Shown here piece by piece: positions 1-64,000 of a DNA stretch of 64,000 nt (positions within the stretch are counted from its first letter, which is position 1; each line of letters begins with the position of its first letter). The stretch lies in NCBI GenBank assembly GCA_003514005.1, contig DOSJ01000019.1, forward strand, positions 22,868 to 86,867, given 5' to 3'. The notes under the pieces were generated by a model. That model made no database searches and was not told the origin of the DNA. It worked only from the letters and a program-made list of their open reading frames with translations. The position numbers and the translations under genes were made by a program. The DNA is from Candidatus Falkowbacteria bacterium (GTDB lineage Bacteria > Patescibacteriota > Patescibacteriia > Patescibacteriales > UBA12075).

Positions 1-575
1 GGACGGCGCTGTTGATACAAACCGAGCCCGATCATTAATTTTATTTCCGGATCCGGATCGCAAACATTAAACTTGATACCAAGTGCGCCGGACTGACCAA
101 ATGCCTCCAAAAAATCACCGGCAGCGTAGTCAGCGGCATTTTTCAAAAAACCGCCAAAGCTGTCGGTTTGAAACATAGGCGCCTGCCCCTTATCTCCGGT
201 TGCGAGATAAGTAGCTGTGTCATATGCTAATTGATTAAAAAACATTTTAATACCTGACTTAAACGCAAGCGCAGCCGCAGTGTCTTTCCCCCATTTATCC
301 GTCCAGGTAAAAATTTCTTTTACAGAATTTTTTATTGACTCTATCCTTCCGCTCATTGAACTTTTTAAAACCCACTGATCTCCAACTTTTATATAATTAC
401 CAACAACCGATCCGCCCCCCAAAGAATTATACGCATTAAAATCTTCTACGGATTGCGCAAAAACATTTTTTTCTAACACAAAAAAGACATAACTAAAAAT
501 CGACAATACGACAAAGATAGTTGATAAAATTTTAATCAAATTTCCATTTTTCATGTATTTAAAATTAAAAATCAT
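1..575 (-). CDS. hypothetical secreted/membrane protein, C-terminal part beyond window edge (about 190 aa visible)
   Basis: Minus-strand frame stays open to position 1. ATG at 575-573 abuts the TAA (578-576) of the upstream ORF; alternative ATG at 554. N-terminal hydrophobic segment LIKILSTIFVVLSIFSYVFFVL. Absent from the track because no in-window stop. Confidence 0.5.
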   Translation of the reverse strand, partial: MIFNFKYMKNGNLIKILSTIFVVLSIFSYVFFVLEKNVFAQSVEDFNAYNSLGGGSVVGNYIKVGDQWVLKSSMSGRIESIKNSVKEIFTWTDKWGKDTAAALAFKSGIKMFFNQLAYDTATYLATGDKGQAPMFQTDSFGGFLKNAADYAAGDFLEAFGQSGALGIKFNVCDPDPEIKLMIGLGLYQQRR

Positions 576-1262
576 TTATGCTCCGTTTTCGGAAAGTGAT
601 TCCTGAAATGTTTCAAGCAAATCTTTATCGCTTATCTGATCCAACATAGTCTTTTCCATTCCGGCGTCAATAAGCATTTGACGCAAAGTTGCTGCGTCCA
701 TTTCAAGCGGATTAATACCGGTCTCAGTCGTACTGCCAATCATTTTTTCTTCATTTAAAGCTTTTAGCTCTTCTAAGTCAATATTATTAGCCGTACCTGG
801 ATTGGTCAAATCAGCATCTTCGTTTAAAAAAACATTACCCGAGCATTCCAATCCAGTAGGACAATTCGGGTCTTTGCTATTATTAATCTCTTCTTTATCC
901 AAAAAACCATCACTGTCCGAATCCTCGAGGTATGGTGATGTTTTATAAATATACAGCTCATCATAGTCTGATAAGCCGTCTTTGTCCGTGTCTTTGTTTT
1001 TAAGCTGTTCAATGCTAAGGTCATTACAATTTCCATCGGCGCAGGTGTTTGTGTCCATATTGTTTTTGACAATTGTTTTCGGTGTAAATGGAGCGTAGAT
1101 ACCAGAACGCAAACCGGCAATACCATAAATAATTACGATAAACGCAAAAACAGCCAGCACCGCCAAAGCAATCTTCCGACTTTTATCCAAACCGTTAAAA
1201 ATATGGACGTTTTGATTTTCGACCATCTGGTTTGATTCTTGTTCGTTGTTGTTTTCAAGCAT
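576..1262 (-). CDS. membrane-anchored protein with thrombospondin type-3-like Ca-binding repeats
   Basis: 228-aa ORF with one TM helix (IALAVLAVFAFIVIIYGIAGL). Two DxDxDGxxDxxE motifs (DTDKDGLSDYDE, DSDSDGFLDKEE; nt 888-992). Confidence 0.6.
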   Translation of the reverse strand: MLENNNEQESNQMVENQNVHIFNGLDKSRKIALAVLAVFAFIVIIYGIAGLRSGIYAPFTPKTIVKNNMDTNTCADGNCNDLSIEQLKNKDTDKDGLSDYDELYIYKTSPYLEDSDSDGFLDKEEINNSKDPNCPTGLECSGNVFLNEDADLTNPGTANNIDLEELKALNEEKMIGSTTETGINPLEMDAATLRQMLIDAGMEKTMLDQISDKDLLETFQESLSENGA

Positions 1263-1273
1263 GGGGGGGTAGT

Positions 1274-1362
1274 GATTAGTTAATTAGTTAACTGGGGGGT
1301 GAAATTAAATAAAAAATATAATAAAAAATACCCTAATTAACTAATTAACCAATTAACTAATC
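1274..1362. repeat. intergenic hairpin, TTAATTAG word family
   Basis: Imperfect inverted repeat gattagttaattagttaa / ttaactaattaaccaattaactaatc around an A-rich loop. Confidence 0.7.
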
Positions 1363-1383
1363 TTATACACATTATACCATATT

Positions 1384-2304
1384 TCACTCAATAACTCCAA
1401 ATAATCTAATCCAATCGTCAACCGAAAGCTCCTGCGCCCGGATCTTCTCATCAAAACCGCATTCTTTAAACCATTCCCCCACTTTTTCTTGGCCAATCTT
1501 ATAACAACCCGCCAAATTATTCTTAAGCATTTTCCTTCGTGAACCAAACCCAAACTTAACCATCCGAAAAAATGCTTTATTATCAATTTCTAACTTCTTA
1601 CTTCTAACTTCTAGCTTAATTACCGCACTCTCCACCGCCGGCACCGGCCAAAAAGCCACCCTCGGCACATATCCCACAATTTCCGCGTCTGCATAAAACT
1701 GCACCGAAACCGCCAAAAGACTCATTTTACCTGGTTTGGCAACAATTCTCTCAGCCACCTCTTTTTGGAGCATCAGGGTCATTGTCTCTGGTTTATTTTC
1801 GGATTCAAGAAATTTGCGGAGGAAGATTGAGGTGATGTTGTAGGGAAGGTTGGCAACGACTTTGTAATTTTTAATTTTTAATTTTAAATTTTTATTCAAT
1901 TTTAAATTTTCAATTTCTAATTTATCTTTTTTTTCAGATTCATTTATAATTAAATCATTAAAAATTGAATTAAAATTTAAAATTTCAAATTTAAAATTAA
2001 AATCAAGAATATTCTCATTAACAACCTCTACATTCTCGACTTTATCAAACCTCCGTCCAAGCAATCCTGCCAAAACGTCGTCAAGCTCCACCGCCACCAC
2101 TCTCCCCGCCTTCTCTGCCAATTTCTCTGTCAAAAACCCAAGCCCCGGCCCCACTTCCAAAACCGTATCATCTTTATTAATCCTTGCAACCTCAACAATC
2201 CGATCATAAATATTTTCCTCAATTAAAAAATTCTGCCCTTTTGAACGGGAAGGAATGATATTGTTTTTTTTACAAATTTCCTCTGTTTTTTGGAATAGGT
2301 TCAT
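1384..2304 (-). CDS. rsmA: 16S rRNA (adenine1518/1519-N6)-dimethyltransferase RsmA/KsgA
   Basis: Motifs SRSKGQNFL, VLEVGPGLGFLT and VANLPYNITS. ATG 2304 lies 1 nt after the TGA (2308-2306) of the upstream ORF; the track start 2328 would overlap that ORF. Carries a low-complexity insert. Confidence 0.85.
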   Translation of the reverse strand: MNLFQKTEEICKKNNIIPSRSKGQNFLIEENIYDRIVEVARINKDDTVLEVGPGLGFLTEKLAEKAGRVVAVELDDVLAGLLGRRFDKVENVEVVNENILDFNFKFEILNFNSIFNDLIINESEKKDKLEIENLKLNKNLKLKIKNYKVVANLPYNITSIFLRKFLESENKPETMTLMLQKEVAERIVAKPGKMSLLAVSVQFYADAEIVGYVPRVAFWPVPAVESAVIKLEVRSKKLEIDNKAFFRMVKFGFGSRRKMLKNNLAGCYKIGQEKVGEWFKECGFDEKIRAQELSVDDWIRLFGVIE

Positions 2305-2305
2305 A

Positions 2306-5068
2306 TCAATATTTTCCATATATATCATAACAATCCCTATTAATTCTATCTACAGACCAACAAGTCCCACGCGCATAACAATTCCAATGTTCAGGATGTT
2401 TGCTTATGTTTGTTTTTCTTTGAATACAAACATATTCATCATTATTTGGCCACAGATTATATGTATAGTATGTTTTACAATTAGCCGTATCTTTGTCCCA
2501 ATAAAATGACTCTGGACAAGTGCAATCTCCACAATATGTTTTTACTCCACATATTTGATGATAATCACAGACATAACCAAGTGAAGCACAGGTATCAGGA
2601 CAAAATACTACACAATTTCCATTCTTGCAAACATTTCCACCTGTGCAAGGTGTATTTTCCGCTTTATTCGTATGACTTACAATTCCGCTCGCGCAAGTAT
2701 CAATCGTGCACTCATTGCCATCATCCGCGCTTAATGTACCGGCAACTCCGATTTGAGTGCCGACACAGCTGCCAGTTTGAGTAAATGTATCACCAACACA
2801 AACCGTATTTGCCAACGGACTCCAGGTGTTTCCACTGCAACATTCAATGGTGCCACCACAACCATCATTATACGAAGATTTTATTTCAGTTACGGAAAAA
2901 TTCGCACAAGTAGCTGGCACACAGCAAGCAGCGCTTTGCGTATTCGCCCCTTGGCAAGTTTTACCACCACAGACAGGGGCGGAACAAGTTCGCGTTTGTG
3001 TGGTAAAACCATTACCATAGGTGCCGCTGTTCAGTTTGCAAACTCCGTCTACCCAGGCTGACCAAACACCATCAGTCGGATTACAACAAGCATTATTGTC
3101 ATACTGACAATTATCTTTTGTACAGGCAAGCGTACCAAATTTAAATCCAAATTTCTGACATGTTTGTTCGTTCAGCTTGGTACCATCGCATTCTTCACTT
3201 TGTCCATTACCATTCGGTTTCTGAATAATGCCATCACCGCAAAATGTATTTTTACAATTATCATAGCAGGTGTCATTGTTTTTTCCATTCTTACCGTCAT
3301 CACATTCTTCCTGTGGTGCTTCTTTGTTTTTGTTTCCGCAATACCCACCATTATATATACAGCTAGCGTCACAACCATACTGCTTATTAATATTCGAATC
3401 AATCGCATTGTTTGCGATATTGTCAATTGTATCACAGCTCTCAAAGCCATCATCCTTCGGCCCGCCTTTCTTTTCGGTATTGGGTTTTTGGGTTTTACCG
3501 TCACCGCAGTAGTTACTTACGGTTAGACCGTATTTAACATGTTCACTAGTCGCGTTATCCGCAGATACAGCGGTTAATTCAATATTGTATGATCCAGCGG
3601 AATTGATGTCTGGCGTACCATATATTTCTGCTGTTGCTGTTAATCCCGTGCTAATCTGGCGAATGCTCATCCCAGTGGGCAAATTTTTTACGTTAATGAC
3701 TATAACACTATCAAAAAGATGTGTAGCGGTAATTGTGCAGATAGGATAAACACTATTTACTCTGACACTGCGAGTGCAATTTAGAGGCTCGCTTATCTTT
3801 GGTTTTGGTTTGGATACTGTCAGATAAAAATTCTTGCTAGTTCTGCCGCCCCTACCATCATCGATAACGACTGTAAAATCATATTTACCTGGGTCGCCGG
3901 CTTTGGGTGAATAGAGCATCTTTTGTTTGTAAACCGAGGCGGCTTTGAGTATTGGCATATTAATGGCTTCCCAGCCGATCCAGACAGGAGTAACTACAAA
4001 TAGGCTATTCAATGGAAAAAAACTCCAGGTTAGGGAGTCGCCATCGGGATCAATTGCTTCGATATATGCTTTGTATTCGGTTTGAGAATAATTCAATGGA
4101 AAATTGTAGCTGGTAAATTCCGGGGCGCGATTTGGAATTGCTGTGCCGGAACAGCCAACAATATTTACGTATGCTGTTTCCATATTTGCGCACAGGCGGT
4201 ATTTACTGCCATTGGGGCTGGCTGTATACAAAAAAACATTGGCACCGATTGGCAATGTCACAGTTGGCAAAATATCAACACCCGAGGCGGGTGAGGTTAT
4301 GCTGGCAAATTCTTTTTTGTTTTCATCCCAGCAGGTAATCTTATTAAATCGATCATCTTTGCAATCACCAATATTATTTATCGGGTCAACGAACAGATTC
4401 ATTTCCAAGCTTTGCGCAAGCACTTTTTGCCAGCTGGGCCAGACAGATATGGTTATTTGGGGCAGATATGAGCCGGATTTTAGATTGGGATATGTGCCGT
4501 TTACTGTTTTTTGTTCTTCCAGTCTTTGTCTCATATTGGCAATGTCCGAAAGTCTTTTTACATCCCTAACTATCTTGGCTTTGTCGCTGTTGCAGTATTC
4601 CCCGCTTTGGCATTCTGAATCTAGTACACAAACCAACCCAGACACAGAGTCCGGCTTGATACAATTACCCTCTGTATTGATATTGGTATTAAATTTCCAT
4701 TGCTTGATGATACGACCAAAGATATCGATCGTAGCTTGTTCCACTTCTTGATTATATGAAATGATATAGATATTGGTCTGAAGCGTATTGCCGACAATAT
4801 TGGCGGCATTGATATATATTGTGCGTCCATCACGAACGGCTTCATAGCCGTCTACCAAGAGGGCTTGCGGAGAACCAGTGAATTTTTGGAATTTGTACCA
4901 ATCGTTTGGCGAAAAATGTTCCGGGTTTGAGAGAATACGGATGGCAATGGCGTCTTTTGAGAGGGCATGAGTGGGAATTGGGGTGCAAAATATTATTATG
5001 GCATAGCAAAAAAACAATATGAAAAATATTGCTATAAAATTTTTTTGATTATGCAAATTTGCAAGCAT
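2306..5068 (-). CDS. large secreted Cys-rich surface protein (putative adhesin)
   Basis: 920-aa ORF with N-terminal signal/anchor IAIFFILFFCYAIIIFC. Two Ig/cadherin-like (He_PIG-type) segments (AIDPDGDSLTWSF; GTPDINSAGSYNIELTAVSADN). C-terminal third has CGDG..EECDG repeats and a WSAW..TQTRTC..CGGKTC module. Confidence 0.75.
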   Translation of the reverse strand: MLANLHNQKNFIAIFFILFFCYAIIIFCTPIPTHALSKDAIAIRILSNPEHFSPNDWYKFQKFTGSPQALLVDGYEAVRDGRTIYINAANIVGNTLQTNIYIISYNQEVEQATIDIFGRIIKQWKFNTNINTEGNCIKPDSVSGLVCVLDSECQSGEYCNSDKAKIVRDVKRLSDIANMRQRLEEQKTVNGTYPNLKSGSYLPQITISVWPSWQKVLAQSLEMNLFVDPINNIGDCKDDRFNKITCWDENKKEFASITSPASGVDILPTVTLPIGANVFLYTASPNGSKYRLCANMETAYVNIVGCSGTAIPNRAPEFTSYNFPLNYSQTEYKAYIEAIDPDGDSLTWSFFPLNSLFVVTPVWIGWEAINMPILKAASVYKQKMLYSPKAGDPGKYDFTVVIDDGRGGRTSKNFYLTVSKPKPKISEPLNCTRSVRVNSVYPICTITATHLFDSVIVINVKNLPTGMSIRQISTGLTATAEIYGTPDINSAGSYNIELTAVSADNATSEHVKYGLTVSNYCGDGKTQKPNTEKKGGPKDDGFESCDTIDNIANNAIDSNINKQYGCDASCIYNGGYCGNKNKEAPQEECDDGKNGKNNDTCYDNCKNTFCGDGIIQKPNGNGQSEECDGTKLNEQTCQKFGFKFGTLACTKDNCQYDNNACCNPTDGVWSAWVDGVCKLNSGTYGNGFTTQTRTCSAPVCGGKTCQGANTQSAACCVPATCANFSVTEIKSSYNDGCGGTIECCSGNTWSPLANTVCVGDTFTQTGSCVGTQIGVAGTLSADDGNECTIDTCASGIVSHTNKAENTPCTGGNVCKNGNCVVFCPDTCASLGYVCDYHQICGVKTYCGDCTCPESFYWDKDTANCKTYYTYNLWPNNDEYVCIQRKTNISKHPEHWNCYARGTCWSVDRINRDCYDIYGKY

Positions 5069-5133
5069 TAAGAAATTTAAAATTTTAATTTCAACCCCAT
5101 CAACAAATCTTTGACTTTTAATTAAAATAATTG

Positions 5134-5637
5134 TTATTCTTTTTTAAATCCGACAATTATAAACTTAAATTTTTCTTTTATATTTTCTATTATCCCTAAT
5201 TTTGCCAGACAGCCCGAACAACCTGCCGCAGATGCCAAAACGCCCGAGTCCATCAAGACCGGCGACATGCCACCGGCAATCAATTGTCCGCCCGGATATA
5301 GTCCTGCTTGTGATGTTTGCGCGACTGAAAAAAGCGCGTTAGACCCCATACCTCCGGCAGGCATTCCGGACACATCATAATAATTTACGCAGGTAGCCGG
5401 ATCTTTTGTATAGCAAAGAGTGCCGCCATTGCATATCGGCGGTGTACCCGTTGTAAAACATTTTATCATCGTAACGCTTGCAAGCCCAATCTGATAAGGC
5501 ATTGACCCTGCCGCATCCACCGCCATTTTCCATTCCAACCAATTATTTGCTTTTACCCCAGAAAAAAATAACCCAAAAACTATTGCCACACTAAAACAAT
5601 ATTTGAATATTTTTCGATATTTAAATTTATTCAACAT
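5134..5637 (-). CDS. hypothetical secreted protein
   Basis: 167-aa ORF with signal-like N-terminus (FSVAIVFGLFFSGVKA). Gly/Cys-containing mature part; no family recognised. Confidence 0.5.
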   Translation of the reverse strand: MLNKFKYRKIFKYCFSVAIVFGLFFSGVKANNWLEWKMAVDAAGSMPYQIGLASVTMIKCFTTGTPPICNGGTLCYTKDPATCVNYYDVSGMPAGGMGSNALFSVAQTSQAGLYPGGQLIAGGMSPVLMDSGVLASAAGCSGCLAKLGIIENIKEKFKFIIVGFKKE

Positions 5638-5710
5638 ATCTTTATTATAGCAAATTTCCGTAAATATGTTAAACTAATAATAAGAAATAATTTATCTTTT
5701 TTATAAAATT

Positions 5711-6526
5711 ATGCGAAAAATATTTATTTTAGTTACTTTTTTCATTTTTTCTTTAATATTCTGTAAAAACATCACTTTTGCCGCCGATAATCTGGCTGAA
5801 AAACTTTCCGGCCGTATTTTACTTCAAACCGAAAAAAACGGCGAAGCTTGGTATGTTAACCCGATTGATTTAAAAAAATATTATCTCAGTCGCCCCGAAG
5901 ATGCTTTCGCGCTAATGCGTAAACTCGGTATTGGCATAAAAAATTCTGATCTGGAAAAAATTCCAAACGATAAAAATTTTACCAACAAAAATCTTGGTCG
6001 GATTTTCTTGCAAGTGGAAAGCAAAGGCGAGGCTTGGTACCTTGATCCTATCAGTAAAAATCGTTATTATTTAGCACGACCAACCGATGCCTTGTCTATC
6101 ATGCGCCGATTTAGCCTTGGCATTACAAACGCGGATCTGGGTAAAATCGAAACCGGCCTGATCAATATATCCGCTCCAATCATAACCCCATCCAATCCGC
6201 CTGTCTGCACCGATTGTGGCAATACCAATGCGGATGCGGTCATGTCCGGCGCGGCCAGCGCGATCCGCGCAAATAACAAAGAAAAAGCCGCCAGCTATTT
6301 TATTCCGGAAATGAAAAAAGCCATCGAATACACGATGGACTTTTTGGACGCTGATGGACGCTTGACGCTTGGGAATATTTTGTCCGGCTCAATACTAAGC
6401 GATTCAACCGACACAAAAAAAACATATTCCAATGAAGTCTATTTCTCTTTGGGCGGATACAAAGTTCCGTTAAAATTTTATGTCGAGAAACAGGCAGATG
6501 GCAAATGGCTACTAAGCAATCTTTAA
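5711..6526 (+). CDS. secreted protein with two tandem ~52-aa repeats
   Basis: 271-aa ORF with signal peptide ILVTFFIFSLIFCKNITFA. Repeats GRI(L/F)LQ.E..GEAWY..P....YYL.RP.DA...MR...LGI.N.DL.KI span nt 5810-6148. Confidence 0.6.
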   Translation: MRKIFILVTFFIFSLIFCKNITFAADNLAEKLSGRILLQTEKNGEAWYVNPIDLKKYYLSRPEDAFALMRKLGIGIKNSDLEKIPNDKNFTNKNLGRIFLQVESKGEAWYLDPISKNRYYLARPTDALSIMRRFSLGITNADLGKIETGLINISAPIITPSNPPVCTDCGNTNADAVMSGAASAIRANNKEKAASYFIPEMKKAIEYTMDFLDADGRLTLGNILSGSILSDSTDTKKTYSNEVYFSLGGYKVPLKFYVEKQADGKWLLSNL

Positions 6527-6574
6527 TAATTCCTAAGTCCTAAGTACCTAATCCCTAATTAACTAATCCCTAAT

Positions 6575-9148
6575 TCATTTCACCACCACATTCACAAGCT
6601 TCCCTCCCACAAAAATAACTTTCATAATCTCTTTATCATCAATAAATTTTTTCACCTTCTCGCTCTCTAGCGCGATTTTTTTTGCGTCTTCTTCGGATAT
6701 ATTTGCATCAACTTCGATAGTATCACGCAGTTTTCCGTTCACCTGGATAACCATCTGAATCTTTTCGTCTTTGATCAATTCAGGGTCATACTTTGGCCAT
6801 GACTGTTTGAAAATTGATTCAGAATTTCCTAGTCCGCTCCAAATCTCCTCGGTAATATGCGGCGCAAACGGCGCCAAAATAATCAAAAATTTTTCATACG
6901 TATCTCGGCTAATCTCTTTTTCTTTTTCCAGGGCATTAACCAATATCATCATCGCACTAATCGCCGTATTAAACTTAAACTCCAAAATATCCTCTCCAAC
7001 CTTCTTAATGGTTTTATGCAGAAGATTTAATATCGCACTTGTCCCGGCTCCCCCACCGTGTTGCATGTTGCGTGTTGCGTGTTGCATGTTATATATTCTC
7101 TCAAGAAATTTCCTCGCCCCAACCAACCCATTCGTGCTCCAAGCAACCGACTGTGAAAACGGCCCCATAAACATTTCGTAAACACGCAAAGCGTCCGCGC
7201 CGTATTTTTCTACGATATCATTAGGATTAATCACGTTACCCCAACGCTTCGACATCTTGCGCCCGTCTTCGGCCATAATCAAACCGACATGCTGTAAACG
7301 CGTAAACGGCTCTTCGTAGTTGACCGCTCCGATATCAAATAAAAATTTGTGCCAAAAACGCGCGTATATCAAATGACGAGTGGCATGCTCGGCACCGCCG
7401 ACATAAAAATCAACCGGTGACCAGTATTTGTCTTTCTTGATATCGATTAACGCGTTATTATTTTTCGGATCAATAAACCTAAGATAATACCAACTGGATC
7501 CGGCCCACTGCGGCATAGTATTTGTTTCACGCTTGCCCGCACCGCCGCATTTCGGACATTTCGTATTCACCCATTCCGGAATAGTGGCCAAAGGCGACTC
7601 GCCAGTTCCACTTGGTTCATAATGCTCAACATCCGGTAAGCGTAACGGCAATTCCGATTCCGGCACAGGTATCGCACCGCATTTTTCGCAATGCACAATC
7701 GGTATCGGTTCGCCCCAATATCTCTGCCGCGAAAATACCCAATCTTTGATTTTGTAATTCACAGCTCTCTTGCCCAATCCTTTTTCCGTAAGCCAAGCAA
7801 TCATTTTCTCTTTGGCTTCGATAGCATAATACCCATTTAAAAATCCTGAATCAAATAACCATCCATAATCCGTAATAGCATGGGACGGATCTTTATTTAT
7901 GTCTTTTTGGGCTTGTTGTTTTAACAAAGATAATAATTCTTCATCTTCAATTTTATTTCCGCTATTAACACTAGTGGGGTTAACTGTTCTTCGTGTTAAT
8001 GTTTTTTCACTCTCATTCCAAAATTCAAGATAGCTATGAAGAATTGGTTTAATTTTAATATTATACTTCTTCGCAAACTCAAAATCTCTCTCATCATGCG
8101 CCGGCACAGCCATTATTGCCCCTGTTCCATAACCCATCATGACATAATCAGCAACAAAAATAGGCAACTCTTCTCCATTCACCGGATTGATAGCAACCAA
8201 ACCCTCAATCTTAACCCCGGTCTTTTCTTTATTAAGCTCCGTCCGTTCCATGTCCGACTTCGCCCCGGCTTTTTTCATATATTCTTCAACTTCATTAAAA
8301 TTGGAAATCGACAATCGGAAATCGGAAATTAACGGATGTTCTGGCGCAACCACAAAATAAGTCGCCCCAAATAGCGTATCCGGTCGAGTGGTGAATATTT
8401 CTTGTTCAATTTTCTTTTCATTCGGAAATCGACAATCGACAATCGCAAATTTCACAATCGCTCCCGTAGACTTCCCAATCCAATTCCTCTGCATCTCTTT
8501 GATCGAATGCTCCCAATCCGGCAATTTGTCGAGATCCGCAAGCAAGCGATCGGCATAATCCGTAATGCGCAGCACCCATTGCCGCATCGGTTTGCGCTCC
8601 ACTTCGGAATCACAGCGTTCACAACGTCCACCTTCTAGGTCTTCCATGGATAAACCGGTCTTGCAAGAAGGACACCAGATAATCGGCTCAAAAGATTCAA
8701 AAGCTAACCCGCGCTCAAACATTTTCAAAAACGCCCACTGCGTCCATTTATAAAATTCCGGATCAGTCGTATTTATCTCGCGCTCCCAATCATAAGAAAA
8801 ACCGATTTTAAGCAGCTGTTTTTTAAAAGTATCAATATTCTTTGCGGTCGCAATACGTGGATGAACCTTGTGCTTAAGGGCGTAATTCTCGGTCGGCAAC
8901 CCGAACGCATCCCAGCCCATAGGATGAAGAACATTGTAACCCTGCATTTTTTTCAAACGCGCAAAAATATCGGTCGCGATATAACCTTTCGGATGCCCGA
9001 CATGCAACCCTTCACCCGACGGATACGGAAACATATCCAAAATAAAATATTTCGGTTTTGTCGTGTCTTCGCTGGTTTTATACAGCCCGTCTTTCTCCCA
9101 TTTCTCCTGCCATTTTTTTTCTACTTCTTTGTGATTATAGTTTAACAT
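6575..9148 (-). CDS. leuS: leucine--tRNA ligase
   Basis: 857 aa. HIGH-type motif (GLHVGHPKGY), KMSKRWGN (KMSKS), FTTRPDTLFGATY and Zn-finger Cys pairs. Contains three word-repeat insertions. Confidence 0.95.
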   Translation of the reverse strand: MLNYNHKEVEKKWQEKWEKDGLYKTSEDTTKPKYFILDMFPYPSGEGLHVGHPKGYIATDIFARLKKMQGYNVLHPMGWDAFGLPTENYALKHKVHPRIATAKNIDTFKKQLLKIGFSYDWEREINTTDPEFYKWTQWAFLKMFERGLAFESFEPIIWCPSCKTGLSMEDLEGGRCERCDSEVERKPMRQWVLRITDYADRLLADLDKLPDWEHSIKEMQRNWIGKSTGAIVKFAIVDCRFPNEKKIEQEIFTTRPDTLFGATYFVVAPEHPLISDFRLSISNFNEVEEYMKKAGAKSDMERTELNKEKTGVKIEGLVAINPVNGEELPIFVADYVMMGYGTGAIMAVPAHDERDFEFAKKYNIKIKPILHSYLEFWNESEKTLTRRTVNPTSVNSGNKIEDEELLSLLKQQAQKDINKDPSHAITDYGWLFDSGFLNGYYAIEAKEKMIAWLTEKGLGKRAVNYKIKDWVFSRQRYWGEPIPIVHCEKCGAIPVPESELPLRLPDVEHYEPSGTGESPLATIPEWVNTKCPKCGGAGKRETNTMPQWAGSSWYYLRFIDPKNNNALIDIKKDKYWSPVDFYVGGAEHATRHLIYARFWHKFLFDIGAVNYEEPFTRLQHVGLIMAEDGRKMSKRWGNVINPNDIVEKYGADALRVYEMFMGPFSQSVAWSTNGLVGARKFLERIYNMQHATRNMQHGGGAGTSAILNLLHKTIKKVGEDILEFKFNTAISAMMILVNALEKEKEISRDTYEKFLIILAPFAPHITEEIWSGLGNSESIFKQSWPKYDPELIKDEKIQMVIQVNGKLRDTIEVDANISEEDAKKIALESEKVKKFIDDKEIMKVIFVGGKLVNVVVK

Positions 9149-9224
9149 ATTGATATTATAATGTTTTTAAAAAATAATACTAATATTTTACCCAAAATTA
9201 AAACAAAAATCAAGCAAATTATGC

Positions 9225-9253
9225 TTGACATTATCTTGTTTTTGCGTAAAAAT
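9225..9253 (+). promoter_or_regulatory. candidate sigma70-type promoter
   Basis: TTGACA (9225-9230), then 16-17 nt, then TAAAAAT. Lies about 50 nt upstream of the GGAGGG-ATG at 9304. Confidence 0.45.
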
Positions 9254-9303
9254 AGAGTAAATTGCTCATAAAACAATAAAATAACTTAAATTTGGAGGGA
9301 AAA

Positions 9304-9705
9304 ATGATCATTTTATTAAAAGACAAAATACAAAGATTAATATTTGGAATAGTGGTATCTGCTTGTGTCTCGTTTGCTTTTTCAGTTTTTATAAATGCCA
9401 TATTGCTAGTAGCAGATTACATAAACAAAACAAATTCAAAAACAGGATTTACTTCTATTTTTCTAATCACATTTGGCATGCTCTGTATTATTTTATTCGT
9501 TGCATTCATTTGCAATTTCTTTTATTCATTATTTGAAATATACGAACTAAGTGAAAAATGGAATATTTCATCAAATGATATTGCCGACGGAATCTATAAT
9601 TACGAAATTCAAAATTATTGGATGTTGAACGTTAAGCAATTCCAAGATTTTCTAGAAGATGCTCGACGTAAAAACCGATTAAATAAAAATAGAGCATGCG
9701 GTTAA
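9304..9705 (+). CDS. hypothetical membrane protein (orphan unit)
   Basis: ATG 9304 is preceded by GGAGGG; the track start 9292 is TTG. Two or three hydrophobic helices; no family recognised. Confidence 0.55.
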   Translation: MIILLKDKIQRLIFGIVVSACVSFAFSVFINAILLVADYINKTNSKTGFTSIFLITFGMLCIILFVAFICNFFYSLFEIYELSEKWNISSNDIADGIYNYEIQNYWMLNVKQFQDFLEDARRKNRLNKNRACG

Positions 9706-9723
9706 AAACAACAAACACACAAC

Positions 9724-9757
9724 AAACCCGGAAAAAAATTCCGGGTTTATTTTTTTT
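9724..9757 (+). terminator. rho-independent terminator
   Basis: Stem aaacccggaa / ttccgggttt with an A5 loop, followed by a T8 run. Confidence 0.8.
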
Positions 9758-9766
9758 ACAATTAAT

Positions 9767-10573
9767 TCATAATTCAATCCCAACCGGACAATGATCCGAC
9801 CCAAGCACTTTATCCAAAATATACGCGCTTTTAATTTTTTTCATTAAACTATCTGATACGCAAAAATAATCAATCCGCCAACCAACATTATTTCGCCGTG
9901 CGCCGGCGCGATAGCTCCACCAGGAATATTGGATTTTATTCGGATTAAGTTCACGGAAAGTGTCTTTGAAACCGGAAACCAAAAACCTATTCATCCATTC
10001 ACGTTCACGCGGATGAAACCCCGGGTTGCCGATATTTTCTTTAGGCCGCGCCAAATCGATTTCATTATGCGCGACATTAAAATCGCCCGTAACAATTAAC
10101 GGTTTGGTTTTTTCCAATTTTTTAAAATATTTTAACAATTTATCATTAAAATCAATTTTAAAATCCAAGCGCGACAATTCATGATTAGCATTGGGAAAAT
10201 AAATATTGGCCAAATAAAATTTGCCGAGGTCGATTATCTGAACACGCCCTTCATTGTCCCAATCCAATCTATCCAAATCCACAACTTTATAACTTTCAAC
10301 TTTCAAACTTTTTACTTTGTTACTTTCAACTTTCAAACTTTTTACTAAAACCGCCGTCCCCGAATATCCCGGCCGCTGTGCCGAATTCCAAAAAATATCA
10401 TAACCGATTTTTTCTGGATGCAAAATCTCGTCCAACTCTTTCTTGCGCGCCACCTCAGAAATTTTAATCTCCTGCAAACACAAAACATCCGGCTCTTCTT
10501 TTTTCAAAAAACCGAGAAGATCTTTTTTAATTACAGCGCGCAGGCCGTTTATATTCCAAGAGATTATTTTCAT
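9767..10573 (-). CDS. xth: exodeoxyribonuclease III
   Basis: Motifs ISWNINGLRA, LCLQEIK, GYSGTAV and SDHCPV. ATG 10573 (MKIISWN) preferred over the TTG at 10582. Contains a 30-bp tandem duplication. Confidence 0.9.
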   Translation of the reverse strand: MKIISWNINGLRAVIKKDLLGFLKKEEPDVLCLQEIKISEVARKKELDEILHPEKIGYDIFWNSAQRPGYSGTAVLVKSLKVESNKVKSLKVESYKVVDLDRLDWDNEGRVQIIDLGKFYLANIYFPNANHELSRLDFKIDFNDKLLKYFKKLEKTKPLIVTGDFNVAHNEIDLARPKENIGNPGFHPREREWMNRFLVSGFKDTFRELNPNKIQYSWWSYRAGARRNNVGWRIDYFCVSDSLMKKIKSAYILDKVLGSDHCPVGIEL

Positions 10574-10618
10574 ATAATACAAATCTTAAATCGAAAATCT
10601 GAAATCGAAAATCGAAAA

Positions 10619-12337
10619 TCACCAACTCCCTCCCCCACCCCCACCAAATCCACCACCCGAGTCACCTCCGCTAAAACCACTTCCGCCAGACGATGCCGTA
10701 GACGCCATAATAGTATTAGTACTAGATTGAAAACCGCCCAAGCTATTTGTAAAAGCCAGCACGGAAAAATTTCCCATATTCGCATCGCTATACCAAGATG
10801 GATTTGTCTGATAAATATTTTCAAATTGCTTTGCCCAGGCCGCTTCAACACCCAATACCATCGCAAAAGGCAATAATTTTTCAAAAATTTGCGGATTTTT
10901 TTCTGGGGCATTGTGAAAATTAATTCTGTCCTTTTCCGCAATATTCAAATACGTTTTTAAGCCAAGGATATGCTCGCGCGCCAACACGCCTTTCTCTGAT
11001 TTTTTCGGCATAAAATTACCAAAAATCATAATAAGTAATCCTGATAACGCGAAACTAACATAACCGATTATTCCAAAAAATTGTCCAAATAAAAATCCCA
11101 AAAACACAATTACTATGCCAAATACAAAATATTTTATCCGGACAGAATTCGGATTGGAAAGAAAATAACCTTTTTCAACAACCGATTGATATACCTTTTT
11201 TGTTATTAATTGCAAATCTTTAAAAAACTTATTTTTTAAATCCGACAACTTGATTTTGTTGTCATTGCCAAATAAAGCCTGAACTAAAGTTTTTTGATAT
11301 TCGTTTAAACCGGCGCTTTCATTTTTCAATTTTGTTAATTCATAATCATCGGATTGTAAAATATTTTTTTCTTGGATTTTCTCAATTTTCAAATAACCGC
11401 GTACAGCCAAATTTATAATCTCGGCCGAAATATCTTTCTGCTGTGCCTTTTCGTCGACAATCGTTCCGATCTCGGCCGGACTTAAATTATCCGGCGCGTC
11501 GAATTGAGCGACAATAGTCCCTCGACCTTTTGGATCACGTCCATTTTTTTTCCATGAAATAAATAAAAAATAAAACACAAAAAACGGCAATAAAATAATA
11601 TAGTTATCTTTGGCAATCTCAAAAAACGTTTTGAATACTGATGGTTTTTTTACGACCCCTTTCGGCAGTCCGATAACAACGGTAACGCCCTCATGCGCGC
11701 GCAAACTGTCATCGGTAAATACCAGCTTGTCAACCATGTTTTCCGCGCTAAAATTCAAACGGCTGGAAACGCATTCTGCCGTACTGCCGGATACTCCAGT
11801 GTAGCAGATAGAGCGCAAAGATTCTTTGTTGACGCTTTCAGGCAAGGTTACCGTTGTCTTTGATCGGCTGATCGGCGTGATCCAGTTGTTGCCGGTCGCG
11901 TTCCAATAAAGCTCGTCATAATCGGCAAAATAATTGATAGCCCGTTCCACTTTATAGTGCAGTACGTATCGCATCGCTCCGGTAACAAAAACATCAGCAT
12001 CGCCAATCTTGAGACGCTTGTCATTGCCTTTGCTTTCAATCTTAAACTCAACCGCTTTTCCCTCGCCGTCTGTAACGGAAAAATCCGAATAGCGCAGTTT
12101 AAAATTCCCGCCATTATTTTTGTACTTGTACGGCAAATCGCGAAAGATGCCGTGCTTCTGTTCCGTACCAAAATCATAGGCAATGCTTTCGTCAACTTCA
12201 ATCGATGCGTCTTTGTTGATTTTGATATCTACTGTAAAATCATTAATCTGCTCCTCGGCAAATGCCGGCGATGCAAAAAATAAACAAGCTGATATTAATA
12301 GGCAAACTTGAATAAATATTTTTTTTATTTTTGACAT
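10619..12337 (-). CDS. DUF2207-type membrane protein
   Basis: 572 aa. Signal peptide, extracytoplasmic N-domain (KHGIFRDLP), TM helices and a Gly-rich tail SGGSGFSGGDSGGGFGGGGGGSW typical of DUF2207. Confidence 0.8.
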   Translation of the reverse strand: MSKIKKIFIQVCLLISACLFFASPAFAEEQINDFTVDIKINKDASIEVDESIAYDFGTEQKHGIFRDLPYKYKNNGGNFKLRYSDFSVTDGEGKAVEFKIESKGNDKRLKIGDADVFVTGAMRYVLHYKVERAINYFADYDELYWNATGNNWITPISRSKTTVTLPESVNKESLRSICYTGVSGSTAECVSSRLNFSAENMVDKLVFTDDSLRAHEGVTVVIGLPKGVVKKPSVFKTFFEIAKDNYIILLPFFVFYFLFISWKKNGRDPKGRGTIVAQFDAPDNLSPAEIGTIVDEKAQQKDISAEIINLAVRGYLKIEKIQEKNILQSDDYELTKLKNESAGLNEYQKTLVQALFGNDNKIKLSDLKNKFFKDLQLITKKVYQSVVEKGYFLSNPNSVRIKYFVFGIVIVFLGFLFGQFFGIIGYVSFALSGLLIMIFGNFMPKKSEKGVLAREHILGLKTYLNIAEKDRINFHNAPEKNPQIFEKLLPFAMVLGVEAAWAKQFENIYQTNPSWYSDANMGNFSVLAFTNSLGGFQSSTNTIMASTASSGGSGFSGGDSGGGFGGGGGGSW

Positions 12338-12380
12338 AGGGTATAATTTTTAATTTGTAATATAATATACTTAAAAATCT

Positions 12381-12520
12381 TTGTCATTCCCGCGTAGGCG
12401 GGAATCTTGGTGTCAAAATAACAAAATATTTCTACTATAAAGTTTGTTATAAAAACACCTTTTTAAATTTCTTGTTTGTTTATTCTATTACCGAGATTCC
12501 CGCTTTCGCGGGAATGACAA
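12381..12520. mobile_element. MITE-like element, GTCATTCCCGCG hairpin-end family (copy A)
   Basis: Ends ttgtcattcccgcgtaggcgggaatc (12381-12406) and gattcccgctttcgcgggaatgacaa (12495-12520) are inverted. Each end is itself an 8-bp hairpin. Interior is homologous to copy B at 30779-30913. Confidence 0.7.
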
Positions 12521-12527
12521 AAGACAC

Positions 12528-12668
12528 TCAATTCTTATCCTTAATAATTTTTTGTAGCCTCTTCACCCCCGCCCCGCTCACCTTCATCTTTAACTTCTTT
12601 TTCTTAATTCTTTTTTCCACTTTTTTAATAATCCGATCTTCTTCATTGTCCAAATTTTGTTTATTCAT
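12528..12668 (-). CDS. candidate 46-aa Lys-rich small protein
   Basis: ATG 12668 to TGA 12530-12528: MNKQNLDNEEDRIIKKVEKRIKKKKLKMKVSGAGVKRLQKIIKDKN. Sits behind a good promoter; below the track size cut-off; no homology recognised. Confidence 0.3.
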   Translation of the reverse strand: MNKQNLDNEEDRIIKKVEKRIKKKKLKMKVSGAGVKRLQKIIKDKN

Positions 12669-12696
12669 AAAAAAATGTTATAATATACTCATATAT

Positions 12697-12725
12697 ATAA
12701 TACTTTAATTCCCAAAATTTTTCAA
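12697..12725 (-). promoter_or_regulatory. candidate sigma70-type promoter
   Basis: On the minus strand: TTGAAA (12725-12720), 17 nt, TATTAT (12702-12697). Confidence 0.45.
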
Positions 12726-13405
12726 TGAACAATCCCTTAAAACCCTGGTATAAAAAATGGTGGGGCGTATTGGCATTATTAGCGCTTTTGTTTTTTATAA
12801 GCATATTTTTTGCTTTTGTTTTTTTGGTTATCAATTCCCGTGATACTGCGCCTAGCTCTGGCATCAATCCTTTGTTAACGCAAAAAGTTCCGGCGCTGGC
12901 GATCGGTACGGAAAAAAACTATTGGCTCGGAAGCGCAAATCCAAAAATTACGATTGTCGAGTTTGGCGATTTTGCCTGTTCCTACTGTCAAAAATCGTTT
13001 TCCAAAATCCGAGAAATCAGCCAATTATACAAAAACGATATCAAATACATTTACCGCGACTATCCTGTCGTATCCGATTATTCCGCCAAGCTGGCCTTGG
13101 CCGCGCGCTGTGCCGGCGAACAAGGACTTTTTTGGATAATGCATGACAAGTTGTACATCAACCAAGGCATTAGTACGGATCAAGAAATATTAAATCATTT
13201 CAAACAAACCGGAGGCAATGAAGCAAAATTTTCCACCTGTTACGACGCAAACAAATATCTTCCCGAAATCGAAAAAGACTTGAGCGACGGACAATCTCTT
13301 AACATCACCGGCACGCCGACGTGGTTTGTGAATGGACAGAGGCTCGAGGGAGATGTGCCGTATGAGTATTTTATTAACCTAATTTCTAACATATTAGGTA
13401 CTTAG
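12725..13405 (+). CDS. DsbA/thioredoxin-fold thiol:disulfide oxidoreductase, membrane-anchored
   Basis: 226 aa with an N-terminal TM helix. CxxC active site in FGDFACSYCQ and a DsbA-like C-terminal part (ITGTPTWFVNG). Confidence 0.75.
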   Translation: MNNPLKPWYKKWWGVLALLALLFFISIFFAFVFLVINSRDTAPSSGINPLLTQKVPALAIGTEKNYWLGSANPKITIVEFGDFACSYCQKSFSKIREISQLYKNDIKYIYRDYPVVSDYSAKLALAARCAGEQGLFWIMHDKLYINQGISTDQEILNHFKQTGGNEAKFSTCYDANKYLPEIEKDLSDGQSLNITGTPTWFVNGQRLEGDVPYEYFINLISNILGT

Positions 13406-13488
13406 GTGCTTGGGTACTTAGGGGTTTGGTTTATTACAATTTTACCTCAACCCTAAGCACCCAAGCACCTAAGTACCTAAGTACCTAA
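13394..13488. repeat. intergenic hairpin, CCTAAGTA word family
   Basis: ttaggtacttaggtgcttgggtacttagggg vs ccctaagcacccaagcacctaagtacctaa: about 30 bp with 1 mismatch. Left arm contains the dsbA-like stop; right arm ends 4 nt before the porG ATG. Confidence 0.75.
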
Positions 13489-13491
13489 CAA

Positions 13492-14034
13492 ATGAAACAA
13501 ATTCGCATACACGGCCGCGGCGGCCAAGGCGTAGTTACGGCAGCGGAACTTATCGCCATCGCCGCATTTAACAACAACAAAGAAGCGCAGGCCTTTCCGT
13601 CTTTTGGCGTAGAGCGCACTGGCGCACCGATCGAGGCATTCGCGCGCATTGACGACAAACCGATTCGTACGCGCGAGCATGTATACCATCCGGATATTTT
13701 GATTGTCCAAGACGCTTCAGTCATGGCCGCTGTTGATGTTGCCAAGGGCTGTGATGAAAAAACAATCGTAATCATCAACACTTCCCTTTCCAAAGACGCG
13801 ATTAAGCTTAATTTACCAAAAGAAAATATTTTCCCGATCGATGCCACAAAAATTGCTTTGGAAATTCTTGGCAAAAATATCGTCAACACAATTATCCTCG
13901 GCGCCGTCGCCAAATCGACTAACCTTTTTACAATGGACGCTGTCAAAAAAGCCATCAAACAAAAGTTTGGCGGCAAGAGCCAGGAGTTGGTTGATAAGAA
14001 TATTAAGGCGGTGGAGCTGGCCTATAACATGTAA
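13492..14034 (+). CDS. porG: 2-oxoacid (pyruvate):ferredoxin oxidoreductase gamma subunit
   Basis: 180 aa. The N-terminus IRIHGRGGQGVVTAAELIA is typical of POR/VOR gamma subunits. Confidence 0.85.
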   Translation: MKQIRIHGRGGQGVVTAAELIAIAAFNNNKEAQAFPSFGVERTGAPIEAFARIDDKPIRTREHVYHPDILIVQDASVMAAVDVAKGCDEKTIVIINTSLSKDAIKLNLPKENIFPIDATKIALEILGKNIVNTIILGAVAKSTNLFTMDAVKKAIKQKFGGKSQELVDKNIKAVELAYNM

Positions 14035-14060
14035 ACCCTATTTTTGATTAATAGAACAAA

Positions 14061-14128
14061 GTTAATTAGTTGATTAGTTAATTAGGGTATAAATATTTAC
14101 ATCCTAATTAACTAATCAACTAATTAAC
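14061..14128. repeat. hairpin between porG and porD, TTAATTAG word family
   Basis: gttaattagttgattagttaattagg (14061-14086) is the exact reverse complement of cctaattaactaatcaactaattaac (14103-14128). Confidence 0.8.
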
Positions 14129-14144
14129 TAATTAACTAACAAAT

Positions 14145-14402
14145 ATGAACATAACCGCAAACCCCCAATCAACCCCAATCAACAAAACCGGCGGCTGGCG
14201 CACATACATCCCGGCAACCGACTATAACAAATGCATCGGCTGTGGCCGTTGTGCCAAAGTCTGCCCGGAAAACGCGATCAAAATGGTCGCAAAAAACGGT
14301 AAACAAATTCCGATTACAAATTTTGATTTCTGCAAAGGCTGCGGTCTGTGCGCGCTGGAGTGTCCGGTGAAGGCGATTGAGATGAAGCTTGATGTGAAAT
14401 AA
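14145..14402 (+). CDS. porD: 2-oxoacid:ferredoxin oxidoreductase delta subunit (2x[4Fe-4S] ferredoxin)
   Basis: 85 aa with two CxxCxxCxxxCP clusters (CIGCGRCAKVCP, CKGCGLCALECP). Confidence 0.85.
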   Translation: MNITANPQSTPINKTGGWRTYIPATDYNKCIGCGRCAKVCPENAIKMVAKNGKQIPITNFDFCKGCGLCALECPVKAIEMKLDVK

Positions 14403-14408
14403 AGCTGT

Positions 14409-14902
14409 CTTTTTTGTCATCTCGACCGAGCGAAGCGAGCGGAGAGATCTATAATACATCAATAAAGCACGCGCAATGTTCAATAAAAAAAGTTATAATT
14501 TCTATATTTACATTTTAAGCAATTACGACCGCAACTGTCTATACGTTGGATTTTGCAACGATATCGCCAGAAGAATTATCGAACACACACATAGCTTCGG
14601 ATGCGAATACTCAAAAAAGTACAAAACCTTTGATTTATTATATTATGAACATTATCAATATGTTAACGAAGCAATAGCCAGAGAGAAACAAATCAAAAGA
14701 TGGGGAAGAGATAAAAAAATAGCTTTAATAAAAACTAAAAATCCGGAATTAAAAAAATTAACCAAAAATTATTCAATGATTTTAGACTTTCTGAAAAAGA
14801 TATCTCTGAAATAGCTGATATTTTAAAAGAAAAATATTCAGCTAGGGATTAAAGTATTACAGATCTCTCCACTCGCTTCGCTCGGTCGAGATGACAAAAA
14901 AG
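14409..14902. mobile_element. GIY-YIG ORF bracketed by 42-bp terminal inverted repeats (element E)
   Basis: cttttttgtcatctcgaccgagcgaagcgagcggagagatct (14409-14450) matches the reverse complement of 14861-14902 at 41/42 positions. Inserted between porD and porA. Confidence 0.7.
14476..14814 (+). CDS. GIY-YIG nuclease family protein (small stand-alone URI/COG2827 type)
   Basis: 112 aa with NFYIYIL..LYVGFCNDIARRIIEH..YYE...AIAREKQIKRW.RDKK. About 45 percent identical by eye to ORF 16292-16594. Confidence 0.85.
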   Translation: MFNKKSYNFYIYILSNYDRNCLYVGFCNDIARRIIEHTHSFGCEYSKKYKTFDLLYYEHYQYVNEAIAREKQIKRWGRDKKIALIKTKNPELKKLTKNYSMILDFLKKISLK

Positions 14903-14950
14903 AGAAATAATTATTTTAAAATAATCATAATTCAATAAACAACAAATAAC

Positions 14951-16168
14951 ATGTCAACTAATAAATCTAATAGACAAATACTCGAGGGCTCACAGGCCAT
15001 CGCCCAACTAATCAATAACATCAAACCCGGCGTCGTATCCGCTTATCCAATCACTCCACAAACACATATCGTCGAAAACTTGGCAAAGTTCAAAGCCGAT
15101 GGCAAGGCGAAGTATGAATACGTCCGCGCCGAAAGCGAATTTGCTGCCGCTTCGATTGTTCTGGGTGCAAGCGCTACCGGTCTGCGTGTTTATACGGCCA
15201 CAAGCTCGCAAGGACTTTTGCTTATGAACGAAGTGGTATACAACATTGCCGGTATGCGTTTGCCTGTCGTTATGACAGTCGCAAACCGTGGCGTATCTGC
15301 GCCGATTACTATTTGGAACGACCACCAAGACGCTATGTCTGTTCGCGATGCCGGCTGGATTATGCTATTTGCCGAGAATCATCAGGAAGCGATTGAGCAA
15401 CATCTCTTAGCATACAAGATTGCGGAAAAGAAAAAAATTCCGGTCATGGTCAATATCGATGGTTTTGTTCTTACTCATACTTACGAAGGCGTGGAAGTGC
15501 CTTCATCAACAGAAATAAAAAAATTCTTACCTGACTATAAACCAAAAGCCGGTGAATATCTTGACACAGCACACCCCCGAACCTTTGGCGCCTTTGCCGC
15601 TCCGGCGCACTATATGGAGATTCGTCATGAGTTGCACGAGGACTTGCGCAATTGTCAATCGGAAATTTTGGAAGAATATGAAAGCTTAAAAAAACTGGTT
15701 CCAAACGCCATCAAACAAACGGAAAAAAACGCGCAGATAAATAATGGCTTGGTTGAATATTATGGACCAAAAAATCCCAAAATTGTTCTGGTCGCAATGG
15801 GTTCGCTAATCGGCACCATCAAAGACGCAGTTGACAAGCTCAATATCAAAAGCCATGTCAAACACTATGTCTCCCCCACCTCTGTCGGTGTTTTGAAAAT
15901 AAAAACCTTCCGTCCCTTCCCGGATAAAGCGATTGTAGATATTTTAAAAAACGCCAAATACTGCGCCGTTATCGAAAAGGCTGTTTCCCTTGGCGCTACC
16001 GACGGTCCTTTGGCTATAGATATTAAATCAGCCGCAAAAAACAGCATCAAAACCAAAATCCAAAGCTACGTTGTTGGCCTAGGTGGACGCGATATCACGC
16101 AGGACAGAATCGCAAGGATCGTTGTCGATGTGCAAAAAAAGGATGATCGGATGAAGTTTGTGGGATAA
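14951..16168 (+). CDS. porA: 2-oxoacid:ferredoxin oxidoreductase alpha subunit
   Basis: 405 aa. ILEGSQAIAQ..SAYPITPQT..ESEFAA..GA..TATSSQGLLLM is typical of POR alpha. Confidence 0.85.
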   Translation: MSTNKSNRQILEGSQAIAQLINNIKPGVVSAYPITPQTHIVENLAKFKADGKAKYEYVRAESEFAAASIVLGASATGLRVYTATSSQGLLLMNEVVYNIAGMRLPVVMTVANRGVSAPITIWNDHQDAMSVRDAGWIMLFAENHQEAIEQHLLAYKIAEKKKIPVMVNIDGFVLTHTYEGVEVPSSTEIKKFLPDYKPKAGEYLDTAHPRTFGAFAAPAHYMEIRHELHEDLRNCQSEILEEYESLKKLVPNAIKQTEKNAQINNGLVEYYGPKNPKIVLVAMGSLIGTIKDAVDKLNIKSHVKHYVSPTSVGVLKIKTFRPFPDKAIVDILKNAKYCAVIEKAVSLGATDGPLAIDIKSAAKNSIKTKIQSYVVGLGGRDITQDRIARIVVDVQKKDDRMKFVG

Positions 16169-16203
16169 TATACTTTTTACCCCAATGGAAAAAATATTTT
16201 CTT

Positions 16204-16707
16204 TTGTCATTTCGCAGCGAAGCGGAGAAATCCCTTATCCATGAATAATCCTCCTATTAGTTTTTTTAGCAAATACTAAAAAAACCATATTATGGCTACA
16301 AAGAAAGAATATAATTTTTATATCTACATATTGGCAAGCGACACAGGAACGTTATATATCGGTTTTACAAATAATCTTGAAAGACGAATCAAAGAACATA
16401 AAAGTGGAATAATAAAAGGATTCACTCAAAAATATGGTTGCAATAAATTAGTATATTATGAACATTATACTTATGTAAACAATACGCTTGAACGTGAAAA
16501 AGAATTGAAAAAATGGAATAGAAATAAAAAGCAAGATTTAATAAAATCAATGAATCCACACTGGAAAGATATTTCAATCGAATTGTTTACATAATTTTTT
16601 GTCATTCCGTAGCAAGATGAGAAAACCTTTAAACAAGAATTGCGTACAAAATGATCAATTCATTATCAACCGTTAAGGGATCTCTCCGCTTCGCTACGAG
16701 ATGACAA
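16204..16707. mobile_element. GIY-YIG ORF with 34-bp inverted ends plus nested miniature copy (element F)
   Basis: Left end ttgtcatttcgcagcgaagcggagaaatccctta (16204-16237) vs right end 16674-16707: 31/34 as reverse complement. An extra left-end-like copy lies at 16599-16631, just after the ORF stop. Confidence 0.65.
16292..16594 (+). CDS. GIY-YIG nuclease family protein (URI/COG2827 type)
   Basis: 100 aa with NFYIYILAS..GTLYIGFTNNLERRIKEHK..YYE...LEREKELKKWNRNKK..NPHWKD. Confidence 0.85.
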   Translation: MATKKEYNFYIYILASDTGTLYIGFTNNLERRIKEHKSGIIKGFTQKYGCNKLVYYEHYTYVNNTLEREKELKKWNRNKKQDLIKSMNPHWKDISIELFT

Positions 16708-16727
16708 AAACAATTACAGAATAAAAA

Positions 16728-17528
16728 ATGAAAACCAAACTCAAAAAACTAATCTCCCTAATCCTATTCACCCAGATTTTCCTCTGTATATTTTTGCTTT
16801 TCCCAAACCCATCAAACGCTGCCGATTCCTACACATTCAAAATCCCGATTCCCGGCTTTGAATCTGTTAAATTCGACGGCACAACCCGCCCGATTGCCGA
16901 ATTTATTCAAGCCGTTTACAAATACGCCATCGGCATCGTCGCCATCCTTGCCACAGTAGTAATAATGATCGGTGGCGTTGTCTGGATAACAGCAGCCGGC
17001 GACTCCGGCCGCATCGGCGAAGCTAAACAATATATTACCGGTGCCATGACCGGTTTGGTTTTAGCGCTTTGTTCATTTATGATATTGCAGACTGTGAATC
17101 CAGATTTGGTTACGTTTAAGCCGATTGGTGTAAAAACGGTAGACCCAATACCTTCCTCTTTATTATCAGACGACTCCTGTACTTCTCAATTTGGTACTTG
17201 GATTGGGGTATCAAACCAACATGACGAAAACGCAGCCAAAATCAATTGTAACTTAATTTGTGACAACAATTATAGTGAGTTAACTGAATACTCTTCTGGA
17301 TTTAAATATTGTTGTAAATGTGCTGTTTCATTAACTCAAAATCTAACTGGAAATCCTGATGACATTGGTTGTTGCGCATATTTTGACTTAACAAGCTTAA
17401 ACTGTTCTGGCCCTCATACGAATGTGACAAGACAATGGTGTAATGCAAATATACCTAATTCAAATTTTCAACCAGGCTTTAGCACAACGCTAACAACATG
17501 CGATTGTAATTTAATGAATTATAAATAA
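16728..17528 (+). CDS. TrbC/VirB2-like two-TM pilin-type protein with Cys-rich C-terminal domain
   Basis: 266 aa. Signal peptide, then a conserved hairpin module AIGIVAILATVVIMIGGVVWITAAGDSGRIGEAKQYITGA..VNPDLV (nt 16899-17132), then a 15-Cys tail. Family assignment is from memory of CPR T4SS-pilin-like proteins. Confidence 0.5.
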   Translation: MKTKLKKLISLILFTQIFLCIFLLFPNPSNAADSYTFKIPIPGFESVKFDGTTRPIAEFIQAVYKYAIGIVAILATVVIMIGGVVWITAAGDSGRIGEAKQYITGAMTGLVLALCSFMILQTVNPDLVTFKPIGVKTVDPIPSSLLSDDSCTSQFGTWIGVSNQHDENAAKINCNLICDNNYSELTEYSSGFKYCCKCAVSLTQNLTGNPDDIGCCAYFDLTSLNCSGPHTNVTRQWCNANIPNSNFQPGFSTTLTTCDCNLMNYK

Positions 17529-17530
17529 TT

Positions 17531-18553
17531 ATGTATAGAGTAATAAAATTAAATTTTATAATCTGTTTTATTTTTTTTGCCATTACTCCATTACTTGTTT
17601 CCGCCGAAGCCAATTGGACAATGCCTGACCCCAAAATACCTATTCCCGGCATGAAAGTTTTAAAAGATTTGCAGCCTGACTGCACTGAAACAGATTCAAA
17701 TGGTAAATCAATCTGCACCATGCCTTGGCTAAATGAATACATTGCCGGAATTTACAAATACGTTATCGGCATCGTAGCAATTCTCGCCACAATCGTAATG
17801 ATGATCGGTGGAGTAATTTGGATTACAGCCGCCGGCGACTCCGGGCGTATCGGCGAAGCCAAGCAATGGATAACCGGAGCGGTTACCGGCATGGTATTAG
17901 TTTTTTCTTCTTATACGATTCTATATTTTGTAAATCCGGATTTGGTGAAGTTAAAGCCGATTAAAGTGGAAAGAATTGTTAAAATGGAGCCGTTAAAACC
18001 CGCAAATATTTCTACAAATGCCTTTGTGAGCAATGCCTGCAAAGATACCGGAAGCAATAAAGTAATTTACTTTAACAATTATTCGGAAAAAACACCTATT
18101 CCAAGCGCATGCAGTGCGTACAGCGCAGAATTTGCAAAATATGGAGTTGACAAAAAAATATTGACTGCTATAGCTTCCCAGGAGTCGGGATGTAATCCAG
18201 GCTTAACAAGCTCGGCGGGCGCCTGTGGTATAATGCAATTGATGCCAGACACTGCCAAGATATATAATAAAGATGCTAGTTGCGAATGGTTAATACAGCA
18301 TCCTGAAGAAAGTATTAAAATTGCATCTTACTACATTATTGCAAATACTAATTTAAACACAAAAACATCTGATATTTTTGCTGGATATAATAGCGGTTAT
18401 GGAACCGGGGTAGTGAATGGGAAAGTCGGCGGTCTTGCCCCGAGTAGCGATTGCAAAGGATTTAAGGCATACGAATGCTGTATCAACCCCGGTGGACTAG
18501 TTGAAACACAAGATTATGTAATGAAAACTTTAGGGTATTATAATAGTCAATAA
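17531..18553 (+). CDS. TrbC/VirB2-like two-TM module fused to lytic transglycosylase (SLT) domain
   Basis: 340 aa. Paralogous N-terminal module (nt 17735-17968). C-terminal SLT motifs AIASQESGCNP, GIMQLMPDTA and AGYNSGYG. Confidence 0.65.
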   Translation: MYRVIKLNFIICFIFFAITPLLVSAEANWTMPDPKIPIPGMKVLKDLQPDCTETDSNGKSICTMPWLNEYIAGIYKYVIGIVAILATIVMMIGGVIWITAAGDSGRIGEAKQWITGAVTGMVLVFSSYTILYFVNPDLVKLKPIKVERIVKMEPLKPANISTNAFVSNACKDTGSNKVIYFNNYSEKTPIPSACSAYSAEFAKYGVDKKILTAIASQESGCNPGLTSSAGACGIMQLMPDTAKIYNKDASCEWLIQHPEESIKIASYYIIANTNLNTKTSDIFAGYNSGYGTGVVNGKVGGLAPSSDCKGFKAYECCINPGGLVETQDYVMKTLGYYNSQ

Positions 18554-18561
18554 AACACTTT

Positions 18562-18805
18562 ATGCCAAAAAAACTAAAACCAATCCACCCTGGAGAAATA
18601 TTAATGGAAGAGTTCTTGCTACCTGAATATCAGTCAATATCGTGTAGCAAAGGATATTAATGTTCCCGCGCGTCGAATTAACGAAATTGTACATGGAAAA
18701 AGAGCAATCAGCGCGGATACCGCTCTGCGACTTGGAAAATATTTTAAAGTTTCTCCGCAGTTCTGGCTAAATTTACAATCTCGCTATATAAATAGTGGCA
18801 CTTGA
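18562..18805 (+). pseudogene. frameshifted HigA-type (XRE HTH) antitoxin
   Basis: MPKKLKPIHPGEILMEEFLLP stops at 18660. The expected continuation ISQYRVAKDINVPARRINEIVHGKRAISADTALRLGKYFKVSPQFWLNLQSRY is intact in another frame up to TGA 18803-18805. No higB is adjacent. Confidence 0.7.
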
Positions 18806-18830
18806 CATTGTATTACAATTGTAATACAAT
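18802..18830 (+). promoter_or_regulatory. sigma70 promoter with overlapping 22-bp palindromic operator
   Basis: TTGACA (18802-18807), 17 nt, TACAAT (18825-18830). The spacer plus -10 is the perfect palindrome ttgtattacaa|ttgtaatacaa (18808-18829). Sits 27 nt upstream of the antitoxin ATG. Confidence 0.7.
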
Positions 18831-18857
18831 AATACCATAACTATTAACATTAAAATT

Positions 18858-19082
18858 ATGCGACAAGTATTAAGCATTTCAATGCCAGGACAACTAATAA
18901 GCAAGGTAAAAGAACGAATCGAAAACAGGGGTTTTAAATCTGTTAGCGATTATATCAAGTTCTTGATCAAAGAAGATGATGATTTTTTAACTGATGACGA
19001 GATATTAACGGCAGTGAAAGAAGCTGATCGTGATTACAAACTTGGTAAATTAAAAGTACTTAAATCATTAGATGACCTATAA
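18858..19082 (+). CDS. ribbon-helix-helix type antitoxin (RelB/ParD-like)
   Basis: 74 aa, acidic. Directly upstream (5-nt gap) of a RelE/YafQ-like toxin ORF, behind the palindromic operator. Confidence 0.55.
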   Translation: MRQVLSISMPGQLISKVKERIENRGFKSVSDYIKFLIKEDDDFLTDDEILTAVKEADRDYKLGKLKVLKSLDDL

Positions 19083-19087
19083 CAAGT

Positions 19088-19366
19088 ATGATAGTAGGAG
19101 AAATATTATATTCTAATACTTTTTGTAATTGCTACAAAAAAATATCTGTGGAATTGCAAAATATTACGAAAAAAAAAGTAGAAATTTTCAAAACCAACCC
19201 CCTGCATCCTTCACTTCGCCTTCATGAATTACATGGCAAATTGTCTGGCTTATGGTCCATTTCTATAAACACTAATTACAGAATTATTTTTAAAAGAAAA
19301 GAAAATGGTGATATTATTTTTGTAATAATCGGCAAACACGATACCTACAAAAATCTAAATAATTAA
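19088..19366 (+). CDS. RelE/YafQ-family mRNA interferase toxin
   Basis: 92 aa with NPLHPSLRLHELHGKLSGLWSISINTNYRIIF....GDIIFVIIGKHD, typical of RelE/YafQ toxins. Confidence 0.7.
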   Translation: MIVGEILYSNTFCNCYKKISVELQNITKKKVEIFKTNPLHPSLRLHELHGKLSGLWSISINTNYRIIFKRKENGDIIFVIIGKHDTYKNLNN

Positions 19367-19368
19367 AA

Positions 19369-19399
19369 CCTGGATTCCCGCCTCCGCGGGAATGACAAG
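19369..19399. repeat. solo hairpin end of the GTCATTCC MITE family
   Basis: cctggattcccgcctccgcgggaatgacaag closely matches the right end of copy D (37638-37667). No partner end nearby. Confidence 0.6.
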
Positions 19400-19403
19400 A
19401 TGA

Positions 19404-19622
19404 ATGATTTATTTTACAAAATACTCCGAACAAAAATTTGAAATCCTGAACAAGTACCAGGTGTTTTTTCGTAAGGAAGAGATTTGTGACGCGGTTTTAA
19501 ATCCGGACAAAATTTCAAAAAAAGGGAAATATTTGTCAGCGCGGAAAGACGGGATTAAGGTTGTTTATGATAAGAAGGCGGGTGTTATTCGCGTTATTAC
19601 TTTTTATCCAATTAAAATATAA
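19404..19622 (+). CDS. small DUF4258-like protein (putative toxin)
   Basis: 72 aa. Resembles the DUF4258 pattern (..NPDKISKKGKYLSARK...KVVYDKKAGVIRVITFYP) and is followed by a DUF2283-like ORF. Weak assignment. Confidence 0.4.
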   Translation: MIYFTKYSEQKFEILNKYQVFFRKEEICDAVLNPDKISKKGKYLSARKDGIKVVYDKKAGVIRVITFYPIKI

Positions 19623-19624
19623 TA

Positions 19625-19708
19625 CGAATACTACAAATAACATTCAAATACTACAAAAATTTTTCAATTCAACATTTTGTAGTATTTGAATATCATTTGT
19701 AGCATTTG
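19625..19708. repeat. intergenic hairpin, TACTACAAA word family
   Basis: cgaatactacaaataacattcaaatactacaaaa vs ttttgtagtatttgaatatcatttgtagcatt. The same words occur at 45563-45640 and 49455-49490. Confidence 0.7.
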
Positions 19709-19732
19709 AATTATAAGTTTTTACACAAAAAC

Positions 19733-19954
19733 ATGCTCTACGACCCCGAAGCCAACATAATATCCCTGCCAATCGGCAAAGGAAAGATTACTCATACGAG
19801 TGAATTCGGTAATTTTATTATCCACCTATCCGACGCGAAAAAACCGATACTGATCGAGATTTTAGATGCGTCAAAGTTTATGGGGCAGTTTGATAAGATT
19901 AAGAATGTTGGGGATATTAAAAAAATGTTACCGACAATCAACCAATTGAATTAA
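19733..19954 (+). CDS. DUF2283-like protein (putative antitoxin partner)
   Basis: MLYDPEANIISLPIGKGKI..IIHLSDAKKPILIEILDASKF fits DUF2283. ATG 19733 preferred; the track TTG start 19706 lies inside the hairpin. Confidence 0.6.
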   Translation: MLYDPEANIISLPIGKGKITHTSEFGNFIIHLSDAKKPILIEILDASKFMGQFDKIKNVGDIKKMLPTINQLN

Positions 19955-19970
19955 AATTTTTTTAAAAAAA

Positions 19971-20036
19971 GTTAATTAGTTAATTAGTGATTAGGAGCAT
20001 AATCCACTCGGCCTAATCACTAATTAACTAATCAAC
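19971..20036. repeat. hairpin upstream of porB, TTAATTAG word family
   Basis: gttaattagttaattagtgattagg vs cctaatcactaattaactaatcaac, a near-perfect 25-bp inverted repeat. Confidence 0.75.
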
Positions 20037-20050
20037 TAATAACATATTAT

Positions 20051-20995
20051 ATGCCAATAACCACAGAACAAAAAACAATCACAAAACCAAAACCCACCCC
20101 CTCCCTCTTCGCCGCCGGCCACCGGGGTTGTGCGGGATGCGGACAGATGCTGGCCGCGCGCACTGTTATCAATGCGCTAGGGACCAATACGATTATTGCG
20201 AACGCGACCGGGTGTTTGGAAGTTACCACCACGCCTTATCCGGAAAGCGCATGGGGTGTGCCGTGGATACATTCACTTTTTGAAAATCCGGCCGCGGTTG
20301 CGTCTGGAATATTGGCGGGACTTAAACAAAAAGGCAAGGACAAAAAAGTAAAAATCCTTGTACAGGGCGGCGACGGCGGTACTTTTGATATCGGTTTTGG
20401 GCTGATCAGCGGTATGTGGGAACGAGGCGAAAATATTCTTTATGTTTGCTACGACAATGAAGCCTACTCCAATACCGGCATGCAGGCATCAGGCGCAACA
20501 CCTTGGGCATCCAATACCACGACCACCCCGGCCGGAAGCGGAACAACGATAGACGCAATCGGCTCGCATCAAAGCAAAAAAGACATGATCGCGATCGCTT
20601 TGGCGCACGGTGTCAAATACGTCGCACAATGTACAACCGGCTACCTGGAAGACATCGAGGCCAAAGTAAAAAAAGCGGCAACAATCGAAGGTCCGTCATA
20701 TATCCAGATCCTTGCTCCCTGCATACCCGGCTGGCACATAAAACCGGACCAGGCCATGAGCCTAAGCCGTCTTGCCACCCAAACCGGCCTTTATCCCCTT
20801 TTGGAATATACTGACGGAGCGTTAACCAAAGTTATGCCGGTCCCAGCTAATACGCCGCGCGTCGAAGAATATCTAAAACCGCAAGGACGCTTTTCTCATC
20901 TATTCAAAGGCGACCACGGCAAAGAATTGATCGCGCAAGTACAGGCTTTGGCGGATGGGAATATTTTGAAGTATGGATTGAAAAAAGTGACTTAA
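20051..20995 (+). CDS. porB: 2-oxoacid:ferredoxin oxidoreductase beta subunit (TPP-binding)
   Basis: 314 aa with GHRGCAGCG, GGDGGTFDIGF and YVCYDNEAYSNTG, typical of POR beta. Confidence 0.85.
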   Translation: MPITTEQKTITKPKPTPSLFAAGHRGCAGCGQMLAARTVINALGTNTIIANATGCLEVTTTPYPESAWGVPWIHSLFENPAAVASGILAGLKQKGKDKKVKILVQGGDGGTFDIGFGLISGMWERGENILYVCYDNEAYSNTGMQASGATPWASNTTTTPAGSGTTIDAIGSHQSKKDMIAIALAHGVKYVAQCTTGYLEDIEAKVKKAATIEGPSYIQILAPCIPGWHIKPDQAMSLSRLATQTGLYPLLEYTDGALTKVMPVPANTPRVEEYLKPQGRFSHLFKGDHGKELIAQVQALADGNILKYGLKKVT

Positions 20996-21042
20996 GTTAA
21001 TTAGTAATTAGTTAATTAGGGAATAAAAAATAATCCTCTTTT

Positions 21043-21153
21043 TTGTCATCTCGCAGCGAAGCGGAGAGATCCCTTAACGATTAATTATATATAGATTATT
21101 TTATTTTTTGAACCATGTTTAAGAGATTCCTCCGCTTCGCTACGGAATGACAA
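21043..21153. mobile_element. ORF-less miniature of the GIY-YIG-element ends (element G)
   Basis: ttgtcatctcgcagcgaagcggagagatccctta (21043-21076) and taagagattcctccgcttcgctacggaatgacaa (21120-21153) are inverted (about 28/34), separated by 43 nt. Confidence 0.65.
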
Positions 21154-21170
21154 AAAAAGTGAAATAACAA

Positions 21171-21208
21171 AAAATAAAAATCGGTTATTAAAACCGATTT
21201 TTATTTTA
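21171..21208. terminator. bidirectional terminator between convergent porB and rpoC
   Basis: Stem aaatcggtt / aaccgattt flanked by an A-run on the left and a T-run on the right. Confidence 0.65.
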
Positions 21209-21261
21209 TTATCTAAACAATTATCAAATCCCTATTCCCTAAGTACCTATGCCCTAATTAC

Positions 21262-24200
21262 CTAATAAATCTTCCTCTCCCGATTCCCCTTATACCCTGT
21301 CCCTGCCGGTATCAAGCGGCCGATAATAACATTCTCTTTCAATCCTTCCAGATAATCGATCTTGCCCGTAACCGCGGATTCGATCAAAACGCGAGCGGTT
21401 TCTTGGAATGATGCGGCGGATAGGAAACTGTCGGTTGACAAAGATGCTTTGGTAATACCCATAAGCAAACGAGTAGCTTTGATCTCTTTATTATTCTTGC
21501 GTCGTGCGCGCGCCAATACGCTGCCCTCGACTATTTCACCGGGCAAAAGATCAGAGTCGATCGTTTCGCTGATATAGAAGCGCGAGAACATCTGCTTGGC
21601 AATAATCTCAATATGTTTATCATTCAAAGGCTGACCTTGTGATGAATAAACGTTTTGAATTTCTTTGATAATATAGCGCTGTGTGCTTAAGCGGTCTTTG
21701 AGCGTGAATAACTGCTGTAAATCCATACTGCCGTCAGTCAATTGGTCGCCTTTCTTAACCTCTTCGCCCGCCTGCACCATAATCGACATTCCTTTGGGAA
21801 CGATAAATTCTTTTACTTTTTTCGTTTCCACCTTAATCTTTACGGACTTTTCATCAATCTCGACAACGCCGCCGTTATTCGCGATCACAACAATGTCTCC
21901 AGCCGTAAACAAGCGTGTACCGGCGCTGACTTTATCGCCTTCTTTCACTTCAATCTTCGGTTCAAAAGCTTCGGCAGATTTTTTGCCTTTGGTTTTAATA
22001 CCACTGTTTTTCTTATCACTGGCGGCTTTTTGCTGAGCTTCTTTTATGGTTTCCGCGAAATAATATTTATCAACGTCAATGCCGTCATAATTAATCTTGA
22101 GTATTTTTACCTGTGGGTTGCTGACTGTGGTTTTTCCGGTTTCATCCTCAATCGTCCGCTGTCCGGCTTCGATCGAAACCAAGCCGTCTACATCCGAAAT
22201 AAAGGCTTTGCGCTTTGGCGGCCGGCATTCGAATATTTCTTCCACGCGAGGCAAACCTTGGGTAATATCTTCACCGCCGGCAACACCACCCGAATGGAAG
22301 GTTCTCATAGTCAGCTGTGTTCCCGGCTCACCGATCGATTGCGCGGCAATAATTCCGACTGCGGTACCCAAAGAAACTTCTTTGTTGTGACCAAGATCCC
22401 AGCCATAGCAATGTGTACAAACACCGCGATCAAGTTTGCAGCTAAGCACGGAACGGATACAAGCTTCATTAACTTCTTCGTCCTGAATGGATTCAATAGT
22501 ATCTTCCACCATCAACGTGCCTTTTGGCACCAGAACCTTGCCTTTGACATTTTTCAAATCATCCGCCAAATAACGTCCGAGAATCCGATCCATTAAAGTC
22601 GTACCCATATTCTCGCTATCAATTTTTGTAAATACCAAACCTTCGGTATCGCCGCAATCATCGTCTGTGATAATAATATCTTGTGAAACATCCACCAAAC
22701 GTCTAGTCAAATAACCGGCATTAGCGGTACGCAAGGCAGTATCGGACAAACCTTTACGCACGCCATGGCTGGAAATAAAGTACTCCAAAACATCAAAACC
22801 GCGTTTGAAGTTTCCTTTGACAGGCAATTCGATAATATCACCCGAAGGAGAAGTCACAAGGCCCTTCATGCCCAGAATCTGCGTCAACTGTGCCCAGCTT
22901 CCACGGGCGCCGGAATCGATCATAGAAAATACCGGACCGTCTTTTGGCAAGCCCTTTTTACAAATATCCGTCACTCTTTCTTTTACACCTGACCAAAGCT
23001 CAATAACCTTGGCATAACGCTCGGAGTCGGTCAAAAGACCTTCGTCGTATTGATCTTGGATTTTTTCAACCATCTCTTGCGTATCAGAAATCAAAACATC
23101 TTTTTCCTCAAAGCGCGGCAAATCGCCCATACCCCAAGAAAGTCCGCTTTTTGTAATATAGCTAAAGCTTTTTTCTTTCAAATCATCCAAAAATTCACCG
23201 GTCTGTTTCGGACCATAATAGCGATAGCACAATTTTACCAAATTTTTCAATTTTCCTTTATCAACGACATGATTAACAAAGCGCAATTTTTCCGGCAAGA
23301 TATCATTAAAAATAATTCGTCCAACCGTAGTCTTGGTAACGCCGATATTTTCAAGTTTTACGAATATCGGATCATGCAGTTTGATGACTTTTGATTCATA
23401 AGCCAAGCGCGCTTCTTCACCAGATGAAAAACGCTTGATGTTTTTTTCTTCAATACTGCTTTTTACTTCGTTGGTAATATAATAAGTTCCCCAAACAATA
23501 TCTTGACCGGGCGCGACCACCGGGTCACCAGTAGCCGGCTTCAGCAGGTTCTTTGCAGAAAGCATGATGTTTTTTGCTTCATCCACCGCTTCTTTTGTCA
23601 ATGGAACATGTACGGCCATTTGATCACCATCAAAGTCAGCGTTAAACGCACTGCAAACCAAAGGGTGAATCTGAATCGCCTTGCCCTCAATCAAGATCGG
23701 CTTGAAGGCTTGGATACCCAAGCGATGAAGCGTTGGCGCACGGTTTAACATAACATAAGCGCCGTCAATGATTTTTTCCAAAATATCCCAAACAATATCT
23801 GCGCCGGATTCGATAAAACGCGAAGCACTGCGTACATTGTGTACTACTTCTTTTTCAATCAATTTGCTTATGATAAAAGGTTTGAAAAGCTCGATAGCCA
23901 TCAATTTTGGCAAACCGCATTGATCAAGTTTCAGTTTCGGATTTACCACGATAACGCTACGTCCGGAATAATCAATACGTTTCCCAAGCAAGTTCTGACG
24001 GAAACGGCCTTGTTTTCCTTTGAGCGAATCAGCCAAAGATTTTAACATGCGTTTCTGTCCAGTAGACGCGATAACGGTCTTGCCATGACGAGCAGAGTTG
24101 TCAATCAAAGCATCGACCGCTTCCTGCAACATTCTTTTCTCATTGCGCTGAATAACTTCCGGTGCGTTCAGGTCAATCAGCTGGCGAAGACGATTGTTAC

Positions 24201-25245
24201 GGTTAATAACCCTGCGATACAGATCGTTCAAATCGCTGGTCGCAAATCGTCCGCCGTCCAAAGCCACCATCGGTCGCAAATCCGGAGGGATAACCGGCAG
24301 AACCGTCAAAATCATCCATTCCGGCTTGATATCATTCGCGCGCAAGCTCTTGCAAAGCTTTAAGCGGCGCATCAATTTTTCTTTTTTAGAATCAATCGCT
24401 TCGATTAATTCGTTTTCCAGCCGAGTAATGGTCTTTTCGATATCAATCTTTTCCAAAAGCTTGCGAATCGCTTCCGCGCCGATACCAGCTTCAAAAATAT
24501 GCCCGTACTTAAGACTAAGATTCTGATAAGCGGTTTCCGAAATTATCAAAAGTGGTTTTAATTCTTTTAATTCACGCTGGGCGGTTTCCAAAGCATCCTG
24601 TAAATTCTCCATCTTCTCTTCTTTTACCTTGTCCAAAGCCTCGATATCCGCGGCAATTTTGGCATCCGCTTCGATTGCCGACATGCCTTCGTGCATCAAT
24701 TTTGCCTTGTGGTCTTTGATTGCCCGTGTTTGATTGGCAAAATCAGATTCGATTGATTTTTTCTTCTGTTTGAATTCATTCTTGATCTGTTCAACTGTCG
24801 CGTTTTTCAGATCTTCATCAACCGCGGTAACAATAAAGCTGGCAAAATAAACCACTTTTTCCAAAGCTTGCATGGACAAATCCAAAATCAACCCGACCTT
24901 CGAGGACAAACCGCGCAAAAACCAGATATGCGTGCATGGCGATTCCAAAACAATGTGTCCCATGCGTTCGCGGCGCACTTGACTGCGGGTTACTTCTACT
25001 CCGCATTTGTCGCAAATAATGCCTTTATAGCGGATTTTTTTATATTTTCCACAATAACATTCCCAGTCTTTTGAGGGACCGAAAATTTTCTCGCAGAACA
25101 AGCCGTCTTTTTCCGGCTTTTGCGTGCGATAATTGATGGTTTCCGGACGGACGACATGTCCATACGACCATTTTGTTATGACCTCCGGTGAAGCAAGCTT
25201 CAGCTTGATCGCATCAAAATCCGTTGTCTTTATCGGGTTAAGCAT
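21262..25245 (-). CDS. rpoC: DNA-directed RNA polymerase subunit beta prime
   Basis: 1327 aa with a Zn-binding CYCGKYKKIRYKGIICDKCG, the catalytic NADFDGDQMAVH, and trigger-loop and bridge-helix regions. Confidence 0.97.
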   Translation of the reverse strand: MLNPIKTTDFDAIKLKLASPEVITKWSYGHVVRPETINYRTQKPEKDGLFCEKIFGPSKDWECYCGKYKKIRYKGIICDKCGVEVTRSQVRRERMGHIVLESPCTHIWFLRGLSSKVGLILDLSMQALEKVVYFASFIVTAVDEDLKNATVEQIKNEFKQKKKSIESDFANQTRAIKDHKAKLMHEGMSAIEADAKIAADIEALDKVKEEKMENLQDALETAQRELKELKPLLIISETAYQNLSLKYGHIFEAGIGAEAIRKLLEKIDIEKTITRLENELIEAIDSKKEKLMRRLKLCKSLRANDIKPEWMILTVLPVIPPDLRPMVALDGGRFATSDLNDLYRRVINRNNRLRQLIDLNAPEVIQRNEKRMLQEAVDALIDNSARHGKTVIASTGQKRMLKSLADSLKGKQGRFRQNLLGKRIDYSGRSVIVVNPKLKLDQCGLPKLMAIELFKPFIISKLIEKEVVHNVRSASRFIESGADIVWDILEKIIDGAYVMLNRAPTLHRLGIQAFKPILIEGKAIQIHPLVCSAFNADFDGDQMAVHVPLTKEAVDEAKNIMLSAKNLLKPATGDPVVAPGQDIVWGTYYITNEVKSSIEEKNIKRFSSGEEARLAYESKVIKLHDPIFVKLENIGVTKTTVGRIIFNDILPEKLRFVNHVVDKGKLKNLVKLCYRYYGPKQTGEFLDDLKEKSFSYITKSGLSWGMGDLPRFEEKDVLISDTQEMVEKIQDQYDEGLLTDSERYAKVIELWSGVKERVTDICKKGLPKDGPVFSMIDSGARGSWAQLTQILGMKGLVTSPSGDIIELPVKGNFKRGFDVLEYFISSHGVRKGLSDTALRTANAGYLTRRLVDVSQDIIITDDDCGDTEGLVFTKIDSENMGTTLMDRILGRYLADDLKNVKGKVLVPKGTLMVEDTIESIQDEEVNEACIRSVLSCKLDRGVCTHCYGWDLGHNKEVSLGTAVGIIAAQSIGEPGTQLTMRTFHSGGVAGGEDITQGLPRVEEIFECRPPKRKAFISDVDGLVSIEAGQRTIEDETGKTTVSNPQVKILKINYDGIDVDKYYFAETIKEAQQKAASDKKNSGIKTKGKKSAEAFEPKIEVKEGDKVSAGTRLFTAGDIVVIANNGGVVEIDEKSVKIKVETKKVKEFIVPKGMSIMVQAGEEVKKGDQLTDGSMDLQQLFTLKDRLSTQRYIIKEIQNVYSSQGQPLNDKHIEIIAKQMFSRFYISETIDSDLLPGEIVEGSVLARARRKNNKEIKATRLLMGITKASLSTDSFLSAASFQETARVLIESAVTGKIDYLEGLKENVIIGRLIPAGTGYKGNRERKIY

Positions 25246-25256
25246 ATATTTTATTA

Positions 25257-25329
25257 AATTCTAATTTCTAATTTCTAAAGCCTAAATTTATGATTAAATT
25301 TAGAAATTAGAAATTAGAAATTAGAAATT
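25257..25329. repeat. rpoB-rpoC intergenic hairpin, TTAGAAA word family
   Basis: aattctaatttctaatttctaaagcctaaattt vs aaatttagaaattagaaattagaaattagaaat. The right arm is 4 units of a 7-nt period. Confidence 0.8.
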
Positions 25330-25346
25330 TTATTTAATTTTATTTA

Positions 25347-28300
25347 TTATTTATTGCTCTCTGCTTCTGAATTCTCAACATCTTCAACCGCACCAGCCAC
25401 ATACCCTTCTTCATCTTTCGCGCCCAAAAGCTCAACGTCCAGGCACAGGCCTTTTAATTCGCGCACGAGTACGTTGAATGATTCCGGCACGTTCATTTTT
25501 CTGATGGTTTCACCCTTAATAATCGCTTCATATGCTTTACTGCGTCCAGGAACATCGTCGGATTTGATGGTTAAAATTTCCTGCAAAGTATGGGATGCGC
25601 CATATGCTTCAAGCGCCCACACTTCCATTTCTCCGAAACGCTGTCCGCCGAACTGTGCTTTTCCGCCCAAAGGCTGCTGGGTAATCAGCGAATAAGGACC
25701 GATGGACCTCTGATGGATTTTGTCATCCACCATATGGTTCAGCTTTAGCATGTATTTATACCCAACCGTAATCGCGTTATCAAAAACATCACCGGTTTTT
25801 CCATTATACAAGGATACTTTGCCGTTTTCAGGCAATCCGGCTTTGACCAGTTCTTCTTTGATCTGCTCTTCGAATAAACCATCAAGCACAGGCGTCGCAA
25901 CCTTGTAGCCAAGCTTGTGTGCGGCAAAACCCAAATGGGTTTCCAAAAGCTGTCCCAAGTTCATACGGGAAATAATACCCAAAGGCGATAAAATAATATC
26001 AATCGGCGTGCCGTCTTCCATATATGGCATATCTTCTACCGGTACGATTTTGGAAATAACACCTTTGTTGCCATGGCGTCCGGCCATCTTGTCACCGGCT
26101 TGGATTTTTCTTAGATTCGCGACCGTAACTTGGATAGATTGTAAAACACCAGCCGCTAGCTTATCGCCGGCTTCACGTGAAAATATCTTGATATCAACCA
26201 CTTTGCCGTGCTCGCCATGCTCCAAGTACAGCGAAGAATCGCGCACGTCTTTGGCTTTTTCACCAAAGATGGCGCGCAAAAGCTTTTCTTCCGCCGATAA
26301 TTCGGTTTCACCTTTCGGCGTAATTTTTCCAACCAAAATATCACCTGAAGATACTTCCGCGCCGATGCGGATAATGCCTCTTTCATCCAAATCTTTTAAT
26401 TTTTCTTCACCGATATTCGGAATATCGCTCGTAACCACCTCGGAACCGAGCTTGGTATCGCGCACGTCAATTTTATAATCTTCAATATGAATCGAGGAAT
26501 ACACGTCATTCTGCACAACCTTTTCCGAAACGATAATAGCGTCTTCATAGTTAAAGCCTTCCCAGGTCATAAACGCGACCAAGACATTTTTTCCCAAAGC
26601 CAATTCGCCTTTATCAATCGAAGGACCATCGGTCAATACATCGCCGGCTTTGATCTGATCGCCAACATTGACAAGCGGCCGTTGGTTAATGCAGGTCGAA
26701 GCGTTGGAACGCAAAAATTTTGTAAGCTGATGAACCTTGGTTTTGCCTTCCGTGTTCCGTATCTCAATCGTTGCGGCATCAGCCTTGATAACCGTACCGT
26801 CTTCTTCCGCAATGATAATGTGTCCTGAATCGCGCGCGGCTCTGGCCTCTACGCCCGTACCGACAATCGGCGAGTCCGCTTTGATCAAAGGTACGGCTTG
26901 GCGCTGCATGTTCGTACCCATAAGCGAGCGCTGTCCGTCGTTATGCTCTGCAAATGGAATCAAAGACGTCGCAACCGAAAATATCTGATTCGCGGCCACA
27001 CCCATAAAATCAATCATATTCGCCTCGGCAGTCGCGGGTTGTCCGTATTTTCTTACTTCGCATTTATTTTGTAAAAAATAACCGTTTTCATCTATCGGAA
27101 TAGTCGCCGCAGTTGTTATGTATTTTTCTTCTTCAAAAGCGTCAAGATAAACGATTTCATCCGTAACAACCGGTTTTATCGGAATCAAAGTTTCTTTTCC
27201 CAATTTTTCCTGCAAACTTTTCGCGATTTTTTCATTAATCAATTCGCCGGCTTTTACTATAATATTGTCTTTTGTATCTTTTATATCTTCACGCGTAATT
27301 TTTCCAATCGTAATTTCCGGATTATTTTCGATATCATGCAAAACGCGCCGATAAGCAGCTTCCAAAAAGCCGTATTTATTCAATTTGGAATAACTAGCCA
27401 AATGTCCGACCAAACCGATATTCGGACCTTCGGGAGTAGCAATCGGACAGATGCGGCCATAGTGGGTTGTGTGCACATCACGCACGTCAAAACCGGCGCG
27501 TTCGCGAGTCAAACCGCCCGGACCCATAGCTGACAAGCGTCGTTTATGTTCAAGCTCGGCCAAAGGATTGGTCTGGTCCATGAACTGCGACAGCTGTGAT
27601 GACATAAAAAACTCCTTAACCACACTGATAACCGGCCGCGCGTTAATCAATTTATTCGGCGTAATCGCGTTAATATCGGCCGTGCTCATGCGATCTTTGA
27701 TAATTCTTTCCATACGAGCCAAACCGACGCGGAATTTATTCTGTACCAATTCGCCTATCGCGCGAACACGGCGATTGCCCAAGTGATCAATATCATCTTC
27801 TTTGTCTTGAGTTATATTCAATCGGATAACTTCTTTTATAATAGCAATCAAATCATCGATTCTTAATATTCTGGTTTCTTTGTTATTCGGGGTATCAAAT
27901 CCGAATTTTCGATTCAATTTATAGCGTCCGACTCGGTCAAAGTCATAACGGTCAAAACGGAAAAACATCGCGTAAATAAGCTGGCGGGCATTGTCAGTCG
28001 TAGCCAAATCGCCCGGACGGATTCTTTTGTATACTTCTTTCAAGCCTTCCGCTTCGTTTTTTGCCAAATCCTTTCCGATCGTCGCGTCAATATATCCGCC
28101 TTCATCAGAGTCTAATGCTCCCGGCACGTCTTTGAATCTTTCTTTGATATCTTCGTCCGTGGCAATACCAAAAGCGCGCAAAAGCGATGTAATCGCCACT
28201 TTGCGCTTGCGGTCGATGCGTACCCAGATAACTTTGTTAACATCGGTTTCGATTTCAAGCCAAGCGCCGCGGTTTGGAATAATCTTCGCGCCATAATATT

Positions 28301-28772
28301 TTTTTCCTTTGATAAATTCCGAGGTAAAAATAACACCAGCACTACGGATTAGCTGAGAAACAACCACGCGTTCAATTCCGTTAACGATAAAAGTTCCGTT
28401 CTTTGTCATCAAAGGAAAATCACCAAGAAATACTTCCTGCGAGCTGGATTCGCCGGTACGCTTGTTTTCCAAGCGGACTTTAACGCGCAAAGGAGCTTCG
28501 TAGGTGGTGTTCTTCGCACGACTCTCTACTTCGTCAAATTTCGGCTCGTCCAAATAATATTTTTCAAAATACAGGCCAAGATCGCGCCCAATAAAATCCG
28601 TTACTGGTGATATTTCATCAAAAAGATCAGCCAGCCCTTCTTCCAAAAACCAATTATACGAATTTTTCTGAACCTCGATCAAATCGGGCATGGGCATAAA
28701 ATTGTGAAACCCGGTAAAAAATTTTCTTTTTGATATTGTCCCCACTGCAATATCTTTTGATTTATTGGCCAT
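25347..28772 (-). CDS. rpoB: DNA-directed RNA polymerase subunit beta
   Basis: 1141 aa with conserved blocks FMDQTNPLAELEHKRRLSA, GRHGNKGV and FGEMEVWALEAYGA. Confidence 0.97.
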   Translation of the reverse strand: MANKSKDIAVGTISKRKFFTGFHNFMPMPDLIEVQKNSYNWFLEEGLADLFDEISPVTDFIGRDLGLYFEKYYLDEPKFDEVESRAKNTTYEAPLRVKVRLENKRTGESSSQEVFLGDFPLMTKNGTFIVNGIERVVVSQLIRSAGVIFTSEFIKGKKYYGAKIIPNRGAWLEIETDVNKVIWVRIDRKRKVAITSLLRAFGIATDEDIKERFKDVPGALDSDEGGYIDATIGKDLAKNEAEGLKEVYKRIRPGDLATTDNARQLIYAMFFRFDRYDFDRVGRYKLNRKFGFDTPNNKETRILRIDDLIAIIKEVIRLNITQDKEDDIDHLGNRRVRAIGELVQNKFRVGLARMERIIKDRMSTADINAITPNKLINARPVISVVKEFFMSSQLSQFMDQTNPLAELEHKRRLSAMGPGGLTRERAGFDVRDVHTTHYGRICPIATPEGPNIGLVGHLASYSKLNKYGFLEAAYRRVLHDIENNPEITIGKITREDIKDTKDNIIVKAGELINEKIAKSLQEKLGKETLIPIKPVVTDEIVYLDAFEEEKYITTAATIPIDENGYFLQNKCEVRKYGQPATAEANMIDFMGVAANQIFSVATSLIPFAEHNDGQRSLMGTNMQRQAVPLIKADSPIVGTGVEARAARDSGHIIIAEEDGTVIKADAATIEIRNTEGKTKVHQLTKFLRSNASTCINQRPLVNVGDQIKAGDVLTDGPSIDKGELALGKNVLVAFMTWEGFNYEDAIIVSEKVVQNDVYSSIHIEDYKIDVRDTKLGSEVVTSDIPNIGEEKLKDLDERGIIRIGAEVSSGDILVGKITPKGETELSAEEKLLRAIFGEKAKDVRDSSLYLEHGEHGKVVDIKIFSREAGDKLAAGVLQSIQVTVANLRKIQAGDKMAGRHGNKGVISKIVPVEDMPYMEDGTPIDIILSPLGIISRMNLGQLLETHLGFAAHKLGYKVATPVLDGLFEEQIKEELVKAGLPENGKVSLYNGKTGDVFDNAITVGYKYMLKLNHMVDDKIHQRSIGPYSLITQQPLGGKAQFGGQRFGEMEVWALEAYGASHTLQEILTIKSDDVPGRSKAYEAIIKGETIRKMNVPESFNVLVRELKGLCLDVELLGAKDEEGYVAGAVEDVENSEAESNK

Positions 28773-29171
28773 ATAATTTATATTATTTTTATTATTAATA
28801 TTTTGTTATAATATTTGCCCAATTCTTTCCAGTACACAAAAAAACCTCAATCACTTTGAGTTCTATCAGTTTCGTATTAAATTTACTTCAGAAAAATAAT
28901 TCCCACCTAAATTCGTTTATTAATAAACAGCATGGAGATTTTCTATTTTTTTTCTAATATCAGCAAAACAAAAGAACAACACAGATACGCATTTTTCTAT
29001 ACGTTGCTTTCTTATTCACCTTATTATTGCTTATATTATTTACAATAAGAGATATACACAGTAAATATTCGTATTGATATATTAACAAGCTTAAAAATAT
29101 TTGTCAAGTGCAGTTTTTACAATAAAATTTTATATTTTTTTATATTTCCGAAATTCTCACTAACCCGTTCC

Positions 29172-29287
29172 GTAAGGACTTGAATTAGTTATTATCTCAC
29201 TGCGGAACTCGACTTTTTTCTTTATTATTTATTTTGGAAGCGTCTCTAACAGTCCTCGCTTCGATAATAACTAATTCAAGTCCTTAC
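29172..29287. repeat. 24-bp perfect inverted repeat with 68-nt interior
   Basis: gtaaggacttgaattagttattat (29172-29195) is the exact reverse complement of ataataactaattcaagtccttac (29264-29287). Lies in the 570-bp non-coding gap upstream of rpoB. Confidence 0.8.
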
Positions 29288-29342
29288 TACACTACCATTT
29301 TATATTTCTAAAACTAATCCTATTCCCGCACCTATGCCCTAA

Positions 29343-30737
29343 TCACCTTTTTAGCTCATTCAAAAGCCCTCTCACCACCGCCCGATCATCCCAAGGAATT
29401 TTCTCGCCGTTTGCGATACAAATCGCTTGTTCACTACCCTTGCCGGTAATAAGTACAATGTCATTTTCAGTCGCCAATTCCAGCGCCTTTTTAATCGCTT
29501 CGCGTCTGTCCAAAATCTTGAATAAATTTTCGCCGATTTTCTTTCCGGCATGTTCCGCGCCCAAAGCGACTTGATCGATTATTATCTCTGGGTCATCATC
29601 ATAAGGGTCTTCATTGGCAACTATTACATAGTCAGCATTCATTCCAGCTAGCTTGCCCAAAACAGGCCGGCGCGCGACATCGCGTCCGCCGCCGGTCGAA
29701 CCAAGGACATGGATTATTTTTCCATGAGGAATATACTTTAGCGCGCCATATAATTTTTCTACGGCATTCGGTTCAAAGGCATAATCGACAATCACGGCAA
29801 ATGGCTGGCCTTCCTCGATTTTTTCCAACCGGCCGTCAATCCCCTTTATTTTTTCCAAACCGCTTTTGATTATGGTCATATCCAAACCGATTGCCTGCCC
29901 GACGCTAACGGCATTCATGGCATTAACCGCGTTAAACTCTCCGAGCAATCCAAGATTGATAACAGCCCCGTCTACCACAAAGCTGGTACCCTTACCGCTT
30001 GCTTTTATATCGCCAAATATAATTTTTTTCAAATTCTTTATTGCCAACTGTAAATCATTATTTTTCGTATAGGCAATCTTTTTTACAGCGCTAAAGCCCA
30101 AAAAATACTCTGCCTGCTCATCATCGCCGTTCGCGATAATTACTTTTTCGATTTGTTGTAGCTCAATCTTTCTAATGCCGGATTCGGATTTTATAATCCG
30201 CCCGCTGTCATCCATTCGTTTGATTTTACAATTTTTTAGATGCGCGAACAATCTGCCCTTTGCTTCTTTATATTTTTCAAAACTGCCGTGCGAATCAATA
30301 TGCTCCGGATACAACCCGGTAAAAACCAAAATATCAAAATTAATAAAGCGATGACGATATTGCACTATCCCCTCGGACGTTGTTTCAATAACGGTATAAC
30401 GACAGCCGTTTTTCACCATATGCCGGAGCATCTTCTGCGTAAAAAAACGGCCGACCATTGTCATCTTTTTATCATTCAACCATTCTTTCTTGCCATCATT
30501 AAAAGCCGCGGTCGAAGTAAACCCGGTCTTAAGTCCCGCCTCTTCCAACATTTTTGCAATCAAATATACGCTCGTTGTTTTGCCAGTCGTTCCAGTCACG
30601 CCGATAACGATTATATCTTCGCTCGGATGCCGATACACAAAAGCCGAAAACCAGCTCATAAAGAAATGGTATGGAGGTTGGAGCGTTTTAAAAAGTTTTT
30701 TTGGGATTAGTTTTTTTATTTTGAAAATTATACTCAT
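29343..30737 (-). CDS. murE: Mur ligase, MurE-like (UDP-MurNAc-L-Ala-D-Glu:diamino-acid ligase)
   Basis: GVTGTTGKTT P-loop, VDYAFEPNA and GSTGGGRDVARRP...ADYVIVANEDP resemble MurE. ATG 30737 preferred, because the track start 30785 is the CAT of a MITE end. Confidence 0.7.
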   Translation of the reverse strand: MSIIFKIKKLIPKKLFKTLQPPYHFFMSWFSAFVYRHPSEDIIVIGVTGTTGKTTSVYLIAKMLEEAGLKTGFTSTAAFNDGKKEWLNDKKMTMVGRFFTQKMLRHMVKNGCRYTVIETTSEGIVQYRHRFINFDILVFTGLYPEHIDSHGSFEKYKEAKGRLFAHLKNCKIKRMDDSGRIIKSESGIRKIELQQIEKVIIANGDDEQAEYFLGFSAVKKIAYTKNNDLQLAIKNLKKIIFGDIKASGKGTSFVVDGAVINLGLLGEFNAVNAMNAVSVGQAIGLDMTIIKSGLEKIKGIDGRLEKIEEGQPFAVIVDYAFEPNAVEKLYGALKYIPHGKIIHVLGSTGGGRDVARRPVLGKLAGMNADYVIVANEDPYDDDPEIIIDQVALGAEHAGKKIGENLFKILDRREAIKKALELATENDIVLITGKGSEQAICIANGEKIPWDDRAVVRGLLNELKR

Positions 30738-30778
30738 AATTAAATTACAAATTTGAAATTTAAAAAGTATTTTTAACT

Positions 30779-30913
30779 TTGTCATTCCCGCGAAGGCGGG
30801 AATCTTGGTTAAAAAATAACAATATATTTTTCCGTTATGTAGTTTTAAAACATTTTATATTAATCTTATTTATCTATTTTAGCACCGAGATTCCCGCCTT
30901 CGCGGGAATGACA
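30779..30913. mobile_element. MITE-like element, GTCATTCCCGCG hairpin-end family (copy B)
   Basis: ttgtcattcccgcgaaggcgggaatc (30779-30804) and gattcccgccttcgcgggaatgaca (30889-30913). Interior aligns with copy A. Confidence 0.7.
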
Positions 30914-30938
30914 GAAAAAAAGTTGTCTCAATTTGTAA

Positions 30939-31976
30939 TCACTTTATCTTCCTTCTCACCCACCTAAGCCAATTATACATCTTATACAAAACCGAATCAA
31001 ACACCGCATCAAAAGTCCCCGGATAGTCAACTTCTTCTCCGCCATAACCTTTTTTAAACCGCGTAACTCCCGGCCATTTACTCTCGTCAATGCCAAAAAA
31101 ATCATAATATCGACAACCACGCGCCTTTGCTTCGCGAATACTCTGCCACTGCAAAGCATAAGTCGCCATCAAATTCCGATATTCATTTGAAGAAGCGCCA
31201 TGCACATAGGTCACGGTATCGCCAAAAAACGCAACAATATTTCCGGCAATAATTTTGTTTTGATATTTTGCAATAAATAATTTAATAGACAAACCTGATA
31301 TTGAATATTGATTATTGGAAATTGAATTATTATTGGATATTGAATGATTATTGAGTATTGAATATTGAACATTAAAAAGCATTTTCCAATAATACTCCTT
31401 ACCATGCAAGCGAAACCCATCACGCTCATTCGTTTCCCGCATAATCTCCCAAAACTCTTCAAAATCCTCTTTCTTAGCCTCACTAATTTCTATCCCCTTC
31501 TTTTCTGTCAAACGAATATTATAACGAGTCTTCGGATGCATCTGTTTCAATATTTCATCTTCTGATTTTGAAATATCAAGTATCAATGTCTTTTTCGGCT
31601 GCAAAGAAATTGTTTCTATAATTTTATACTTCTTACTTCTAACTTCTAACTTCACAACCGGTTCAAAACGCAAAAATATACATTTTTCTTTTTTCGCAAT
31701 TTTTTTTATCTCCAAAAACAAATCGGAAATCGCAAATCGCAAATCGCAAATCCCCACCCTTGGCGCATAAAAATACCCCAACCCCAAAAACAATCTTTTT
31801 CTAATCAAAGTAACCACGCCAACCAACTCTCCGTTTTCCTCAATCCCAAACCGAAAAACCTTATTCCCAGCCGCTTCCTGAAATTCTCCCCACTCGAAAG
31901 ACTGCAAAAATTGGCTTTGTTTTTGTTTAGTTAAATAATTATTTAATTGTTCTTTAGTTATATCTATTAATCTCAT
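30939..31976 (-). CDS. FemAB-family peptidoglycan interpeptide-bridge aminoacyltransferase
   Basis: 345 aa with FLQSFEWGEFQ, HGASSNEYRNLMATYALQW and RYYDFFGI, typical of the FemAB/FemX family. Three word-repeat insertions. Confidence 0.75.
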   Translation of the reverse strand: MRLIDITKEQLNNYLTKQKQSQFLQSFEWGEFQEAAGNKVFRFGIEENGELVGVVTLIRKRLFLGLGYFYAPRVGICDLRFAISDLFLEIKKIAKKEKCIFLRFEPVVKLEVRSKKYKIIETISLQPKKTLILDISKSEDEILKQMHPKTRYNIRLTEKKGIEISEAKKEDFEEFWEIMRETNERDGFRLHGKEYYWKMLFNVQYSILNNHSISNNNSISNNQYSISGLSIKLFIAKYQNKIIAGNIVAFFGDTVTYVHGASSNEYRNLMATYALQWQSIREAKARGCRYYDFFGIDESKWPGVTRFKKGYGGEEVDYPGTFDAVFDSVLYKMYNWLRWVRRKIK

Positions 31977-31977
31977 C

Positions 31978-32006
31978 TTGACTTAATTTTAATATTTTTA
32001 TATAAT
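31978..32006 (+). promoter_or_regulatory. near-consensus sigma70 promoter (plus strand, antisense to neighbours)
   Basis: TTGACT (31978-31983), exactly 17 nt, TATAAT (32001-32006). Confidence 0.6.
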
Positions 32007-32013
32007 ATTAACA

Positions 32014-32413
32014 TATATTGGGTAAGAGCGTATCTTGCCAGTGGTGATGCATTATAACCGTCAAACCGGAATTCTGCTTAGCCAACGCCTGTGCAGATTC
32101 CAAAAAGGAGAAACGCCTATGTTTGCACTAACCATTAATTGTACGGGGATGTTCGCTTGCTGAATTATTGACGTAACCAAAAAAAACGCGAACGCAAAAA
32201 GTTAACCGCTTATATTAAAAGGAGACATCGCCTATGTATACGTCAAAAGATAACACCATGTAATGCAGAGGGCTTAGGCACAGGAAAGCCGCTTACACGC
32301 GAATGTCTTTCGCCTAAAGACGCTTTATTCGCGTGTAAGCGCAACCCCACTTTGTTCTTTTTCAAAAAAGTTTTCAAGTATCAACTGGTATTCAAACACC
32401 AGTTTTTATTTTA
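32014..32413 (+). ncRNA. candidate ~400-nt orphan RNA with two SD-led micro-ORFs
   Basis: Bounded by the promoter above and terminator 32383-32413. Micro-ORFs at 32119-32163 (MFALTINCTGMFAC) and 32234-32263 (MYTSKDNTM), each behind AAAAGGAGA-N7-ATG. Hairpin of 15+6 bp at 32290-32341. Visibly more GC-rich than other spacers. Confidence 0.4.
32383..32413 (+). terminator. rho-independent terminator (plus strand)
   Basis: Stem aactggt / accagtt with an 8-nt loop, followed by tttttatttta. The minus-strand reading has no U-run. Confidence 0.7.
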
Positions 32414-32463
32414 TTCTTAATTCTAACTTCTTACTTCTTCCTTCTAACTTCTAACTTCTCACT

Positions 32464-33048
32464 TCATCTCCCAATCAACCGCAACGCCGCTCGAATTCTC
32501 TCACCCGAACCCTTAATACTCGGATCAACCTGCCGCAAAACATCACGCGCTTCAAACATGGAATAACCCAGGGCCATCAAAGCGTCAATCTCTTCCCCCG
32601 AAGTAATCATCCCTTTACCATCTGTCGCTTGCAGTACGCCATGTGAAATATGCGCAATCTTGTCACGCAAATCTAAAACCACACGCTCGGCAGTCTTCTT
32701 ACCGATCCCTGAAACTTTTATCAAAAGCGAAGAATCACCACGCGATATCGAATCCTTGATATCATCGACACTCGCGATGCCAATAACAGCAAGCGCCGAT
32801 TTCGGCCCAATACCGCTAATCGTCAAAAGTAATTCAAACATCTCTAATTGTTCTAATGATTTAAAACCGTACAGGGTGTGGGCATCCTCACGAATATGCT
32901 GATGAATATACAGCTCTATTTCCTGTCCGATTTCAAGGTCAACAAAAATAGTTTCACTGACAAAAACCAGGTAACCAATGTCACGCACGTTCAAAATAAT
33001 ATAATTCTTTTGTTTGTTTTGAATTTTTCCTCGTAAATACGCTATCAT
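32464..33048 (-). CDS. ruvA: Holliday junction DNA helicase subunit RuvA
   Basis: 194 aa with MIAYLRGK.., HhH motifs (ISGIGPKSALAV, VSGIGKKTAERV) and a C-terminal domain III. Confidence 0.9.
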   Translation of the reverse strand: MIAYLRGKIQNKQKNYIILNVRDIGYLVFVSETIFVDLEIGQEIELYIHQHIREDAHTLYGFKSLEQLEMFELLLTISGIGPKSALAVIGIASVDDIKDSISRGDSSLLIKVSGIGKKTAERVVLDLRDKIAHISHGVLQATDGKGMITSGEEIDALMALGYSMFEARDVLRQVDPSIKGSGERIRAALRLIGR

Positions 33049-33122
33049 AAATTTCTAAATCCTAAATTATAATTTCTAAATTAATGCATTTATTAGACAT
33101 TAGAAATTATAATTTAGAAATT
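33049..33122. repeat. hairpin, TTAGAAA word family
   Basis: Right arm 33093-33122 is the reverse complement of a 30-mer (aatttctaaattataatttctaatgtctaa) found identically at 39613-39642. The right arm supplies the last 5 codons and stop of the U32 ORF. Confidence 0.8.
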
Positions 33123-34399
33123 TTTCTTCTTATCACACTAAACTCCACCACCATCTCATCCAACTCCAACCACACCAAAGCCCCCTGCCCACCATGCGCC
33201 TCTGCAATTTCCGCCCCGGTTTTAGCGTCCCAAAGCCTTTCCACCTTCAGCTTAATTATATCATACTTCGGCTTCACAATCTCAATCTCATCGCCAACTC
33301 TAATTGAATTATGAACTTTAATTAAAACCTTCTCACTTCTTGCTTTGAACTTCTTACTTCTAACTTCTAACTTCTTACTTACCACAACTCCGCAAAACTC
33401 CCACTCACTTTTCTCATGCGAATTATCCAAATTCTGATCCGCCTTATCTCCCAACAAAAACCCGGTCGTATAACCACGATGCACAAGTTTTGTTTCCAGC
33501 TCTTTTTGTAAATATTCCATTTCAACGATCTGATTTTTTTTATTTTTAATACCAAGCAATTCTATCGCCCGTGAATAAATACCCGCAACTACCGCCTGAT
33601 AATAAACGCTCTTTGCTCGTCCCTCGATCTTAAAACTTGAAATCCCAGCTTCTTGAAGTTCCTTTAAATATTTCACCAAACACAAATCCTTCGAATTCAA
33701 AATATACGACCCATGTTCTTCTTCAACAATTTCAAACTCATCACCTTTCTCATTTCTTACTTCTAACTTCTCACTTCTCACATCCCCCTTCCATCTACAA
33801 GGCTGCACGCAATCCCCCAAATTCGCGCTCCTATCCGCATAATATTTTGACAAAAAACAACGCCCTGAATAAGCCATGCACATCGCGCCATGCACGAAAT
33901 ATTCTAATTCCAAATCAGGACATTTTTTATGAATCATTTTGATTTCCGGCAAAGTCGTTTCACGACCCAGAATAATTCTTTTCACTCCTTGCGCTTGCCA
34001 AAATTTTGCCGCCTGCCAATTTGTGCAATTAGCCTGCGTGGAAAGATGAATTTCAACTTCTGGCCAAATTTCTTTTACAATCTCAATCACGCCAGGGTCA
34101 GAAATAATCAAAGCATCGACTTTTATTTTTTTTAATTTTTTAATATATACTGGCAATTTTTCCAAATGTCGATTATGCGCAAAAATATTTACGGTGATAT
34201 AAATCTTCTTACCGATTTTATGGCAATATTCAGTAGCCTCCTTAATTTTCTCCAAATCAAAATCATTAATCCTCACCCGTAAAGAAAAATCCGGAATCCC
34301 GGCATAAACCGCATCCGCCCCAAAAACAAGAGCCGTCTTCATCTTCTCCATATTCCCAGCCGGAGCAAGCAATTCAATTTTACTAAATTTTTTATCCAT
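33107..34399 (-). CDS. peptidase U32 family protein
   Basis: 430 aa with ELLAPAGN, YFVHGAMCMAYSGRCFLS, CVQPCRW and FKIEGR, typical of U32. Confidence 0.85.
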   Translation of the reverse strand: MDKKFSKIELLAPAGNMEKMKTALVFGADAVYAGIPDFSLRVRINDFDLEKIKEATEYCHKIGKKIYITVNIFAHNRHLEKLPVYIKKLKKIKVDALIISDPGVIEIVKEIWPEVEIHLSTQANCTNWQAAKFWQAQGVKRIILGRETTLPEIKMIHKKCPDLELEYFVHGAMCMAYSGRCFLSKYYADRSANLGDCVQPCRWKGDVRSEKLEVRNEKGDEFEIVEEEHGSYILNSKDLCLVKYLKELQEAGISSFKIEGRAKSVYYQAVVAGIYSRAIELLGIKNKKNQIVEMEYLQKELETKLVHRGYTTGFLLGDKADQNLDNSHEKSEWEFCGVVVSKKLEVRSKKFKARSEKVLIKVHNSIRVGDEIEIVKPKYDIIKLKVERLWDAKTGAEIAEAHGGQGALVWLELDEMVVEFSVIRRKISKL

Positions 34400-34535
34400 A
34401 TATTATTACCCTAAATATAACCCTAAACAAAGAAAAAATCAACCAAAAAACCGACTCAAAAAAAGTCGATTTTTTTAAAATTAATAATAATATAAATCCT
34501 ATTCCCTAAGTACCTAATTACCTAATCCCTAACCC

Positions 34536-35366
34536 CTATTTCCCCAATATCTTCTTAATCTTCGCCACTATTTCCTCAGTCGTAAAATGCGCTTTTACCA
34601 GATAATCATTCGCCCCCATATCCATCGCTTTTTTAATATCATCGTCTTGTCCAAGATTCGAAAGCATGATTACCGGCACTTTGGCGATTTTTTCTTCTGT
34701 GCTTGTCCTGATTTGATTCAGTACTTGGAATCCATCAATCGCCGGCAAAATTATGTCCAAAAGCACAATGTCAGGCTTTATCGCTTTCACACCATCAATC
34801 GCTTGACTACCGTCAACCGCCTCAAAAACCGTATAACCCTCTTTAGTCAATTTTTTGCTCGAAATTTCACGCAAAAAAGAATCGTCTTCAACCAACAAAA
34901 CTTTAACACCCAAATTTCTTACCTTTGGATCTTCACGCGGTATCAAAACCTGCATATCCGCGTCGCTCTTCAGCGCCTTGCCGTCATTGCTTAGACATAA
35001 CTGCACTTTCTTTAAAACATCCAATGGGCTGAATTCGGTTTTGATAAGATGATCAACCGCTCCTAGCATTTTTGTTTTTTCAATTTCCACCGGCTGTCCA
35101 GAATTGGATATGATGATGACCGGAATTTTAACATTGTTCATGTTCATCTTCTCTAGGACTTCATACCCATCCATCTTGGGCATAACAATATCCAAAAGGA
35201 TTAAATTCGGCTGCCAATCAATAATTTTTTTATAACCGTCTTCGCCGTCATAAGCCGCTTCAACGATAAACCCTTCCTTTTTTAATTTTGTCACTAAAAG
35301 ATCAATCAAAGAACGCTCGTCTTCAATGATCAAAATCTTGATTTCGCTATTGATTATTTCTGTCAT
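34536..35366 (-). CDS. response regulator with two tandem receiver domains, no output domain
   Basis: 276 aa. REC1 (ILIIEDE..LILLDIVMPKMDG) and REC2 (VLLVEDD..IVLLDIILPAIDG). Confidence 0.8.
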   Translation of the reverse strand: MTEIINSEIKILIIEDERSLIDLLVTKLKKEGFIVEAAYDGEDGYKKIIDWQPNLILLDIVMPKMDGYEVLEKMNMNNVKIPVIIISNSGQPVEIEKTKMLGAVDHLIKTEFSPLDVLKKVQLCLSNDGKALKSDADMQVLIPREDPKVRNLGVKVLLVEDDSFLREISSKKLTKEGYTVFEAVDGSQAIDGVKAIKPDIVLLDIILPAIDGFQVLNQIRTSTEEKIAKVPVIMLSNLGQDDDIKKAMDMGANDYLVKAHFTTEEIVAKIKKILGK

Positions 35367-35459
35367 ATGATTTAATAATTTGAGACTTAAAAAAAACTCT
35401 TTTATTTCTTAAAAAATATAGTTTTTCTCAGATCTCAATTTATATTAAAATTAACATTA

Positions 35460-37361
35460 TTACTCAGGTTTTTCCAAAGGAATCGTAAAAACAAACTCAG
35501 TGCCAATGCCTTCCTTGCTATCAAAGGTAATCTCGCCGCCGTGCTTTCGGACAACATTTTTGACGATAAATAGTCCAAGACCCGAGCCTTCAGTTTGCAT
35601 ACGGATTACATTATCAGCTCTGAAAAATTTTGAAAACAGCTTGCTTTGATCCTTTTCCGGAATACCGACGCCGTTATCCTTTATCCTGACTTTCAAAAAT
35701 GTGCTTCCCAAAGCCAAAGTCACTTCAATCTTGCCAAACTCCGGAGTATACTTAACCGCGTTTTCCAAGATATTCTGCAAAACCAAAATCATTTTACTTC
35801 GATCAAAATATATCTTTGGTAAATTGCCAGGCTTATTCAAAATATATTTGATTTTCTTTGTCTTTATCTGATTCTCTAGACTTTCCATAACAATATTCAA
35901 TACATCTGAAAAATCATCAAGAACAAAAGCATACCCAAAGCGCCCTTCCTCAATACGGGATACATTTAACATATCATTCACAAGACCGATAATCCTTTCA
36001 TTGCTCTGATAGCCCTTAAACAGCATCTTTTTCTGTTCTTCGTTCAATTTACCCAAATCCCCGTCTATTACCATCTTGATAATCCATTTAACGGCAGACA
36101 AAGGTGTACGCAGTTGATGGGCGGCAATAGAAATAAAATCTGACTTAAGCTTATCAATCATCTTTTCTCTAGTCAAGTTATAAAAAATCTTCATGACCCC
36201 CAAATACTCATGTCGGACATCGACTACTTCGGCGGTAATGACTTTGTAGGTCAATTCTTGGTTGGCAAAATTTATCACCAGCTCCTCCTCGTTCAAAGGC
36301 GCTTTCAAATCCTTGGAAGTCTTTACCGTAAAATCCTGTTTGATAACTGACTTGAAATTTATCATCGAGTAGTTATCACTCTTATTTATTTCTTTTCCAA
36401 TATCCGCAGTCAGAAAGCCGAACATCTGCCTGGCCGCGGGATTAATCAAATTCAAACGGCTGTCTTTATCGATTACGATAATCGGATCAACAAAATTTGA
36501 AATAATCGCATTGGTTTTTTCTTTTTCCTTGTCCGCCAGCTGTCTCGCGACTTGCAAATCGCTAAAAGCGCGGAACAATGACTTTTCTGAATTCTCCAAT
36601 TGCTTGATTTTTTTATTCAACTGTTCGTTGATATTCATTATCAAACGATCATGCTTGGCTAATTTAGCAGAATCTTCGCCCAGCTTTTCTACGTTCTTTT
36701 CTTCTTGCTTTTTTTCTTCAAGCAAGTGCGCGGTTTGAATTATCAATCTTTGTTCGCGGCGCAATAAAAGCTTGGAACTATAACCGGATACAACGGCAAT
36801 CACCAGATAAAAATTAGACGTAATTAATATTTTTATCATGGAAAAAGTCGCTTGGCGTAATTCTAAAATTTCTTCACGCAAAAAACTTTTTTGATCAGTC
36901 AAAAACCGAAAAACCACGTTGATGTATTCCAAAACAAAAAGCCCGTTGACCAAAGCAGCTGAGATTAAGGCTGTAATGACTGCGCCTCTTATCCCAAAAA
37001 TTATAGATGAAGAAATTATCGGCAAAAAGAAAAAAACACTGGCAACCGGCTTATCACCGATCAGATAAAAAATCGAAGTAAATATTATAAGTTCCAAAAC
37101 GATCTGCCAAATGCTAAGCAGTCTTAATTTTTCCCGGGAGCCCGTTTTTTTAATAAGCGTTAGATAATGGTAGAGAAAAGCGTTGGAAATCAGGAATAAT
37201 AAAAGCAAAATCCCGATATAAAAAAAAGACGAACGCAAAGAAAAAAGACTCAGAAGCGAATTACCCAAAATCCCAATCAAAAACACCGCCACCATATAAA
37301 ACCAGCGGGTAGTAATTATCCATTCGTTTATCTCCAGCTTACGATCGTAGTTATAATCCAT
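35460..37361 (-). CDS. sensor histidine kinase (multi-TM, PAS-like, HisKA, HATPase_c)
   Basis: 633 aa with about 6 N-terminal TM helices, a coiled coil, the H-box FISIAAHQLRTPL, an N-box and G-boxes (DNGVGIP, GSGLGL). Confidence 0.85.
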   Translation of the reverse strand: MDYNYDRKLEINEWIITTRWFYMVAVFLIGILGNSLLSLFSLRSSFFYIGILLLLFLISNAFLYHYLTLIKKTGSREKLRLLSIWQIVLELIIFTSIFYLIGDKPVASVFFFLPIISSSIIFGIRGAVITALISAALVNGLFVLEYINVVFRFLTDQKSFLREEILELRQATFSMIKILITSNFYLVIAVVSGYSSKLLLRREQRLIIQTAHLLEEKKQEEKNVEKLGEDSAKLAKHDRLIMNINEQLNKKIKQLENSEKSLFRAFSDLQVARQLADKEKEKTNAIISNFVDPIIVIDKDSRLNLINPAARQMFGFLTADIGKEINKSDNYSMINFKSVIKQDFTVKTSKDLKAPLNEEELVINFANQELTYKVITAEVVDVRHEYLGVMKIFYNLTREKMIDKLKSDFISIAAHQLRTPLSAVKWIIKMVIDGDLGKLNEEQKKMLFKGYQSNERIIGLVNDMLNVSRIEEGRFGYAFVLDDFSDVLNIVMESLENQIKTKKIKYILNKPGNLPKIYFDRSKMILVLQNILENAVKYTPEFGKIEVTLALGSTFLKVRIKDNGVGIPEKDQSKLFSKFFRADNVIRMQTEGSGLGLFIVKNVVRKHGGEITFDSKEGIGTEFVFTIPLEKPE

Positions 37362-37513
37362 AATTAACAGGCAATATTTATATATTTATTATACCATTTT
37401 TCAATAAAAAAAAATAGCTTTTTGCAAAAACCATTTTTTTATATAAGTCTATTTACCTCAAAGTTTTCTTGCCTTTTTATAATTATTTGGTTTGTTATAC
37501 TGTTTATATTATT

Positions 37514-37667
37514 TTGTCATTCCTGACACACAATAGCCCCGCAGGGAAATAAATATTAAATGATCAGGAATCCAGGGGAAATAAATTTGAATATTTTTAA
37601 ACGTCAGAATGTTTAATAACGCATACGCCATTTTCACCTGGATTCCTGCCTTCGCAGGAATGACAAA
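37514..37667. mobile_element. MITE-like element, GTCATTCC family (copy D, left end disrupted)
   Basis: ttgtcattcctga...tcaggaatccagg on the left vs cctggattcctgccttcgcaggaatgacaa on the right (37638-37667). Confidence 0.55.
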
Positions 37668-37678
37668 GTAATAGATAA

Positions 37679-38620
37679 TCAACGTTTAAAACGTGTAAGC
37701 CCAGAACAAACTTCAACCTTAACACCCTTTTCTTCCAATTTATCCAAAAACAAATTCATACCAAGTGAATCAGACGACATGTGTCCGGCGATTACGACAT
37801 TCAGATGATATTTTTCCGCTTCTTTTCGATGTTCTTCGCTCATATGCATGCCGATAATCGTACCAATTCCGGCTTGCGCCATTTTCTCATAGATTTCTTT
37901 AGCACCCGATGTTCCACCGGTAAATTCGGTAACAACAATCTTGCCACAACTGTTATCAGGTGCGCCAACAAATATTTTTGGTCCCGCATTGTATTCAACC
38001 GCACTTTTGTATTCCGGGATTTTTTTTAGCATCGCAATTAAATCAGAAACAAATTCGGGCTTTTCTTTTTTAATTGCTTTAACTAAAAAATCCGCGCCAA
38101 GATTATCGGCGATAGTATGTGTACACATATAATCCAGCTTAAGGTGGCGGGCAAAATCAACACTGCGGTTATGATTGATAGGTGATACTCCGCGTCCGAC
38201 CTCGGATATGCGCGGACGCAAAACCGATTCGGCAATATTGATCGGCACGCCATAGTCTGCCAAAACTTGCGCCTGCAGATCCATCACACTATGCAAGTCC
38301 GCTAGCGCTTTTCCGCTCGGATGATGTGATATCACCAAATCAATATCCCCCATCTCTTTCGCCAAAAGCATTTCCGAACCATCAATATCAATCCCAGCCA
38401 AAACTTTTTTGATCACTTTTTTCTTATTATCAACGAGAACGCGCGTATCACTATACGGATTTATCATTTTCTCTTTATCAAATTCCGCCTGCGCATTTTT
38501 GTCCAGTCTTTCAAACTGTTTTTTCGCCCGTTCCAAATATTTTTTCACGCCATTCTCCCCACGCAAATCAGATTTCATTCCCATGTTTACCGCTAATTCA
38601 TAGATTTGTTTTGTTGTCAT
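37679..38620 (-). CDS. NIF3-family (dinuclear metal centre) protein
   Basis: 313 aa with DLVISHHP, MCTHTIADN and VIAGHMSSD resembling NIF3/YbgI metal ligands. Moderate confidence. Confidence 0.55.
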   Translation of the reverse strand: MTTKQIYELAVNMGMKSDLRGENGVKKYLERAKKQFERLDKNAQAEFDKEKMINPYSDTRVLVDNKKKVIKKVLAGIDIDGSEMLLAKEMGDIDLVISHHPSGKALADLHSVMDLQAQVLADYGVPINIAESVLRPRISEVGRGVSPINHNRSVDFARHLKLDYMCTHTIADNLGADFLVKAIKKEKPEFVSDLIAMLKKIPEYKSAVEYNAGPKIFVGAPDNSCGKIVVTEFTGGTSGAKEIYEKMAQAGIGTIIGMHMSEEHRKEAEKYHLNVVIAGHMSSDSLGMNLFLDKLEEKGVKVEVCSGLTRFKR

Positions 38621-38688
38621 ATTGTTGAATTTAAATATTTTTTATAATAGTTTTTTACTATAAATTTAGTACCGGATTTTTTCTTTTA

Positions 38689-39603
38689 TCAAATCTCAAT
38701 CCCTCGCAAAGCCGCAATTCTCTCCTCAACCGGCGGATGGGTCATAAACGCTTTTTTGAAAAAACTTTTTTTATCGCGCTCGTCGCTTTTGCCTTCAAAG
38801 GGTGATGCGATATATAAATGCGCGGTTGCGCGATTGGCGACTTCAAGCGGCTCGGTATCGGCCGAAATTTTTTCCAAAGCGCGCGCCAATCCTTCCGGAT
38901 AGCGCGTCAAAAGCGCGCCGTCGGCGTCAGCGGCAAATTCGCGCTTGCGGGAAATGGCAAATTGCATCATGTAGGCAAAAAACGGAGCAAGGATCGAAAG
39001 CAATACCGCCGCGATCATAATGACGACTTGCAGTTGTCCGCCACCTTCACTATTGCGTTTCCGGCCCCAAAATGTCCAACGACGAAACCAATCAGCCAAA
39101 AGTACGATTACACCGACAAGTACGGTTACGATTGTCGCAAGCAAAATATCACGATTGCCAATATGCGAAAGTTCGTGCGCGATTACGCCCTCTAGTTCAC
39201 TCTTGTCAAGTTTTTGTAAAAGTCCGGCTGTAACCGCAACCACGGCATGCTCCGGGTCGCGCCCTGTGGCAAATGCGTTTGGAGCAGTATCATTAATGAT
39301 ATATATTTTCGGCACAGGTAAACCGGCGGTAATACAAAGATTTTCAACCAAACGATATAGCTCCTTATTATCCTCAAAAGAGACTTGCTTGGCATCGGAC
39401 ATCGCAAGAACAATCTTGTCGCTCCACCAATAGCTGATGAAGCTAGAAACAATACTAAAAGCCACGGCAAAATAAAGAACTTCCGGCGAATCCATTGCTG
39501 TACCAAATACGAAACCGGCAAGCATTATAAACACAAAAAACCCGGACAAAAGCAACCAAGTTTTTCGTTTGTTTGAGTCTGAGTGGTTGTAGAGAGTGGG
39601 CAT
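38689..39603 (-). CDS. htpX: zinc metalloprotease HtpX (M48)
   Basis: 304 aa with 4 TM segments and the HELSHIGNRD HExxH motif. Confidence 0.9.
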   Translation of the reverse strand: MPTLYNHSDSNKRKTWLLLSGFFVFIMLAGFVFGTAMDSPEVLYFAVAFSIVSSFISYWWSDKIVLAMSDAKQVSFEDNKELYRLVENLCITAGLPVPKIYIINDTAPNAFATGRDPEHAVVAVTAGLLQKLDKSELEGVIAHELSHIGNRDILLATIVTVLVGVIVLLADWFRRWTFWGRKRNSEGGGQLQVVIMIAAVLLSILAPFFAYMMQFAISRKREFAADADGALLTRYPEGLARALEKISADTEPLEVANRATAHLYIASPFEGKSDERDKKSFFKKAFMTHPPVEERIAALRGIEI

Positions 39604-39612
39604 AGATTTTTT

Positions 39613-39696
39613 AATTTCTAAATTATAATTTCTAATGTCTAAAGATTTATTAAATATGCAAAAATTTAGACATTAGAAATTAATAATTTAGAAATT
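39613..39696. repeat. hairpin, TTAGAAA word family
   Basis: aatttctaaattataatttctaatgtctaaa vs tttagacattagaaattaataatttagaaatt. Lies between htpX and the tRNA. Confidence 0.8.
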
Positions 39697-39708
39697 CATA
39701 AAAAACTG

Positions 39709-39780
39709 TGCTCTCGATAGGAATCGAACCTATATTACAAGTTCCGGAAACTTGCGTTCTATCCATTGAACTACGAAAGC
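39709..39780 (-). tRNA. tRNA-Arg (anticodon CCG)
   Basis: Hand-folded cloverleaf: GCTTTCG/CGAGAGC acceptor, GTTC/GAAC D-stem, CAAGT-TTCCGGA-ACTTG anticodon arm, ATAGG-TTCGATT-CCTAT T-arm, discriminator A. CCA is not encoded. Confidence 0.9.
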
Positions 39781-39785
39781 TAAAA

Positions 39786-39853
39786 AATTTCTAAGTTCTA
39801 ATTCCTAATTTCTAATCTTTTATTTAGAAATTATAATTTAGGACTTAGAAATT
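39786..39853. repeat. hairpin, TTAGAAA word family
   Basis: aatttctaagttctaattcctaatttctaa vs ttagaaattataatttaggacttagaaatt. Confidence 0.8.
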
Positions 39854-39940
39854 TATATTAATATAATATCTTATTTTAAATAAAAAAACAATAAAAAAAC
39901 ACCCATCTTTTAAAGACGGGCATTTTAAATATATTCGTAA

Positions 39941-41647
39941 TCAAGCGGGATTTTTTCCTAGTTTTTCAAGATAAAGCTCTTTGACCGCAAAATAAGTCCG
40001 CATATATATCTTGTTTTCTTCAAACTTTTTACAATAAAAGCTTTCGTTCTGCAATCTTTGCTTGATAACCGGATTAACACCTGATAAATACACTTGGCAA
40101 CCGTTTTGTTTTAAAATACCGATCAATTCTTCCAAATATTTAACACCGTCGGTATCGATATAATATGCATGTCTTAAAGAAATGATTACGATATTTCCGG
40201 ATTTAATCTTTTCAATTGCTTCGATATGCGCCGGCATATTGATGTAGGTCAAGGCTCCGGAAATTTTATATACGACTAAATCGGAATGAATATCTGATTT
40301 TTTAATAAAATCGTCTTTCAGCAAGCTTTCAAACATTTTTCCGTCTTTCCAAAGCAGCACCTCTGTTTGTCCCTTGGAAACGTTTTGCACAAAAATCAAC
40401 AAAGCCAAAATTGACCCAACCATTATTCCAATAATCGGGTCCTCGGCAACCGTTATCACCGCCACCAAGACTGAAAGCCAAAACGCGGTTTTTTCATTTT
40501 CAATCAAATAAATAAAATGCTCTTTTTCAAGCATGGAAATCGCGACATAAACCAAGATAGACGCAACAACCACCAAAGGCAAAAATTGGAAAAAATTTAT
40601 CAAAAGTAGGATAATCAGCATAATAAAAAACGAGCTGATAACGGCCGAAGTTTTATGCGTTGCCTTGCTTTTGATATTCAAAGAAGTTCTGGCCAGCGCC
40701 GCTGTTGCCGGAATTCCTCCGGCCAGTCCGGAAAAAACATTAGCCAGACCAAGTCCAAAAACTTCTTTTTGGCGATTAAATTTCACTTTGGTCATATTTT
40801 CGGCAATCTGGCCGGAAAGCAATGTTTCCAAAATAGAAATCATAGCTGTCGCCGCGGCAATAACCCACAATTGTTTTGAATATAAGATTGTCCAGGAAAA
40901 AGATGACCAAACATTAAGAAATACTTGTCCGCTTAGATCATGATATTTATCAGCCAAGGTCAAAACATTGGGTAATGGCAAAAGACCGCTGTGCTGTGAC
41001 CACGCCGCGCCGATACCGATTGCGGTCAAGACAATAGCACCCGGCAATTTGGGAAATTTTTTATTCCAAGCAAAAATAAATACCGTGCCGATCAAAAATA
41101 TCAAGAATGTCCCCCACTGAAATTCGGAAATACGGCTAAAAATTGTAATTATATTTTCTATGTTATTGTCGGTTTTGTGAACGTCCGCCAGTCCGAAAAT
41201 ATTATCAAGCTGACCAAGCCCGATGATCATGGCAACGCCGAGCGTAAACCCGTGGACTACGCTTCTAGGAATAAAGATTATATAGCGATCCAGATGAAAA
41301 TAATAAGCGAAAAGAATCATCAGCCCCGATATTATCGCCAACAACGGCAAATAAATCGAGCCGTTTGCCAAGGCAAAAACTATTAATATTCCCGACAAAG
41401 CCCCGGTCGGTCCGATGATGTTAAAATGGCTGCCACCAAAAATAGCCCCGATTAATCCCGCCCACAAAGCGGTAATCACTCCTTGAGTTGGAGTCGCGCC
41501 GCTCGCAATTGCCAAAGCGATTGAGAGAGGAATACTGACCAAAGCGACGGTCAATCCTGATTTCCAGTTAAAGCGGATTAATTGGCCAAAGTTTTTTGAA
41601 TTAAACATACTTGCGAAATGCTCCCAAACCAAAAAAGCGGCAATCAT
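39941..41647 (-). CDS. SulP-family anion transporter with C-terminal STAS domain
   Basis: 568 aa with about 11 TM helices. N-terminal GLTVALVSIPLSIALAIASG is typical of SulP, followed by a STAS-like tail. Confidence 0.85.
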   Translation of the reverse strand: MIAAFLVWEHFASMFNSKNFGQLIRFNWKSGLTVALVSIPLSIALAIASGATPTQGVITALWAGLIGAIFGGSHFNIIGPTGALSGILIVFALANGSIYLPLLAIISGLMILFAYYFHLDRYIIFIPRSVVHGFTLGVAMIIGLGQLDNIFGLADVHKTDNNIENIITIFSRISEFQWGTFLIFLIGTVFIFAWNKKFPKLPGAIVLTAIGIGAAWSQHSGLLPLPNVLTLADKYHDLSGQVFLNVWSSFSWTILYSKQLWVIAAATAMISILETLLSGQIAENMTKVKFNRQKEVFGLGLANVFSGLAGGIPATAALARTSLNIKSKATHKTSAVISSFFIMLIILLLINFFQFLPLVVVASILVYVAISMLEKEHFIYLIENEKTAFWLSVLVAVITVAEDPIIGIMVGSILALLIFVQNVSKGQTEVLLWKDGKMFESLLKDDFIKKSDIHSDLVVYKISGALTYINMPAHIEAIEKIKSGNIVIISLRHAYYIDTDGVKYLEELIGILKQNGCQVYLSGVNPVIKQRLQNESFYCKKFEENKIYMRTYFAVKELYLEKLGKNPA

Positions 41648-41787
41648 TGTCCAATTCGTTCTTGAATTCGTTCATATTGGCATACACGAATATAAACTGG
41701 TCAAAAACGAATAACAGCCAACTTTTGCCTATTTCTTGATTTAAAAATTAATAATTAGTTTTTGTTATTAAAACATTTTGTGAATTA

Positions 41788-41950
41788 GGCCGAAAATAAA
41801 TAATTGATTTTTATTAAATTACTGCTTGAAGCGGATCATATTACCTACTCGAATGTTTATGTATGAATCTAACTAATATCCAATTCTCTACTTCTGCGCT
41901 TTTGCTGAGCTGAGCTTAATTTAATAAAAATCAATTATTTATTTTCGGCC
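41788..41950. mobile_element. 163-bp element with perfect 34-bp terminal inverted repeats (copy 1)
   Basis: ggccgaaaataaataattgatttttattaaatta (41788-41821) is the exact reverse complement of 41917-41950. A second copy lies at 55027-55190 in the same orientation. Confidence 0.75.
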
Positions 41951-42086
41951 GATACGAATCTATAATTTTCCACAAAATAAGTTAATTAACCAAATTTTTA
42001 AACAAAAAAAACACGCGATTGCGTTTCTTGATTATATCTTAATCCTTTAAAATAATTTTGTAAAGTCCGATTTTCAAACCAACACA

Positions 42087-42109
42087 AAGCCCGCCGAAAA
42101 GGCGGGCTT
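42087..42109 (-). terminator. GC-rich hairpin terminator after the ABC/DUF4340 operon
   Basis: Stem aagcccgcc / ggcgggctt with a GAAAA loop. The minus-strand tail TTGTGTTGGTTTG is only partly U-rich. Confidence 0.55.
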
Positions 42110-42124
42110 AAATTAAAAAATGAT

Positions 42125-43057
42125 TTACCGCAAATCCCAAATATTCTTGTCCAAAGCCTGACGATTGCTTTTTGTAACCAAATAAATATTGTCGCTCACG
42201 CCTTTTTTTGCATAGTAATATTCCTGCTCGCCGGCATCTTCTCCTTTGTAAATATTGCCGATCATGATCGTGTTATCAATGCCTTCGCCGGTAGCCTGGA
42301 CAATAACGCCGGATTTTTCCAGTCCGGTACCCGCAAAGCTTTGCTCTGGAATTTTTGCCGACAAAATACCGGACATCAAAGTCAAGATTTCAGAAAGTTT
42401 TTCCGCATTGACCGTAAACTTGCTCGGCGCGACTCCTGTCCAAACATCATCTTTCTTTTCAATCGTAAATTCCCGATTCGGATATTGGAATCGGATTTTC
42501 GTTATTCTATCCTTATCCGAAGAGAATATTTTTTTATCATGCCAATCTTCGTGCGCGAACAATCCGTTAAGCGGCGACTTTAGCAAATATGTTTTGTCAT
42601 CACCAACCGGACTGATGTATGCGGCTGAAAAATTATTTGAGGCCTTGCCGATAAAGAACTCGCTTAAAGCCTTGTCGCCTTGGCGCAATTTTACCAAAAT
42701 TCCGCCTGCCTCATCAGTCTCAAAATCAGCTTTCTTATCCTTGTTTTCACTGGCAAGCTCCATGTCCGCTTTCTGCGCCTCTGCCAATCCGCTTGTAAGC
42801 GTAGTTACCAAAGCATCTTCTACATAAAAATCTTTCGTGCCGCCGATCTTCCAACGATCACCGTTCTTTTCCAAAACAATCGTCTTGCCCAAAGCGCTAA
42901 CATCGATAAAATCAATGTCTTCAACATTTATTTTTGACAAAAAATTTTTCACCTTGCCTTTATCCGCCTGCATTTTTTGCCATGGACCGTTGTAGAAATA
43001 TGCGGCAATAACCAATACGATTAACAGACCTCCTAAGTATAGATTTTTTTTAGACAT
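42125..43057 (-). CDS. DUF4340-like protein (last gene of gldA/F/G-like operon)
   Basis: 310 aa with an N-terminal TM. Position after a GldG-like gene and the repeated beta-rich pattern fit DUF4340. Confidence 0.55.
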   Translation of the reverse strand: MSKKNLYLGGLLIVLVIAAYFYNGPWQKMQADKGKVKNFLSKINVEDIDFIDVSALGKTIVLEKNGDRWKIGGTKDFYVEDALVTTLTSGLAEAQKADMELASENKDKKADFETDEAGGILVKLRQGDKALSEFFIGKASNNFSAAYISPVGDDKTYLLKSPLNGLFAHEDWHDKKIFSSDKDRITKIRFQYPNREFTIEKKDDVWTGVAPSKFTVNAEKLSEILTLMSGILSAKIPEQSFAGTGLEKSGVIVQATGEGIDNTIMIGNIYKGEDAGEQEYYYAKKGVSDNIYLVTKSNRQALDKNIWDLR

Positions 43058-43095
43058 AGTTGTAAATTTCTAAATTATAATTTCTAATTCCTAAA

Positions 43096-43137
43096 AATCC
43101 GCGTTAATCCGCGTTAATCCGCGTTTGAATCCGCGTC
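43096..43137. repeat. 10-bp direct repeats AATCCGCGTT x3 plus one degenerate unit
   Basis: aatccgcgtt at 43096, 43106 and 43116, then aatccgcgtc at 43128. Lies between the GldG-like stop and the DUF4340 start. Confidence 0.75.
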
Positions 43138-43148
43138 CATACGCGTTT

Positions 43149-44702
43149 TTACAGGTCATCAGCGAAACGGCTTTTGCGGCGCAAATAGTATCTGACAAGA
43201 CCGAAAACGATTACCACGAAAGTTATTCCAAAAATATTAAAATAACGAATCGCGACCCGTCCACTGTCAGACAGCTCTTTGATCGGCCGGCTGGAAACGC
43301 CCTTGGAACGGATATTGATCAAGTCTTCGTCAAGACTTAGACTGTCTACCAAATTCTGGAACATAACTAGATTATCCGGAGTATTGCGGACAAAATTATC
43401 ATTGACAAAATCGCTGTCCCCGACCACTACCAAGCGTCCGCTAAACTTATCCGGCGCGTCATCCTTGCTCTCCGGATACGCGTTTGCAAGTAAACCGTTG
43501 ACTGCGACCGCTATCGTATACTCATCTTGCGCGCCTTTGGCAGTATTGGCATTATTGGGCGTTACGTCAAAATTGCTTTTAACGAGCCAAGCTTTGGGCG
43601 TAGTAAACGCCAATGCTTTATATTCGCCCTCGTCAATTTTTCCGGCATCAATATTGATACTGCTTGCCCAAGGGAAAATTACGTTCTCCAAACTGGAAAC
43701 CGCGCTGTGGTCTTTGGCAAATCCTTCGCTGGTAACTTTTGGCCAAAAAGAATAGTTGCTGGAAAAGGTAAAAAATCCCTGGGAAAAAGAAGCCATGCCG
43801 CTACGCGTATCCGCCACCAAGTCTTTATTAACGGTTACGCCGTATTTTTTCAAAAGTTCCGGCAAGTTCGATTTGTTCTCACTGGCCGCAAGCCCTTGTC
43901 CGATATTTACGCCATCAAACAAAACCAAAAGCGATCCGCCATGCGCGACAAATTTGTTTATTGCCTTAAACTGGTCTTCATTAAAATTTTCTTTTGGACC
44001 GACGATGATTAATGTATTGATATTTTCCGGAATTTTCGGATCCTTTTCTGCAAGCTGAACGTTAGATATCGTATAAATCTCGGCCAACTCCGTACTTGCC
44101 AGTTTGAGGGCGCTTTCCATGTCTGTAGTCCCGTGCGAAGTCAAAAAACCAATACTCGCAATCTGATCAGCAGTAATTTTTTTAATCGCGGTAGTCAGTT
44201 GGTATTCAAGATCTCCCGTACTTTGCTTAACCGCGGGAATCGCCTCGACTTTGTCGCCAAAACTGATCGCAATCCCCATATAGCCGTTGACCAACTGGGT
44301 TTTGTCTTTTTCATAAACCTCAAACGTCAATTGCGGAATACCGATCGACATTAGTTCGCGCTTCAATGCTTCGTCATTCGCAGGGTCAATAAATTCCACG
44401 CGCAATTTACCGTTGGAAAATGCTTGATATTCATCCAGAATATCTTTTACTTCTTGGCGCGCGCCAATAAATTGGCTTGGCAAGTTCTCGCTAAAATACG
44501 CCTTTACCGTAACAACATCGGATAATTCAGAAACCGTTTTCTTGCTTGCTTTGGAAATCGAAAATTCCTTGCCGTCCGTCAAATCCCAACGATAAAAAAT
44601 CTGATAAGAAAAAAAGTTTACTACGATCAAGATGCCAATCAAAAGAATCACTGTAATCGATAAATCTGCTTTTTTTATTTTTTTAGTTATTTTTTCGTTC
44701 AT
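43149..44702 (-). CDS. GldG-like ABC-transporter auxiliary protein
   Basis: 517 aa with terminal TM anchors. N-terminal YRWDLTDGKEFSISKASKKTVSELSDVVTVKAYFS is typical of the GldG family. Confidence 0.75.
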   Translation of the reverse strand: MNEKITKKIKKADLSITVILLIGILIVVNFFSYQIFYRWDLTDGKEFSISKASKKTVSELSDVVTVKAYFSENLPSQFIGARQEVKDILDEYQAFSNGKLRVEFIDPANDEALKRELMSIGIPQLTFEVYEKDKTQLVNGYMGIAISFGDKVEAIPAVKQSTGDLEYQLTTAIKKITADQIASIGFLTSHGTTDMESALKLASTELAEIYTISNVQLAEKDPKIPENINTLIIVGPKENFNEDQFKAINKFVAHGGSLLVLFDGVNIGQGLAASENKSNLPELLKKYGVTVNKDLVADTRSGMASFSQGFFTFSSNYSFWPKVTSEGFAKDHSAVSSLENVIFPWASSINIDAGKIDEGEYKALAFTTPKAWLVKSNFDVTPNNANTAKGAQDEYTIAVAVNGLLANAYPESKDDAPDKFSGRLVVVGDSDFVNDNFVRNTPDNLVMFQNLVDSLSLDEDLINIRSKGVSSRPIKELSDSGRVAIRYFNIFGITFVVIVFGLVRYYLRRKSRFADDL

Positions 44703-44813
44703 AAGTTTTAGTTGAAAGTTGAAAGTTAAAAGTTATAAAGTATAAAGTTATAAAGTTAATAAATTTAAAGTTTAAAAATTACTTTCAACTTTATAACTTT
44801 AAACTTTTTACTT
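44703..44813. repeat. hairpin, AGTTGAAAGT word family
   Basis: agttgaaagttgaaagttaaaagttataaagt... vs actttcaactttataactttaaactttttactt. The same words lie inside xth (10292-10346). Confidence 0.75.
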
Positions 44814-44820
44814 AGTGATA

Positions 44821-45552
44821 TTATTTCCATCCCCTGCTCTCAATCACGCGTGCATTCAACCAGAGGAACAGAAAAATAAAAGACCCATAATAGATAATAT
44901 CTTTAGAATCAATCACACCTTTGGCAATATTATAGAAATGACTGCCAAGGCCCAAGAATTTAAAAAATGGAACAATAAATTTTGGCACGCCGATCAAAAC
45001 GAATTCCGTTCCGATTATAAAAAAAACAAAACACGCGACCAATCCCAAAACAAAAGCAATAATCTGGTTTTTTGTCAGACTGGAAATAAACAAACCTAGT
45101 GCAAGATACGAACCGCCCAAAAGAAGCGAGCCCAGGTAACTGCCGATAACAGGGCCAAGCTCCAAATTACCAAGAAGCGCCAAGCTAATCGGCAAAGAAA
45201 TGCTTAAAAGCAAAGCGATAAACATAAAGCTGAGCGCACCCAAAAATTTTGCCCAAACAACCTGCCAGTCAGTTACCGGCAAGGTTAATAAAAACTCGAT
45301 CGTTCCGCTCTTTTTTTCCTCTGCCCACAGGCGCATCGTCAAAGCCGGCGATAAGAATAAAAATATCCAAGGCAGTAGGTCAAAATATCCGCGCATGGAG
45401 ATCTGGCCGATCAGAAAAAAGCTCTTAAAAAACATCCAATTGCCGACAACCAAAAAAACCCCGATAAAAATATAAGCAATCGGAGAATTAAAATAAGACA
45501 TTAATTCTTTTTTAAATAAGACGTAAATTGTTCTAAGGTATTCTTTACTCAT
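44821..45552 (-). CDS. ABC-2 type permease (GldF-like)
   Basis: 243 aa with 6 TM helices, located between the ATPase and the GldG-like gene. Confidence 0.7.
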   Translation of the reverse strand: MSKEYLRTIYVLFKKELMSYFNSPIAYIFIGVFLVVGNWMFFKSFFLIGQISMRGYFDLLPWIFLFLSPALTMRLWAEEKKSGTIEFLLTLPVTDWQVVWAKFLGALSFMFIALLLSISLPISLALLGNLELGPVIGSYLGSLLLGGSYLALGLFISSLTKNQIIAFVLGLVACFVFFIIGTEFVLIGVPKFIVPFFKFLGLGSHFYNIAKGVIDSKDIIYYGSFIFLFLWLNARVIESRGWK

Positions 45553-45562
45553 AAAAATTATA

Positions 45563-45640
45563 ATTCAAATCTACAAATGATATTCGAATACTACAAATAA
45601 TATTTTTGTAGTATTTGAATATCATTTGTAGTATTCGTAT
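45563..45640. repeat. hairpin, TACTACAAA word family
   Basis: attcaaatctacaaatgatattcgaatactacaaa vs tttgtagtatttgaatatcatttgtagtattcg. Confidence 0.75.
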
Positions 45641-45651
45641 TAATTTATCAT

Positions 45652-46581
45652 TTATTTTGTCAATTCCCGAAACACATCCTCCAAACTCATACTCTTCTTG
45701 GAAAATTCCAATATACTCCAATTTTTATTCATGACAGTCTGCGAAAGCGCTTCGCGCAAATCAACTCCGGCTTTCGGCTCGATTTCATATCCAAAAATAT
45801 TTTCGCTTTCACGGTCTTTGCTTTCAACTTTTTCTACGTTTTCCAGATCTCGCAACGCTGTTTCCACTTCTGCTTTCGGCCCTTTGATTTTAACATAAAT
45901 CAACTCTTTGGAACCGATCTTTTGCGCCAGTTCGTTCGGATTGCCCTCGCCGACTATTTTTCCGTTATTAATAATAACAACGCGGTCGCAAGTCGCGCTG
46001 ACTTCGCCCAAGATATGCGTGGAAAAAATAACGGTTTTTTCTTTGCCGATTTTTTTGATCAAATCGCGGATTTCCGTGATCTGATTCGGATCCAAACCGG
46101 TAGTTGGCTCGTCCAAAATCAGGATATCCGGCTTATGCATAATCGCTTGCGCCAAACCGACTCTTTGCCGATAACCTTTTGACAGCTCTTCAATCGGCTT
46201 GCGGATGACTTTGGAAAGACCACAATCACTAACTACTTCCTTGATTCTTTCACGGATTTTATCCTTTGCGATTCCGCGCACTTCAGCAATGAATTTTAAA
46301 TATTCATAAACGCGCATATCCTCGTACAAAGGCACAGTTTCCGGCAGATAGCCGATTTTTGCGCGTGACACTAGTGTGTCTTGGGTAATGTTTACTCCAT
46401 CAATCAAAACACTACCGCTGGTCGGAGTCCAAAAAGATGTGATAATTTTCATGGTTGTGGATTTACCGGCGCCATTTGGCCCAAGAAAACCCAAAATTTC
46501 ACCTTTTTTCACTTCTAGACTAATGTCATCAAGAATAGTGGTATTACCAAATTTTTTTGTTAAGTTTTTTATTTCTATCAT
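45652..46581 (-). CDS. ABC transporter ATP-binding protein (GldA-like)
   Basis: Walker A GPNGAGKST, signature LSKGYRQR and Walker B ILILDEPT. ATG 46581 preferred over the TTG at 46587. Confidence 0.9.
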   Translation of the reverse strand: MIEIKNLTKKFGNTTILDDISLEVKKGEILGFLGPNGAGKSTTMKIITSFWTPTSGSVLIDGVNITQDTLVSRAKIGYLPETVPLYEDMRVYEYLKFIAEVRGIAKDKIRERIKEVVSDCGLSKVIRKPIEELSKGYRQRVGLAQAIMHKPDILILDEPTTGLDPNQITEIRDLIKKIGKEKTVIFSTHILGEVSATCDRVVIINNGKIVGEGNPNELAQKIGSKELIYVKIKGPKAEVETALRDLENVEKVESKDRESENIFGYEIEPKAGVDLREALSQTVMNKNWSILEFSKKSMSLEDVFRELTK

Positions 46582-46592
46582 ATACAAATTTT

Positions 46593-46673
46593 AATTTCTA
46601 ATTTCTAAATTATAATTTCTAATAAATATAATTAAAAAATAATTTAGAAATTAGTAATTATAATTTAGAAATT
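46593..46673. repeat. hairpin in 5-prime leader of the ABC operon, TTAGAAA word family
   Basis: aatttctaatttctaaattataatttctaa vs ttagaaattagtaattataatttagaaatt. Lies between candidate promoter 46687-46714 and the ATG. Confidence 0.8.
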
Positions 46674-46686
46674 ATTAATTAATAAA

Positions 46687-46714
46687 ATTATAGTAAATTC
46701 TCCACATCTGACAA
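46687..46714 (-). promoter_or_regulatory. candidate sigma70 promoter of the ABC operon
   Basis: On the minus strand: TTGTCA (46714-46709), 16 nt, TATAAT (46692-46687). Confidence 0.5.
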
Positions 46715-46743
46715 GACCCGCACTGTGGATAAATAACAACCAT

Positions 46744-47883
46744 TTATTTCATCTCTCCCAACTCAACGATCTTGACTATCACCTTGTCACCACGTAATAT
46801 TTTTAGTCCGATTTTTTTGCCGGGTGAAAAACGCTGGACAATTGATAACAAAGTATTTCGGCCTTCGATTTTTATGGTGTCAACTTCGTAAATAATGTCT
46901 CCGGGTAAGAGGCCGGCCTTCTCCGCCGGTGAGCCGGGAATAACCGCCGGTATTTTTCTTTCTCCATCTGTCGTAATCCAGGCTCCGCTTTCGCGCTTCA
47001 GTTTGTTGTCGATAGCGACTTGCGGCGTCAACATAGTGTATTGGATACCCAAAAACGGACGGCTGATTTTTCCATTTTTAATAATGCTTTCAATCGTAAC
47101 TTTCGCGTCATTGATCGGTATCGCAAATCCGATCAAAGAACCGCTTTCCTCGGTTGCCGTATTGATTCCGATAACTTTTCCATAAAGATCGACAAGCGGG
47201 CCACCGGAATTGCCGCGATTAATCTTTGCGTCGGTCTGAATGACATTGTCCAGCTGTTCAAAAGTATCACTGCCGTCGCTCGCCGACACGCTTCGGTCAA
47301 GCGCGCTCACAATCCCCTTTGTTACACTGTTTTCATATCGCCCCAGGGCATTGCCAATCGCCAGCACAGTCGTGCCGACTTCCAGCTTATTGCTATCGCC
47401 AAGCTCAACACTGGGCAGATTTTTGTCATATATTTTCAAAACTGCCAAATCAAATATCGGATCTTCGGCAATAAATTGCGCGTAATATTCTTTTCCGGAA
47501 TTTAATATCACTCTGTATTCTCCGGTTTTTCTATCAATACCGCTGACAACATGGCGATTTGTCAAAATATAGCCGGCAGAAGAAATAATAAATCCAGTCC
47601 CTCTTTGTTTTTCCACGCGCTTTTTCGGCGTCTTGATGCTTCCCTGCGCGGTTTCGATTTCGATTATTGAATCAAGGTCATAAACAATAATACTGACAAC
47701 CGCGGGTTTGATTTTTTTTATCGCCCTGATCGTCGCTTCTTGGTCATCCAAACGAAAATCTTCCGCTGTCGCTTCCCTGTAAATTTTCTCTTTTGCAAAA
47801 AATAAAAAACCGCCACTAATAAAAAATACTAAAAAAATCATTAATATAATTTTATCAATTCGGTTTTTTAACATATGCGACAA
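46744..47883 (-). CDS. htrA: HtrA/DegP-family serine protease with PDZ domain
   Basis: 379 aa with an N-terminal TM and the catalytic triad context TNRHVV, DLAVLK and GNSGGPL, plus a C-terminal PDZ domain. Confidence 0.9.
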   Translation of the reverse strand: MSHMLKNRIDKIILMIFLVFFISGGFLFFAKEKIYREATAEDFRLDDQEATIRAIKKIKPAVVSIIVYDLDSIIEIETAQGSIKTPKKRVEKQRGTGFIISSAGYILTNRHVVSGIDRKTGEYRVILNSGKEYYAQFIAEDPIFDLAVLKIYDKNLPSVELGDSNKLEVGTTVLAIGNALGRYENSVTKGIVSALDRSVSASDGSDTFEQLDNVIQTDAKINRGNSGGPLVDLYGKVIGINTATEESGSLIGFAIPINDAKVTIESIIKNGKISRPFLGIQYTMLTPQVAIDNKLKRESGAWITTDGERKIPAVIPGSPAEKAGLLPGDIIYEVDTIKIEGRNTLLSIVQRFSPGKKIGLKILRGDKVIVKIVELGEMK

Positions 47884-47904
47884 GCATTAACAAGTTTTAA
47901 AATC

Positions 47905-48309
47905 TTATACGTAATTTGCTAATTTTTCCATCTCTACTTCGGATAATTCATTGTACGGCCTTCCAAAAATCCGCATCGCTTCTTCGTCGATCTTTTTTTG
48001 CGCGCCTTGCATTTGTGCTTGCTGATTCGCGCGATAAGAATCAAAAGCGGCACTTTCTTTATTTAATAAAAATTTAATCGTTTTGGCAGGTAATTTCGTT
48101 TCGTATCTATCGCTACCTTCATTATGCTGGCTGATTAATATCAGCTTAGTTCCGGAAAAATCAAAACATACTACCCAATTCTCATCAACCACTTCAATCT
48201 GTTTCTTGTTTTTATCCAAAAAAATATTTTCTGCGATTTGAATTGGTTTTTCAGTATTATTTTCAATTTTCTCTGAATAAAAATTTTGTTCGCCAATCAT
48301 AATTTTCAT
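47905..48309 (-). CDS. hypothetical protein
   Basis: 134-aa ORF between dnaJ and htrA. No recognisable motifs. Confidence 0.5.
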   Translation of the reverse strand: MKIMIGEQNFYSEKIENNTEKPIQIAENIFLDKNKKQIEVVDENWVVCFDFSGTKLILISQHNEGSDRYETKLPAKTIKFLLNKESAAFDSYRANQQAQMQGAQKKIDEEAMRIFGRPYNELSEVEMEKLANYV

Positions 48310-48338
48310 TTTAGCTTGCGTTTATATCTAGAAAATAA

Positions 48339-49445
48339 CTACAAATCTAGGTCTTCTAATAATTTCTTTTGCTTCCGGCTAATTGATGTCGGAATTTTGA
48401 CTTTTATCTCAACATAATGATCACCTTTACCGCTTTCTCTTAGCCTGCTAATACCCTTACCCTTCAGCTTAAAAACCGTTTCCGATTGAGTGCCGGCCGG
48501 TACTTTCAGCTCTACTTCGCCGTCAACGGTTTCTATATCAATCTTAGCACCCAAAACTGCCTCTGTAAAGCTAATAAATTTTTGCGATTTGACATCATAG
48601 CCTTCGCGCGCGAATTTTTTACTGCCTCGGACTTGAAGCTTGATATACAAATCGCCGGCTCCGGCGCCTTGTTCACCGGCCTCGCCATGGCCGCTCAAAC
48701 GAATACTTTCGCCATTATCAATTCCCGCGGGAATTTTCACATTCAACTTAACACTATCCATTGCTACGCCGCTACCTTTGCATTTTTTGCATTTTTGCGT
48801 ATAGGTCTTGCCTTCACCGTCACAATTGTCGCAAGGCGCCTGTACCTGCATATTGCCAAGTATCGTCCTTTGTATGCGCGTAACTCTTCCTGTCCCTTTG
48901 CAAACTCCGCAAGTATCGATTTTTGTACCAGGCTCGGCCAGATTGCCATGACAATGGTCGCAAACAACCTTTTTTTCAATATTAATCTCTTTTTCCACGC
49001 CAAAAACCGCTTCTTCAAAATCGATAGTTAAAAGCACCTGCAAATCCCGTCCTCGCTGTTTCTGCCGTCTTTGTCCGCGGCCGCCGGAAAAGCCGAAGAT
49101 ATCGCCAATACCGCTAAAGATATCGCCCAAATCTTCATACTCAACTCCGCCTTGTGCGCCGCTAAAACCGCTCGCAAAGCCGGAAAAATCGCGAAAACCT
49201 TCAAAGCCGCTGAATCCGCCCTGTCCCCTGGCTTGTTCAAAGGTCGAGCCGTATTGATCATATTGCGCCCGTTTTTCTTTGTTACCCAAAACCTGATAAG
49301 CCTCGTTCAGCTCCTTGAATTTCGCTTCATCGCCACCGCTCTTGTCCGGATGATATTGATGCGCCTTTTTCCGAAATGCCTGTTTAATCTCTTCTTCACT
49401 GGCACCCTTGGATACGCCGAGAGTATTGTAATAGTCTTTACCCAT
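48339..49445 (-). CDS. dnaJ: molecular chaperone DnaJ
   Basis: J-domain (DYYNTLGV..HPD), G/F region and four CxxCxGxG zinc motifs. ATG 49445 (MGKDYY) preferred; the track extension to 49478 translates the TACTACAAA repeat. Confidence 0.93.
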   Translation of the reverse strand: MGKDYYNTLGVSKGASEEEIKQAFRKKAHQYHPDKSGGDEAKFKELNEAYQVLGNKEKRAQYDQYGSTFEQARGQGGFSGFEGFRDFSGFASGFSGAQGGVEYEDLGDIFSGIGDIFGFSGGRGQRRQKQRGRDLQVLLTIDFEEAVFGVEKEINIEKKVVCDHCHGNLAEPGTKIDTCGVCKGTGRVTRIQRTILGNMQVQAPCDNCDGEGKTYTQKCKKCKGSGVAMDSVKLNVKIPAGIDNGESIRLSGHGEAGEQGAGAGDLYIKLQVRGSKKFAREGYDVKSQKFISFTEAVLGAKIDIETVDGEVELKVPAGTQSETVFKLKGKGISRLRESGKGDHYVEIKVKIPTSISRKQKKLLEDLDL

Positions 49446-49520
49446 AAATATAATGCAAATACTACAAATGTAATTCAAATGCTACAAATAAATAATTTCT
49501 TACTTCTAACTTCTCACTTC

Positions 49521-51431
49521 TTATTTATTCTTCTTTTCCGTAAACACCCCTTCCAACGGATCATCTTTCTTGTCAGCCTTTTGTTCACCCTCCGCCGCGC
49601 CTTCCGTCTTCCCGGCCGCATCCGCTTGCGCCTGCGCTGAATACATAGCCGCGCCGATGCGCTGAGCCACCTGACTCATCTCTTCCATCTTCTTTTTGAT
49701 ATCTTCCGCGTCATCGCCGTCTTTGATTTTTTTCAATGCTTCGAGCTTTTCTTCCAGCTCTTTTTTGTCTTCCGCTTTCATCTTATCGCCAGATTCTTTC
49801 AGGAGTTTTTCCGTGGTAAAGACTACGGTCTCGGCTTGATTCTTTATTTCAATATTCTCTTTTTTCTTTTTATCTTCTTCGGCATGCGCTTCCGCTTCTT
49901 TTTTCATGCGCTCGATTTCTTCTTTACTTAATCCGGATGATGCTGTAATTGAAATGCTTTGCTGTTTGCCGGTCGCTTTGTCTTTTGCACTTACGTTCAA
50001 TATGCCATTTGCGTCGATATTGAAAGAAACTTCAATCTGCGGAACACCGCGCGGTGCCGGCGGAATGCCATCGAGCATAAATCTTCCCAAGGTCTTATTA
50101 TCTGCCGCCATCCCGCGTTCGCCTTGAACAATGTGGATTTCCACGCTGGTCTGACTGTCAGCCGCAGTTGAAAATACTTGTGATTTACCGGTCGGAATGG
50201 TTGTATTGCGCTCAATCAAAGCGGTTGAAATACCGCCAAGTGTTTCAATACCAAGTGACAAGGGTGTAACATCCAAAAGCAAAACGTCCTTAACCTCCCC
50301 GCGCAATACACCGGCCTGCACAGCCGCGCCAATCGCAACCACTTCATCCGGATTAACGCTCAAATTCGGCTCTTTGCCAAAAAATTCTTTTACCTTTTGC
50401 TGAACCAAGGGCATGCGTGTCATACCACCGACCAAAATAACTTCTTCAATGTCGCTCGTTTTAAAACCGGCATCACGCAAAGCCTCACGACAAGGATGCA
50501 TGGTTTTTTCTACCAAATGTCCGACCAATTCTTCCAATTTCGCCCGTGTAATTTTCATCACCAAATGCTTCGGACCGTTTTCGTCAGTCGTAATAAACGG
50601 CTGATTGATTTCCGATTCCATAGTGGTGGAAAGCTCGATTTTCGCTTTTTCCGCCGCTTCTTTGATTCTTTGCAAAGCCAATTTGTCATTGCCAAGATTT
50701 AGACCAGTGTCTTTCTTAAATTCTTCAATAATCCATTTGATGATAATCTGGTCAAAATCTTCTCCGCCCAAATGCGTATCGCCGTTTGTGGCTTTCACTT
50801 CAACCGTATCTTCGGATACATCCAAAATCGAAACATCAAAAGTACCGCCACCAAGGTCATACACAGCAATCTTCTGTCCTTTCTTTTTTTCAAAACCATA
50901 AGCCAAGGCCGCGGCTGTCGGCTCATTGATAATGCGCAAAACATCCAAGCCGGCAATCTTGCCCGCGTCCTTTGTCGCTTGACGCTGTGAATCATTAAAA
51001 TATGCGGGAACGGTAATTACCGCTTCAGTAATTTTTTCTCCGATTTTCGCTTCGACGTCTGCCTTGATTTTTGACAAAATCATAGCCGACACTTCTTGCG
51101 GCGAATAATCTTTATCATTCATCTTAACGCTAACGCCTTCACCGGTTTTTACGATCTTGTAAGGCACGTGATTAATATCGCGCTGTACTTCTTCGTCTTC
51201 AAACTTTCTGCCAATCAAGCGCTTAACAGCATAAACCGTATTTTCCGGATTGGTAACAGCCTGACGCTTCGCAGTTTGCCCGATCAATCTTTCGCCATTT
51301 TTAGAAATAGCAACAATCGAAGGCGTCGTGCGATTGCCTTCCACATTCTCAATTATCTTCGGCTGTCCGCCTTCCATTATCGCGACAGCACTATTAGTGG
51401 TACCCAAATCGATACCAATTATTTTTGACAT
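49521..51431 (-). CDS. dnaK: molecular chaperone DnaK
   Basis: 636 aa with [18 protein letters not shown] and [11 protein letters not shown]. Confidence 0.97.
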
Positions 51432-51496
51432 ATTTTTTGTTGTTAGTTAATTATTTATAATAATATATTTATTATTTTACACTTGATGAATCAACT

Positions 51497-51602
51497 CGTT
51501 CATCAGGTACTTAGGTACTTAGGGCTTAGGGATTTTTAAAATAATATTTGACTATAAATCCCTATTCCCCAAGTACCTAAGTACCTAAGTACCTGATGAA
51601 CG
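51497..51602. repeat. hairpin upstream of dnaK, CCTAAGTA word family
   Basis: cgttcatcaggtacttaggtacttagggcttagggattt vs aaatccctattccccaagtacctaagtacctaagtacctgatgaacg. Confidence 0.75.
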
Positions 51603-51651
51603 TCTATTCTTTCACGAACGATATATACGAAATCTTCTTACTTCTAAATTC

Positions 51652-52611
51652 TTACTTAACCTCCACTGATTTTAACATCTCTTCAAAACCCTCCATCGGC
51701 ATCAATCCAAAATCCATATTAACAAACGCCACTCCCTTGTATTTTTCTTTTTTCAAATTAAGCAATGCCCCGACATTTTCACCGATATCAACGAATGGTT
51801 TTCCGGCGTTTTTGCTAAAGTCATCTTGGCCGATAAAACTTTTTTTATTTATCACGAGCGCTTCACCGCCACGATAACCGATTATCTTGGCTGGTTGAAT
51901 TTCAAATTTGGTTGAATCTCTTTTTCCTGGTTCTTCAAAATAGTATTTATTCTTTTGGTCCAAAAATCCCAAAGTCTCTTTAAAGTCATAAATGCTTGAT
52001 GTTGCTTCCCGTACAAAATTTGTGCTCACTCCGCCAAAAACCAACTTATCATTCAAAGAAAATTTGCCGTTAAAAATCGTGCTCGAGGCTTTTTCGGTAA
52101 ATTCAACCGTAACTTCGCCGAATACCGCCGGATACAAAAACGATAAACCTAAATCATTATTCGTATATTGTTTTTTAGCGGATTTTAACAATTCCGCCTT
52201 TTCTTCAAGCTCTTTTTTCGATGCCAAAAGATCTTCTTTCTCCTTTTCCGTTCCGCTTAATTTTTCCTTAAGATTTTCCAAGCGCTTTTCAAACTCTTCT
52301 TTGCTCGCGGTCGCCTCCGCGCTGATTTTTTTAAGATTCTTTCCGGTCGTACTGTTCTGCCAAAAATATATTCCACCGCCGACGATTATCGCGGTAACAA
52401 CAACTGAAGTTATCAAAGACATTAGTCCGCCAGAATCCTTTGCGCGCTCAAAATTTCTTGATTCATCTTTTTTTTCACTTACGCTTTTTTTGCGAAGCGT
52501 TGTTTTCTTTTTCGCAGCCGGCTTTGCTTCTTTTTTTTCAACTTCATTCACAGTATCGTTTTCACTTTCATCATTCACTAATATTTTTACTCCGTCCATT
52601 TTTGTATTCAT
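51652..52611 (-). CDS. hypothetical membrane-anchored coiled-coil protein
   Basis: ATG 52611 (MNTKMDGV) preferred over 52647, which overlaps a conserved upstream block. Lys/Glu-rich N-terminus, one TM (LITSVVVTAIIVGGGIYF), a coiled coil and a C-terminal domain. Confidence 0.5.
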   Translation of the reverse strand: MNTKMDGVKILVNDESENDTVNEVEKKEAKPAAKKKTTLRKKSVSEKKDESRNFERAKDSGGLMSLITSVVVTAIIVGGGIYFWQNSTTGKNLKKISAEATASKEEFEKRLENLKEKLSGTEKEKEDLLASKKELEEKAELLKSAKKQYTNNDLGLSFLYPAVFGEVTVEFTEKASSTIFNGKFSLNDKLVFGGVSTNFVREATSSIYDFKETLGFLDQKNKYYFEEPGKRDSTKFEIQPAKIIGYRGGEALVINKKSFIGQDDFSKNAGKPFVDIGENVGALLNLKKEKYKGVAFVNMDFGLMPMEGFEEMLKSVEVK

Positions 52612-52648
52612 ATATTTTTTTATTAATAAATAGCTTATACACTTCAAA

Positions 52649-52751
52649 GTTTTCTTGTCTTTTTATTTTTTTTATCGGGAGGCAGCCTCTTTATTGTATT
52701 TTGTTATAAAGGCATTGCAAGGAGATAAAAAAAATAAAAAGACAAGAAAAC
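52649..52751. repeat. 28-bp perfect inverted repeat with 47-nt loop
   Basis: gttttcttgtctttttattttttttatc (52649-52676) is the exact reverse complement of 52724-52751. Confidence 0.8.
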
Positions 52752-52850
52752 AGGTTGTATGCGATTTAAACGGGTAAATCAAAAATTGTTAAATCGTCAT
52801 ATTGTTATACTTTCCAAAAAGTATAACAATATAGCTATCCAGCAATCGCT

Positions 52851-53279
52851 TTATTTTTTCTTAGTTTCAATTTTAATAGTCTTCGGCTTCGCTTCCGGTG
52901 CCTTGGGGATGAATATTTTCAAAACCCCATCAACCGCCTCGGCGCGCGCCTTATCGCTTTCGACATGCGTCGGCAAAGGAATACTCCGATAAAAACTGCC
53001 ACGCCGGATTTCTTTGCGGTAATAATTCTTATCCTCCACCTCGCTCTTCTTTTCACTCTCACCACGAACGCATAGTACGTCATTTTCAATCGAAATATCT
53101 ACTTTCTCCGGATCAATTCCGGCTAATTGCGTTTCCACAATTACATTATCATTGTCTTCATAAACATCTACAGCCGGCATAAAGCCTGTTTGATTGCCCC
53201 GCATAACAGGCCAATCAGATAACATTTTGTCCATTTCCTCGAATGGCTCAAGGAACGGACTCCATTTTATTAAAGCCAT
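52851..53279 (-). CDS. Hsp20/alpha-crystallin small heat-shock protein
   Basis: 142 aa with an alpha-crystallin domain (PAVDVYEDNDNVIVETQLAGI..F.RSIPLP..V....A....GVL.I.IPK). Confidence 0.9.
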   Translation of the reverse strand: MALIKWSPFLEPFEEMDKMLSDWPVMRGNQTGFMPAVDVYEDNDNVIVETQLAGIDPEKVDISIENDVLCVRGESEKKSEVEDKNYYRKEIRRGSFYRSIPLPTHVESDKARAEAVDGVLKIFIPKAPEAKPKTIKIETKKK

Positions 53280-53355
53280 ACGCTTTTTGTGCCGAATCAG
53301 CTATTTCATATATATAGATATGTACGAAAAAGCTGAATTGGCAAATTACTATATT

Positions 53356-53452
53356 AATATTCAATTTTCAATATTCAATATACAATTTTCAACAATTATT
53401 ATTTTTTATAATTGATCATTGAAAATTTATTGAAAATTGATTATTGATTATT
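53356..53452. repeat. hairpin, ATTGAATATTG word family
   Basis: aatattcaattttcaatattcaatatacaattttcaacaat vs attgatcattgaaaatttattgaaaattgattattgattatt. The right arm overlaps the grpE stop. The same words lie inside femAB (31297-31370). Confidence 0.75.
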
Positions 53453-53945
53453 GGTTATTATCCTGCTCTCCCACCTCCACCCTCGCCGCCATCACAACCC
53501 GTCCATTCAAACAATACCCCGGTTTCAAATCCTTAACGACAATCTCGCCTTGTCCGGAAATCGCTTCCATAGTATTCGGGTCGAATTTCTCGCCTACGGT
53601 TTTAATTTCCGTAACACCAAAATTATCCAAGACTTCTTTAAATTGTTTAACAATAAATTTGATACCCTCGCCCCATCCGCTCGTCTGCGCTGTTTCATCA
53701 ATATGAGACAAAGAAATTTTTAAATTATCGTAAACGGGTATTATCTCATGAAGCATCCTTTCATTCGCGTACTTGATATATTCCATTTTTTCGCTTGCTG
53801 TCTGTTTCGCCAAGTTTTGATAATCCGCTAAAGCGCGCATATATTTGTTGTTTAGCTCTTCACAACAATTCTCTTCATGTTTTTCTTCTGTCTCAACTTT
53901 TTCAACTTTTTCCTCTTCAATTTTTTTTGTTTTTTTTGACATCAT
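53448..53945 (-). CDS. grpE: nucleotide exchange factor GrpE
   Basis: 165 aa with RALADYQN, a coiled-coil N-terminus and a C-terminal beta domain (GYCLNGRVVMAARV). Confidence 0.9.
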   Translation of the reverse strand: MMSKKTKKIEEEKVEKVETEEKHEENCCEELNNKYMRALADYQNLAKQTASEKMEYIKYANERMLHEIIPVYDNLKISLSHIDETAQTSGWGEGIKFIVKQFKEVLDNFGVTEIKTVGEKFDPNTMEAISGQGEIVVKDLKPGYCLNGRVVMAARVEVGEQDNNQ

Positions 53946-53980
53946 AAAATTCTTTTTTAAAACGTTTTCAAGACCTCTGA

Positions 53981-54121
53981 GCTTTCGAAATTAGATATAT
54001 TTTTGTGCATACATAATTGTAGCTATTTTTTAAAAAATTATTCCTTATTTTATCATAATTCATAATTTTTTAAAAAATGCACAAATTCTGTCAGCACAAA
54101 AATATATCTAATTTCGAAAGC
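53981..54121. repeat. 28-bp perfect inverted repeat in the hrcA-grpE spacer
   Basis: gctttcgaaattagatatatttttgtgc (53981-54008) is the exact reverse complement of 54094-54121. Nested smaller palindromes lie inside. Confidence 0.8.
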
Positions 54122-54144
54122 GGTGGTGATTTAAAATATATAGC

Positions 54145-54831
54145 TTAAGCATTATTTATCTTATTATAAACAAAATCGATCAAGGCTAAATTCCTTTCAT
54201 AATCCATGCGCATCGGCCCAAGCAAGCCAAATAAACCTTCATGTTCGCCAAACTTGTATTTGGCCATAATCGAACCACTAAAATCACCGAACGGGCTTTT
54301 TGTTCCGATTTTCGTATCAAGCCCATTTGGAATATCTGAAAAAACTTCATTAATAATCTCGTCAATGCGGTCTATAATCGCGGAAATATCAAAGATAATA
54401 TTCAAACGGGAAAACTCGGGTTGCTGAAACAGATTGGATATACCCGTGTAATAAAGATTGTGCCGATGAAAAGCCCAGAAAACCGCGACTCCGGATAACT
54501 GTGAAAGATGCTTGGCAACATTTTTAAAACTCTCTTCCGTATTTTCTTTTAATATTTCTTCCAAGCTGTCTTTGTCTGATTTGCTGATTTTTTTCATCTG
54601 CATTTTTTGCAGATAATAATTATACGCAATCTCGGTCGGAATCCTTCCGGCGGAAGTATGCGGCTGGACAATATAGCCTTCGGCTTCCAAATCCGCCATT
54701 TCGTTCCGTGCTGTTGCCGGAGAAATATCCAGCTTATACTTTTCCACCAAAATGCCTGATCCGACGGGCGCTCCGGTCTTTATATGCTCTTTAATAATCG
54801 TATTTAATATCAATTCTTTTCTCGGGTCCAT
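54145..54831 (-). CDS. hrcA: heat-inducible transcription repressor HrcA (short form)
   Basis: N-terminal wHTH ILNTIIKEHIKTGAPVGSG...SPATARNEMADLEAEGYI.QPHTSAGRIPT. ATG 54831 preferred over the TTG at 54846. Only about 228 aa. Confidence 0.8.
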   Translation of the reverse strand: MDPRKELILNTIIKEHIKTGAPVGSGILVEKYKLDISPATARNEMADLEAEGYIVQPHTSAGRIPTEIAYNYYLQKMQMKKISKSDKDSLEEILKENTEESFKNVAKHLSQLSGVAVFWAFHRHNLYYTGISNLFQQPEFSRLNIIFDISAIIDRIDEIINEVFSDIPNGLDTKIGTKSPFGDFSGSIMAKYKFGEHEGLFGLLGPMRMDYERNLALIDFVYNKINNA

Positions 54832-54885
54832 AGCTTTTATCCACAAATATAAAAAAATCTTTTTTACTTTTATATTTTATACTAT

Positions 54886-54912
54886 TTAGCACTCAAGTGT
54901 CAAGAGTGCTAA
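54886..54912. promoter_or_regulatory. CIRCE operator overlapping the hrcA promoter
   Basis: TTAGCACTC-N9-GAGTGCTAA exactly. On the minus strand the N9 spacer contains TTGACA (54903-54898), followed 16 nt later by TATAAA (54881-54876). Confidence 0.9.
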
Positions 54913-54940
54913 TAATAAATTAATTTTGTTTTATTTTAGC

Positions 54941-54978
54941 AAAAAAACATTCAGTCAAAATGACTGAATGTTTGGTTT
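54941..54978. terminator. bidirectional-looking terminator downstream of mrdA
   Basis: Stem cattcagtc / gactgaatg flanked by A7 on the left and tttggttt on the right. Confidence 0.6.
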
Positions 54979-55026
54979 ATAAAAAATAATTTTATTTTTC
55001 CAGTTCTTCAAAACATTCCGTGGCTA

Positions 55027-55190
55027 GGCAGAAAATAAATAATTGATTTTTGTTAAATTACCAGCTTGAAGCGGATCATATTACCTACTCGAATGTTTAT
55101 GTGTGTATCTAACTATTATTTAACTCGCAACTTCTGCGCTTTTGCTGAGCTGAGCTTAATTTAATAAAAATCAATTATTTATTTTCGGCC
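55027..55190. mobile_element. 163-bp TIR element (copy 2)
   Basis: The right 70 nt are identical to copy 1. The left TIR differs at 2 positions (ggcAgaaa.., ..ttttGtt..). Confidence 0.75.
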
Positions 55191-55238
55191 GATACGGCCT
55201 TGAAATACCCACAAAAGGATGTTAAAGATCCATTTTTC

Positions 55239-57245
55239 TCAATCCAACGCTTTCCGATATTCCCCAAAATACCATTCCAAAAATTCCTTGGCGATGGGGA
55301 CGGCGACGGAACTGCCTTCTCCGCCTTCTTCGACCAAAACCGTAATCACAAGCTCCGGATTGTCATATGGCGCGAAGCCGGTAAACCAGGCGTGCGTATT
55401 TTTTTTGCTTGACCATTGCGCCGTACCGGTCTTGCCCGCTACCGGAACCGGCACCGATTGCATACTGCGTGCTGAACCGTCGCTAACCGTCTGACGCATC
55501 CCCTCCCGAACAACGTGGACATTGTAGCTATCGATAAAATCCGCGCGAATCGGATCATCTGCGACCATGCTGATAACCTCGTCCTCGCTAGACAAGATTT
55601 CACGAATGAAATGCGGGCGATAAAGTTTTCCGCCATTGGCAAAAACGCCGGTAAAAGCCGCTACTTGCAAAGGCGTAACCGAAAGATCACCCTGGCCGAT
55701 CGACAAATGATATGTATCACCGATATACCATCTTTCCCCTTTTGCTTCTTCTTTCCATTCACGCGTCGGCAAAAAGCCACTAGCCTCGCCGGCAATATCC
55801 ACGCCTAGCTGTGAGCCAAGCCCGAACAAACGCTCATACTCGACAATCTTGTCGACTCCCAAACCCTGAAAATCTTCATAGCCACCGCCGATGTAGTAAA
55901 AAAAGGTGTTGACCGATTGCGCGATCGCTTTTTTTACATTTGTGCGGCCATGTCCACCCGACTGCCAATCGGGAAAAAACCACTCGCCGATACGGATACC
56001 GCCCGTACTGAGAAAAGCCGTATTCTCGCTGATAACTTTTTCCTGCAAAGCCGCCACCGCCATTACCGGCTTGATTGTAGAGCCGGACGGATACTCTCCG
56101 CTCACGGACCGATTGAACAAAGGCTTGTCCGGATGGTTGATTAGGATATCATATTCGTTTTTTGATATGCCACGCGCAAAGGTATTATTGTCAAAGGCCG
56201 GCAAACTGACCATAGACAAAATCTCGCCGTTACCCGGGTCCAATATTATCGCCGAAGCCTTGCTCAATCCCAGCTTTTCCAAATGCTTTTTTAAAATCTC
56301 TTCCAACTTGATCTGCGCCATCGCGTCCAATGACAAAACCAGATTATGCCCGTCTTCCGGCGCGCTAACGCCGATAATCTTTTTTTCTTTGCCCAAAGCA
56401 TCAACTTCAATCTGCTTGATCCCGCTTTTTCCCTTAAGCTCATTTTCCCAAAAATACTCGATCCCCATCTTTCCGATATAATCAATCGGTAAATATTCTT
56501 GCCCGAATCGCTTTAATTCATCTTGATTTATCTTTCCCGTATAGCCCATCACATGCGACAGAGAATAATAAAAATTTTCCTGTTTTTCTTTGTCTGGAAG
56601 CCCATATACCAAATAATCACGATTTGTGCGATTTGACAAAACAACACCCGGCCAATAATCCGAAAGCAGATAAAGCTTCATGGCTTTTTCGTATTCAATA
56701 TTATCGGCAATAAACAAAGGCTGATAAGCCTCAAGCGAATCTTGCGAAATAGCGCCATACATTTTTTCCAAATCATCCGGCACAATACCGCCTAAAATTT
56801 CGCTTAATTCGGAAAAAATCCGATTACGTTCTGTATAATCGTCGGGAAGATCAAAAGGAATAAAATACAGCATGAAATTCGCGCGATTCCTTACTAAGGG
56901 AAGATGGAATCGGTCATAAATAACGCCACGTTTCGGCTCTATCCGTTCTGTCCGGATGCGATTTCCCTCGGCCGCGGAATAATAATAATCGCCCTTGACA
57001 ATCTGCAACCAGACTGTCTTTGCCATAAGCATGGAAAGGAAAAATACGACAAAAACGCCGACCACGATCAATTTGGAATCTTCAAAACTTTTACCGATCA
57101 ACTCGCGTTCTTTCGTGTCGGCAATAAAAACATCCTCCGCCCAAGCCGAACGAAAAGCCGGATTGATATGCCCGTCTTTTATTTTTCCGCTCTGGATTAC
57201 AAACGGATTACTGACATTATTTTTTATTTTTTTATTATTTAGCAT
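55239..57245 (-). CDS. mrdA: penicillin-binding protein 2 (elongasome transpeptidase)
   Basis: 668 aa with an N-terminal TM, a dimerisation domain, SGSTIKP (SxxK) and KTGTAQ. Located downstream of mreBCD. Confidence 0.9.
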   Translation of the reverse strand: MLNNKKIKNNVSNPFVIQSGKIKDGHINPAFRSAWAEDVFIADTKERELIGKSFEDSKLIVVGVFVVFFLSMLMAKTVWLQIVKGDYYYSAAEGNRIRTERIEPKRGVIYDRFHLPLVRNRANFMLYFIPFDLPDDYTERNRIFSELSEILGGIVPDDLEKMYGAISQDSLEAYQPLFIADNIEYEKAMKLYLLSDYWPGVVLSNRTNRDYLVYGLPDKEKQENFYYSLSHVMGYTGKINQDELKRFGQEYLPIDYIGKMGIEYFWENELKGKSGIKQIEVDALGKEKKIIGVSAPEDGHNLVLSLDAMAQIKLEEILKKHLEKLGLSKASAIILDPGNGEILSMVSLPAFDNNTFARGISKNEYDILINHPDKPLFNRSVSGEYPSGSTIKPVMAVAALQEKVISENTAFLSTGGIRIGEWFFPDWQSGGHGRTNVKKAIAQSVNTFFYYIGGGYEDFQGLGVDKIVEYERLFGLGSQLGVDIAGEASGFLPTREWKEEAKGERWYIGDTYHLSIGQGDLSVTPLQVAAFTGVFANGGKLYRPHFIREILSSEDEVISMVADDPIRADFIDSYNVHVVREGMRQTVSDGSARSMQSVPVPVAGKTGTAQWSSKKNTHAWFTGFAPYDNPELVITVLVEEGGEGSSVAVPIAKEFLEWYFGEYRKALD

Positions 57246-57274
57246 TTTTTTAATTTTTCAAAAACTTTTACCGA

Positions 57275-57814
57275 TTAAATCAACTTCCTTTTCCTTAAAA
57301 ATACCGGCTTGAAATTTGCGCCAAAATGATTAAGCGCGTACAGGGTAATGCCGACTAATACCAGATTGATTCCTAATCCGTAAAATTTATATAGCAAAGC
57401 ATGACCATCGATCGCGGATGCAAAACTGCGAAAAAATATGTAATCATAAGTATTTATAATCAAAAATGAAAAAACCTCATAACTAATTATTGCAAAACTA
57501 ATCAAAACCAAAAAAGAGTACAACGAACGGTTAGTAAGAAAATTCGCCAATAAAAAATTGCTAAACACGACCGTAATCAAAAGACTTGCAATGTTTACGC
57601 CAAAAGGCACGAACAGATAAATATCAAGCATCACGCCCAAGCCGAAACCCCACCAATACGCAATCCGCGAACCGCTAAAACCAAGCAACAGTATCAAAGC
57701 TATAATCATCAGATTGATTTCGCGAAACCAAACAGGCAAACCGCTGACAAAAGCAATCTGGACAATGCCCAGAATAACGATTGCTATCAAATTTGCGATT
57801 ATTTTTAAATACAT
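57275..57814 (-). CDS. mreD: rod shape-determining protein MreD
   Basis: 179 aa with 5 TM helices, positioned between mreC and mrdA. Confidence 0.6.
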   Translation of the reverse strand: MYLKIIANLIAIVILGIVQIAFVSGLPVWFREINLMIIALILLLGFSGSRIAYWWGFGLGVMLDIYLFVPFGVNIASLLITVVFSNFLLANFLTNRSLYSFLVLISFAIISYEVFSFLIINTYDYIFFRSFASAIDGHALLYKFYGLGINLVLVGITLYALNHFGANFKPVFLRKRKLI

Positions 57815-57833
57815 ATCAACTTAACAATAAATT

Positions 57834-57923
57834 TTTTCGTTAATTTCGTATATATTCGTTTTTTTCGTGTCTTTGTTATAAACAGAAACACAAAAAAAAC
57901 GAATATATACGAAATAACGAAAA
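57834..57923. repeat. hairpin between mreC and mreD, CGTATATATTCG word family
   Basis: ttttcgttaatttcgtatatattcgtttttttcgtgtctttg vs cagaaacacaaaaaaaacgaatatatacgaaataacgaaaa. Confidence 0.75.
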
Positions 57924-57948
57924 CACTGAATTCTATAATAATATTTAC

Positions 57949-58764
57949 TTACTGGTTATCCGGCAAAACCACGGAAACAATGATCAAATCACCAAGATCC
58001 TGAATCGGTTCAATGGTCGCGGTCTGCCAAAGATCGTTATTTTCTTTTTGGATTTCGGTAACCTTGCCGATAACCAGTCCGCGCGGAATCGGCTGTTCCA
58101 AACCGGATGTCGCAACCATATCTCCAGCTTTGATGATAGTCGCCTGCGGGATATAGCCCATCTTTATCACAAGCCCCAGACTGCCTTGCGCAATGCCGCT
58201 GGTATGTTCTTCACCCAAAACTGTAGCCGCAAACTTACATTTATCGCTGTTCACAAGATGAACTTGCGCGCTATTTTCTTTCACTTCCGCGATCTTACCG
58301 ATTACTACGCCCTGCTTGTTGATAACGGCAAGTCCGCTGTAAAGCCCATCTTTGCCGCCTTTGTCAATGATAATACTTTCCGTCTGTCCACTGACATTAA
58401 GCACATCCTCGCGGGAAATAACGTTCGCCATTACATATTTATATTTATTGCGTTCCAAAAAACCAAGATGCTCGCGCAAAATTTCATTCTCATTTTTTAT
58501 GGACAAAAGGCTGGCATTCTCCTCGCTCAAACGCCCGACTTCCGTTTCCAAGTCTTTCACAATCTGAGCAAAATCGCTTTTTGCCGTCTGTTTCTGAAAA
58601 GCAACCCTGATTTTCGTACTTGCCAAAAACAATTTTCCCGCCAACGGATTCAAAATTTTTACAGCAGAATTTTCCAATGGTCGAAGTACGCCGATTGCAT
58701 GCAAAAAAACAAGCAGCCCCAGTGCTGCCAGCCAGAATACTTTTTTTCGGTGTTTGATTAACAT
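57949..58764 (-). CDS. mreC: rod shape-determining protein MreC
   Basis: 271 aa with an N-terminal TM, a coiled coil (ENASLLSIKNENEILRE) and beta-barrel repeats (GLVIGKV). Confidence 0.85.
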   Translation of the reverse strand: MLIKHRKKVFWLAALGLLVFLHAIGVLRPLENSAVKILNPLAGKLFLASTKIRVAFQKQTAKSDFAQIVKDLETEVGRLSEENASLLSIKNENEILREHLGFLERNKYKYVMANVISREDVLNVSGQTESIIIDKGGKDGLYSGLAVINKQGVVIGKIAEVKENSAQVHLVNSDKCKFAATVLGEEHTSGIAQGSLGLVIKMGYIPQATIIKAGDMVATSGLEQPIPRGLVIGKVTEIQKENNDLWQTATIEPIQDLGDLIIVSVVLPDNQ

Positions 58765-58774
58765 AATATATAAA

Positions 58775-58844
58775 AATTTCTAATGTCTAAATTATAATTT
58801 CTAATTCTTTGGTTTAGAAATTAGAAATTATAATTTAGACATTA
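58775..58844. repeat. hairpin between mreB and mreC, TTAGAAA word family
   Basis: aatttctaatgtctaaattataatttctaatt vs tttagaaattagaaattataatttagacatta. Confidence 0.8.
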
Positions 58845-58847
58845 AAT

Positions 58848-59891
58848 CTAATATTCTTCACTCGCCGGTGTCAAAACTTTGCGCAAAAGCTCTTCGTCTT
58901 CCAAGAGCATGCCGGCGCCGCGGACAACGCAGGTCAGGGCATCGTCGGCAACGCGGACCGGGATTTTCGTGGCTTGGGCGATTTCTTTGTCTAGTCCGCG
59001 AAGCAAAGCGCCGCCGCCGGTCAACGTAATACCATGTTCGTAAATATCGGAAACCAACTCGGGCGGAGTCGTCTCCAAGGTTGTTTTGATATTATCGATT
59101 ATCAGATGGATGGTACGGCTAATCGCTTCACGGATCTGGATATCACTGACTTTAACTGCTTTCGGCAATCCGTTTATTAGGTCGCGCCCGCGCACTTCCA
59201 TCTCCATCGGCTCTTTTAACGGTCCGGCGGATCCGATTTTGATTTTTACCTGTTCCGCTACCTGTTCGCCAATCAAGATGCTAAATTCATCTCGAAAATA
59301 TTGAATAATATTATTATCCAACTGATTGCCCGCGTGCCTTAGCGATTTCCAGGCCACAACACCGCCCAAAGAGATTACGGAAATTTCTGTCGTACCGCCG
59401 CCGATATCAACGATCATAGTCGCGGTCGGGTCTGCCACCGGCAAATGCGCCCCGATAGCGGCCGCCATGGATTCTTCGATCAAAAAAACTTGGCGCGCGC
59501 CTGCGGATTTGGCGGCGTCTTCCACGGCCTTTTTTTCCACTTCGGTAATATCCAAAGGAATGCCGATAACCACGCGCGGACGCGGAATCAAGGTAAAGCT
59601 TTCGGCATGGACCTTGTCAATAAAATACTTCAACATTTTCTCAGTAACCTCAAAATCGGAAATAACCCCGTCCACCAAAGGCTTAATCGCCTGAATATGC
59701 CCCGGCGTTTTTCCGATCATCTTTTTCGCCTCTTCACCTACCGCCAACACTTCGTTTGTCCTGGTATTCACAGCCACCACCGAAGGCTCGTTAATCACAA
59801 TCCCTTTTTCCGTAGTATAAACCAAGGTATTTTTCGTACCTAGGTCTATGCCTAAATCTTTACTGAATTTTCCTAAAAACTTATTGAACAT
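58848..59891 (-). CDS. mreB: rod shape-determining actin homologue MreB
   Basis: 347 aa with GIDLGTKNT, DIGGGTTE and TLTGGGALLRGLD. Confidence 0.95.
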   Translation of the reverse strand: MFNKFLGKFSKDLGIDLGTKNTLVYTTEKGIVINEPSVVAVNTRTNEVLAVGEEAKKMIGKTPGHIQAIKPLVDGVISDFEVTEKMLKYFIDKVHAESFTLIPRPRVVIGIPLDITEVEKKAVEDAAKSAGARQVFLIEESMAAAIGAHLPVADPTATMIVDIGGGTTEISVISLGGVVAWKSLRHAGNQLDNNIIQYFRDEFSILIGEQVAEQVKIKIGSAGPLKEPMEMEVRGRDLINGLPKAVKVSDIQIREAISRTIHLIIDNIKTTLETTPPELVSDIYEHGITLTGGGALLRGLDKEIAQATKIPVRVADDALTCVVRGAGMLLEDEELLRKVLTPASEEY

Positions 59892-59930
59892 TAATATTAG
59901 AATTTAATAAATCATCTTGCGTAGGTTACA

Positions 59931-61367
59931 TTAATAACTTTTTGCAAATAGCCAATCATGTTTCGCTTCTGCGCCTGTAATAAAACATTTTTTATTTTTT
60001 GACTCTTTTTCCATATTCGCAAATGGTAATACGCGGGAAACCATGGAAAACTTTTCTTTTAATAATTTTTCCGATTCTTTTGATTCGCACCAACTTGCTT
60101 CAAAAAAACCAACCTGGTCTTTTATTTCGTCAATACTTTCGATTCTATGGATATGCTTTTCTGAAAAATCTTTTGCCTGATCATAAAGACTAATATGAAT
60201 TTCTTTAAACAATTCCGGAATCATATTTTTCAATTCTGATCTATTTATTTTTATTTTTGTTTCATTATCTCTTCGAAAAATCGTAATCTCGTTATTATCT
60301 TTTTCTTTCTGACCGATTTCAAGGCGTACTGGCACGCCCTTCACTTCCCAATGATTAAATTTAAAGCCAGGTGTCATGCCATCTCGTGCATCTAGTTTTA
60401 CACGATAAGGTGTTAACTCTTTTTTCAATTCCTCGGCATATGCTATAACTTCTTGTTTATTTTCATCTTTGTATATCGGTACGATAACAATCTGGATCGG
60501 CGCGATATTTGGAGGCAAACGAAGACCGTTGTCATCACCATGAGCCATAATTACTGCGCCAACCGATCGCCAAGAAAAACCCCAGCTATTTTGATGGCAA
60601 AAATGACGCTCACCATCATCACCAAGATATGTTACATCAAAAACTTTGGCAAAATTTGTACCCAAATAATGACTAGTTCCGCCTTGTATTGCCTTGCCAT
60701 CTTTAACCATTATCTCTGCGGTTGTCGTCATAACTGCACCAGCAAATTTTTCTGCTTCAGATTTTTTTCCCTTCATGACCGGCAATGCCATAAATTGATA
60801 TGTTTTTTCATAAACATCTAGCATTTGCCACATTTCTGCTTCAGCTTCAGCCTGTTTTGCAAAAACCGTATGTCCTTCTTGCCACAAAAATTCACTCCAA
60901 CGCAAGAAAGGTCTTGGTCTTTTTTCCCAGCGTACAACATTATTCCATTGGTTCAATCGCAAAGGCAGGTCTTTATAGCTTTGGATCCACTTTGCATAAG
61001 TCTTGTACATGGATGTTTCCGACGTAGGTCTGACCGCCAGCTTATTCACCAATTTTTCTCCGCCGCCATGAGTTACAACAGCAAGCTCCGGTGAAAATCC
61101 TTCAACATGATCTTTCTCTGCTTCCAAGTTTTCCATTGGAATAAAAATTGGAAAATAAACATTTTCAACCCCGGTTTCTTCAATCAAACGCGAAAGCTCG
61201 GCTTTTATCAATTCCCATATTTTATAACCATAGGGCCTTACAATACCGCAACCTCGTACTTCTGAATTTTCTGCCAATTCGGCTTCTTTTACAACATCCT
61301 GATACCATTCCGAAAAGTTTTCTTTTTGTGGTGTAATATTTTTTTTCACATTCATATAGTTGTACAA
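59931..61367 (-). CDS. proS: proline--tRNA ligase (archaeal/eukaryote-like type)
   Basis: 478 aa with class II motifs (FSPELAVVT.., RPTSET, FRWE-type), no INS editing domain, and a C-terminal Zn-type domain ending in ..FAKSY. Alternative start at 61355. Confidence 0.9.
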   Translation of the reverse strand: MYNYMNVKKNITPQKENFSEWYQDVVKEAELAENSEVRGCGIVRPYGYKIWELIKAELSRLIEETGVENVYFPIFIPMENLEAEKDHVEGFSPELAVVTHGGGEKLVNKLAVRPTSETSMYKTYAKWIQSYKDLPLRLNQWNNVVRWEKRPRPFLRWSEFLWQEGHTVFAKQAEAEAEMWQMLDVYEKTYQFMALPVMKGKKSEAEKFAGAVMTTTAEIMVKDGKAIQGGTSHYLGTNFAKVFDVTYLGDDGERHFCHQNSWGFSWRSVGAVIMAHGDDNGLRLPPNIAPIQIVIVPIYKDENKQEVIAYAEELKKELTPYRVKLDARDGMTPGFKFNHWEVKGVPVRLEIGQKEKDNNEITIFRRDNETKIKINRSELKNMIPELFKEIHISLYDQAKDFSEKHIHRIESIDEIKDQVGFFEASWCESKESEKLLKEKFSMVSRVLPFANMEKESKNKKCFITGAEAKHDWLFAKSY

Positions 61368-61402
61368 ATTATTTGAACACTAAATTATTGATTTATGAAT
61401 AT

Positions 61403-61432
61403 ATAATACAGTATATCCCCCCTCTTTGTCAA
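61403..61432 (-). promoter_or_regulatory. candidate proS promoter
   Basis: On the minus strand: TTGACA (61432-61427), 18 nt, TATTAT (61408-61403). Confidence 0.45.
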
Positions 61433-61456
61433 AGCGATTTTTGCCGCCTCAAATTA

Positions 61457-61518
61457 CAAAAAAGGCTAAAATTTCCAAATCATTCAAATATTTGATAGGG
61501 AAATTTTAGCCTCTTTTT
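61457..61518. terminator. terminator after secDF
   Basis: 14-bp stem aggctaaaatttcc / ggaaattttagcct, flanked by A-runs and T-runs on both sides. Confidence 0.7.
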
Positions 61519-61537
61519 ATATTTTCTTTCGCAATTT

Positions 61538-62467
61538 TTAGTCTTTCTTAAATTTCTCCCAAATAACAATAATCGGACTGGCAACAAATATCGAGGAATA
61601 TGTACCGACAAAAACACCGATAGTCAGAGCCAAAACAAAGTCGCGAATCGTGCTACCGCCAAATATTATAATAGCGACTAGGGCCAAGATAACTGTCATA
61701 GAAGTATTGATTGAGCGGCCCCATGTTTGATTGATGCTTGTATTTACCGTGTTTTCAAAATCTTCATGGCTTTTTGGCAGATTCTCACGAATACGATCAA
61801 ACACCACGATAGTATCATTGACGCTATAACCCAAAAGTGTCAAAATCGCAGCCACAAAAGGCGTGTTAATTTCCATGTTATAAAAATGACCCAATACCGC
61901 AAATACGCCCAATGTAATAATAACATCATGAAACAAGGCAACAGTCGCCGCAACACCGTATTTCCAGGAAGCAACCGGTTTGGAAACCTTGCTGAATGTC
62001 CAAGCGATAAAAAGGACAATAGCGATCAGAACAATTATGATTGCCCAAAAAGATTTTGACTTTAACTCTTGACCAATGCTCGGGCCAACAGAGTCAAAAC
62101 GCAATTCTTCAACATTGTTTTGCGCGTTTTCGGTTTTTTCTTTTTCATCTGCCTCATTTTTACCAATGCCGTTCAAGCGCTTAATTGCTTCCACGTGTTT
62201 ATCCTCGCTAGTTTCTTTAAACCGGATAATCATGTTTTTTTCATCAATCGGTTGTACGGTCAAACTGCCCAAATCCAAATCTGCCAACGCCACTTGCACG
62301 TCATTAACCGCCGGACGCTCACCCAAAAAACGCACTTCCAAAAGACTGCCGCCGGTAAAATCGATACCAAAATTCAATCCCCAAACGAATAGTGCGACAA
62401 TCGATAGCGCCACTAACACTCCGGAAATAGAAAGCCAAATTTTTCTTGTTTGAATAAATGGATACAT
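61538..62467 (-). CDS. secF: protein translocase subunit SecF
   Basis: 309 aa with GIDFTGGS and 6 TM helices, the last ones containing SVNDTIVVFDRIRE. Confidence 0.9.
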   Translation of the reverse strand: MYPFIQTRKIWLSISGVLVALSIVALFVWGLNFGIDFTGGSLLEVRFLGERPAVNDVQVALADLDLGSLTVQPIDEKNMIIRFKETSEDKHVEAIKRLNGIGKNEADEKEKTENAQNNVEELRFDSVGPSIGQELKSKSFWAIIIVLIAIVLFIAWTFSKVSKPVASWKYGVAATVALFHDVIITLGVFAVLGHFYNMEINTPFVAAILTLLGYSVNDTIVVFDRIRENLPKSHEDFENTVNTSINQTWGRSINTSMTVILALVAIIIFGGSTIRDFVLALTIGVFVGTYSSIFVASPIIVIWEKFKKD

Positions 62468-62494
62468 ATGTATGAATTATTAATTTTTAAATGA

Positions 62495-64000
62495 TTAATT
62501 TTTAGTTTTGGATCCGATCAACCAAAGCCTTTTTTCCAACATTTTTACAGGCAAAAGGTTTAAAAGATTTTTTGTAATAATAATTGCCGAAAACATGGAA
62601 ACCAAAATACCAAGGCTAAGGGTGATCGCAAAACCTTTGATCGTACTGGTAGAGAACCAGATTAGAACCAAGCAAGTTATCAGGGTGGAAAGATTGCCAT
62701 CGCGAATAGACGGCCAAGCGCGTGTAAACGAATTCTCGATAGCTGAGCCCATTGGCCGGCCGGAACGAAGTTCGTCTTTTAGGCGTTCAAATATCAGAAC
62801 ATTTGCGTCCACGGCCATACCAATCGACAGGATAAAGCCGGCAATACCGGACAATGTTAGCGTAACTGGCCAGATTTTGAATATTGCCAAAACCAAAATG
62901 CCATAAGCTATCAAAGAGATAACCGATAAAACGCCAGGCAGACGATAAAAAATAATCATAAAAATCGCAATCAATAGTACGCCATATATTCCGGCTCTAA
63001 GACTGGAATCCATAGATGTTTTACCAAGGCTGGCGCCGACTGTCTGCTGGTTGGCAAGCGCAATCGGTACCGGCAGGGCGCCGGCATTTAGGCGCTGGAC
63101 CAATTGTTTTGCTTCTTGAATATTAAAATTGCCGTTAATCACAGCTTTGCCGCCGCTGATTTTTTCATTTACATTTGGCGTGCTGATCGGTTCGCCATCC
63201 AAAAATATCGCAACCGGTTTGCCGACATTGCGTCCGGTAATCTCGGCAAAAAGTTCACCGCCTTCGCTGTCAAATTCCAGTCCGACTTCCGGCATATTAT
63301 CGTTCGGGTTAAATTGCACGACTGAACGCTTTAAATATTTTCCGGTAAGCTTGGTGTTTGTCCAATCTTTTTGATCTTGGGTAATATCTTTTTCGGTCAT
63401 GGCGCGAACAATCAAGCGGCTAACTTTATATTCAGTAATATCACGTTCGTCTTGCTTGTATATCAAGTGGTATCCAAACTGTGTTTCCACTACGTAAGAA
63501 ATCGTTCCTTTTTCTTGCGCAAATACCGCGTCCTCAAAAGGTTTGACCATGTCGCCAGTTCCAAACCAGCCCAAATCACCGTTTCGCTCTGCCGCGCCCG
63601 GTTCGGTTGAAAACTCTTTTACCAAAGCGGCAAAGTTTTTCGTTGTTGCTTTGGCTTTTATTTCCTTGATTTTTGCATAAGCTTCGTCTTTGCTCAAATC
63701 ATTTGTACAGCCCTCTATATCTTTGTAGCACAAAAGCAGATGTGAAGCTTTCACTTCTTTCTCGGTTTTCGTATCATCAAAAGAATTTTTCTTTATTCTT
63801 TTTTCAAAGAGTTTATAGATAGAAAAGCCTTGTTCTTCTTTTACCAAGTCTTTCGTGATCTGTCCGTCTTTAAGGTCTTTGACGCTCGCGATTATTTGCG
63901 GCGCGTCTTTTTCCGTAATCCAGCCAAGATCTCCGCCGGTTTCTTTGGTGTTCTGATCATCGCTAAATTCTTTTACCAAAGCCGCGAAATCACCCCCTGA
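62495..64000 (-). CDS. secD: SecD with N-terminal/periplasmic parvulin (PpiC) repeats, 5-prime end beyond window
   Basis: SecD core (LTLSGIAGFILSIGMAVDANVLIFERLKDE). Upstream lie two parvulin units (GGDLGW.., ASHLLL, FGYHLIYK). The frame stays open past 63979 to the window edge (..GGDFAALVKEF), so the track start is not the true start. Confidence 0.85.
   Translation of the reverse strand, partial: SGGDFAALVKEFSDDQNTKETGGDLGWITEKDAPQIIASVKDLKDGQITKDLVKEEQGFSIYKLFEKRIKKNSFDDTKTEKEVKASHLLLCYKDIEGCTNDLSKDEAYAKIKEIKAKATTKNFAALVKEFSTEPGAAERNGDLGWFGTGDMVKPFEDAVFAQEKGTISYVVETQFGYHLIYKQDERDITEYKVSRLIVRAMTEKDITQDQKDWTNTKLTGKYLKRSVVQFNPNDNMPEVGLEFDSEGGELFAEITGRNVGKPVAIFLDGEPISTPNVNEKISGGKAVINGNFNIQEAKQLVQRLNAGALPVPIALANQQTVGASLGKTSMDSSLRAGIYGVLLIAIFMIIFYRLPGVLSVISLIAYGILVLAIFKIWPVTLTLSGIAGFILSIGMAVDANVLIFERLKDELRSGRPMGSAIENSFTRAWPSIRDGNLSTLITCLVLIWFSTSTIKGFAITLSLGILVSMFSAIIITKNLLNLLPVKMLEKRLWLIGSKTKN

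Follow-up and report, generated by a model that had tools for sequence, protein, structure and literature searches.

In-frame palindromic repeat DNA in a permissive loop of RsmA from a Candidatus Falkowbacteria bacterium

In-frame 'selfish' palindromes have so far been largely a Rickettsia curiosity, and the initial report on R. conorii listed ten families and 44 copies of Rickettsia palindromic elements (RPEs; Ogata et al., 2000, as cited in PMC10969869). RPEs are palindromes of ~100-150 bp that lie in frame in housekeeping genes and are read through as additional peptide, at fold-compatible sites and with insert-free orthologues (PMC10969869). Within a genome they are multi-copy, and both sequence and peptide are conserved. 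REPINs, which are mobilised by RAYT (Y1) and abundant downstream of genes, combine two inverted repeats in an imperfect hairpin of ~100 nt, and REPs are extragenic, GC-rich and high-copy with a conserved GTAG or CGTC head (PMC3116915, PMC3337134, PMC3733652). Long inverted repeats with both arms translated are also found in protein genes of Nematomorpha mitochondria, there with perfect arms and in conserved parts of the proteins (PMC6649704). PARCELs are coding repeats with dyad-symmetric DNA and an amphipathic peptide; they form tandem domains of 25 residues, are found in accessory or surface proteins and spread horizontally. TIGR arrays, with a repeat unit of 36 nt, were dismissed from the comparison, being tandem guide-RNA arrays of longer repeat units and not hairpins. 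Tandem heptamers in cyanobacteria are called 'STRR'. Heptameric arrays are known in Xanthomonas (GGGAATC) and in Nostoc/Calothrix, where 7-nt units, typically ~4 in tandem, are over-represented compared to other lengths, often lie just past stop codons on the sense strand and sometimes occur as inverted pairs able to form stem-loops; their units are rich in G, and most of them lie between genes, with under-representation in coding sequence (PMC4692102).

Here we describe a palindrome of 138 bp that lies in frame in rsmA of a Candidatus Falkowbacteria bacterium (CPR/Patescibacteria), within a stretch of 64 kb that was analysed as a whole (the window). The host ORF is matched by RrnaAD (Pfam) with E=1.4e-57, and the gene and the parts of the insert are positioned in the window as follows.

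1384..2328, minus strand: rsmA/ksgA coding sequence, host of the insert, from the ORF list (314 aa, stop included)
1861..1998, minus strand: loop-1 segment of 46 codons from ..ILDF (motif III) to VVANLPY (motif IV), encoding NFKFEILNFNSIFNDLIINESEKKDKLEIENLKLNKNLKLKIKNYK
1862..1920, no strand assigned: palindrome arm 1, inverted repeat of 59 nt, 80% complementary to arm 2
1921..1943, no strand assigned: central spacer (hairpin tip), 23 nt between the arms, encoding about ..NESEKKD..
1944..2002, no strand assigned: palindrome arm 2, inverted repeat with arm 1, 59 nt

The insert consists of 92% A+T, and its 46 loop codons have 8.0% GC compared to 41% in the rest of rsmA, which is visible as a drop to 9-14% GC at ~1850-2000 between flanks of 41-59%. 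The original prediction had placed an imperfect inverted repeat at 1867-1990. These coordinates fall within the element and turned out to be slightly narrow, whereas the inverted repeat itself was confirmed: folding of the rsmA RNA from 1850 to 2010 led to -32.4 kcal/mol (z=-4.77), a stability reached by none of 200 dinucleotide shuffles, with the central spacer as the unpaired tip. Arm 1 is T-rich on the plus strand; read on the coding strand it is A-rich, lies distally, follows the pattern (TNAAAAT)n and encodes LEIENLKLNKNLKLKIKNYK. Arm 2, read on the coding strand, is T-rich, lies proximally, follows the pattern (AATTTTA)n and encodes FNFKFEILNFNSIFNDLII. The insert had autocorrelations of 0.66 (lag 7) and 0.56 (lag 14), indicating tandem 7-nt units, and lag-7 tracts were detected at 1856-1900 and 1966-2006. 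As the non-periodic motif TTCAATTTT is common to both arms, they are true inverted duplicates of each other. The stem reaches into the conserved D-F and K-V codons on either side of the loop, and the encoded peptide is K-rich and spans ..ILDFNFKFEILNF.. and ..NDLIINESEK...

The insert had been called RPE-like, and this holds for its palindromic form, its in-frame position and the permissive loop that it occupies, but not for membership in a multi-copy family, as the 64-kb window contains no second copy of it. It also differs from RPEs by its A+T content, its 7-nt units and its CPR host, and a match to the mobility of RPEs is not supported here. Given the 92% A+T, homology to the Rickettsia RPE families is unlikely. 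A likeness to REP/REPIN systems lies in Y1 transposase genes found by rsmA in related genomes and in REPIN-like inverted doublets within the window, built of GTCATTCCCGCGAAGGCGGGAATC (GTCAT...). In contrast to REPs, however, the insert is intragenic, AT-rich, without GTAG or CGTC in its sequence and single-copy in the window. Whereas the Nematomorpha palindromes have perfect arms in conserved regions, the arms are 80% complementary here and encode a non-conserved, presumably dispensable loop, and in contrast to PARCELs a single hairpin is found in a housekeeping enzyme. The main difference from the Xanthomonas and Nostoc arrays is that 59% of the tracts described here lie inside ORFs, in frame and including essential genes; their units are AT-rich. 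In a limited literature search, we came across no account of in-frame hairpins or of heptamer arrays in CPR, or of in-frame heptamer arrays in housekeeping genes of this clade.

A stop-free read-through of the insert had been predicted, and the quoted peptide proved to be exact. The coding frame contains no stop and the five other frames contain 1-11 each, and the frame remained open in just 8 of 5000 dinucleotide shuffles, so that a chance-open frame is improbable. The insert is probably transcribed and translated along with the gene. The identical RsmA protein, insert included, was found on at least 23 contigs, among them those of two separate NCBI genome assemblies, GCA_000992375.1 and GCA_003508365.1, which agree completely in their rsmA DNA. 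A variant allele (V224G) differs elsewhere and has the same insert, and the 90% cluster of RsmA comprises just one other sequence, which also carries it. Extreme low-complexity AT sequence mis-assembles easily and the source is metagenome-derived, which would speak for an assembly artefact, but the recurrence of the identical sequence across many assemblies led to rejection of this explanation. A decaying pseudogene, likewise, is hard to reconcile with the intact frame and with both flanking halves, which keep all invariant RsmA residues and model as a complete KsgA fold; either explanation is hardly credible. Nothing points to a removal of the segment from the RNA or the protein. For an intein, 46 aa are far too short, and the segment begins with N-F and ends with Y-K, without intein terminal residues. 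A search of 1200-2500 against Rfam at E<=1 gave no intron or known RNA, and a group I or group II intron was rejected on this basis. The same search returned one chance miRNA-like hairpin, located outside rsmA. Consensus scans for an internal terminator or promoter gave nothing specific at the insert.

Structure modelling, as had been proposed, placed the insert as an excursion of low confidence on the KsgA fold. The AF2 model of RsmA had a mean pLDDT of 88.5, with values >90 in the core and ~50 in the insert, and matched KsgA structures with TM up to 0.91. Helices are predicted in the insert at residues 120-127 and 130-146, at a pLDDT of ~50. According to this model, the enzyme core is unchanged and the insert projects from the Rossmann domain. 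The expected greater length of the loop was confirmed by alignment with B. subtilis KsgA, which has 12 residues (117-128) compared to 41 (115-155) in the Falkowbacteria RsmA; the whole segment between methyltransferase motifs III and IV has 46 residues versus ~12 in a typical KsgA. Between the blocks ..NENILDFNF and VVANLPYNITS we counted 44 residues and not 54, as had been stated. The contacts between KsgA and the 30S subunit have been listed as loop1, loop12, loop14 and the beta6-beta7 linker (bioRxiv 10.1101/2021.09.15.460497), and the motif III-IV loop with the insert is absent from this list.

Heptameric periodicity is a general property of the window and of related genomes. The window contains 22 tracts with lag 7, six with lag 8 and two with lag 10, and none at lags 5, 6, 9, 11 or 12. 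When 82 further loci were included, 161 lag-7 tracts and 33 lag-8 tracts were detected, with at most nine for any other tested lag and none in shuffles. At an ORF cut-off of >=150 aa, 82 of 139 lag-7 tracts (59%) were inside ORFs, and those in frame in the window are found in rsmA, LeuRS, a FemAB-family protein and a U32 peptidase. The intergenic AT-rich hairpins of the window reached lag-7 autocorrelations of 0.49-0.61 compared to 0.66 for the rsmA insert. The insert had been described as being of the same style as these hairpins, and the common 7-nt periodicity is in agreement with this, but it is no copy of them. A covariance model built on six intergenic hairpins (25250, 33043, 39608, 39780, 46585 and 58770) recovered all six on the plus strand at E<=3e-5 and other hairpins weakly, but did not match the insert in the 64-kb window even at E<=10, and membership of the insert in this intergenic family was rejected on these grounds. 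In addition, the 59-nt arms of the insert exceed the longest arms of any intergenic hairpin in the window (max 52).

From sequence comparison, the motif III-IV loop of RsmA is a clade-wide hotspot for repeat DNA. Its length varied from 7 to 46 aa in 120 homologues and from 6 to 53 aa in 74 related genomes. The orthologue alignment, suggested earlier as a check, did reveal insertion-free loops of 6-8 residues, though at <=67% identity to the RsmA of the window. Identity to the nearest orthologues is 63-67%, no insert-free close relative was found, and scanning metagenomes with the RsmA protein revealed no relative. Between relatives that are 76-83% identical elsewhere in RsmA, the loop is replaced wholesale, with unrelated loops of 13 aa (L047) versus 53 aa (L050) and of 8 aa (L005) versus 37 aa (L001) in such pairs. 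A non-repetitive stretch that is homologous and equally long throughout the clade would have contradicted the original prediction, and what was found instead were loops of 6-53 residues that are unrelated between relatives. A hairpin (z<-2) or a 7- or 8-nt period was detected in 33 of 72 loop segments compared to 29 of 288 control segments from the same genes, and periodic arrays in 11 loop segments and no control segment. Loops of normal length in orthologues are likewise built of 7-8-nt arrays, and replacement or local generation therefore looks likelier than a simple insertion. In other genomes, dispersed families were detected in this loop, namely a GTCAT...ATGAC type, CCCCTCTCCTAATTAGGAGAGGGG and (GAAATTGG)n, the last matching exactly an array that lies between genes in that genome. 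Some elements of the RsmA loop in other genomes also occur intergenically and in frame in LeuRS, and a 30-nt stretch of the A-rich arm of the insert described here shares 97% identity with an in-frame LeuRS array in L017. In L053 a hairpin is nested within a hairpin. As dispersed families sit in the loop in other genomes, insertion or copying from elsewhere does occur at this site and may have done so here.

The data support a description of the locus as palindromic repeat DNA that lies in frame and is tolerated by a permissive loop. We consider it most likely, with a probability of roughly 60%, that the insert is repeat DNA typical for the clade, composed of heptamer arrays and an inverted copy, which is held in frame in the RsmA loop and was generated locally. 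Short-period (7-nt) tandem arrays, often with an inverted copy and then forming a long AT-rich hairpin, appear to be abundant in genome and clade, and such DNA would have come to fill, in frame, the surface loop between ..ILDF and YK-VVANLPY. The T-rich arm, if translated, would give an F/I/L/N-rich stretch and the A-rich arm a K/N/E/L-rich stretch with a 7-residue period, for which the helical prediction is of low confidence. Selection would seemingly be limited to keeping the frame open and stop-free, and the DNA may be tolerated as neutral or selfish, presumably unneeded for catalysis. In a loop with almost no sequence constraint, its origin may be explained by arrays that grew through replication slippage and gained an inverted copy by template switching, or alternatively by short-patch copying from another array.

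An alternative is a discrete mobile palindromic element of RPE, MITE or REPIN type, which would have been inserted by a transposase (e.g. one of Y1/RAYT type that uses hairpin DNA as substrate) and would have persisted because it happened to land in frame in a surface loop. Size and palindromic form of the insert, the dispersed families at the same site, the nested hairpin, presence or absence varying between relatives 83% identical and the REPIN-like doublets of the window would all fit, as would the IS200-like Y1 transposase genes that adjoin rsmA in five related genomes (L003, L010, L058, L066 and L076). However, tblastn with the Y1 transposase of L010 found no homologue in the 64-kb window, and Pfam analysis of all sizeable window ORFs found no transposase; apart from two small GIY-YIG ORFs, all were housekeeping genes. 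Blastn with the insert showed no enrichment in the window (5.5 hits per 10 kb compared to 4.8 in 80 unrelated loci), and an exact metagenome search with the 24-nt centre of the insert gave no match. The whole insert is a single inverted repeat, and neither termini nor a target duplication can be defined, a short duplication being uninterpretable because the flanks are low-complexity A/T. The arm length beyond that of any intergenic hairpin of the window speaks against a mobile element. That the insert is a copy of a mobile element family is not supported by the 64-kb window, and we regard this origin as rather unlikely. Local generation is favoured over transposition of a discrete, bounded element, because another copy in 64 kb and an exact metagenome match to the centre are both lacking, because the stem enters conserved codons, because normal-length orthologue loops are arrays too and because the two arms have the non-periodic motif TTCAATTTT in common.

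Selection of the hairpin or the peptide for a function appears improbable to us. The hairpin might act in the rsmA mRNA by processing, pausing or attenuation, or the peptide as a helical arm touching the pre-30S particle or a partner. Such a role would explain the recurrence of hairpins and arrays at exactly this loop in many lineages, the presence of an unchanged insert in the V224G allele and across at least 23 contigs, which come from several assemblies, and the 7-residue-periodic, amphipathic and predicted helical stretch encoded by the A-rich arm. On the other hand, sequence, length and element family at the site are unconserved and swapped between close relatives, orthologues manage with 6-8-residue loops, the insert is modelled at a pLDDT of ~50 outside the described rRNA-contact loops, terminator-like or Rfam signals were not found, and unrelated proteins contain repeats of these types as well. 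As a counterpoint to a neutral interpretation, recurrence at one site could mean that a hairpin is useful there.

An outcome similar to that of Rickettsia is seen here in an unrelated, genome-reduced CPR lineage, but the building block differs and consists of 7-nt arrays and AT-only hairpins. It recurs at one loop of RsmA, an essential enzyme of ribosome biogenesis, and in further housekeeping proteins, which shows that these tiny genomes tolerate hairpin and repeat DNA inside essential proteins. Should this be genome-wide, it would account for many odd low-complexity CPR peptides (e.g. ELRIKNY.., FNFQFSIF.. and KLEVRSKK..), caution those who annotate genomes or predict structures that segments of this kind are repeat DNA and not functional domains, and provide a natural system for studying how repeat DNA arises and is tolerated in essential genes and which loops of conserved enzymes are truly unconstrained. 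More speculatively, and in our opinion unlikely, Falkowbacteria-like CPR might possess a dedicated, possibly enzyme-driven process that writes or copies 7-nt arrays and hairpins behind genes and in frame into permissive loops (RsmA, LeuRS, FemAB-family proteins and U32 peptidases), with the motif III-IV loop of RsmA as preferred landing site and the 138-bp palindrome as its largest known product. Candidate drivers would be the rsmA-adjacent Y1 transposases or templated repeat synthesis, and such a process, if true, would represent a new class of coding-compatible repeat element.

Two smaller repeats were observed in and next to the host gene.

1586..1618, minus strand: second repeat stretch of rsmA (hotspot 2, inter-domain linker), ~4 units (TTAGAAG), encoding IKLEVRSKKLEID
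1275..1353, no strand assigned: intergenic hairpin directly downstream of rsmA, arms made of 8-nt arrays (TTAGTTAA)n

The downstream hairpin is an inverted repeat with 23-nt arms that are 87% complementary, and it exemplifies the intergenic hairpins to which the insert had been likened. The stretch in the linker causes no change in length compared to B. subtilis KsgA and could be aligned to KsgA 7v2l without insertion. Its 19-mer GAAGTTAGAAGTAAGAAGT was found at seven sites of the window, with none expected.

The AT-rich segment within the rsmA gene of the window is a coding palindrome of two inverted heptamer arrays.

1384..2328, minus strand: rsmA/ksgA, 314 aa (Pfam RrnaAD, E=1.4e-57)
1861-1998: the insert, 46 codons encoding NFKFEILNFNSIFNDLIINESEKKDKLEIENLKLNKNLKLKIKNYK
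1862-1920 and 1944-2002: palindrome arms, 59 nt each, 23 nt apart, imperfect (80% complementarity)

The insert forms an 8% GC island in a host gene of ~41% GC. Its coordinates and peptide were essentially as given in the original prediction, which had counted 54 residues between the conserved blocks it quoted where a recount gives 44. The RNA fold of 1850-2010 (-32.4 kcal/mol, z=-4.77) was stronger than that of all 200 dinucleotide shuffles, and the non-periodic motif TTCAATTTT occurs in one arm with its complement in the other, indicating inverted duplicates and not just complementary low complexity. Stop codons are absent from the coding frame, compared with 1-11 in the other five frames, and this frame was open in just 8 of 5000 dinucleotide shuffles of the insert. 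The identical protein including the insert was found on at least 23 contigs (27 blocks) of a public collection, and among the assemblies with the exact protein are GCA_000992375.1 and GCA_003508365.1 (NCBI; source name Candidatus Falkowbacteria bacterium), whose rsmA DNA shows no difference to that of the window; this recurrence rules out an assembly artefact. The 90% cluster of the protein has one other member, with a V224G change outside the insert. The gene itself overlaps by 23 nt the 3' end of a minus-strand ORF (2306-5068) for a cysteine-rich, secreted-type protein of 920 aa with a weak He_PIG Ig-domain match, and is followed by a gene (576-1262, minus) whose 228-aa product has DxDxDG repeats of a calcium-binding-like (TSP3-type) kind; the protein at the equivalent position in the related locus L020 matches the TSP3_bac family.

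When RsmA was compared with solved structures by phmmer, residues 8-114 and 156-309 matched B. subtilis KsgA 10-116 and 129-289, a match split in two, and therefore 41 RsmA residues occupy the place of 12 in KsgA. In an AlphaFold2 model that drew on 120 homologues (mean pLDDT 88.5, core >90; target-normalised TM to KsgA structures up to 0.91), residues ~111-150, at a pLDDT of ~50, form a pair of helices between beta3 (100-103) and beta4 (155-160). The motif III-IV loop, which hosts the insert, is not among the contacts described from cryo-EM of 30S-KsgA, namely loop1, loop12 (K169), loop14 (R235-K237) and the beta6-beta7 linker (bioRxiv 10.1101/2021.09.15.460497). As the insert region is of low confidence in the model and its loop is unlisted among the 30S contacts, the site appears permissive. 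We infer translation of the insert, which would project from the surface as a dispensable stretch whose only constraint is an open frame.

Across the clade this loop is hypervariable and filled with repeats, while the enzyme is otherwise intact and conserved. Its length is 7-46 residues in 120 homologues, which where named are all Patescibacteria-type (Falkowbacteria, Magasanikbacteria, Parcubacteria) and of which that of the window has the longest loop, and 6-53 residues in 74 related genomes recovered with DNA (loci designated L). Nearly all loops, those of normal length included, are repeat DNA of the following types.

7-/8-nt tandem arrays: e.g. (TTCAATTT)n, encoding FNFQFSIF; (AATACGA)n, encoding NTKYEIR; (CGGATTT)n; (GAAATTGG)n
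AT-rich hairpins of 7-/8-nt arrays: L001, L037, L015, L014
GC-rich palindromes: e.g. CCCCTCTCCTAATTAGGAGAGGGG, encoding PLLIRRGE
GTCAT...ATGAC-bounded hairpins: encoding VILRELATEES..LRMT, HPREGGNPE..WIPDQVRDD or VIASE..RNDI

Hairpins or 7/8-periodicity were detected in 33 of 72 loops versus 29 of 288 control segments from the same genes, periodic arrays in 11 versus none, and a fold z<-2 in 19 of the 40 loops of ≥15 residues. Turnover of the loop is fast and occurs through replacement: loops are unrelated in pairs 76-83% identical elsewhere (L006/L007; L049/L063; L047/L050, 13 and 53 aa; L005/L001, 8 and 37 aa). L023 (10313-10399) and L053 (10313-10420), 82% identical, have one GTCAT-type hairpin in common, and in L053 an additional GC-rich hairpin (GTCCCGCCCCATAAAATGTGGGGCGGAAC), absent in L023, is nested in one arm as a hairpin within a hairpin. 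The inter-domain linker of RsmA, after residue ~246, is a second, weaker hotspot.

The insert had also been likened to the intergenic hairpins of the window. A 7-nt periodicity is indeed common to both, with autocorrelation of the insert peaking at lag 7 (0.66; lag 14, 0.56) and lag-7 values of 0.49-0.61 for eight AT-rich intergenic hairpins, but the insert is a copy of nothing else in the window.

25250-25336, 33044-33129, 39607-39703, 39780-39860, 46587-46680, 58769-58850; R1 matches on plus: six-copy AT-only hairpin family
13394-13480, 51505-51586: intergenic 8-nt-array hairpins, arms (TTAGGTAC)n
14060-14129, 19970-20037, 1275-1353: intergenic 8-nt-array hairpins, arms (TTAGTTAA)n
12383-12406/12495-12518, 30781-30804/30889-30912, 19373-19396, 37641-37664: six copies of GTCATTCCCGCGAAGGCGGGAATC, expected 0
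45571-45631, 19618-19715, about 49440-49495: hairpins/repeats with TTTGTAGTATTTGAAT.. motifs and GTAG

Covariance model R1, built from the six copies of the AT-only family (AATTTCTAA..TTAGAAATT, (AATTTCT)n..(AGAAATT)n), recovered these at E 5e-9 to 3e-5 on the plus strand and other hairpins weakly, and left the insert unmatched even at E<=10. Blastn matches to the insert had no density excess in the window over unrelated genomes, and the metagenome collection has no exact occurrence of its centre. On the coding strand the insert reads (AATTTTA)n and then (TNAAAAT)n, and among its units is the intergenic TAGAAAT; its A-rich arm (..NLKLKIKNYK) shares 97% identity across 30 nt with an array that lies in frame in LeuRS of L017 and belongs to a widespread (AATTAAR)n family encoding ELRIKNY/KLKIKNY. 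The AT-only hairpins lie in intergenic gaps after minus-strand genes, two of them in the gap 39603-39941.

A census of tracts in the window and 82 loci with a single detector (lags 5-13) gave 161 of period 7, 33 of period 8 and at most 9 at any other lag, with none in locally shuffled sequence. In the loci, 82 of 139 period-7 tracts fell inside ORFs of ≥150 aa, compared with 1 of 27 period-8 tracts; hosts of the former include the motif III-IV loop (25) and inter-domain linker (16) of rsmA, and LeuRS in many genomes, where in-frame period-7 arrays or GTCAT-type hairpins are found. Within the window, the 19-mer GAAGTTAGAAGTAAGAAGT (<=3 mismatches) occurs seven times, on the minus strand only (expected 0), reflecting dispersed (TTAGAAG)n arrays whose in-frame copies give a KLEVRSKK-type peptide.

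1586-1618, minus: (TTAGAAG)n, in frame in rsmA, IKLEVRSKKLEID
31628-31653, minus: (TTAGAAG)n, in frame in a FemAB-family protein (30942-31976)
33335-33381, 33752-33784, minus: (TTAGAAG)n, both in frame in a U32 peptidase (33110-34399)
32412-32465, 49495-49520, 51633-51651, minus: (TTAGAAG)n, non-coding, each right behind a stop codon (ruvA, dnaK, ORF 51652-52647)
7054-7101: other period-7 array, in frame in LeuRS (6575-9148, minus)
31341-31379, 31712-31761: other period-7 arrays, in frame in the FemAB-family ORF

The last three arrays use other units (peptides NMQHATRNMQH, LFNVQYSILNN and GICDLRFAISDLF). The array at 1586-1618 is coding sequence of native length without insertion relative to KsgA, and therefore repeat DNA can replace unconstrained coding sequence, not just lengthen it.

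As for the origin of the insert, we consider local generation more likely than the transposition of a bounded element, because the insert is single-copy in the window, lacks definable ends (and a target duplication), extends its stem into the conserved GAT-TTT (D-F) and AAA-GTC (K-V) codons, and normal-length loops are likewise arrays. Slippage of 7-nt units with inverted duplication through template switching could have produced it, or else short-patch copying from another array. A mobile element is less likely but keeps some probability, because dispersed elements do occupy this loop in other genomes, because transposase genes adjoin rsmA in some of them and because the copy search spanned only 64 kb. 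Several loop elements are demonstrably dispersed: the L028 loop array equals an intergenic array of its genome over 36 nt, the 11.7-kb locus of L050 contains 33 partial matches to its loop element, one arm of the L023 element shares 97-100% identity across 32 nt with LeuRS segments, in frame, of L023 and L030, and the in-frame L029 element belongs to the GTCATTCCCGCGAAGGCGGGAATC family, intergenic in the window. The transposase genes are of the IS200-like Y1 type and, in five related genomes, lie just upstream of rsmA in the opposite orientation.

L010:8818-9534, minus: Y1 transposase (Pfam Y1_Tnp)
L003:8747-9430, L076:4909-5541, L066:7753-8481, L058:1100-1759, minus: Y1 transposases (tblastn homology)

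Four of the five (L003, L010, L058, L066) contain a strong in-frame hairpin in a hairpin scan, e.g. ..KEAKLLQKHSFCSSLASK.. in L010. A selected function of the insert is unlikely, since sequence, length and family are all unconserved at the site.

The original prediction had called the insert RPE-like. In outcome it resembles a Rickettsia palindromic element, being a palindrome of that size in frame at a fold-compatible site of a housekeeping gene (PMC10969869), but such families have several conserved copies per genome, unlike the insert in the 64 kb searched. It shares its 7-nt building block with the heptameric arrays over-represented in some bacteria, e.g. Xanthomonas and Nostoc, which lie near stop codons, sometimes as inverted pairs, and are reportedly under-represented in coding regions (PMC4692102), whereas the arrays of this clade are AT-rich and often coding. 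Unlike the coding palindromes of Nematomorpha mitochondria (PMC6649704), which are perfect, it is imperfect, and it is distinct from PARCEL repeat domains (PMC2996958). REP/REPIN identity was rejected (no GTAG or CGTC head, intragenic, single-copy in the window), as was an intron or intein. A limited literature search returned no account of hairpins or heptamer arrays lying in frame in genomes of Patescibacteria (CPR), and the clade-wide pattern to which this one insert led is of more value than the insert itself.

Among the other repeats, four of the six GTCATTCCCGCGAAGGCGGGAATC copies form two REPIN-like inverted doublets, ~110 nt apart, in intergenic gaps; this family resembles the ATTCCC..GGGAAT dRS3 repeats of Neisseria. 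The TTTGTAGTATTTGAAT.. repeats recall GTAG-tagged REPs, and no RAYT gene was found in the 64-kb window. Two free-standing GIY-YIG nuclease-domain ORFs, possibly homing-endonuclease-like selfish genes, are interleaved with genes for pyruvate:ferredoxin oxidoreductase subunits (13492-14031, 14951-16165, 20051-20992).

14476-14811, plus: GIY-YIG ORF, 112 aa
16292-16591, plus: GIY-YIG ORF, 100 aa

Follow-up and report, generated by a model that had tools for sequence, protein, structure and literature searches.

Introduction

Phase-variable contingency SSRs (simple-sequence repeats), such as those of Haemophilus and Neisseria, are loci at which slippage alters the copy number, genes are switched by frameshift or promoter spacing, and isolates differ from each other. 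Rickettsia palindromic elements (RPEs), which Ogata et al. reportedly described in 2000, are said to be palindromic, 100–150 bp long, and of conserved family sequence, and to lie in frame in protein genes, where they are translated at permissive surface positions.

According to the summary of Mrazek (2007) given in PMC4679880 (see also PMC4692102), 7 nt is the most abundant unit class of long SSRs in most of the prokaryotic genomes surveyed. The STRR of cyanobacteria are heptanucleotide repeats (Mazel et al. 1990, as cited in PMC4679880 and PMC4692102), and heptanucleotide SSRs are known from cyanobacteria, Xanthomonas, and Beggiatoaceae (PMC4679880, PMC4692102). The in-ORF repeat units of Borgs are all divisible by three (PMC9879509). 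A literature search for heptamer or tandem repeats in CPR/Patescibacteria found no relevant report. Here, we describe dispersed heptamer arrays in a 64-kb stretch (the window) of the genome of a groundwater Candidatus Falkowbacteria (CPR), whose relatives have genomes likewise rich in short tandem 7-base repeats.

Heptamer arrays in the window

The five arrays listed in a preliminary description of the window, three in leuS, one in femAB, and one in the xth/DUF2207 spacer, were recovered at the same + strand coordinates and with the same translations of the coding (-) strand (Table 1). They are real, non-random arrays at the DNA level; TRF returned a period of 7 with 2.7–4.9 copies at all five sites. 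Homologues of the leuS product carry LeuRS Pfam domains, and its E value to T. thermophilus LeuRS (1H3N) was 1e-222; the FemAB, Exo_endo_phos (xth), and DUF2207 assignments were supported by Pfam.

Table 1. Heptamer arrays and host genes in the window (window positions)
Feature	Position	Strand	Basis and content
leuS (LeuRS, 857 aa)	6575–9148	-	ORF and translation; three heptamer arrays inside
LeuRS site 1 array	8296–8330 (8303–8330 in the preliminary description)	-	TRF 8298–8329, period 7, 4.6 copies
LeuRS site 2 array	8423–8460	-	TRF period 7; perfect core 8427–8445, CGATTGT x2.7
LeuRS site 3 array	7058–7090	-	TRF 7059–7090, period 7, 4.6 copies, 92%
xth/DUF2207 spacer array	10581–10620 (10588–10620 in the preliminary description)	-	TRF period 7
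FemAB-family gene	30939–31976	-	Pfam FemAB 3.3e-55; arrays 31720–31753, 31627–31653, 31298–31373
FemAB site A array	31720–31753	-	TRF 31719–31752, 4.9 copies, 92%
FemAB site B array (GAAGTTA family)	31627–31653	-	Peptide VKLEVRSKKY
xth in-ORF repeat	10284–10346	-	TRF; 30 nt x2.1, GAAAGTT-type units
ksgA in-ORF inverted pair of heptamer arrays (translated hairpin module)	1862–2002	-	Repeat search

At LeuRS site 1, the coding-strand units are AATTTCC, GATTTCC, GATTGTC, GATTTCC, and AATTTTA, and the peptide is (L)ISDFRLSISNF (aa 273–284; ISDFRLSISNF, aa 274–284). The core of LeuRS site 2 is flanked by CGATTTC and by a 15-nt upstream echo, GCGATTGTG, and the site encodes (A)IVKFAIVDCRFP (aa 231–242). 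The whole of this interval had been presented as an array; a heptamer array is present, but only 2.7 units form a perfect core, with a phase break beyond it. The promoter-proximal ~15 nt codes for a conserved GA.VKF strand and contains a 1-nt phase break and one TGA, which falls in an unused frame. LeuRS site 3 reads AACATGC, AACACGC, AACACGC, AACATGC, AACA on the coding strand and encodes NMQHATRNMQH(G) (aa 687–698). The spacer array (+ strand: AAATCGA, AAATCTG, AAATCGA, AAATCGA, AAATC) occupies nearly all of the 45 nt between the DUF2207 stop codon (10619–10621) and the xth ATG (10573). FemAB site A consists of three GATTTGC units, GATTTCC, and GATTT, encoding (GI)CDLRFAISDL (aa 75–86). The same phenomenon, with another word whose stop codon is avoided in frame, was found at FemAB site B, and it extends to the inverted array pair of ksgA (fold z -5.0). 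The in-ORF repeat of xth is a 14-aa insertion relative to the closest orthologue in the protein alignment. The array-encoded peptides predicted by translation include ISDFRLSISNFNEVEEYMK and NMQHATR.

The periodicity is far in excess of chance. The pentamer AATCG is present in three or four copies at exact 7-nt intervals at three of the sites and in two copies at a fourth, always on the + strand; its 149 occurrences in 64 kb lead to an expectation of ~0.35 pairs and ~0.001 triples at this spacing. Exact period-7 runs numbered 12 in the window and 0.0 in dinucleotide shuffles. With mismatches tolerated, 21 period-7 arrays (0.17 expected) and 10 period-8 arrays (0.07 expected) were identified, together with two each for periods 9–11 and none for periods 4–6 and 12. 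Units repeat at 80–100% identity at the DNA level, and the 21–26 arrays over the 64 kb fall into about six word families. Period-7 arrays are ~7-fold denser in intergenic DNA (1.27 per kb) than in ORFs (0.18 per kb); nevertheless, 10 of the 21 lie inside conserved housekeeping ORFs, and several adjoin or overlap stop codons at ORF ends (10619, 33107, 53448, 49521, and 32464). The arrays thus show the properties of heptanucleotide long SSRs (tandem 7-nt units, excess over composition, dispersal with recurrent words, and non-coding enrichment).

Reading frame and stop codons

The words had been characterised as stop-free. For those initially described this holds, as perfect tandems of CGATTTC, CGATTGT, CGATTTG, CGATTTT, and GCAACAY contain no stop codon on either strand. 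Freedom from stops was rejected as a general rule, however, since a perfect tandem of GAAGTTA, the commonest in-ORF word, contains TAG. GAAGTTA arrays were located in ksgA, femAB, and the U32 peptidase gene, and the word recurs in ORFs of several genes and of different genomes. Each in-ORF GAAGTTA array has exactly one open frame on the sense strand, and translation showed this to be the frame read by the gene. Of the two intergenic copies, one has none of its three sense-strand frames open, whereas a single frame is open in the other. GAAGTTA survives in ORFs through point changes. Because it contains a stop, the recurrence of words in ORFs is not explained by selection on benign words alone.

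Comparison with orthologues and relatives

The sites had been interpreted as insertions of a discrete word in this genome. In the closest LeuRS orthologue (L081, 74% identity), each of the three LeuRS sites likewise bears a heptamer array; the word is conserved at site 1, seems to have changed in concert at site 2, and is unrelated at site 3. A FemAB of 53% identity (L204) carries CGATTGC x2.7 at FemAB site A. What was found is therefore not a discrete element of one genome. Periodicity of 7 nt, and not only of 21 nt, was observed in the DNA of the LeuRS sites of the window, L081, L073, and L002. In many relatives, these sites are free of arrays and the loops are shorter.

At LeuRS site 1, 32 of 35 nt are identical between the window and L081 in the codon alignment, with the periodicity kept and no indel. 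All 25 aligned orthologues are alignable across this site and are equal in length or 0–1 residue shorter; relatives whose DNA is not periodic at this site are only 1 aa shorter, as would be expected if nothing had been inserted. FemAB site A is similar: the region varies in length in the family, but the window segment (30 aa) is close to the family mode (31 aa). The notion of inserted length fails at these two sites and finds support at LeuRS sites 2 and 3 and in the spacer, where extra or variable length was found. The hairpin at LeuRS site 2 ranges from 13 to >24 aa among relatives and exceeds that of T. thermophilus LeuRS by 6 aa, as expected of a variable linker. Its core unit reads TGTCGAT in the window, as against TGTCGAG/TGTCGAA x5 in L081; the difference at one consistent position suggests, from sequence comparison, that the units may have changed in concert. 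LeuRS site 3, also described as a variable linker, is longer than its closest orthologue by exactly 7 codons (21 nt, three units), and unrelated heptamer words occupy the equivalent linker in L081, L002, and L073. The 45-nt spacer of the window corresponds to 14 nt at the orthologous xth/DUF2207 locus of L081, where the array is absent.

In ksgA, the length differs by +20 aa from the orthologue, and two sites carry unrelated words at equal positions in the window and L081 within flanks of ~74% identity. The in-ORF hairpin is kept in both genomes; its arms are fully different, and they are complementary to each other. Length differences are not always multiples of 21 nt, as illustrated by LeuRS site 2 (-3 aa) and ksgA (+20 aa).

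Differences in unit number were thus observed between species (exactly three units at LeuRS site 3; the 14-aa insert in xth). Within the species, no LeuRS length variant was seen: at least 24 contigs, drawn from several assemblies, carry the identical 857-aa LeuRS. The window and the same-species assemblies L082 and L083 are identical over 19 kb, with one exception in the xth repeat, where L083 has 23 extra nt containing NN, an ambiguous extra copy that is most likely a re-assembly artefact and no usable sign of slippage. Variation in unit number that switches expression among close strains, the hallmark of phase-variable contingency loci, was not found among these assemblies.

Distribution across lineages and protein families

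Period-7 arrays occurred at 328 per Mb in the window, 85 per Mb at 11 leuS loci of Patescibacteria, and 3.2 per Mb at 70 non-CPR loci, where periods 6 and 9 predominate. At the protein level, 7-residue-periodic (lag-7) segments outnumbered those of any other lag in CPR LeuRS (29 against 0–4; n = 120), FemAB (24 against 0–4; window and 120 homologues), and KsgA (31 against 0–7; window and 119 homologues), and there was none among 57 non-CPR LeuRS. In all three families, the segments concentrate at the array sites of the window; for FemAB, 10 of the 24 map to site A and 12 to site B. The pattern I.N[YF]...I.N[YF] is found at LeuRS site 1 in many orthologues, 55 of 117 having at least three lag-7 identities. 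A dense population of heptanucleotide SSRs, usually of 3–5 units, is typical of this Candidatus Falkowbacteria genome and of several other sampled Patescibacteria.

The word itself is specific neither to this genome nor to CPR: a metagenome scan for CGATTNN x4 returned at least 120 contigs of GC 0.37–0.72.

Protein structure and RNA folding

The AF2 model of LeuRS was used for secondary structure and pLDDT only. LeuRS site 1 lies in a confidently predicted helix-loop-helix of the editing domain (H272–276 and H284–295; pLDDT 87–93). At LeuRS site 2 (E227–238, turn 239–246, E247–253), the array makes up the first strand and the turn of the elongated beta-hairpin that opens the editing domain. 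LeuRS site 3 comprises the end of helix 672–691 and a low-confidence loop before the anticodon-binding domain, with pLDDT <50 at 696–701. A protein-level heptad (coiled-coil) was rejected, as the periodicity is one of 7 nt in DNA and AF2 gives a beta-hairpin, a helix-loop-helix, and a helix end with a loop.

The leuS and spacer arrays did not fold better than shuffles (z +0.56, +0.21, -0.16, and -0.42, the last being the xth/DUF2207 spacer), and no inverted partner arm was found for them in the window. No Rfam match was found near the arrays, the sole match in the window being tRNA-Arg. Intergenic arrays at gene ends form strong hairpins (z -8.35).

Origin of the arrays

With moderate confidence, we regard the arrays as heptanucleotide SSRs generated by slippage and filtered by frame, stop codons, and structural tolerance. 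Replication slippage or short-range template switching would duplicate 7-nt units, and most of the resulting arrays would survive in intergenic DNA. To persist in an ORF, an array would need a net length that keeps the frame (three units, or 21 nt, make 7 codons), no in-frame stop, whether by a stop-free word (CGATTTC) or a mutated unit (GAAGTTA to GAAGTAA), and a site tolerant of an arbitrary peptide. It would then be read through the three heptamer phases, yielding a 7-residue-periodic peptide such as ISDFRLS-ISNF. Orthologous sites may carry conserved, uniformly shifted, or wholly different words because established arrays would stay slippage hotspots and evolve in concert. The array peptides probably have no specific function, and we infer that they are neutral; older arrays, such as LeuRS site 1, are now a fixed, structured part of the protein. 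The uniformity of the LeuRS contigs and of the 19 kb within the species speaks against slippage, as does the occurrence of the same word at unlinked sites of one genome, which purely local slippage does not predict. The recurrence of GAAGTTA in ORFs and the length differences that do not amount to whole multiples of 21 nt also count against this reading.

This sharing of words hints at copying between arrays, and arrays might be seeded or overwritten from other arrays rather than grow locally. Such copying, which we hold to be possible but only tentatively so, could proceed by ectopic template switching, by gene conversion in repair, or by a selfish process akin to RPEs, and genome-specific words would colonise permissive loops and spacers, generalising the idea of an inserted word. 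Word clustering in the window is significant, with 42 pairs of consensus words within one mismatch against 6.7 expected (maximum of 23 in 300 simulations), although this count is partly inflated by the partner arms of hairpins; the fraction of close pairs is 0.21 within genomes, three times the value between genomes (0.07), and 0.03 for random heptamers. All five L081 arrays scoring at least 10, in leuS and ksgA, belong to one family, CGA[AG]T[GT]T. The unrelated words at LeuRS site 3 and the two ksgA sites despite ~74% identical flanks, the recurrence of the stop-containing GAAGTTA in ORFs, and the palindromic in-frame insertion that constitutes the ksgA module point the same way. However, neither boundaries of an element nor target-site duplications nor a conserved core outside the repeats could be seen, no candidate enzyme was found, LeuRS site 1 and FemAB site A have no insertion, and units vary within arrays as decay and slippage would make them; arrays with a CGATT core in many unrelated metagenome contigs suggest that independent origin is easy. 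A bolder version, which we consider unlikely, is that Patescibacteria have an active sequence-templated process that (re)writes heptamer arrays, time and again overwriting the same permissive loops of essential proteins (LeuRS, FemAB, KsgA, U32 peptidase, and Xth) with genome-specific words and building hairpin modules even in ORFs (ksgA). A dedicated enzyme, or ectopic template switching from array to array, could carry it out. If true, protein loops and terminators would evolve here in a lineage-specific way and not by passive microsatellite drift.

It is improbable that the arrays are selected cis-elements of DNA or RNA with the peptide as a by-product, for which candidates could be arrays of binding sites of an OB-fold or cold-shock-like protein that recognises heptamers, sites of pausing or processing, and expression-setting spacers. 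Direct repeats are bound by one CspB molecule per heptamer (cited in PMC4679880), arrays persist at the same positions through deep divergence despite a changing word, and hairpins are formed at gene ends and, with different yet complementary arms, within ksgA of two genomes. The leuS and spacer arrays, by contrast, do not fold and have neither partner arm nor Rfam match, the words differ too widely between genomes for a single conserved binding specificity, and the array-less, shorter loops of many relatives also argue against selection. That no process at the DNA level is involved, the arrays being a by-product of heptad or beta-hairpin periodicity in the protein, of codon bias, or of chance, has next to no probability in our view. 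The I.N[YF]...I.N[YF] pattern at LeuRS site 1 and the structured state of LeuRS sites 1 and 2 in AF2 would fit it, but periodicity of a protein leads to a 21-nt period and not to 7-nt units of such identity, the same words occur in non-coding spacers, shuffles yield 0–0.17 arrays, and non-CPR LeuRS have no lag-7 segment. The period of 7 nt, the results of shuffling, and the control with non-CPR proteins led us to reject chance, codon bias, and a protein heptad as explanations.

Since 7 is not divisible by three, one would expect ORFs to be free of such units, yet they yield 7-residue-periodic patches in essential enzymes. In these very small genomes, the arrays supply new peptide sequence, and they do so at sites that recur throughout a large bacterial radiation; some of the variable loops and lineage-specific insertions of CPR proteins thus have a concrete source in the DNA. 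They are also a marker for concerted evolution, with different words at one site in related genomes. Being slippage-prone and liable to collapse during assembly, the arrays affect how CPR genomes are aligned, annotated, and assembled. Should the sharing of words stem from copying between arrays, it would point to a form of repair or recombination so far undescribed, in organisms whose sets of DNA-repair genes are minimal.

Comparison with known systems

Like RPEs, the arrays are repetitive DNA tolerated and translated inside essential ORFs, probably at permissive positions of the protein surface. They differ in being direct repeats of 20–38 nt without palindromy or a conserved core, and only the ksgA module is RPE-like in architecture. 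For the leuS and spacer arrays, neither a hairpin beyond shuffles nor an inverted partner was found. As to discrete insertion, the comparison with orthologues shows no indel at LeuRS site 1 and FemAB site A, extra length at LeuRS sites 2 and 3 and in the spacer, and array sites shared by orthologues. Unlike contingency SSRs, the arrays reside in essential housekeeping genes and show no length variation across at least 24 contigs.

The amino-acid tandem repeats of Borgs are likewise fast-evolving and add peptide segments while leaving ORFs unbroken (PMC9879509); the present unit of 7 nt is not divisible by three, is read in all three phases, and belongs to words that recur. The TAACTGA repeats of marine Beggiatoaceae, cyanobacteria, and Bacteroidetes share the heptamer unit, 2–6 tandem copies, hundreds of sets per genome, and a frequent position beside start or stop codons, and the few in ORFs would be read on the translatable strand as a 7-residue repeat, LSVISYQ (PMC4679880). 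They consist of a single dominant word, occur overwhelmingly in intergenic DNA ahead of start codons, and have stops in all frames of the forward strand (PMC4679880), whereas several word families occur here, many of their arrays inside essential enzymes. The GGGNATC and GGGGAYT repeats of Xanthomonas and Nostoc also form genome-wide heptamer arrays of preferably ~4 units, within 50 bp of ORF ends or over stop codons and sometimes as inverted pairs, but they are G-rich quadruplex formers under-represented in ORFs (PMC4692102); the words described here are AT-rich and have no G-tracts, and the leuS and spacer arrays give no structure signal.

The arrays belong to an established class of repeats, in a form specific to the lineage, and do not constitute a discrete inserted element. 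As far as heptanucleotide long SSRs/STRRs are portrayed in PMC4679880 and PMC4692102, they share with the present arrays tandem 7-nt units in few copies, dispersed arrays of a limited set of recurring words, higher intergenic density, sporadic occurrence among lineages, and slippage as the proposed origin. What sets the present arrays apart from STRR is the host, a small AT-rich CPR genome, the translation of 10 of the 21 arrays within conserved housekeeping ORFs, and their recurrence at the same protein sites across the radiation.

Heptamer arrays and their host genes

The heptamer arrays of the preliminary description were each found where it had placed them, TRF assigned period 7 to all five, and they were confirmed as genuine repeats at the DNA level. 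Exact 7-nt spacing of AATCG was confined to the + strand, where the runs counted 3, 3, 2, and 4 copies; the opposite strand had no such run. At LeuRS site 2, the perfect core was limited to 8427-8445, and the promoter-proximal ~15 nt coded for the conserved GA.VKF strand. Perfect tandems of the words were stop-free on both strands, in agreement with the claim made for the coding strand, but the actual site 2 sequence contains a single TGA in a frame that is not read. No RNA structure signal (z about 0 in the fold test) and no Rfam match were obtained for these arrays. The LeuRS protein was identical in Candidatus Falkowbacteria bacterium GW2011_GWC2_38_22, GWE1_38_31, and GWF2_38_1205; the next-nearest protein was P0002 (74% identity), encoded at locus L081.

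Positions of the arrays, host genes, and neighboring repeats in the window
Feature	Position	Strand	Units (coding strand)	Product, peptide, or remark
leuS	6575-9148	-		857-aa LeuRS
FemAB-family gene	30939-31976	-		Pfam annotation
xth	9767-10573	-		exonuclease III-type protein (Pfam)
DUF2207 gene	10619-12337	-		Pfam annotation
LeuRS site 1 array	8296-8330		AATTTCC GATTTCC GATTGTC GATTTCC AATTTTA	ISDFRLSISNF
LeuRS site 2 array	8423-8460		CGATTGT x2.7 + CGATTTC	IVKFAIVDCRFP
LeuRS site 3 array	7058-7090		AACAYGC x4.6	NMQHATRNMQH
FemAB site A array	31720-31753		GATTTGC x3 + GATTTCC	CDLRFAISDL
Spacer array	10581-10620			nearly all 45 nt from DUF2207 stop to xth ATG
ksgA	1384-2328	-
ksgA inverted array pair	1862-2002			two in-ORF arrays
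xth repeat	10284-10346		GAAAGTT-type	30 nt x2.1
Intergenic hairpins with array arms	25256-25329, 14060-14129, 13394-13488, 46577-46682, 51497-51602, 39785-39854, 33049-33123, 58781-58844, 44716-44813, 53369-53453, 19618-19715			tandem 7-/8-nt arrays
Probable rpoB, rpoC	25347-28772, 21262-25245			large ORFs
GC-rich-core palindromic repeats	12380-12521, 30780-30913, 21039-21157			core TGTCATTCCCGCGAAGGCGGGAATC...
tRNA-Arg(CCG)	39708-39780			only RNA gene of the window
tRNA-flanking arrays	39666-39696, 39786-39854		TTAGAAA/AATTTCT	opposite orientation
GIY-YIG-domain ORFs	14476-14814, 16292-16594			small ORFs
Arrays at stop codons	33092-33122, 53436-53459, 49497-49521, 32421-32465			U32 peptidase, GrpE, DnaK, RuvA genes

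Abundance and word families

The window held 12 exact period-7 runs, compared with 0.0 in dinucleotide-preserving shuffles. With tolerant scoring, 21 period-7 arrays (0.17 simulated) and 10 period-8 arrays (0.07 simulated) were identified; periods 4-6 and 12 gave none, and periods 9-11 gave two each. Period-7 arrays were located in ORFs (10; 0.18 per kb) and intergenic regions (11; 1.27 per kb), whereas all 10 period-8 arrays were intergenic, the majority paired as inverted repeats with hairpin potential. The words clustered significantly (42 close pairs among the window arrays vs 6.7 expected; maximum of 23 in 300 simulations). The families were CGATT[TG][CTG], to which the described word belongs (three ORF arrays and one spacer array); GAAGTTA, encoding EVRSKKL-like peptides (ksgA, femAB, twice in the U32 peptidase gene, and 3' of the ruvA and dnaK stops); GAAATTA (intergenic inverted pairs); TTCAATA (femAB and one intergenic pair); AAAATTA/AATTTTA (ksgA); and AACAYGC (leuS).

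The density of period-7 DNA arrays was 85 per Mb for 11 Patescibacteria loci vs 3.2 per Mb for 70 other loci, which were dominated by periods 6 and 9. Some Patescibacteria loci lacked period-7 arrays. At the protein level, lag-7 periodic segments numbered 29 in 120 CPR LeuRS (0-4 for other lags from 3 to 12), 24 in the window FemAB and 120 homologues (0-4), and 31 in the window KsgA and 119 homologues (0-7). None was found among 57 non-CPR LeuRS, in which other lags were no higher. In all three families, the segments gathered at the sites that bear arrays in the window.

Array sites in relatives and in structure

The arrays had been read as discrete insertions into variable segments. This reading was incorrect for discrete insertion, as L081 carries heptamer arrays at the same three LeuRS sites, and incorrect as a whole for LeuRS site 1 and FemAB site A; it held in part for variability, which applied to LeuRS sites 2 and 3. 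Site 1 was alignable throughout the 26-sequence alignment, with a length difference of at most one residue in every orthologue; the loci L002, L003, L005, and L036, which lack DNA periodicity there, were merely 1 aa shorter, and a 7-residue duplication (I.N[YF]...I.N[YF]) was present in 55 of 117 CPR homologues. The segment separating the GA.v.F strand from FTTRPDT, which contains site 2, has 13 to >24 aa among relatives (21 in the window), and site 3 is a linker that varies. Relative to T. thermophilus LeuRS (1H3N), the window protein differed by +1, +6, and -9 aa at sites 1, 2, and 3, respectively. In the AF2 model (mean pLDDT 69), site 1 was predicted as a helix-loop-helix (H272-276, H284-295; pLDDT 87-93), site 2 as a long beta-hairpin (E227-238, turn 239-246, E247-253; pLDDT about 80-87), and site 3 as the end of H672-691 plus a low-confidence loop. 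By the alignment, the 1H3N comparison, and the model, array-free orthologues have equally or nearly equally long, alignable segments at site 1 but not at sites 2 and 3, which refutes an insertion at site 1 by the preliminary description's own standard. Many Patescibacteria LeuRS are 930-1260 aa long (e.g., P0003, P0004, P0010, P0013, P0022, and P0023), with additional precomputed Pfam domains (NUDIX PF00293, alpha/beta-hydrolase PF00561/PF12697, and PF04266) absent from the window LeuRS.

At site 1, L081 (ATTTCTG ATTTACG ATTTTCG ATTTCCA ATTTTAA) shared 32 of 35 nt with the window, exceeding the 74% average of the leuS gene. At site 2, it had TGTCGAG/TGTCGAA x5 vs the window core TGTCGAT, a consistent change at one unit position and a sign of concerted evolution. 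At site 3, TKTCGAA x5 matched the window AACAYGC at the random level, and the length difference was exactly 7 codons. Among more distant Patescibacteria, arrays of other words were found in L073 (GAATCTC at site 1, CGGGCTC at site 3), L205 (GAAGTTN at site 2, peptide VKFEVRSKKSEV), and L002 (AAAGTCA at site 3, with an additional AAAAGTC array in another part of leuS at 5843-5874, about aa 366 as estimated from coordinates).

The FemAB site A segment comprised 30 aa vs a family mode of 31, and its description as an insertion was thus wrong; the syntenic locus L204 (53% FemAB identity) has CGATTGC x2.7 there (peptide RLPIADF). The DUF2207/xth spacer was 14 nt and array-free in L081.

Arrays in ksgA and xth and neighboring repeats

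ksgA carried arrays at two sites common to the window and L081, with unrelated words (NFKFEILNFN vs NVECRIANCE; KLEVRSKKL vs MSSVECRVSN). The inverted pair formed a hairpin with 59-nt arms (-29.6 kcal/mol, z -5.0), and a hairpin of another word (GAATGTC/GACATTC) was found in the same KsgA loop of L081 (19890-19975; -32 kcal/mol, z -5.0). This loop segment spans 27 to 66 aa among CPR homologues, several of which have peptide halves resembling mutual reverse-complement translations (e.g., RIRN...IPNS in P0273). The structure is an RPE-like palindromic module that is translated, or possibly an in-ORF hairpin conserved as RNA or DNA. The xth repeat corresponded to a 14-aa insertion vs L081. In L083 (DNVU01000012.1, about 8782-8826), an assembly of the same species, it was 23 nt longer with NN and xth was called as two ORFs, reflecting either assembly ambiguity or copy-number heterogeneity.

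The intergenic array hairpins may be terminators or processing sites made from repeat units. A fold of -30.7 kcal/mol (z -8.35) was obtained for the spacer that separates the two large ORFs, which are probably rpoB and rpoC given their synteny with L204. Several heptamer arrays overlap stop codons or begin immediately after them, and in the U32 and GrpE genes the array units encode the C-terminal residues and the stops. The GC-rich-core palindromic repeats, three copies of a separate family (arms of 39-47 nt, 81-90% complementary), look REP- or MITE-like and are unrelated to the heptamer arrays. Two ORFs amid pyruvate:ferredoxin oxidoreductase subunit genes, annotated with GIY-YIG domains by Pfam in the identical locus L082, may be homing-endonuclease-like genes.

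Origin of the arrays

The arrays originate at the DNA level, because the units are spaced at 7 nt, spacers share the words, and the peptides correspond to the heptamer read in three phases. We propose that they are slippage products, which within ORFs would pass three filters. One would be frame, as three units equal 7 codons, matching the site 3 difference (7 codons) and the xth insert (14 aa). Arrays would also have to leave the frame of the gene open, and the host site would have to tolerate them structurally. The stop-free property had been over-weighted, as GAAGTTA contains a stop and persists in ORFs with exactly one open sense-strand frame, the one read by each gene; one of its two intergenic copies kept a single sense-strand frame open, and the second was shut in all three. 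The arrays would persist as slippage hotspots, leading to concerted word change at fixed sites.

Slippage leaves some word sharing over. The close word-pair fraction was 0.21 within genomes, 0.07 between genomes, and 0.03 at random, with unlinked arrays sharing words more within a genome; a single family filled all five strong L081 arrays, and the stop-containing GAAGTTA recurred in ORFs of several genomes. This remainder suggests that arrays were to some extent copied from one another, whether through conversion, ectopic template switching, or a process resembling mobile DNA; we consider such copying rather unlikely. No array polymorphism was seen among the contigs and assemblies of the same species compared; the in-ORF arrays are thus stable at that time scale, which rules out contingency loci.

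As slippage products, the window arrays would be of the same kind as heptanucleotide repeats already known as a class, including cyanobacterial STRRs (PMC4679880, PMC4692102), the TAACTGA repeats of Beggiatoaceae, a few of which lie inside ORFs (PMC4679880), and the GGGNATC repeats of Xanthomonas and Nostoc, located near ORF ends and under-represented in ORFs (PMC4692102). The literature searched yielded no CPR report of such repeats, which does not prove that none exists. In this case, heptanucleotide SSRs are abundant in a CPR lineage and undergo translation at recurrent sites of housekeeping proteins.

Follow-up and report, generated by a model that had tools for sequence, protein, structure and literature searches.

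Small non-coding repeats with an Ssn-type recognition hairpin in an uncultivated low-GC bacterium

What kind of element is the short repeat at positions 12381–12520, which ends in inverted hairpins, and does it belong to a system that is already known? The window, here the whole stretch of 64,000 nucleotides that was analysed, corresponds to positions 22943–86942 of contig LBUC01000003.1 (assembly GCA_000992375.1), whose numbering was used for the gene scans. The original prediction had described a hairpin-ended family of four loci, two full copies, a loop-expanded variant and a solo end, and had labelled it a MITE family. These loci were recovered with the end sequence GTCATTCCCGCGAAGGCGGGAATC, which at up to three mismatches has six matches in the window, compared with 0 in 100 shuffles; a pattern of the form ATTCC-N10-GGAAT recovers the identical six sites (0.14 expected). 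These six ends share GTCATTCC[C/T]GCG-N4-CGC[G/A]GGAATC, and the seventh end is the enlarged-loop left end of the copy at 37514. Pattern, repeat and alignment evidence agree that the family is multi-copy and non-coding, with inverted hairpin ends, as had been claimed: the full units are 133–154 nt long and have terminal inverted repeats of ~47 nt, and the hairpin copies are all intergenic, beside gene starts.

Two of the full copies in the window are canonical doublets, listed without a strand. The doublet at 12381–12520 has ends at 12383–12406 (+) and 12495–12518 (−) enclosing an 88-nt AT-rich interior, and is located 44 nt upstream of a DUF2207 gene (10619–12337, minus strand). The doublet at 30779–30913, with ends at 30781–30804 (+) and 30889–30912 (−), is located 42 nt upstream of the annotated start of a Mur ligase gene (30737). 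The third full copy, at 37514–37667 (likewise without a strand), is loop-expanded and lies 5′ of a HisKA sensor kinase gene, so that the gene annotation agrees with the predicted 5′ contexts (DUF2207, murE-like and sensor kinase). Its right end is at 37641–37664 (−) and its left end, at 37516–37572, reads GTCATTCCTGA-[37 nt]-TCAGGAATC, with the same 8-bp stem as elsewhere and a loop of 37 nt, 33 above normal; the predicted expansion of the left loop is therefore present, although its size had been overstated at about 40 nt. The solo right end predicted at 19369–19399 was found as a hairpin at 19373–19396 (−), in the 37-nt spacer between a RelE-like gene (19088–19366), which stops 3 nt before that predicted interval, and a small ORF (19404–19622); it has no partner end. 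Further copies exist, as anticipated: two full copies are found on the contig just beyond the window, a canonical one at positions 4585–4716 of locus L204 (approximately 67752–67883 in window numbering) and a loop-expanded sister of the 37514 copy at 3633–3779 of the same locus (approximately 68689–68835). The total is five full copies and one solo end in ~82 kb of contig, composed of the window and 10 kb on each side.

As single-stranded DNA, a single end folds into an 8-bp stem with a 4-nt loop (−8.9 kcal/mol, z = −3.8), matching the 8-bp hairpins originally described, and is set in oriented, non-palindromic flanks, with a pyrimidine and GTC 5′ of the stem and a C 3′ of the stem in every copy. 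Whole units also fold back on themselves (−35.1 kcal/mol, z = −9.8 for 12381; −38.1 kcal/mol, z = −11.3 for 30779). They are nearly symmetric, occur in both orientations relative to genes and have symmetric flanks of the form C-T(n)-GTCAT ... ATGAC-A(n)-G. In the canonical subfamily (12381, 30779 and the L204 copy at 4585) pairwise identity is 79–81%, and the interiors of 12381 and 30779, which had been called alignable, are 81% identical in the same orientation. The loop-expanded subfamily consists of the 37514 copy and its sister at L204 3633–3779. Because the expanded form is present in two copies, at 76% identity, it must have been propagated and is no one-off lesion. A T-A stem pair is found in both ends of the 37514 copy, as opposed to C-G in the other copies, the loop-expanded sister included. 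These four coordinated bases, a single case, argue for selection on pairing and for the two ends having been kept alike.

The ends closely resemble a hairpin that has already been described. The window end TGTCATTCCCGCGAAGGCGGGAATCTTG is identical at 26 of 28 bases (two differ) to CGTCATTCCCGCGMAVGCGGGAATCYRG, the consensus of the ‘Neisseria transformation sequence’, NTS, which contains the older dRS3 repeat, ATTCCC-N8-GGGAAT (PMC11893778). The published degenerate SRM pattern, HGTCWYN(0-2)YYVSBRHN(0-5)WNVSBRGN(0-2)RNCYNB (PMC11893778), fits four of the six ends, compared with 0.06 expected from 100 first-order Markov random sequences; traced by hand, the 19373 end fails by a loop base and the 37641 end by the T-A stem pair. 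On sequence grounds, the four loci are thus confirmed as small non-coding repeats with the published Ssn recognition hairpin (NTS/SRM, formerly dRS3). As a 2025 paper already reports the hairpin, the enzyme and their association across genomes (Chenal et al., PMC11893778), the core finding is a rediscovery, and the window represents a new host for a known system, not a new kind of element.

SsnA, the enzyme of this system, is a 94-aa single-domain GIY-YIG protein that binds the NTS solely as single-stranded DNA and on one strand only, and does not bind the RNA form (PMC11893778). Binding needs the C just 3′ of the palindrome and cutting needs three bases 5′ of it; the cut site is a few nucleotides upstream of the motif, in N. 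meningitidis 3 nt 5′ of the 28-nt motif, and altered or extended loops are tolerated (PMC11893778), in agreement with the propagation of a loop-expanded subfamily here. Binding and strand-specific cleavage of single-stranded DNA have been demonstrated for the Neisseria and Wolbachia enzymes only. The role demonstrated in Neisseria is modulation of natural transformation, not transposition: in N. meningitidis, transforming DNA of the form NTS-gene-NTS is integrated less when SsnA and NTS are present (PMC11893778). The arrangement NTS-ssnA-NTS resembles an insertion sequence according to its authors, who did not demonstrate mobility (PMC11893778). An association with GIY-YIG genes across genomes, expected from the original prediction, is already in print: 71% of ssnA homologue regions have at least one SRM and 42% have SRMs on both sides, and ssnA is present in 81% of genomes with more than 200 SRMs (PMC11893778).

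Two Ssn-like genes are located 2–4 kb from the 12381 copy, in elements with variant ends. The element at 14408–14903 (+), between porD and porA, has hairpin-like inverted ends (GTCATCTCGACCGAGCGAAGCGAGCGGAGAGATC; 56 nt, 93% complementary) and encodes a 112-aa Ssn-like GIY-YIG protein (gene 14476–14814), whereas the element at 16195–16716 (+), downstream of porA, has inverted ends of the GTCATTTCGCAGCGAAGCGGAGAAATC type and encodes a 100-aa Ssn-like GIY-YIG protein (gene 16292–16594). PF01541 is the sole domain above the Pfam cut-off in the 14476–14814 protein (E = 4.7e-14); in the 16292–16594 protein (PF01541, E = 2.3e-17) T5orf172 also passes, over the same residues (24.2 bits, cut-off 20). 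An NTS-flanked 94-aa protein from locus L040, which agrees with SsnA in length and in catalytic positions (Y6, Y17 and E64), served as a proxy for SsnA in homology comparison, and is 46% identical to the 16292–16594 protein (E = 3e-26) and 34% identical to the 14476–14814 protein (E = 4e-20). Among PDB sequences the 16292–16594 protein matches UPF0213 only, far more weakly (1zg2, 3e-9; 1ywl, 3e-6), and NCBIfam holds no specific family for the GIY-YIG proteins of the window.

The inverted ends around these resident genes, 55–56 nt long and 80–93% complementary, share GTCAT...GCGAAGC...ATC with the NTS. They fold weakly (−5.6 and −3.2 kcal/mol), no better than shuffles, and do not match the published SRM pattern. 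A gene-less derivative of the 16195 type, at 21039–21158 (no strand assigned) in the porB–rpoC spacer, has a left end with 87% complementarity, across 63 nt, to the 16195 element's right end, and a right end (GTCATTCCGTAGCGAAGCGGAGGAATC) that is transitional to the NTS type. All 22 ends that were aligned have GTCAT, most retain the central GCGAAG and nearly all stems are closed by ATC, which bears out the claim that the hairpin ends are shared with the GIY-YIG elements. Given the shared GTCAT, GCGAAGC and ATC and the intermediate end of the 21039 unit, the proposal of one superfamily of ends holds; in other genomes, moreover, the identical hairpin adjoins Ssn-like GIY-YIG genes. No GIY-YIG gene flanked by the exact ATTCCCGCG-type hairpin is present in the 82 kb of contig.

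The likeness to the published NTS/SRM–Ssn system (PMC11893778) thus extends from the motif (26/28), the 8-bp stem, the GTC and C flanks and the intergenic position to the small single-domain GIY-YIG genes between inverted copies and the tolerance of loop changes. It differs in the host, here an uncultivated bacterium of low GC that its gene content and accession series probably place in the candidate phyla radiation (the main text of PMC11893778 mentions neither Patescibacteria nor candidate phyla nor Parcubacteria), in the restriction of the canonical hairpin to gene-less doublets in the 82 kb read, and in the two resident ssn-like genes with divergent, weakly folding ends that the published pattern misses. 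Nor are doublets treated there as units or labelled MITE- or REPIN-like (PMC11893778). What the window adds is a near-unchanged Neisseria-type hairpin in a low-GC uncultivated bacterium, and REPIN-like doublets in at least two propagating subfamilies beside Ssn-like genes with divergent ends. A related architecture is that of the NIMEs (dRS3-RS-dRS3), in which 20-bp ATTCCC-N8-GGGAAT repeats surround a lower-GC spacer of 50–150 bp; isolated dRS3-RS-dRS3 units have been described in Neisseria, and NIME arrays are said to “seem to be specific to Neisseria” (PMC1797815). The 12381 and 30779 copies have this unit architecture, whereas the 37514 copy, with ATTCCT...AGGAAT, falls outside the strict dRS3 definition, and the units here are isolated and form no arrays.

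The hairpin is widespread. A scan with GTCATTCCCGC-N4-GCGGGAATC matched at least 120 genome loci and at least 120 viral contigs; the genome matches listed represent more than 20 phylum-level groups by record title, five candidate-phyla-radiation lineages included, so that the suggestion of similar hairpins in unrelated bacteria proved correct. Positions left free in the scan are nevertheless conserved among 179 copies in the 120 genome loci listed (loop G-M-A-R, a pyrimidine before GTCAT, CAG after ATC), and the hairpin is nearly constant across phyla. When whole copies were compared with ~200 other loci by blastn, only the ends (27–31 nt) were shared, the interiors being lineage-specific. Among the matches listed, adjacent hairpins form 29 outward pairs as against six inward and six in the same orientation, and doublets measure 66–137 nt. 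In the viral set listed, doublets of ~102 nt predominate; some IMG/VR viral contigs (L224 89–1186; L215, L217, L227 and L277) carry arrays of up to 13 hairpins, and in several a hairpin lies no more than a few dozen bases from a contig end, which is what prophage integration at the motif would produce. Two records have unusual assignments: a 3.8-kb contig assigned to Nanoarchaeota has the hairpin at L088 1511–1582, and a contig assigned to Klebsiella pneumoniae has it at L005 4525–4661. Each may be either misbinned or genuine, in which case it would extend the range so far reported.

A profile built from the two GIY-YIG proteins of the window was run on the 120 genome and 120 viral loci listed, and detected an Ssn-like ORF in two of the former and three of the latter, each directly adjoined by the hairpin (5/5). 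The hairpin is found on both sides of the gene at L040 6117–6466 (350 nt), L095 4363–4881 and L308 7786–8164, and on one side in L209 and L248. Such hairpin-gene-hairpin units are compact and are found in viral contigs, and the genes between identical hairpins in other loci are always GIY-YIG genes among the matches listed.

Relatives were sought in metagenomes with PorA, which yielded 80 related loci; the porD–porA spacer was compared across 72. In the closest syntenic relative, L122 (81% PorA identity, identical gene order), all five inserts are absent: the 12381 copy (copy 1), both GIY-YIG elements, the solo end and the 21039 unit. Its porD–porA junction is empty, without the 14408 element, the 16195 element is absent, and hairpin and unit are missing from the syntenic spacer of the 19373 solo end and from the porB–rpoC spacer, respectively; its intergenic DNA is too diverged to be aligned for exact empty sites. 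The porD–porA spacer is at most 40 nt long in 43 of the 72 relatives, and in seven other loci the junction holds GTCAT-hairpin doublets of differing subfamilies. One of these junctions, in L161, contains a 67-nt NTS-type doublet, and L196, with flanks 86–89% identical to those of L161, is empty at the insert site, reading stop-1 nt-start. The L161 insertion includes 33 + 9 additional AT-rich nucleotides beyond the inverted repeat, which leave its boundaries undefined. In L142, a 72-nt doublet adjoins a small conserved ORF that copy 1 also adjoins. This pattern of presence and absence among relatives fits repeated gain. Units appear to come and go at fixed intergenic junctions, which bears on the question of NTS-ssn-NTS mobility (PMC11893778) and provides useful, if indirect, evidence for it.

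The pyruvate:ferredoxin oxidoreductase genes of the window (14145–16168 and 20051–20995) are themselves interrupted, with GIY-YIG elements between porD and porA and after porA, and with porB 4 kb further on, past two pilin-like genes and toxin-antitoxin-like ORFs; L122 keeps the gene order of the por region without the GIY-YIG elements. In L137 (9538–9974), L127, L138, L139, L141 and L144 the porD–porA junction holds an insert of 420–480 nt. That of L137 contains no GIY-YIG gene and encodes what appears by eye to be a four-helix-bundle protein (23S rRNA intervening-sequence-like), with heptamer repeats flanking the insert. This junction seems to accept small inserts in general.

The explanation that we consider probable is that the loci are gene-less inverted doublets of the Ssn recognition hairpin, composed of hairpin, AT-rich spacer and inverted hairpin. 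When the DNA is single-stranded, as in the lagging-strand template or in incoming transforming or conjugative DNA, each end would extrude its 8-bp hairpin. A cognate Ssn would bind the hairpin together with the C just 3′ and, requiring the GTC just 5′ of the hairpin, would nick that strand a few nucleotides further 5′. With the ends in inverted orientation, each strand would be nicked at its outer 5′ unit boundary, and a cut at the distance used by N. meningitidis SsnA would place the nick at about the terminal C of the flank. The hairpin-ssn-hairpin units would be the presumptive autonomous form, and the gene-less doublets a non-autonomous form, spread or maintained in trans in the way that REPINs relate to RAYT genes. 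In this inferred scheme a host enzyme would cleave these copies, cleavage would be followed by copying to new sites and by integration in some manner, and the units would thereby transpose. A hydrolytic GIY-YIG nuclease is not known to have strand-transfer activity, and a given strand presents just one of its two ends in cleavable orientation, so that the copying step is without known precedent. The ‘peel and paste’ elements of the IS200/IS605 family offer a partial parallel, sharing subterminal single-stranded DNA hairpins, cleavage a short distance away and the lack of target-site duplication. The hairpins of the two IS200/IS605 ends are on the same strand, whereas the ends here are inverted and no covalent tyrosine intermediate is involved.

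The MITE label stands in part. The units are short, non-coding and dispersed in several copies, they have terminal inverted repeats, and they are present or absent at orthologous sites. No direct repeat flanks any copy, however, so that the target-site duplication of a MITE is lacking, and the transposition that the label implies is conjectural. A partner gene with the same ends occurs in L040, L095 and L308, and none is present in the contig read. It is possible, although we hold this broader view only tentatively, that hairpin-ssn-hairpin units and gene-less doublets together constitute a genuine, unrecognised class of prokaryotic transposable element, with a hydrolytic GIY-YIG nuclease, single-stranded DNA hairpin ends and no target-site duplication, a class that would be active in bacteria of the candidate phyla radiation and would move between phyla in part on phages. 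If so, the differing subfamilies at the porD–porA junction, the propagated loop variant and the compensatory stem change would be the first comparative evidence of its mobility.

The repeats could instead be punctuation domesticated by the host, with Ssn cutting of incoming or replicating single-stranded DNA controlling recombination or uptake and the copies multiplying by recombination. The reduced integration of NTS-gene-NTS DNA in N. meningitidis in the presence of SsnA and NTS (PMC11893778) agrees with such a role, as do the intergenic position of the copies beside gene starts and the combination of a hairpin near-constant across phyla with lineage-specific interiors, blastn matches stopping at 27–31 nt. 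The proposal leaves unexplained, however, why differing subfamilies occupy one ancestrally tight operon junction, why a loop-expanded variant is found in two dispersed copies and why compact hairpin-gene-hairpin units occur in viral contigs, and it is regarded as unlikely. It is compatible with the gene-less doublet explanation, and the two do not exclude each other.

An element acting at the RNA level (a small RNA, 5′-UTR structure, terminator or attenuator) is highly improbable. The copies do lie in 5′ regions, and the terminal GGAATGACA provides an outward-facing ATGACA that resembles a −35 box, followed after 17 nt by a −10-like hexamer in the flank, at 12387–12359 (−) and 30785–30757 (−), toward the DUF2207 and Mur ligase genes. 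Promoter-like counts are not above those of shuffles, however, and the near-symmetric unit is oriented both ways with respect to genes. In a terminator scan no copy overlapped a terminator-like site, and the GC stems lack the T-run that follows the stem of an intrinsic terminator. If a copy were transcribed, this would be incidental and would not account for the family, and SsnA does not bind the RNA form of its hairpin (PMC11893778). At gathering thresholds Rfam returned one tRNA only, and hence no family for the repeats. At permissive thresholds it returned FtrB and WsnRNA46 (both below cut-off) and plant microRNA precursors, the last rejected because they reflect the long fold-back only. 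WsnRNA46, from Wolbachia, matches full-length, and the FtrB match is at 12463–12541 (−) of the window. FtrB is the Northern-detected Francisella small RNA B, described as a Francisella-specific trans-acting RNA (RF02748); its match scores 38.2 bits against a cut-off of 66, and nothing is common outside the hairpin. Its consensus contains guCauuCcCGCGuAGGCGgGaauCUC and the published Northern probe is GAGATTCCCGCCTACGCGGGAATGAC, so that this ‘small RNA’ may itself be a transcribed SRM copy.

Least probable of the readings considered is that the repeats are REP/REPIN elements of a Y1/HUH transposase or attachment sites of an IS110/Piv-type recombinase: the gene between identical hairpins elsewhere is always GIY-YIG (among the matches listed), REPs carry a GTAG-type tetranucleotide whereas the conserved 5′ flank here is GTCAT, and Pfam annotation shows no Y1_Tnp, DEDD or other transposase family nearby, with no RAYT, IS110 or other transposase among the genes called at contig positions 13518–95409. 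In favour of this reading, the whole unit folds into one long REPIN-like hairpin, the motif lies no more than a few dozen bases from one end of several viral contigs, and dRS3 is a documented phage integration target (PMC1797815); Neisseria filamentous phage is integrated into dRS3 by an IS110/Piv-type recombinase. The resemblance to REPIN/BIME–RAYT systems is instead one of organisation, with inverted doublets of short palindromes forming one long single-stranded DNA hairpin, and with many gene-less copies for each enzyme gene, which is itself repeat-flanked. The enzymes differ, a GIY-YIG hydrolytic nuclease here as opposed to HUH/Y1.

The repeats also affect annotation. The ORFs that had been called spurious are explained by translation of the hairpin end, in which GTC ATT CCC GCG AAG GCG GGA ATC encodes VIPAKAGI, the +1 frame SFPRRRES and the reverse strand EIPAFAGMT. 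Hairpin ends thus create recurrent spurious peptides (SFPRRRES, VIPAKAGI and IPAFAGMT) and false N-terminal extensions, and one or more of the ‘small RNA’ families in Rfam appear to represent a copy that is transcribed. The longest Mur ligase ORF (29343–30785, minus strand) starts inside the repeat, at the ATG of GGAATGAC, while the deposited start is 30737; the start at 30785 was rejected as spurious, its ATG being borrowed from GGAATGAC.

Other repeats were observed in the window. Tandem repeats of 7–8 nt (TTCTAAC, TTAGAAA, CCTAAGTA and similar) crowd the intergenic regions, often as inverted arrays around a spacer (13388–13494, 25251–25344, 32400–32478, 33316–33394, 39608–39868, 46574–46702 and 58777–58858), and similar tandem arrays flank inserted genes in relatives. 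A repeat of ~170 nt without a GTCAT hairpin occurs at 41788–41956 and 55028–55196; its two copies are 92% identical and have a terminal inverted repeat of ~34 nt (GGCCGAAAATAAATAATTGATTTTTATTAAATTA).
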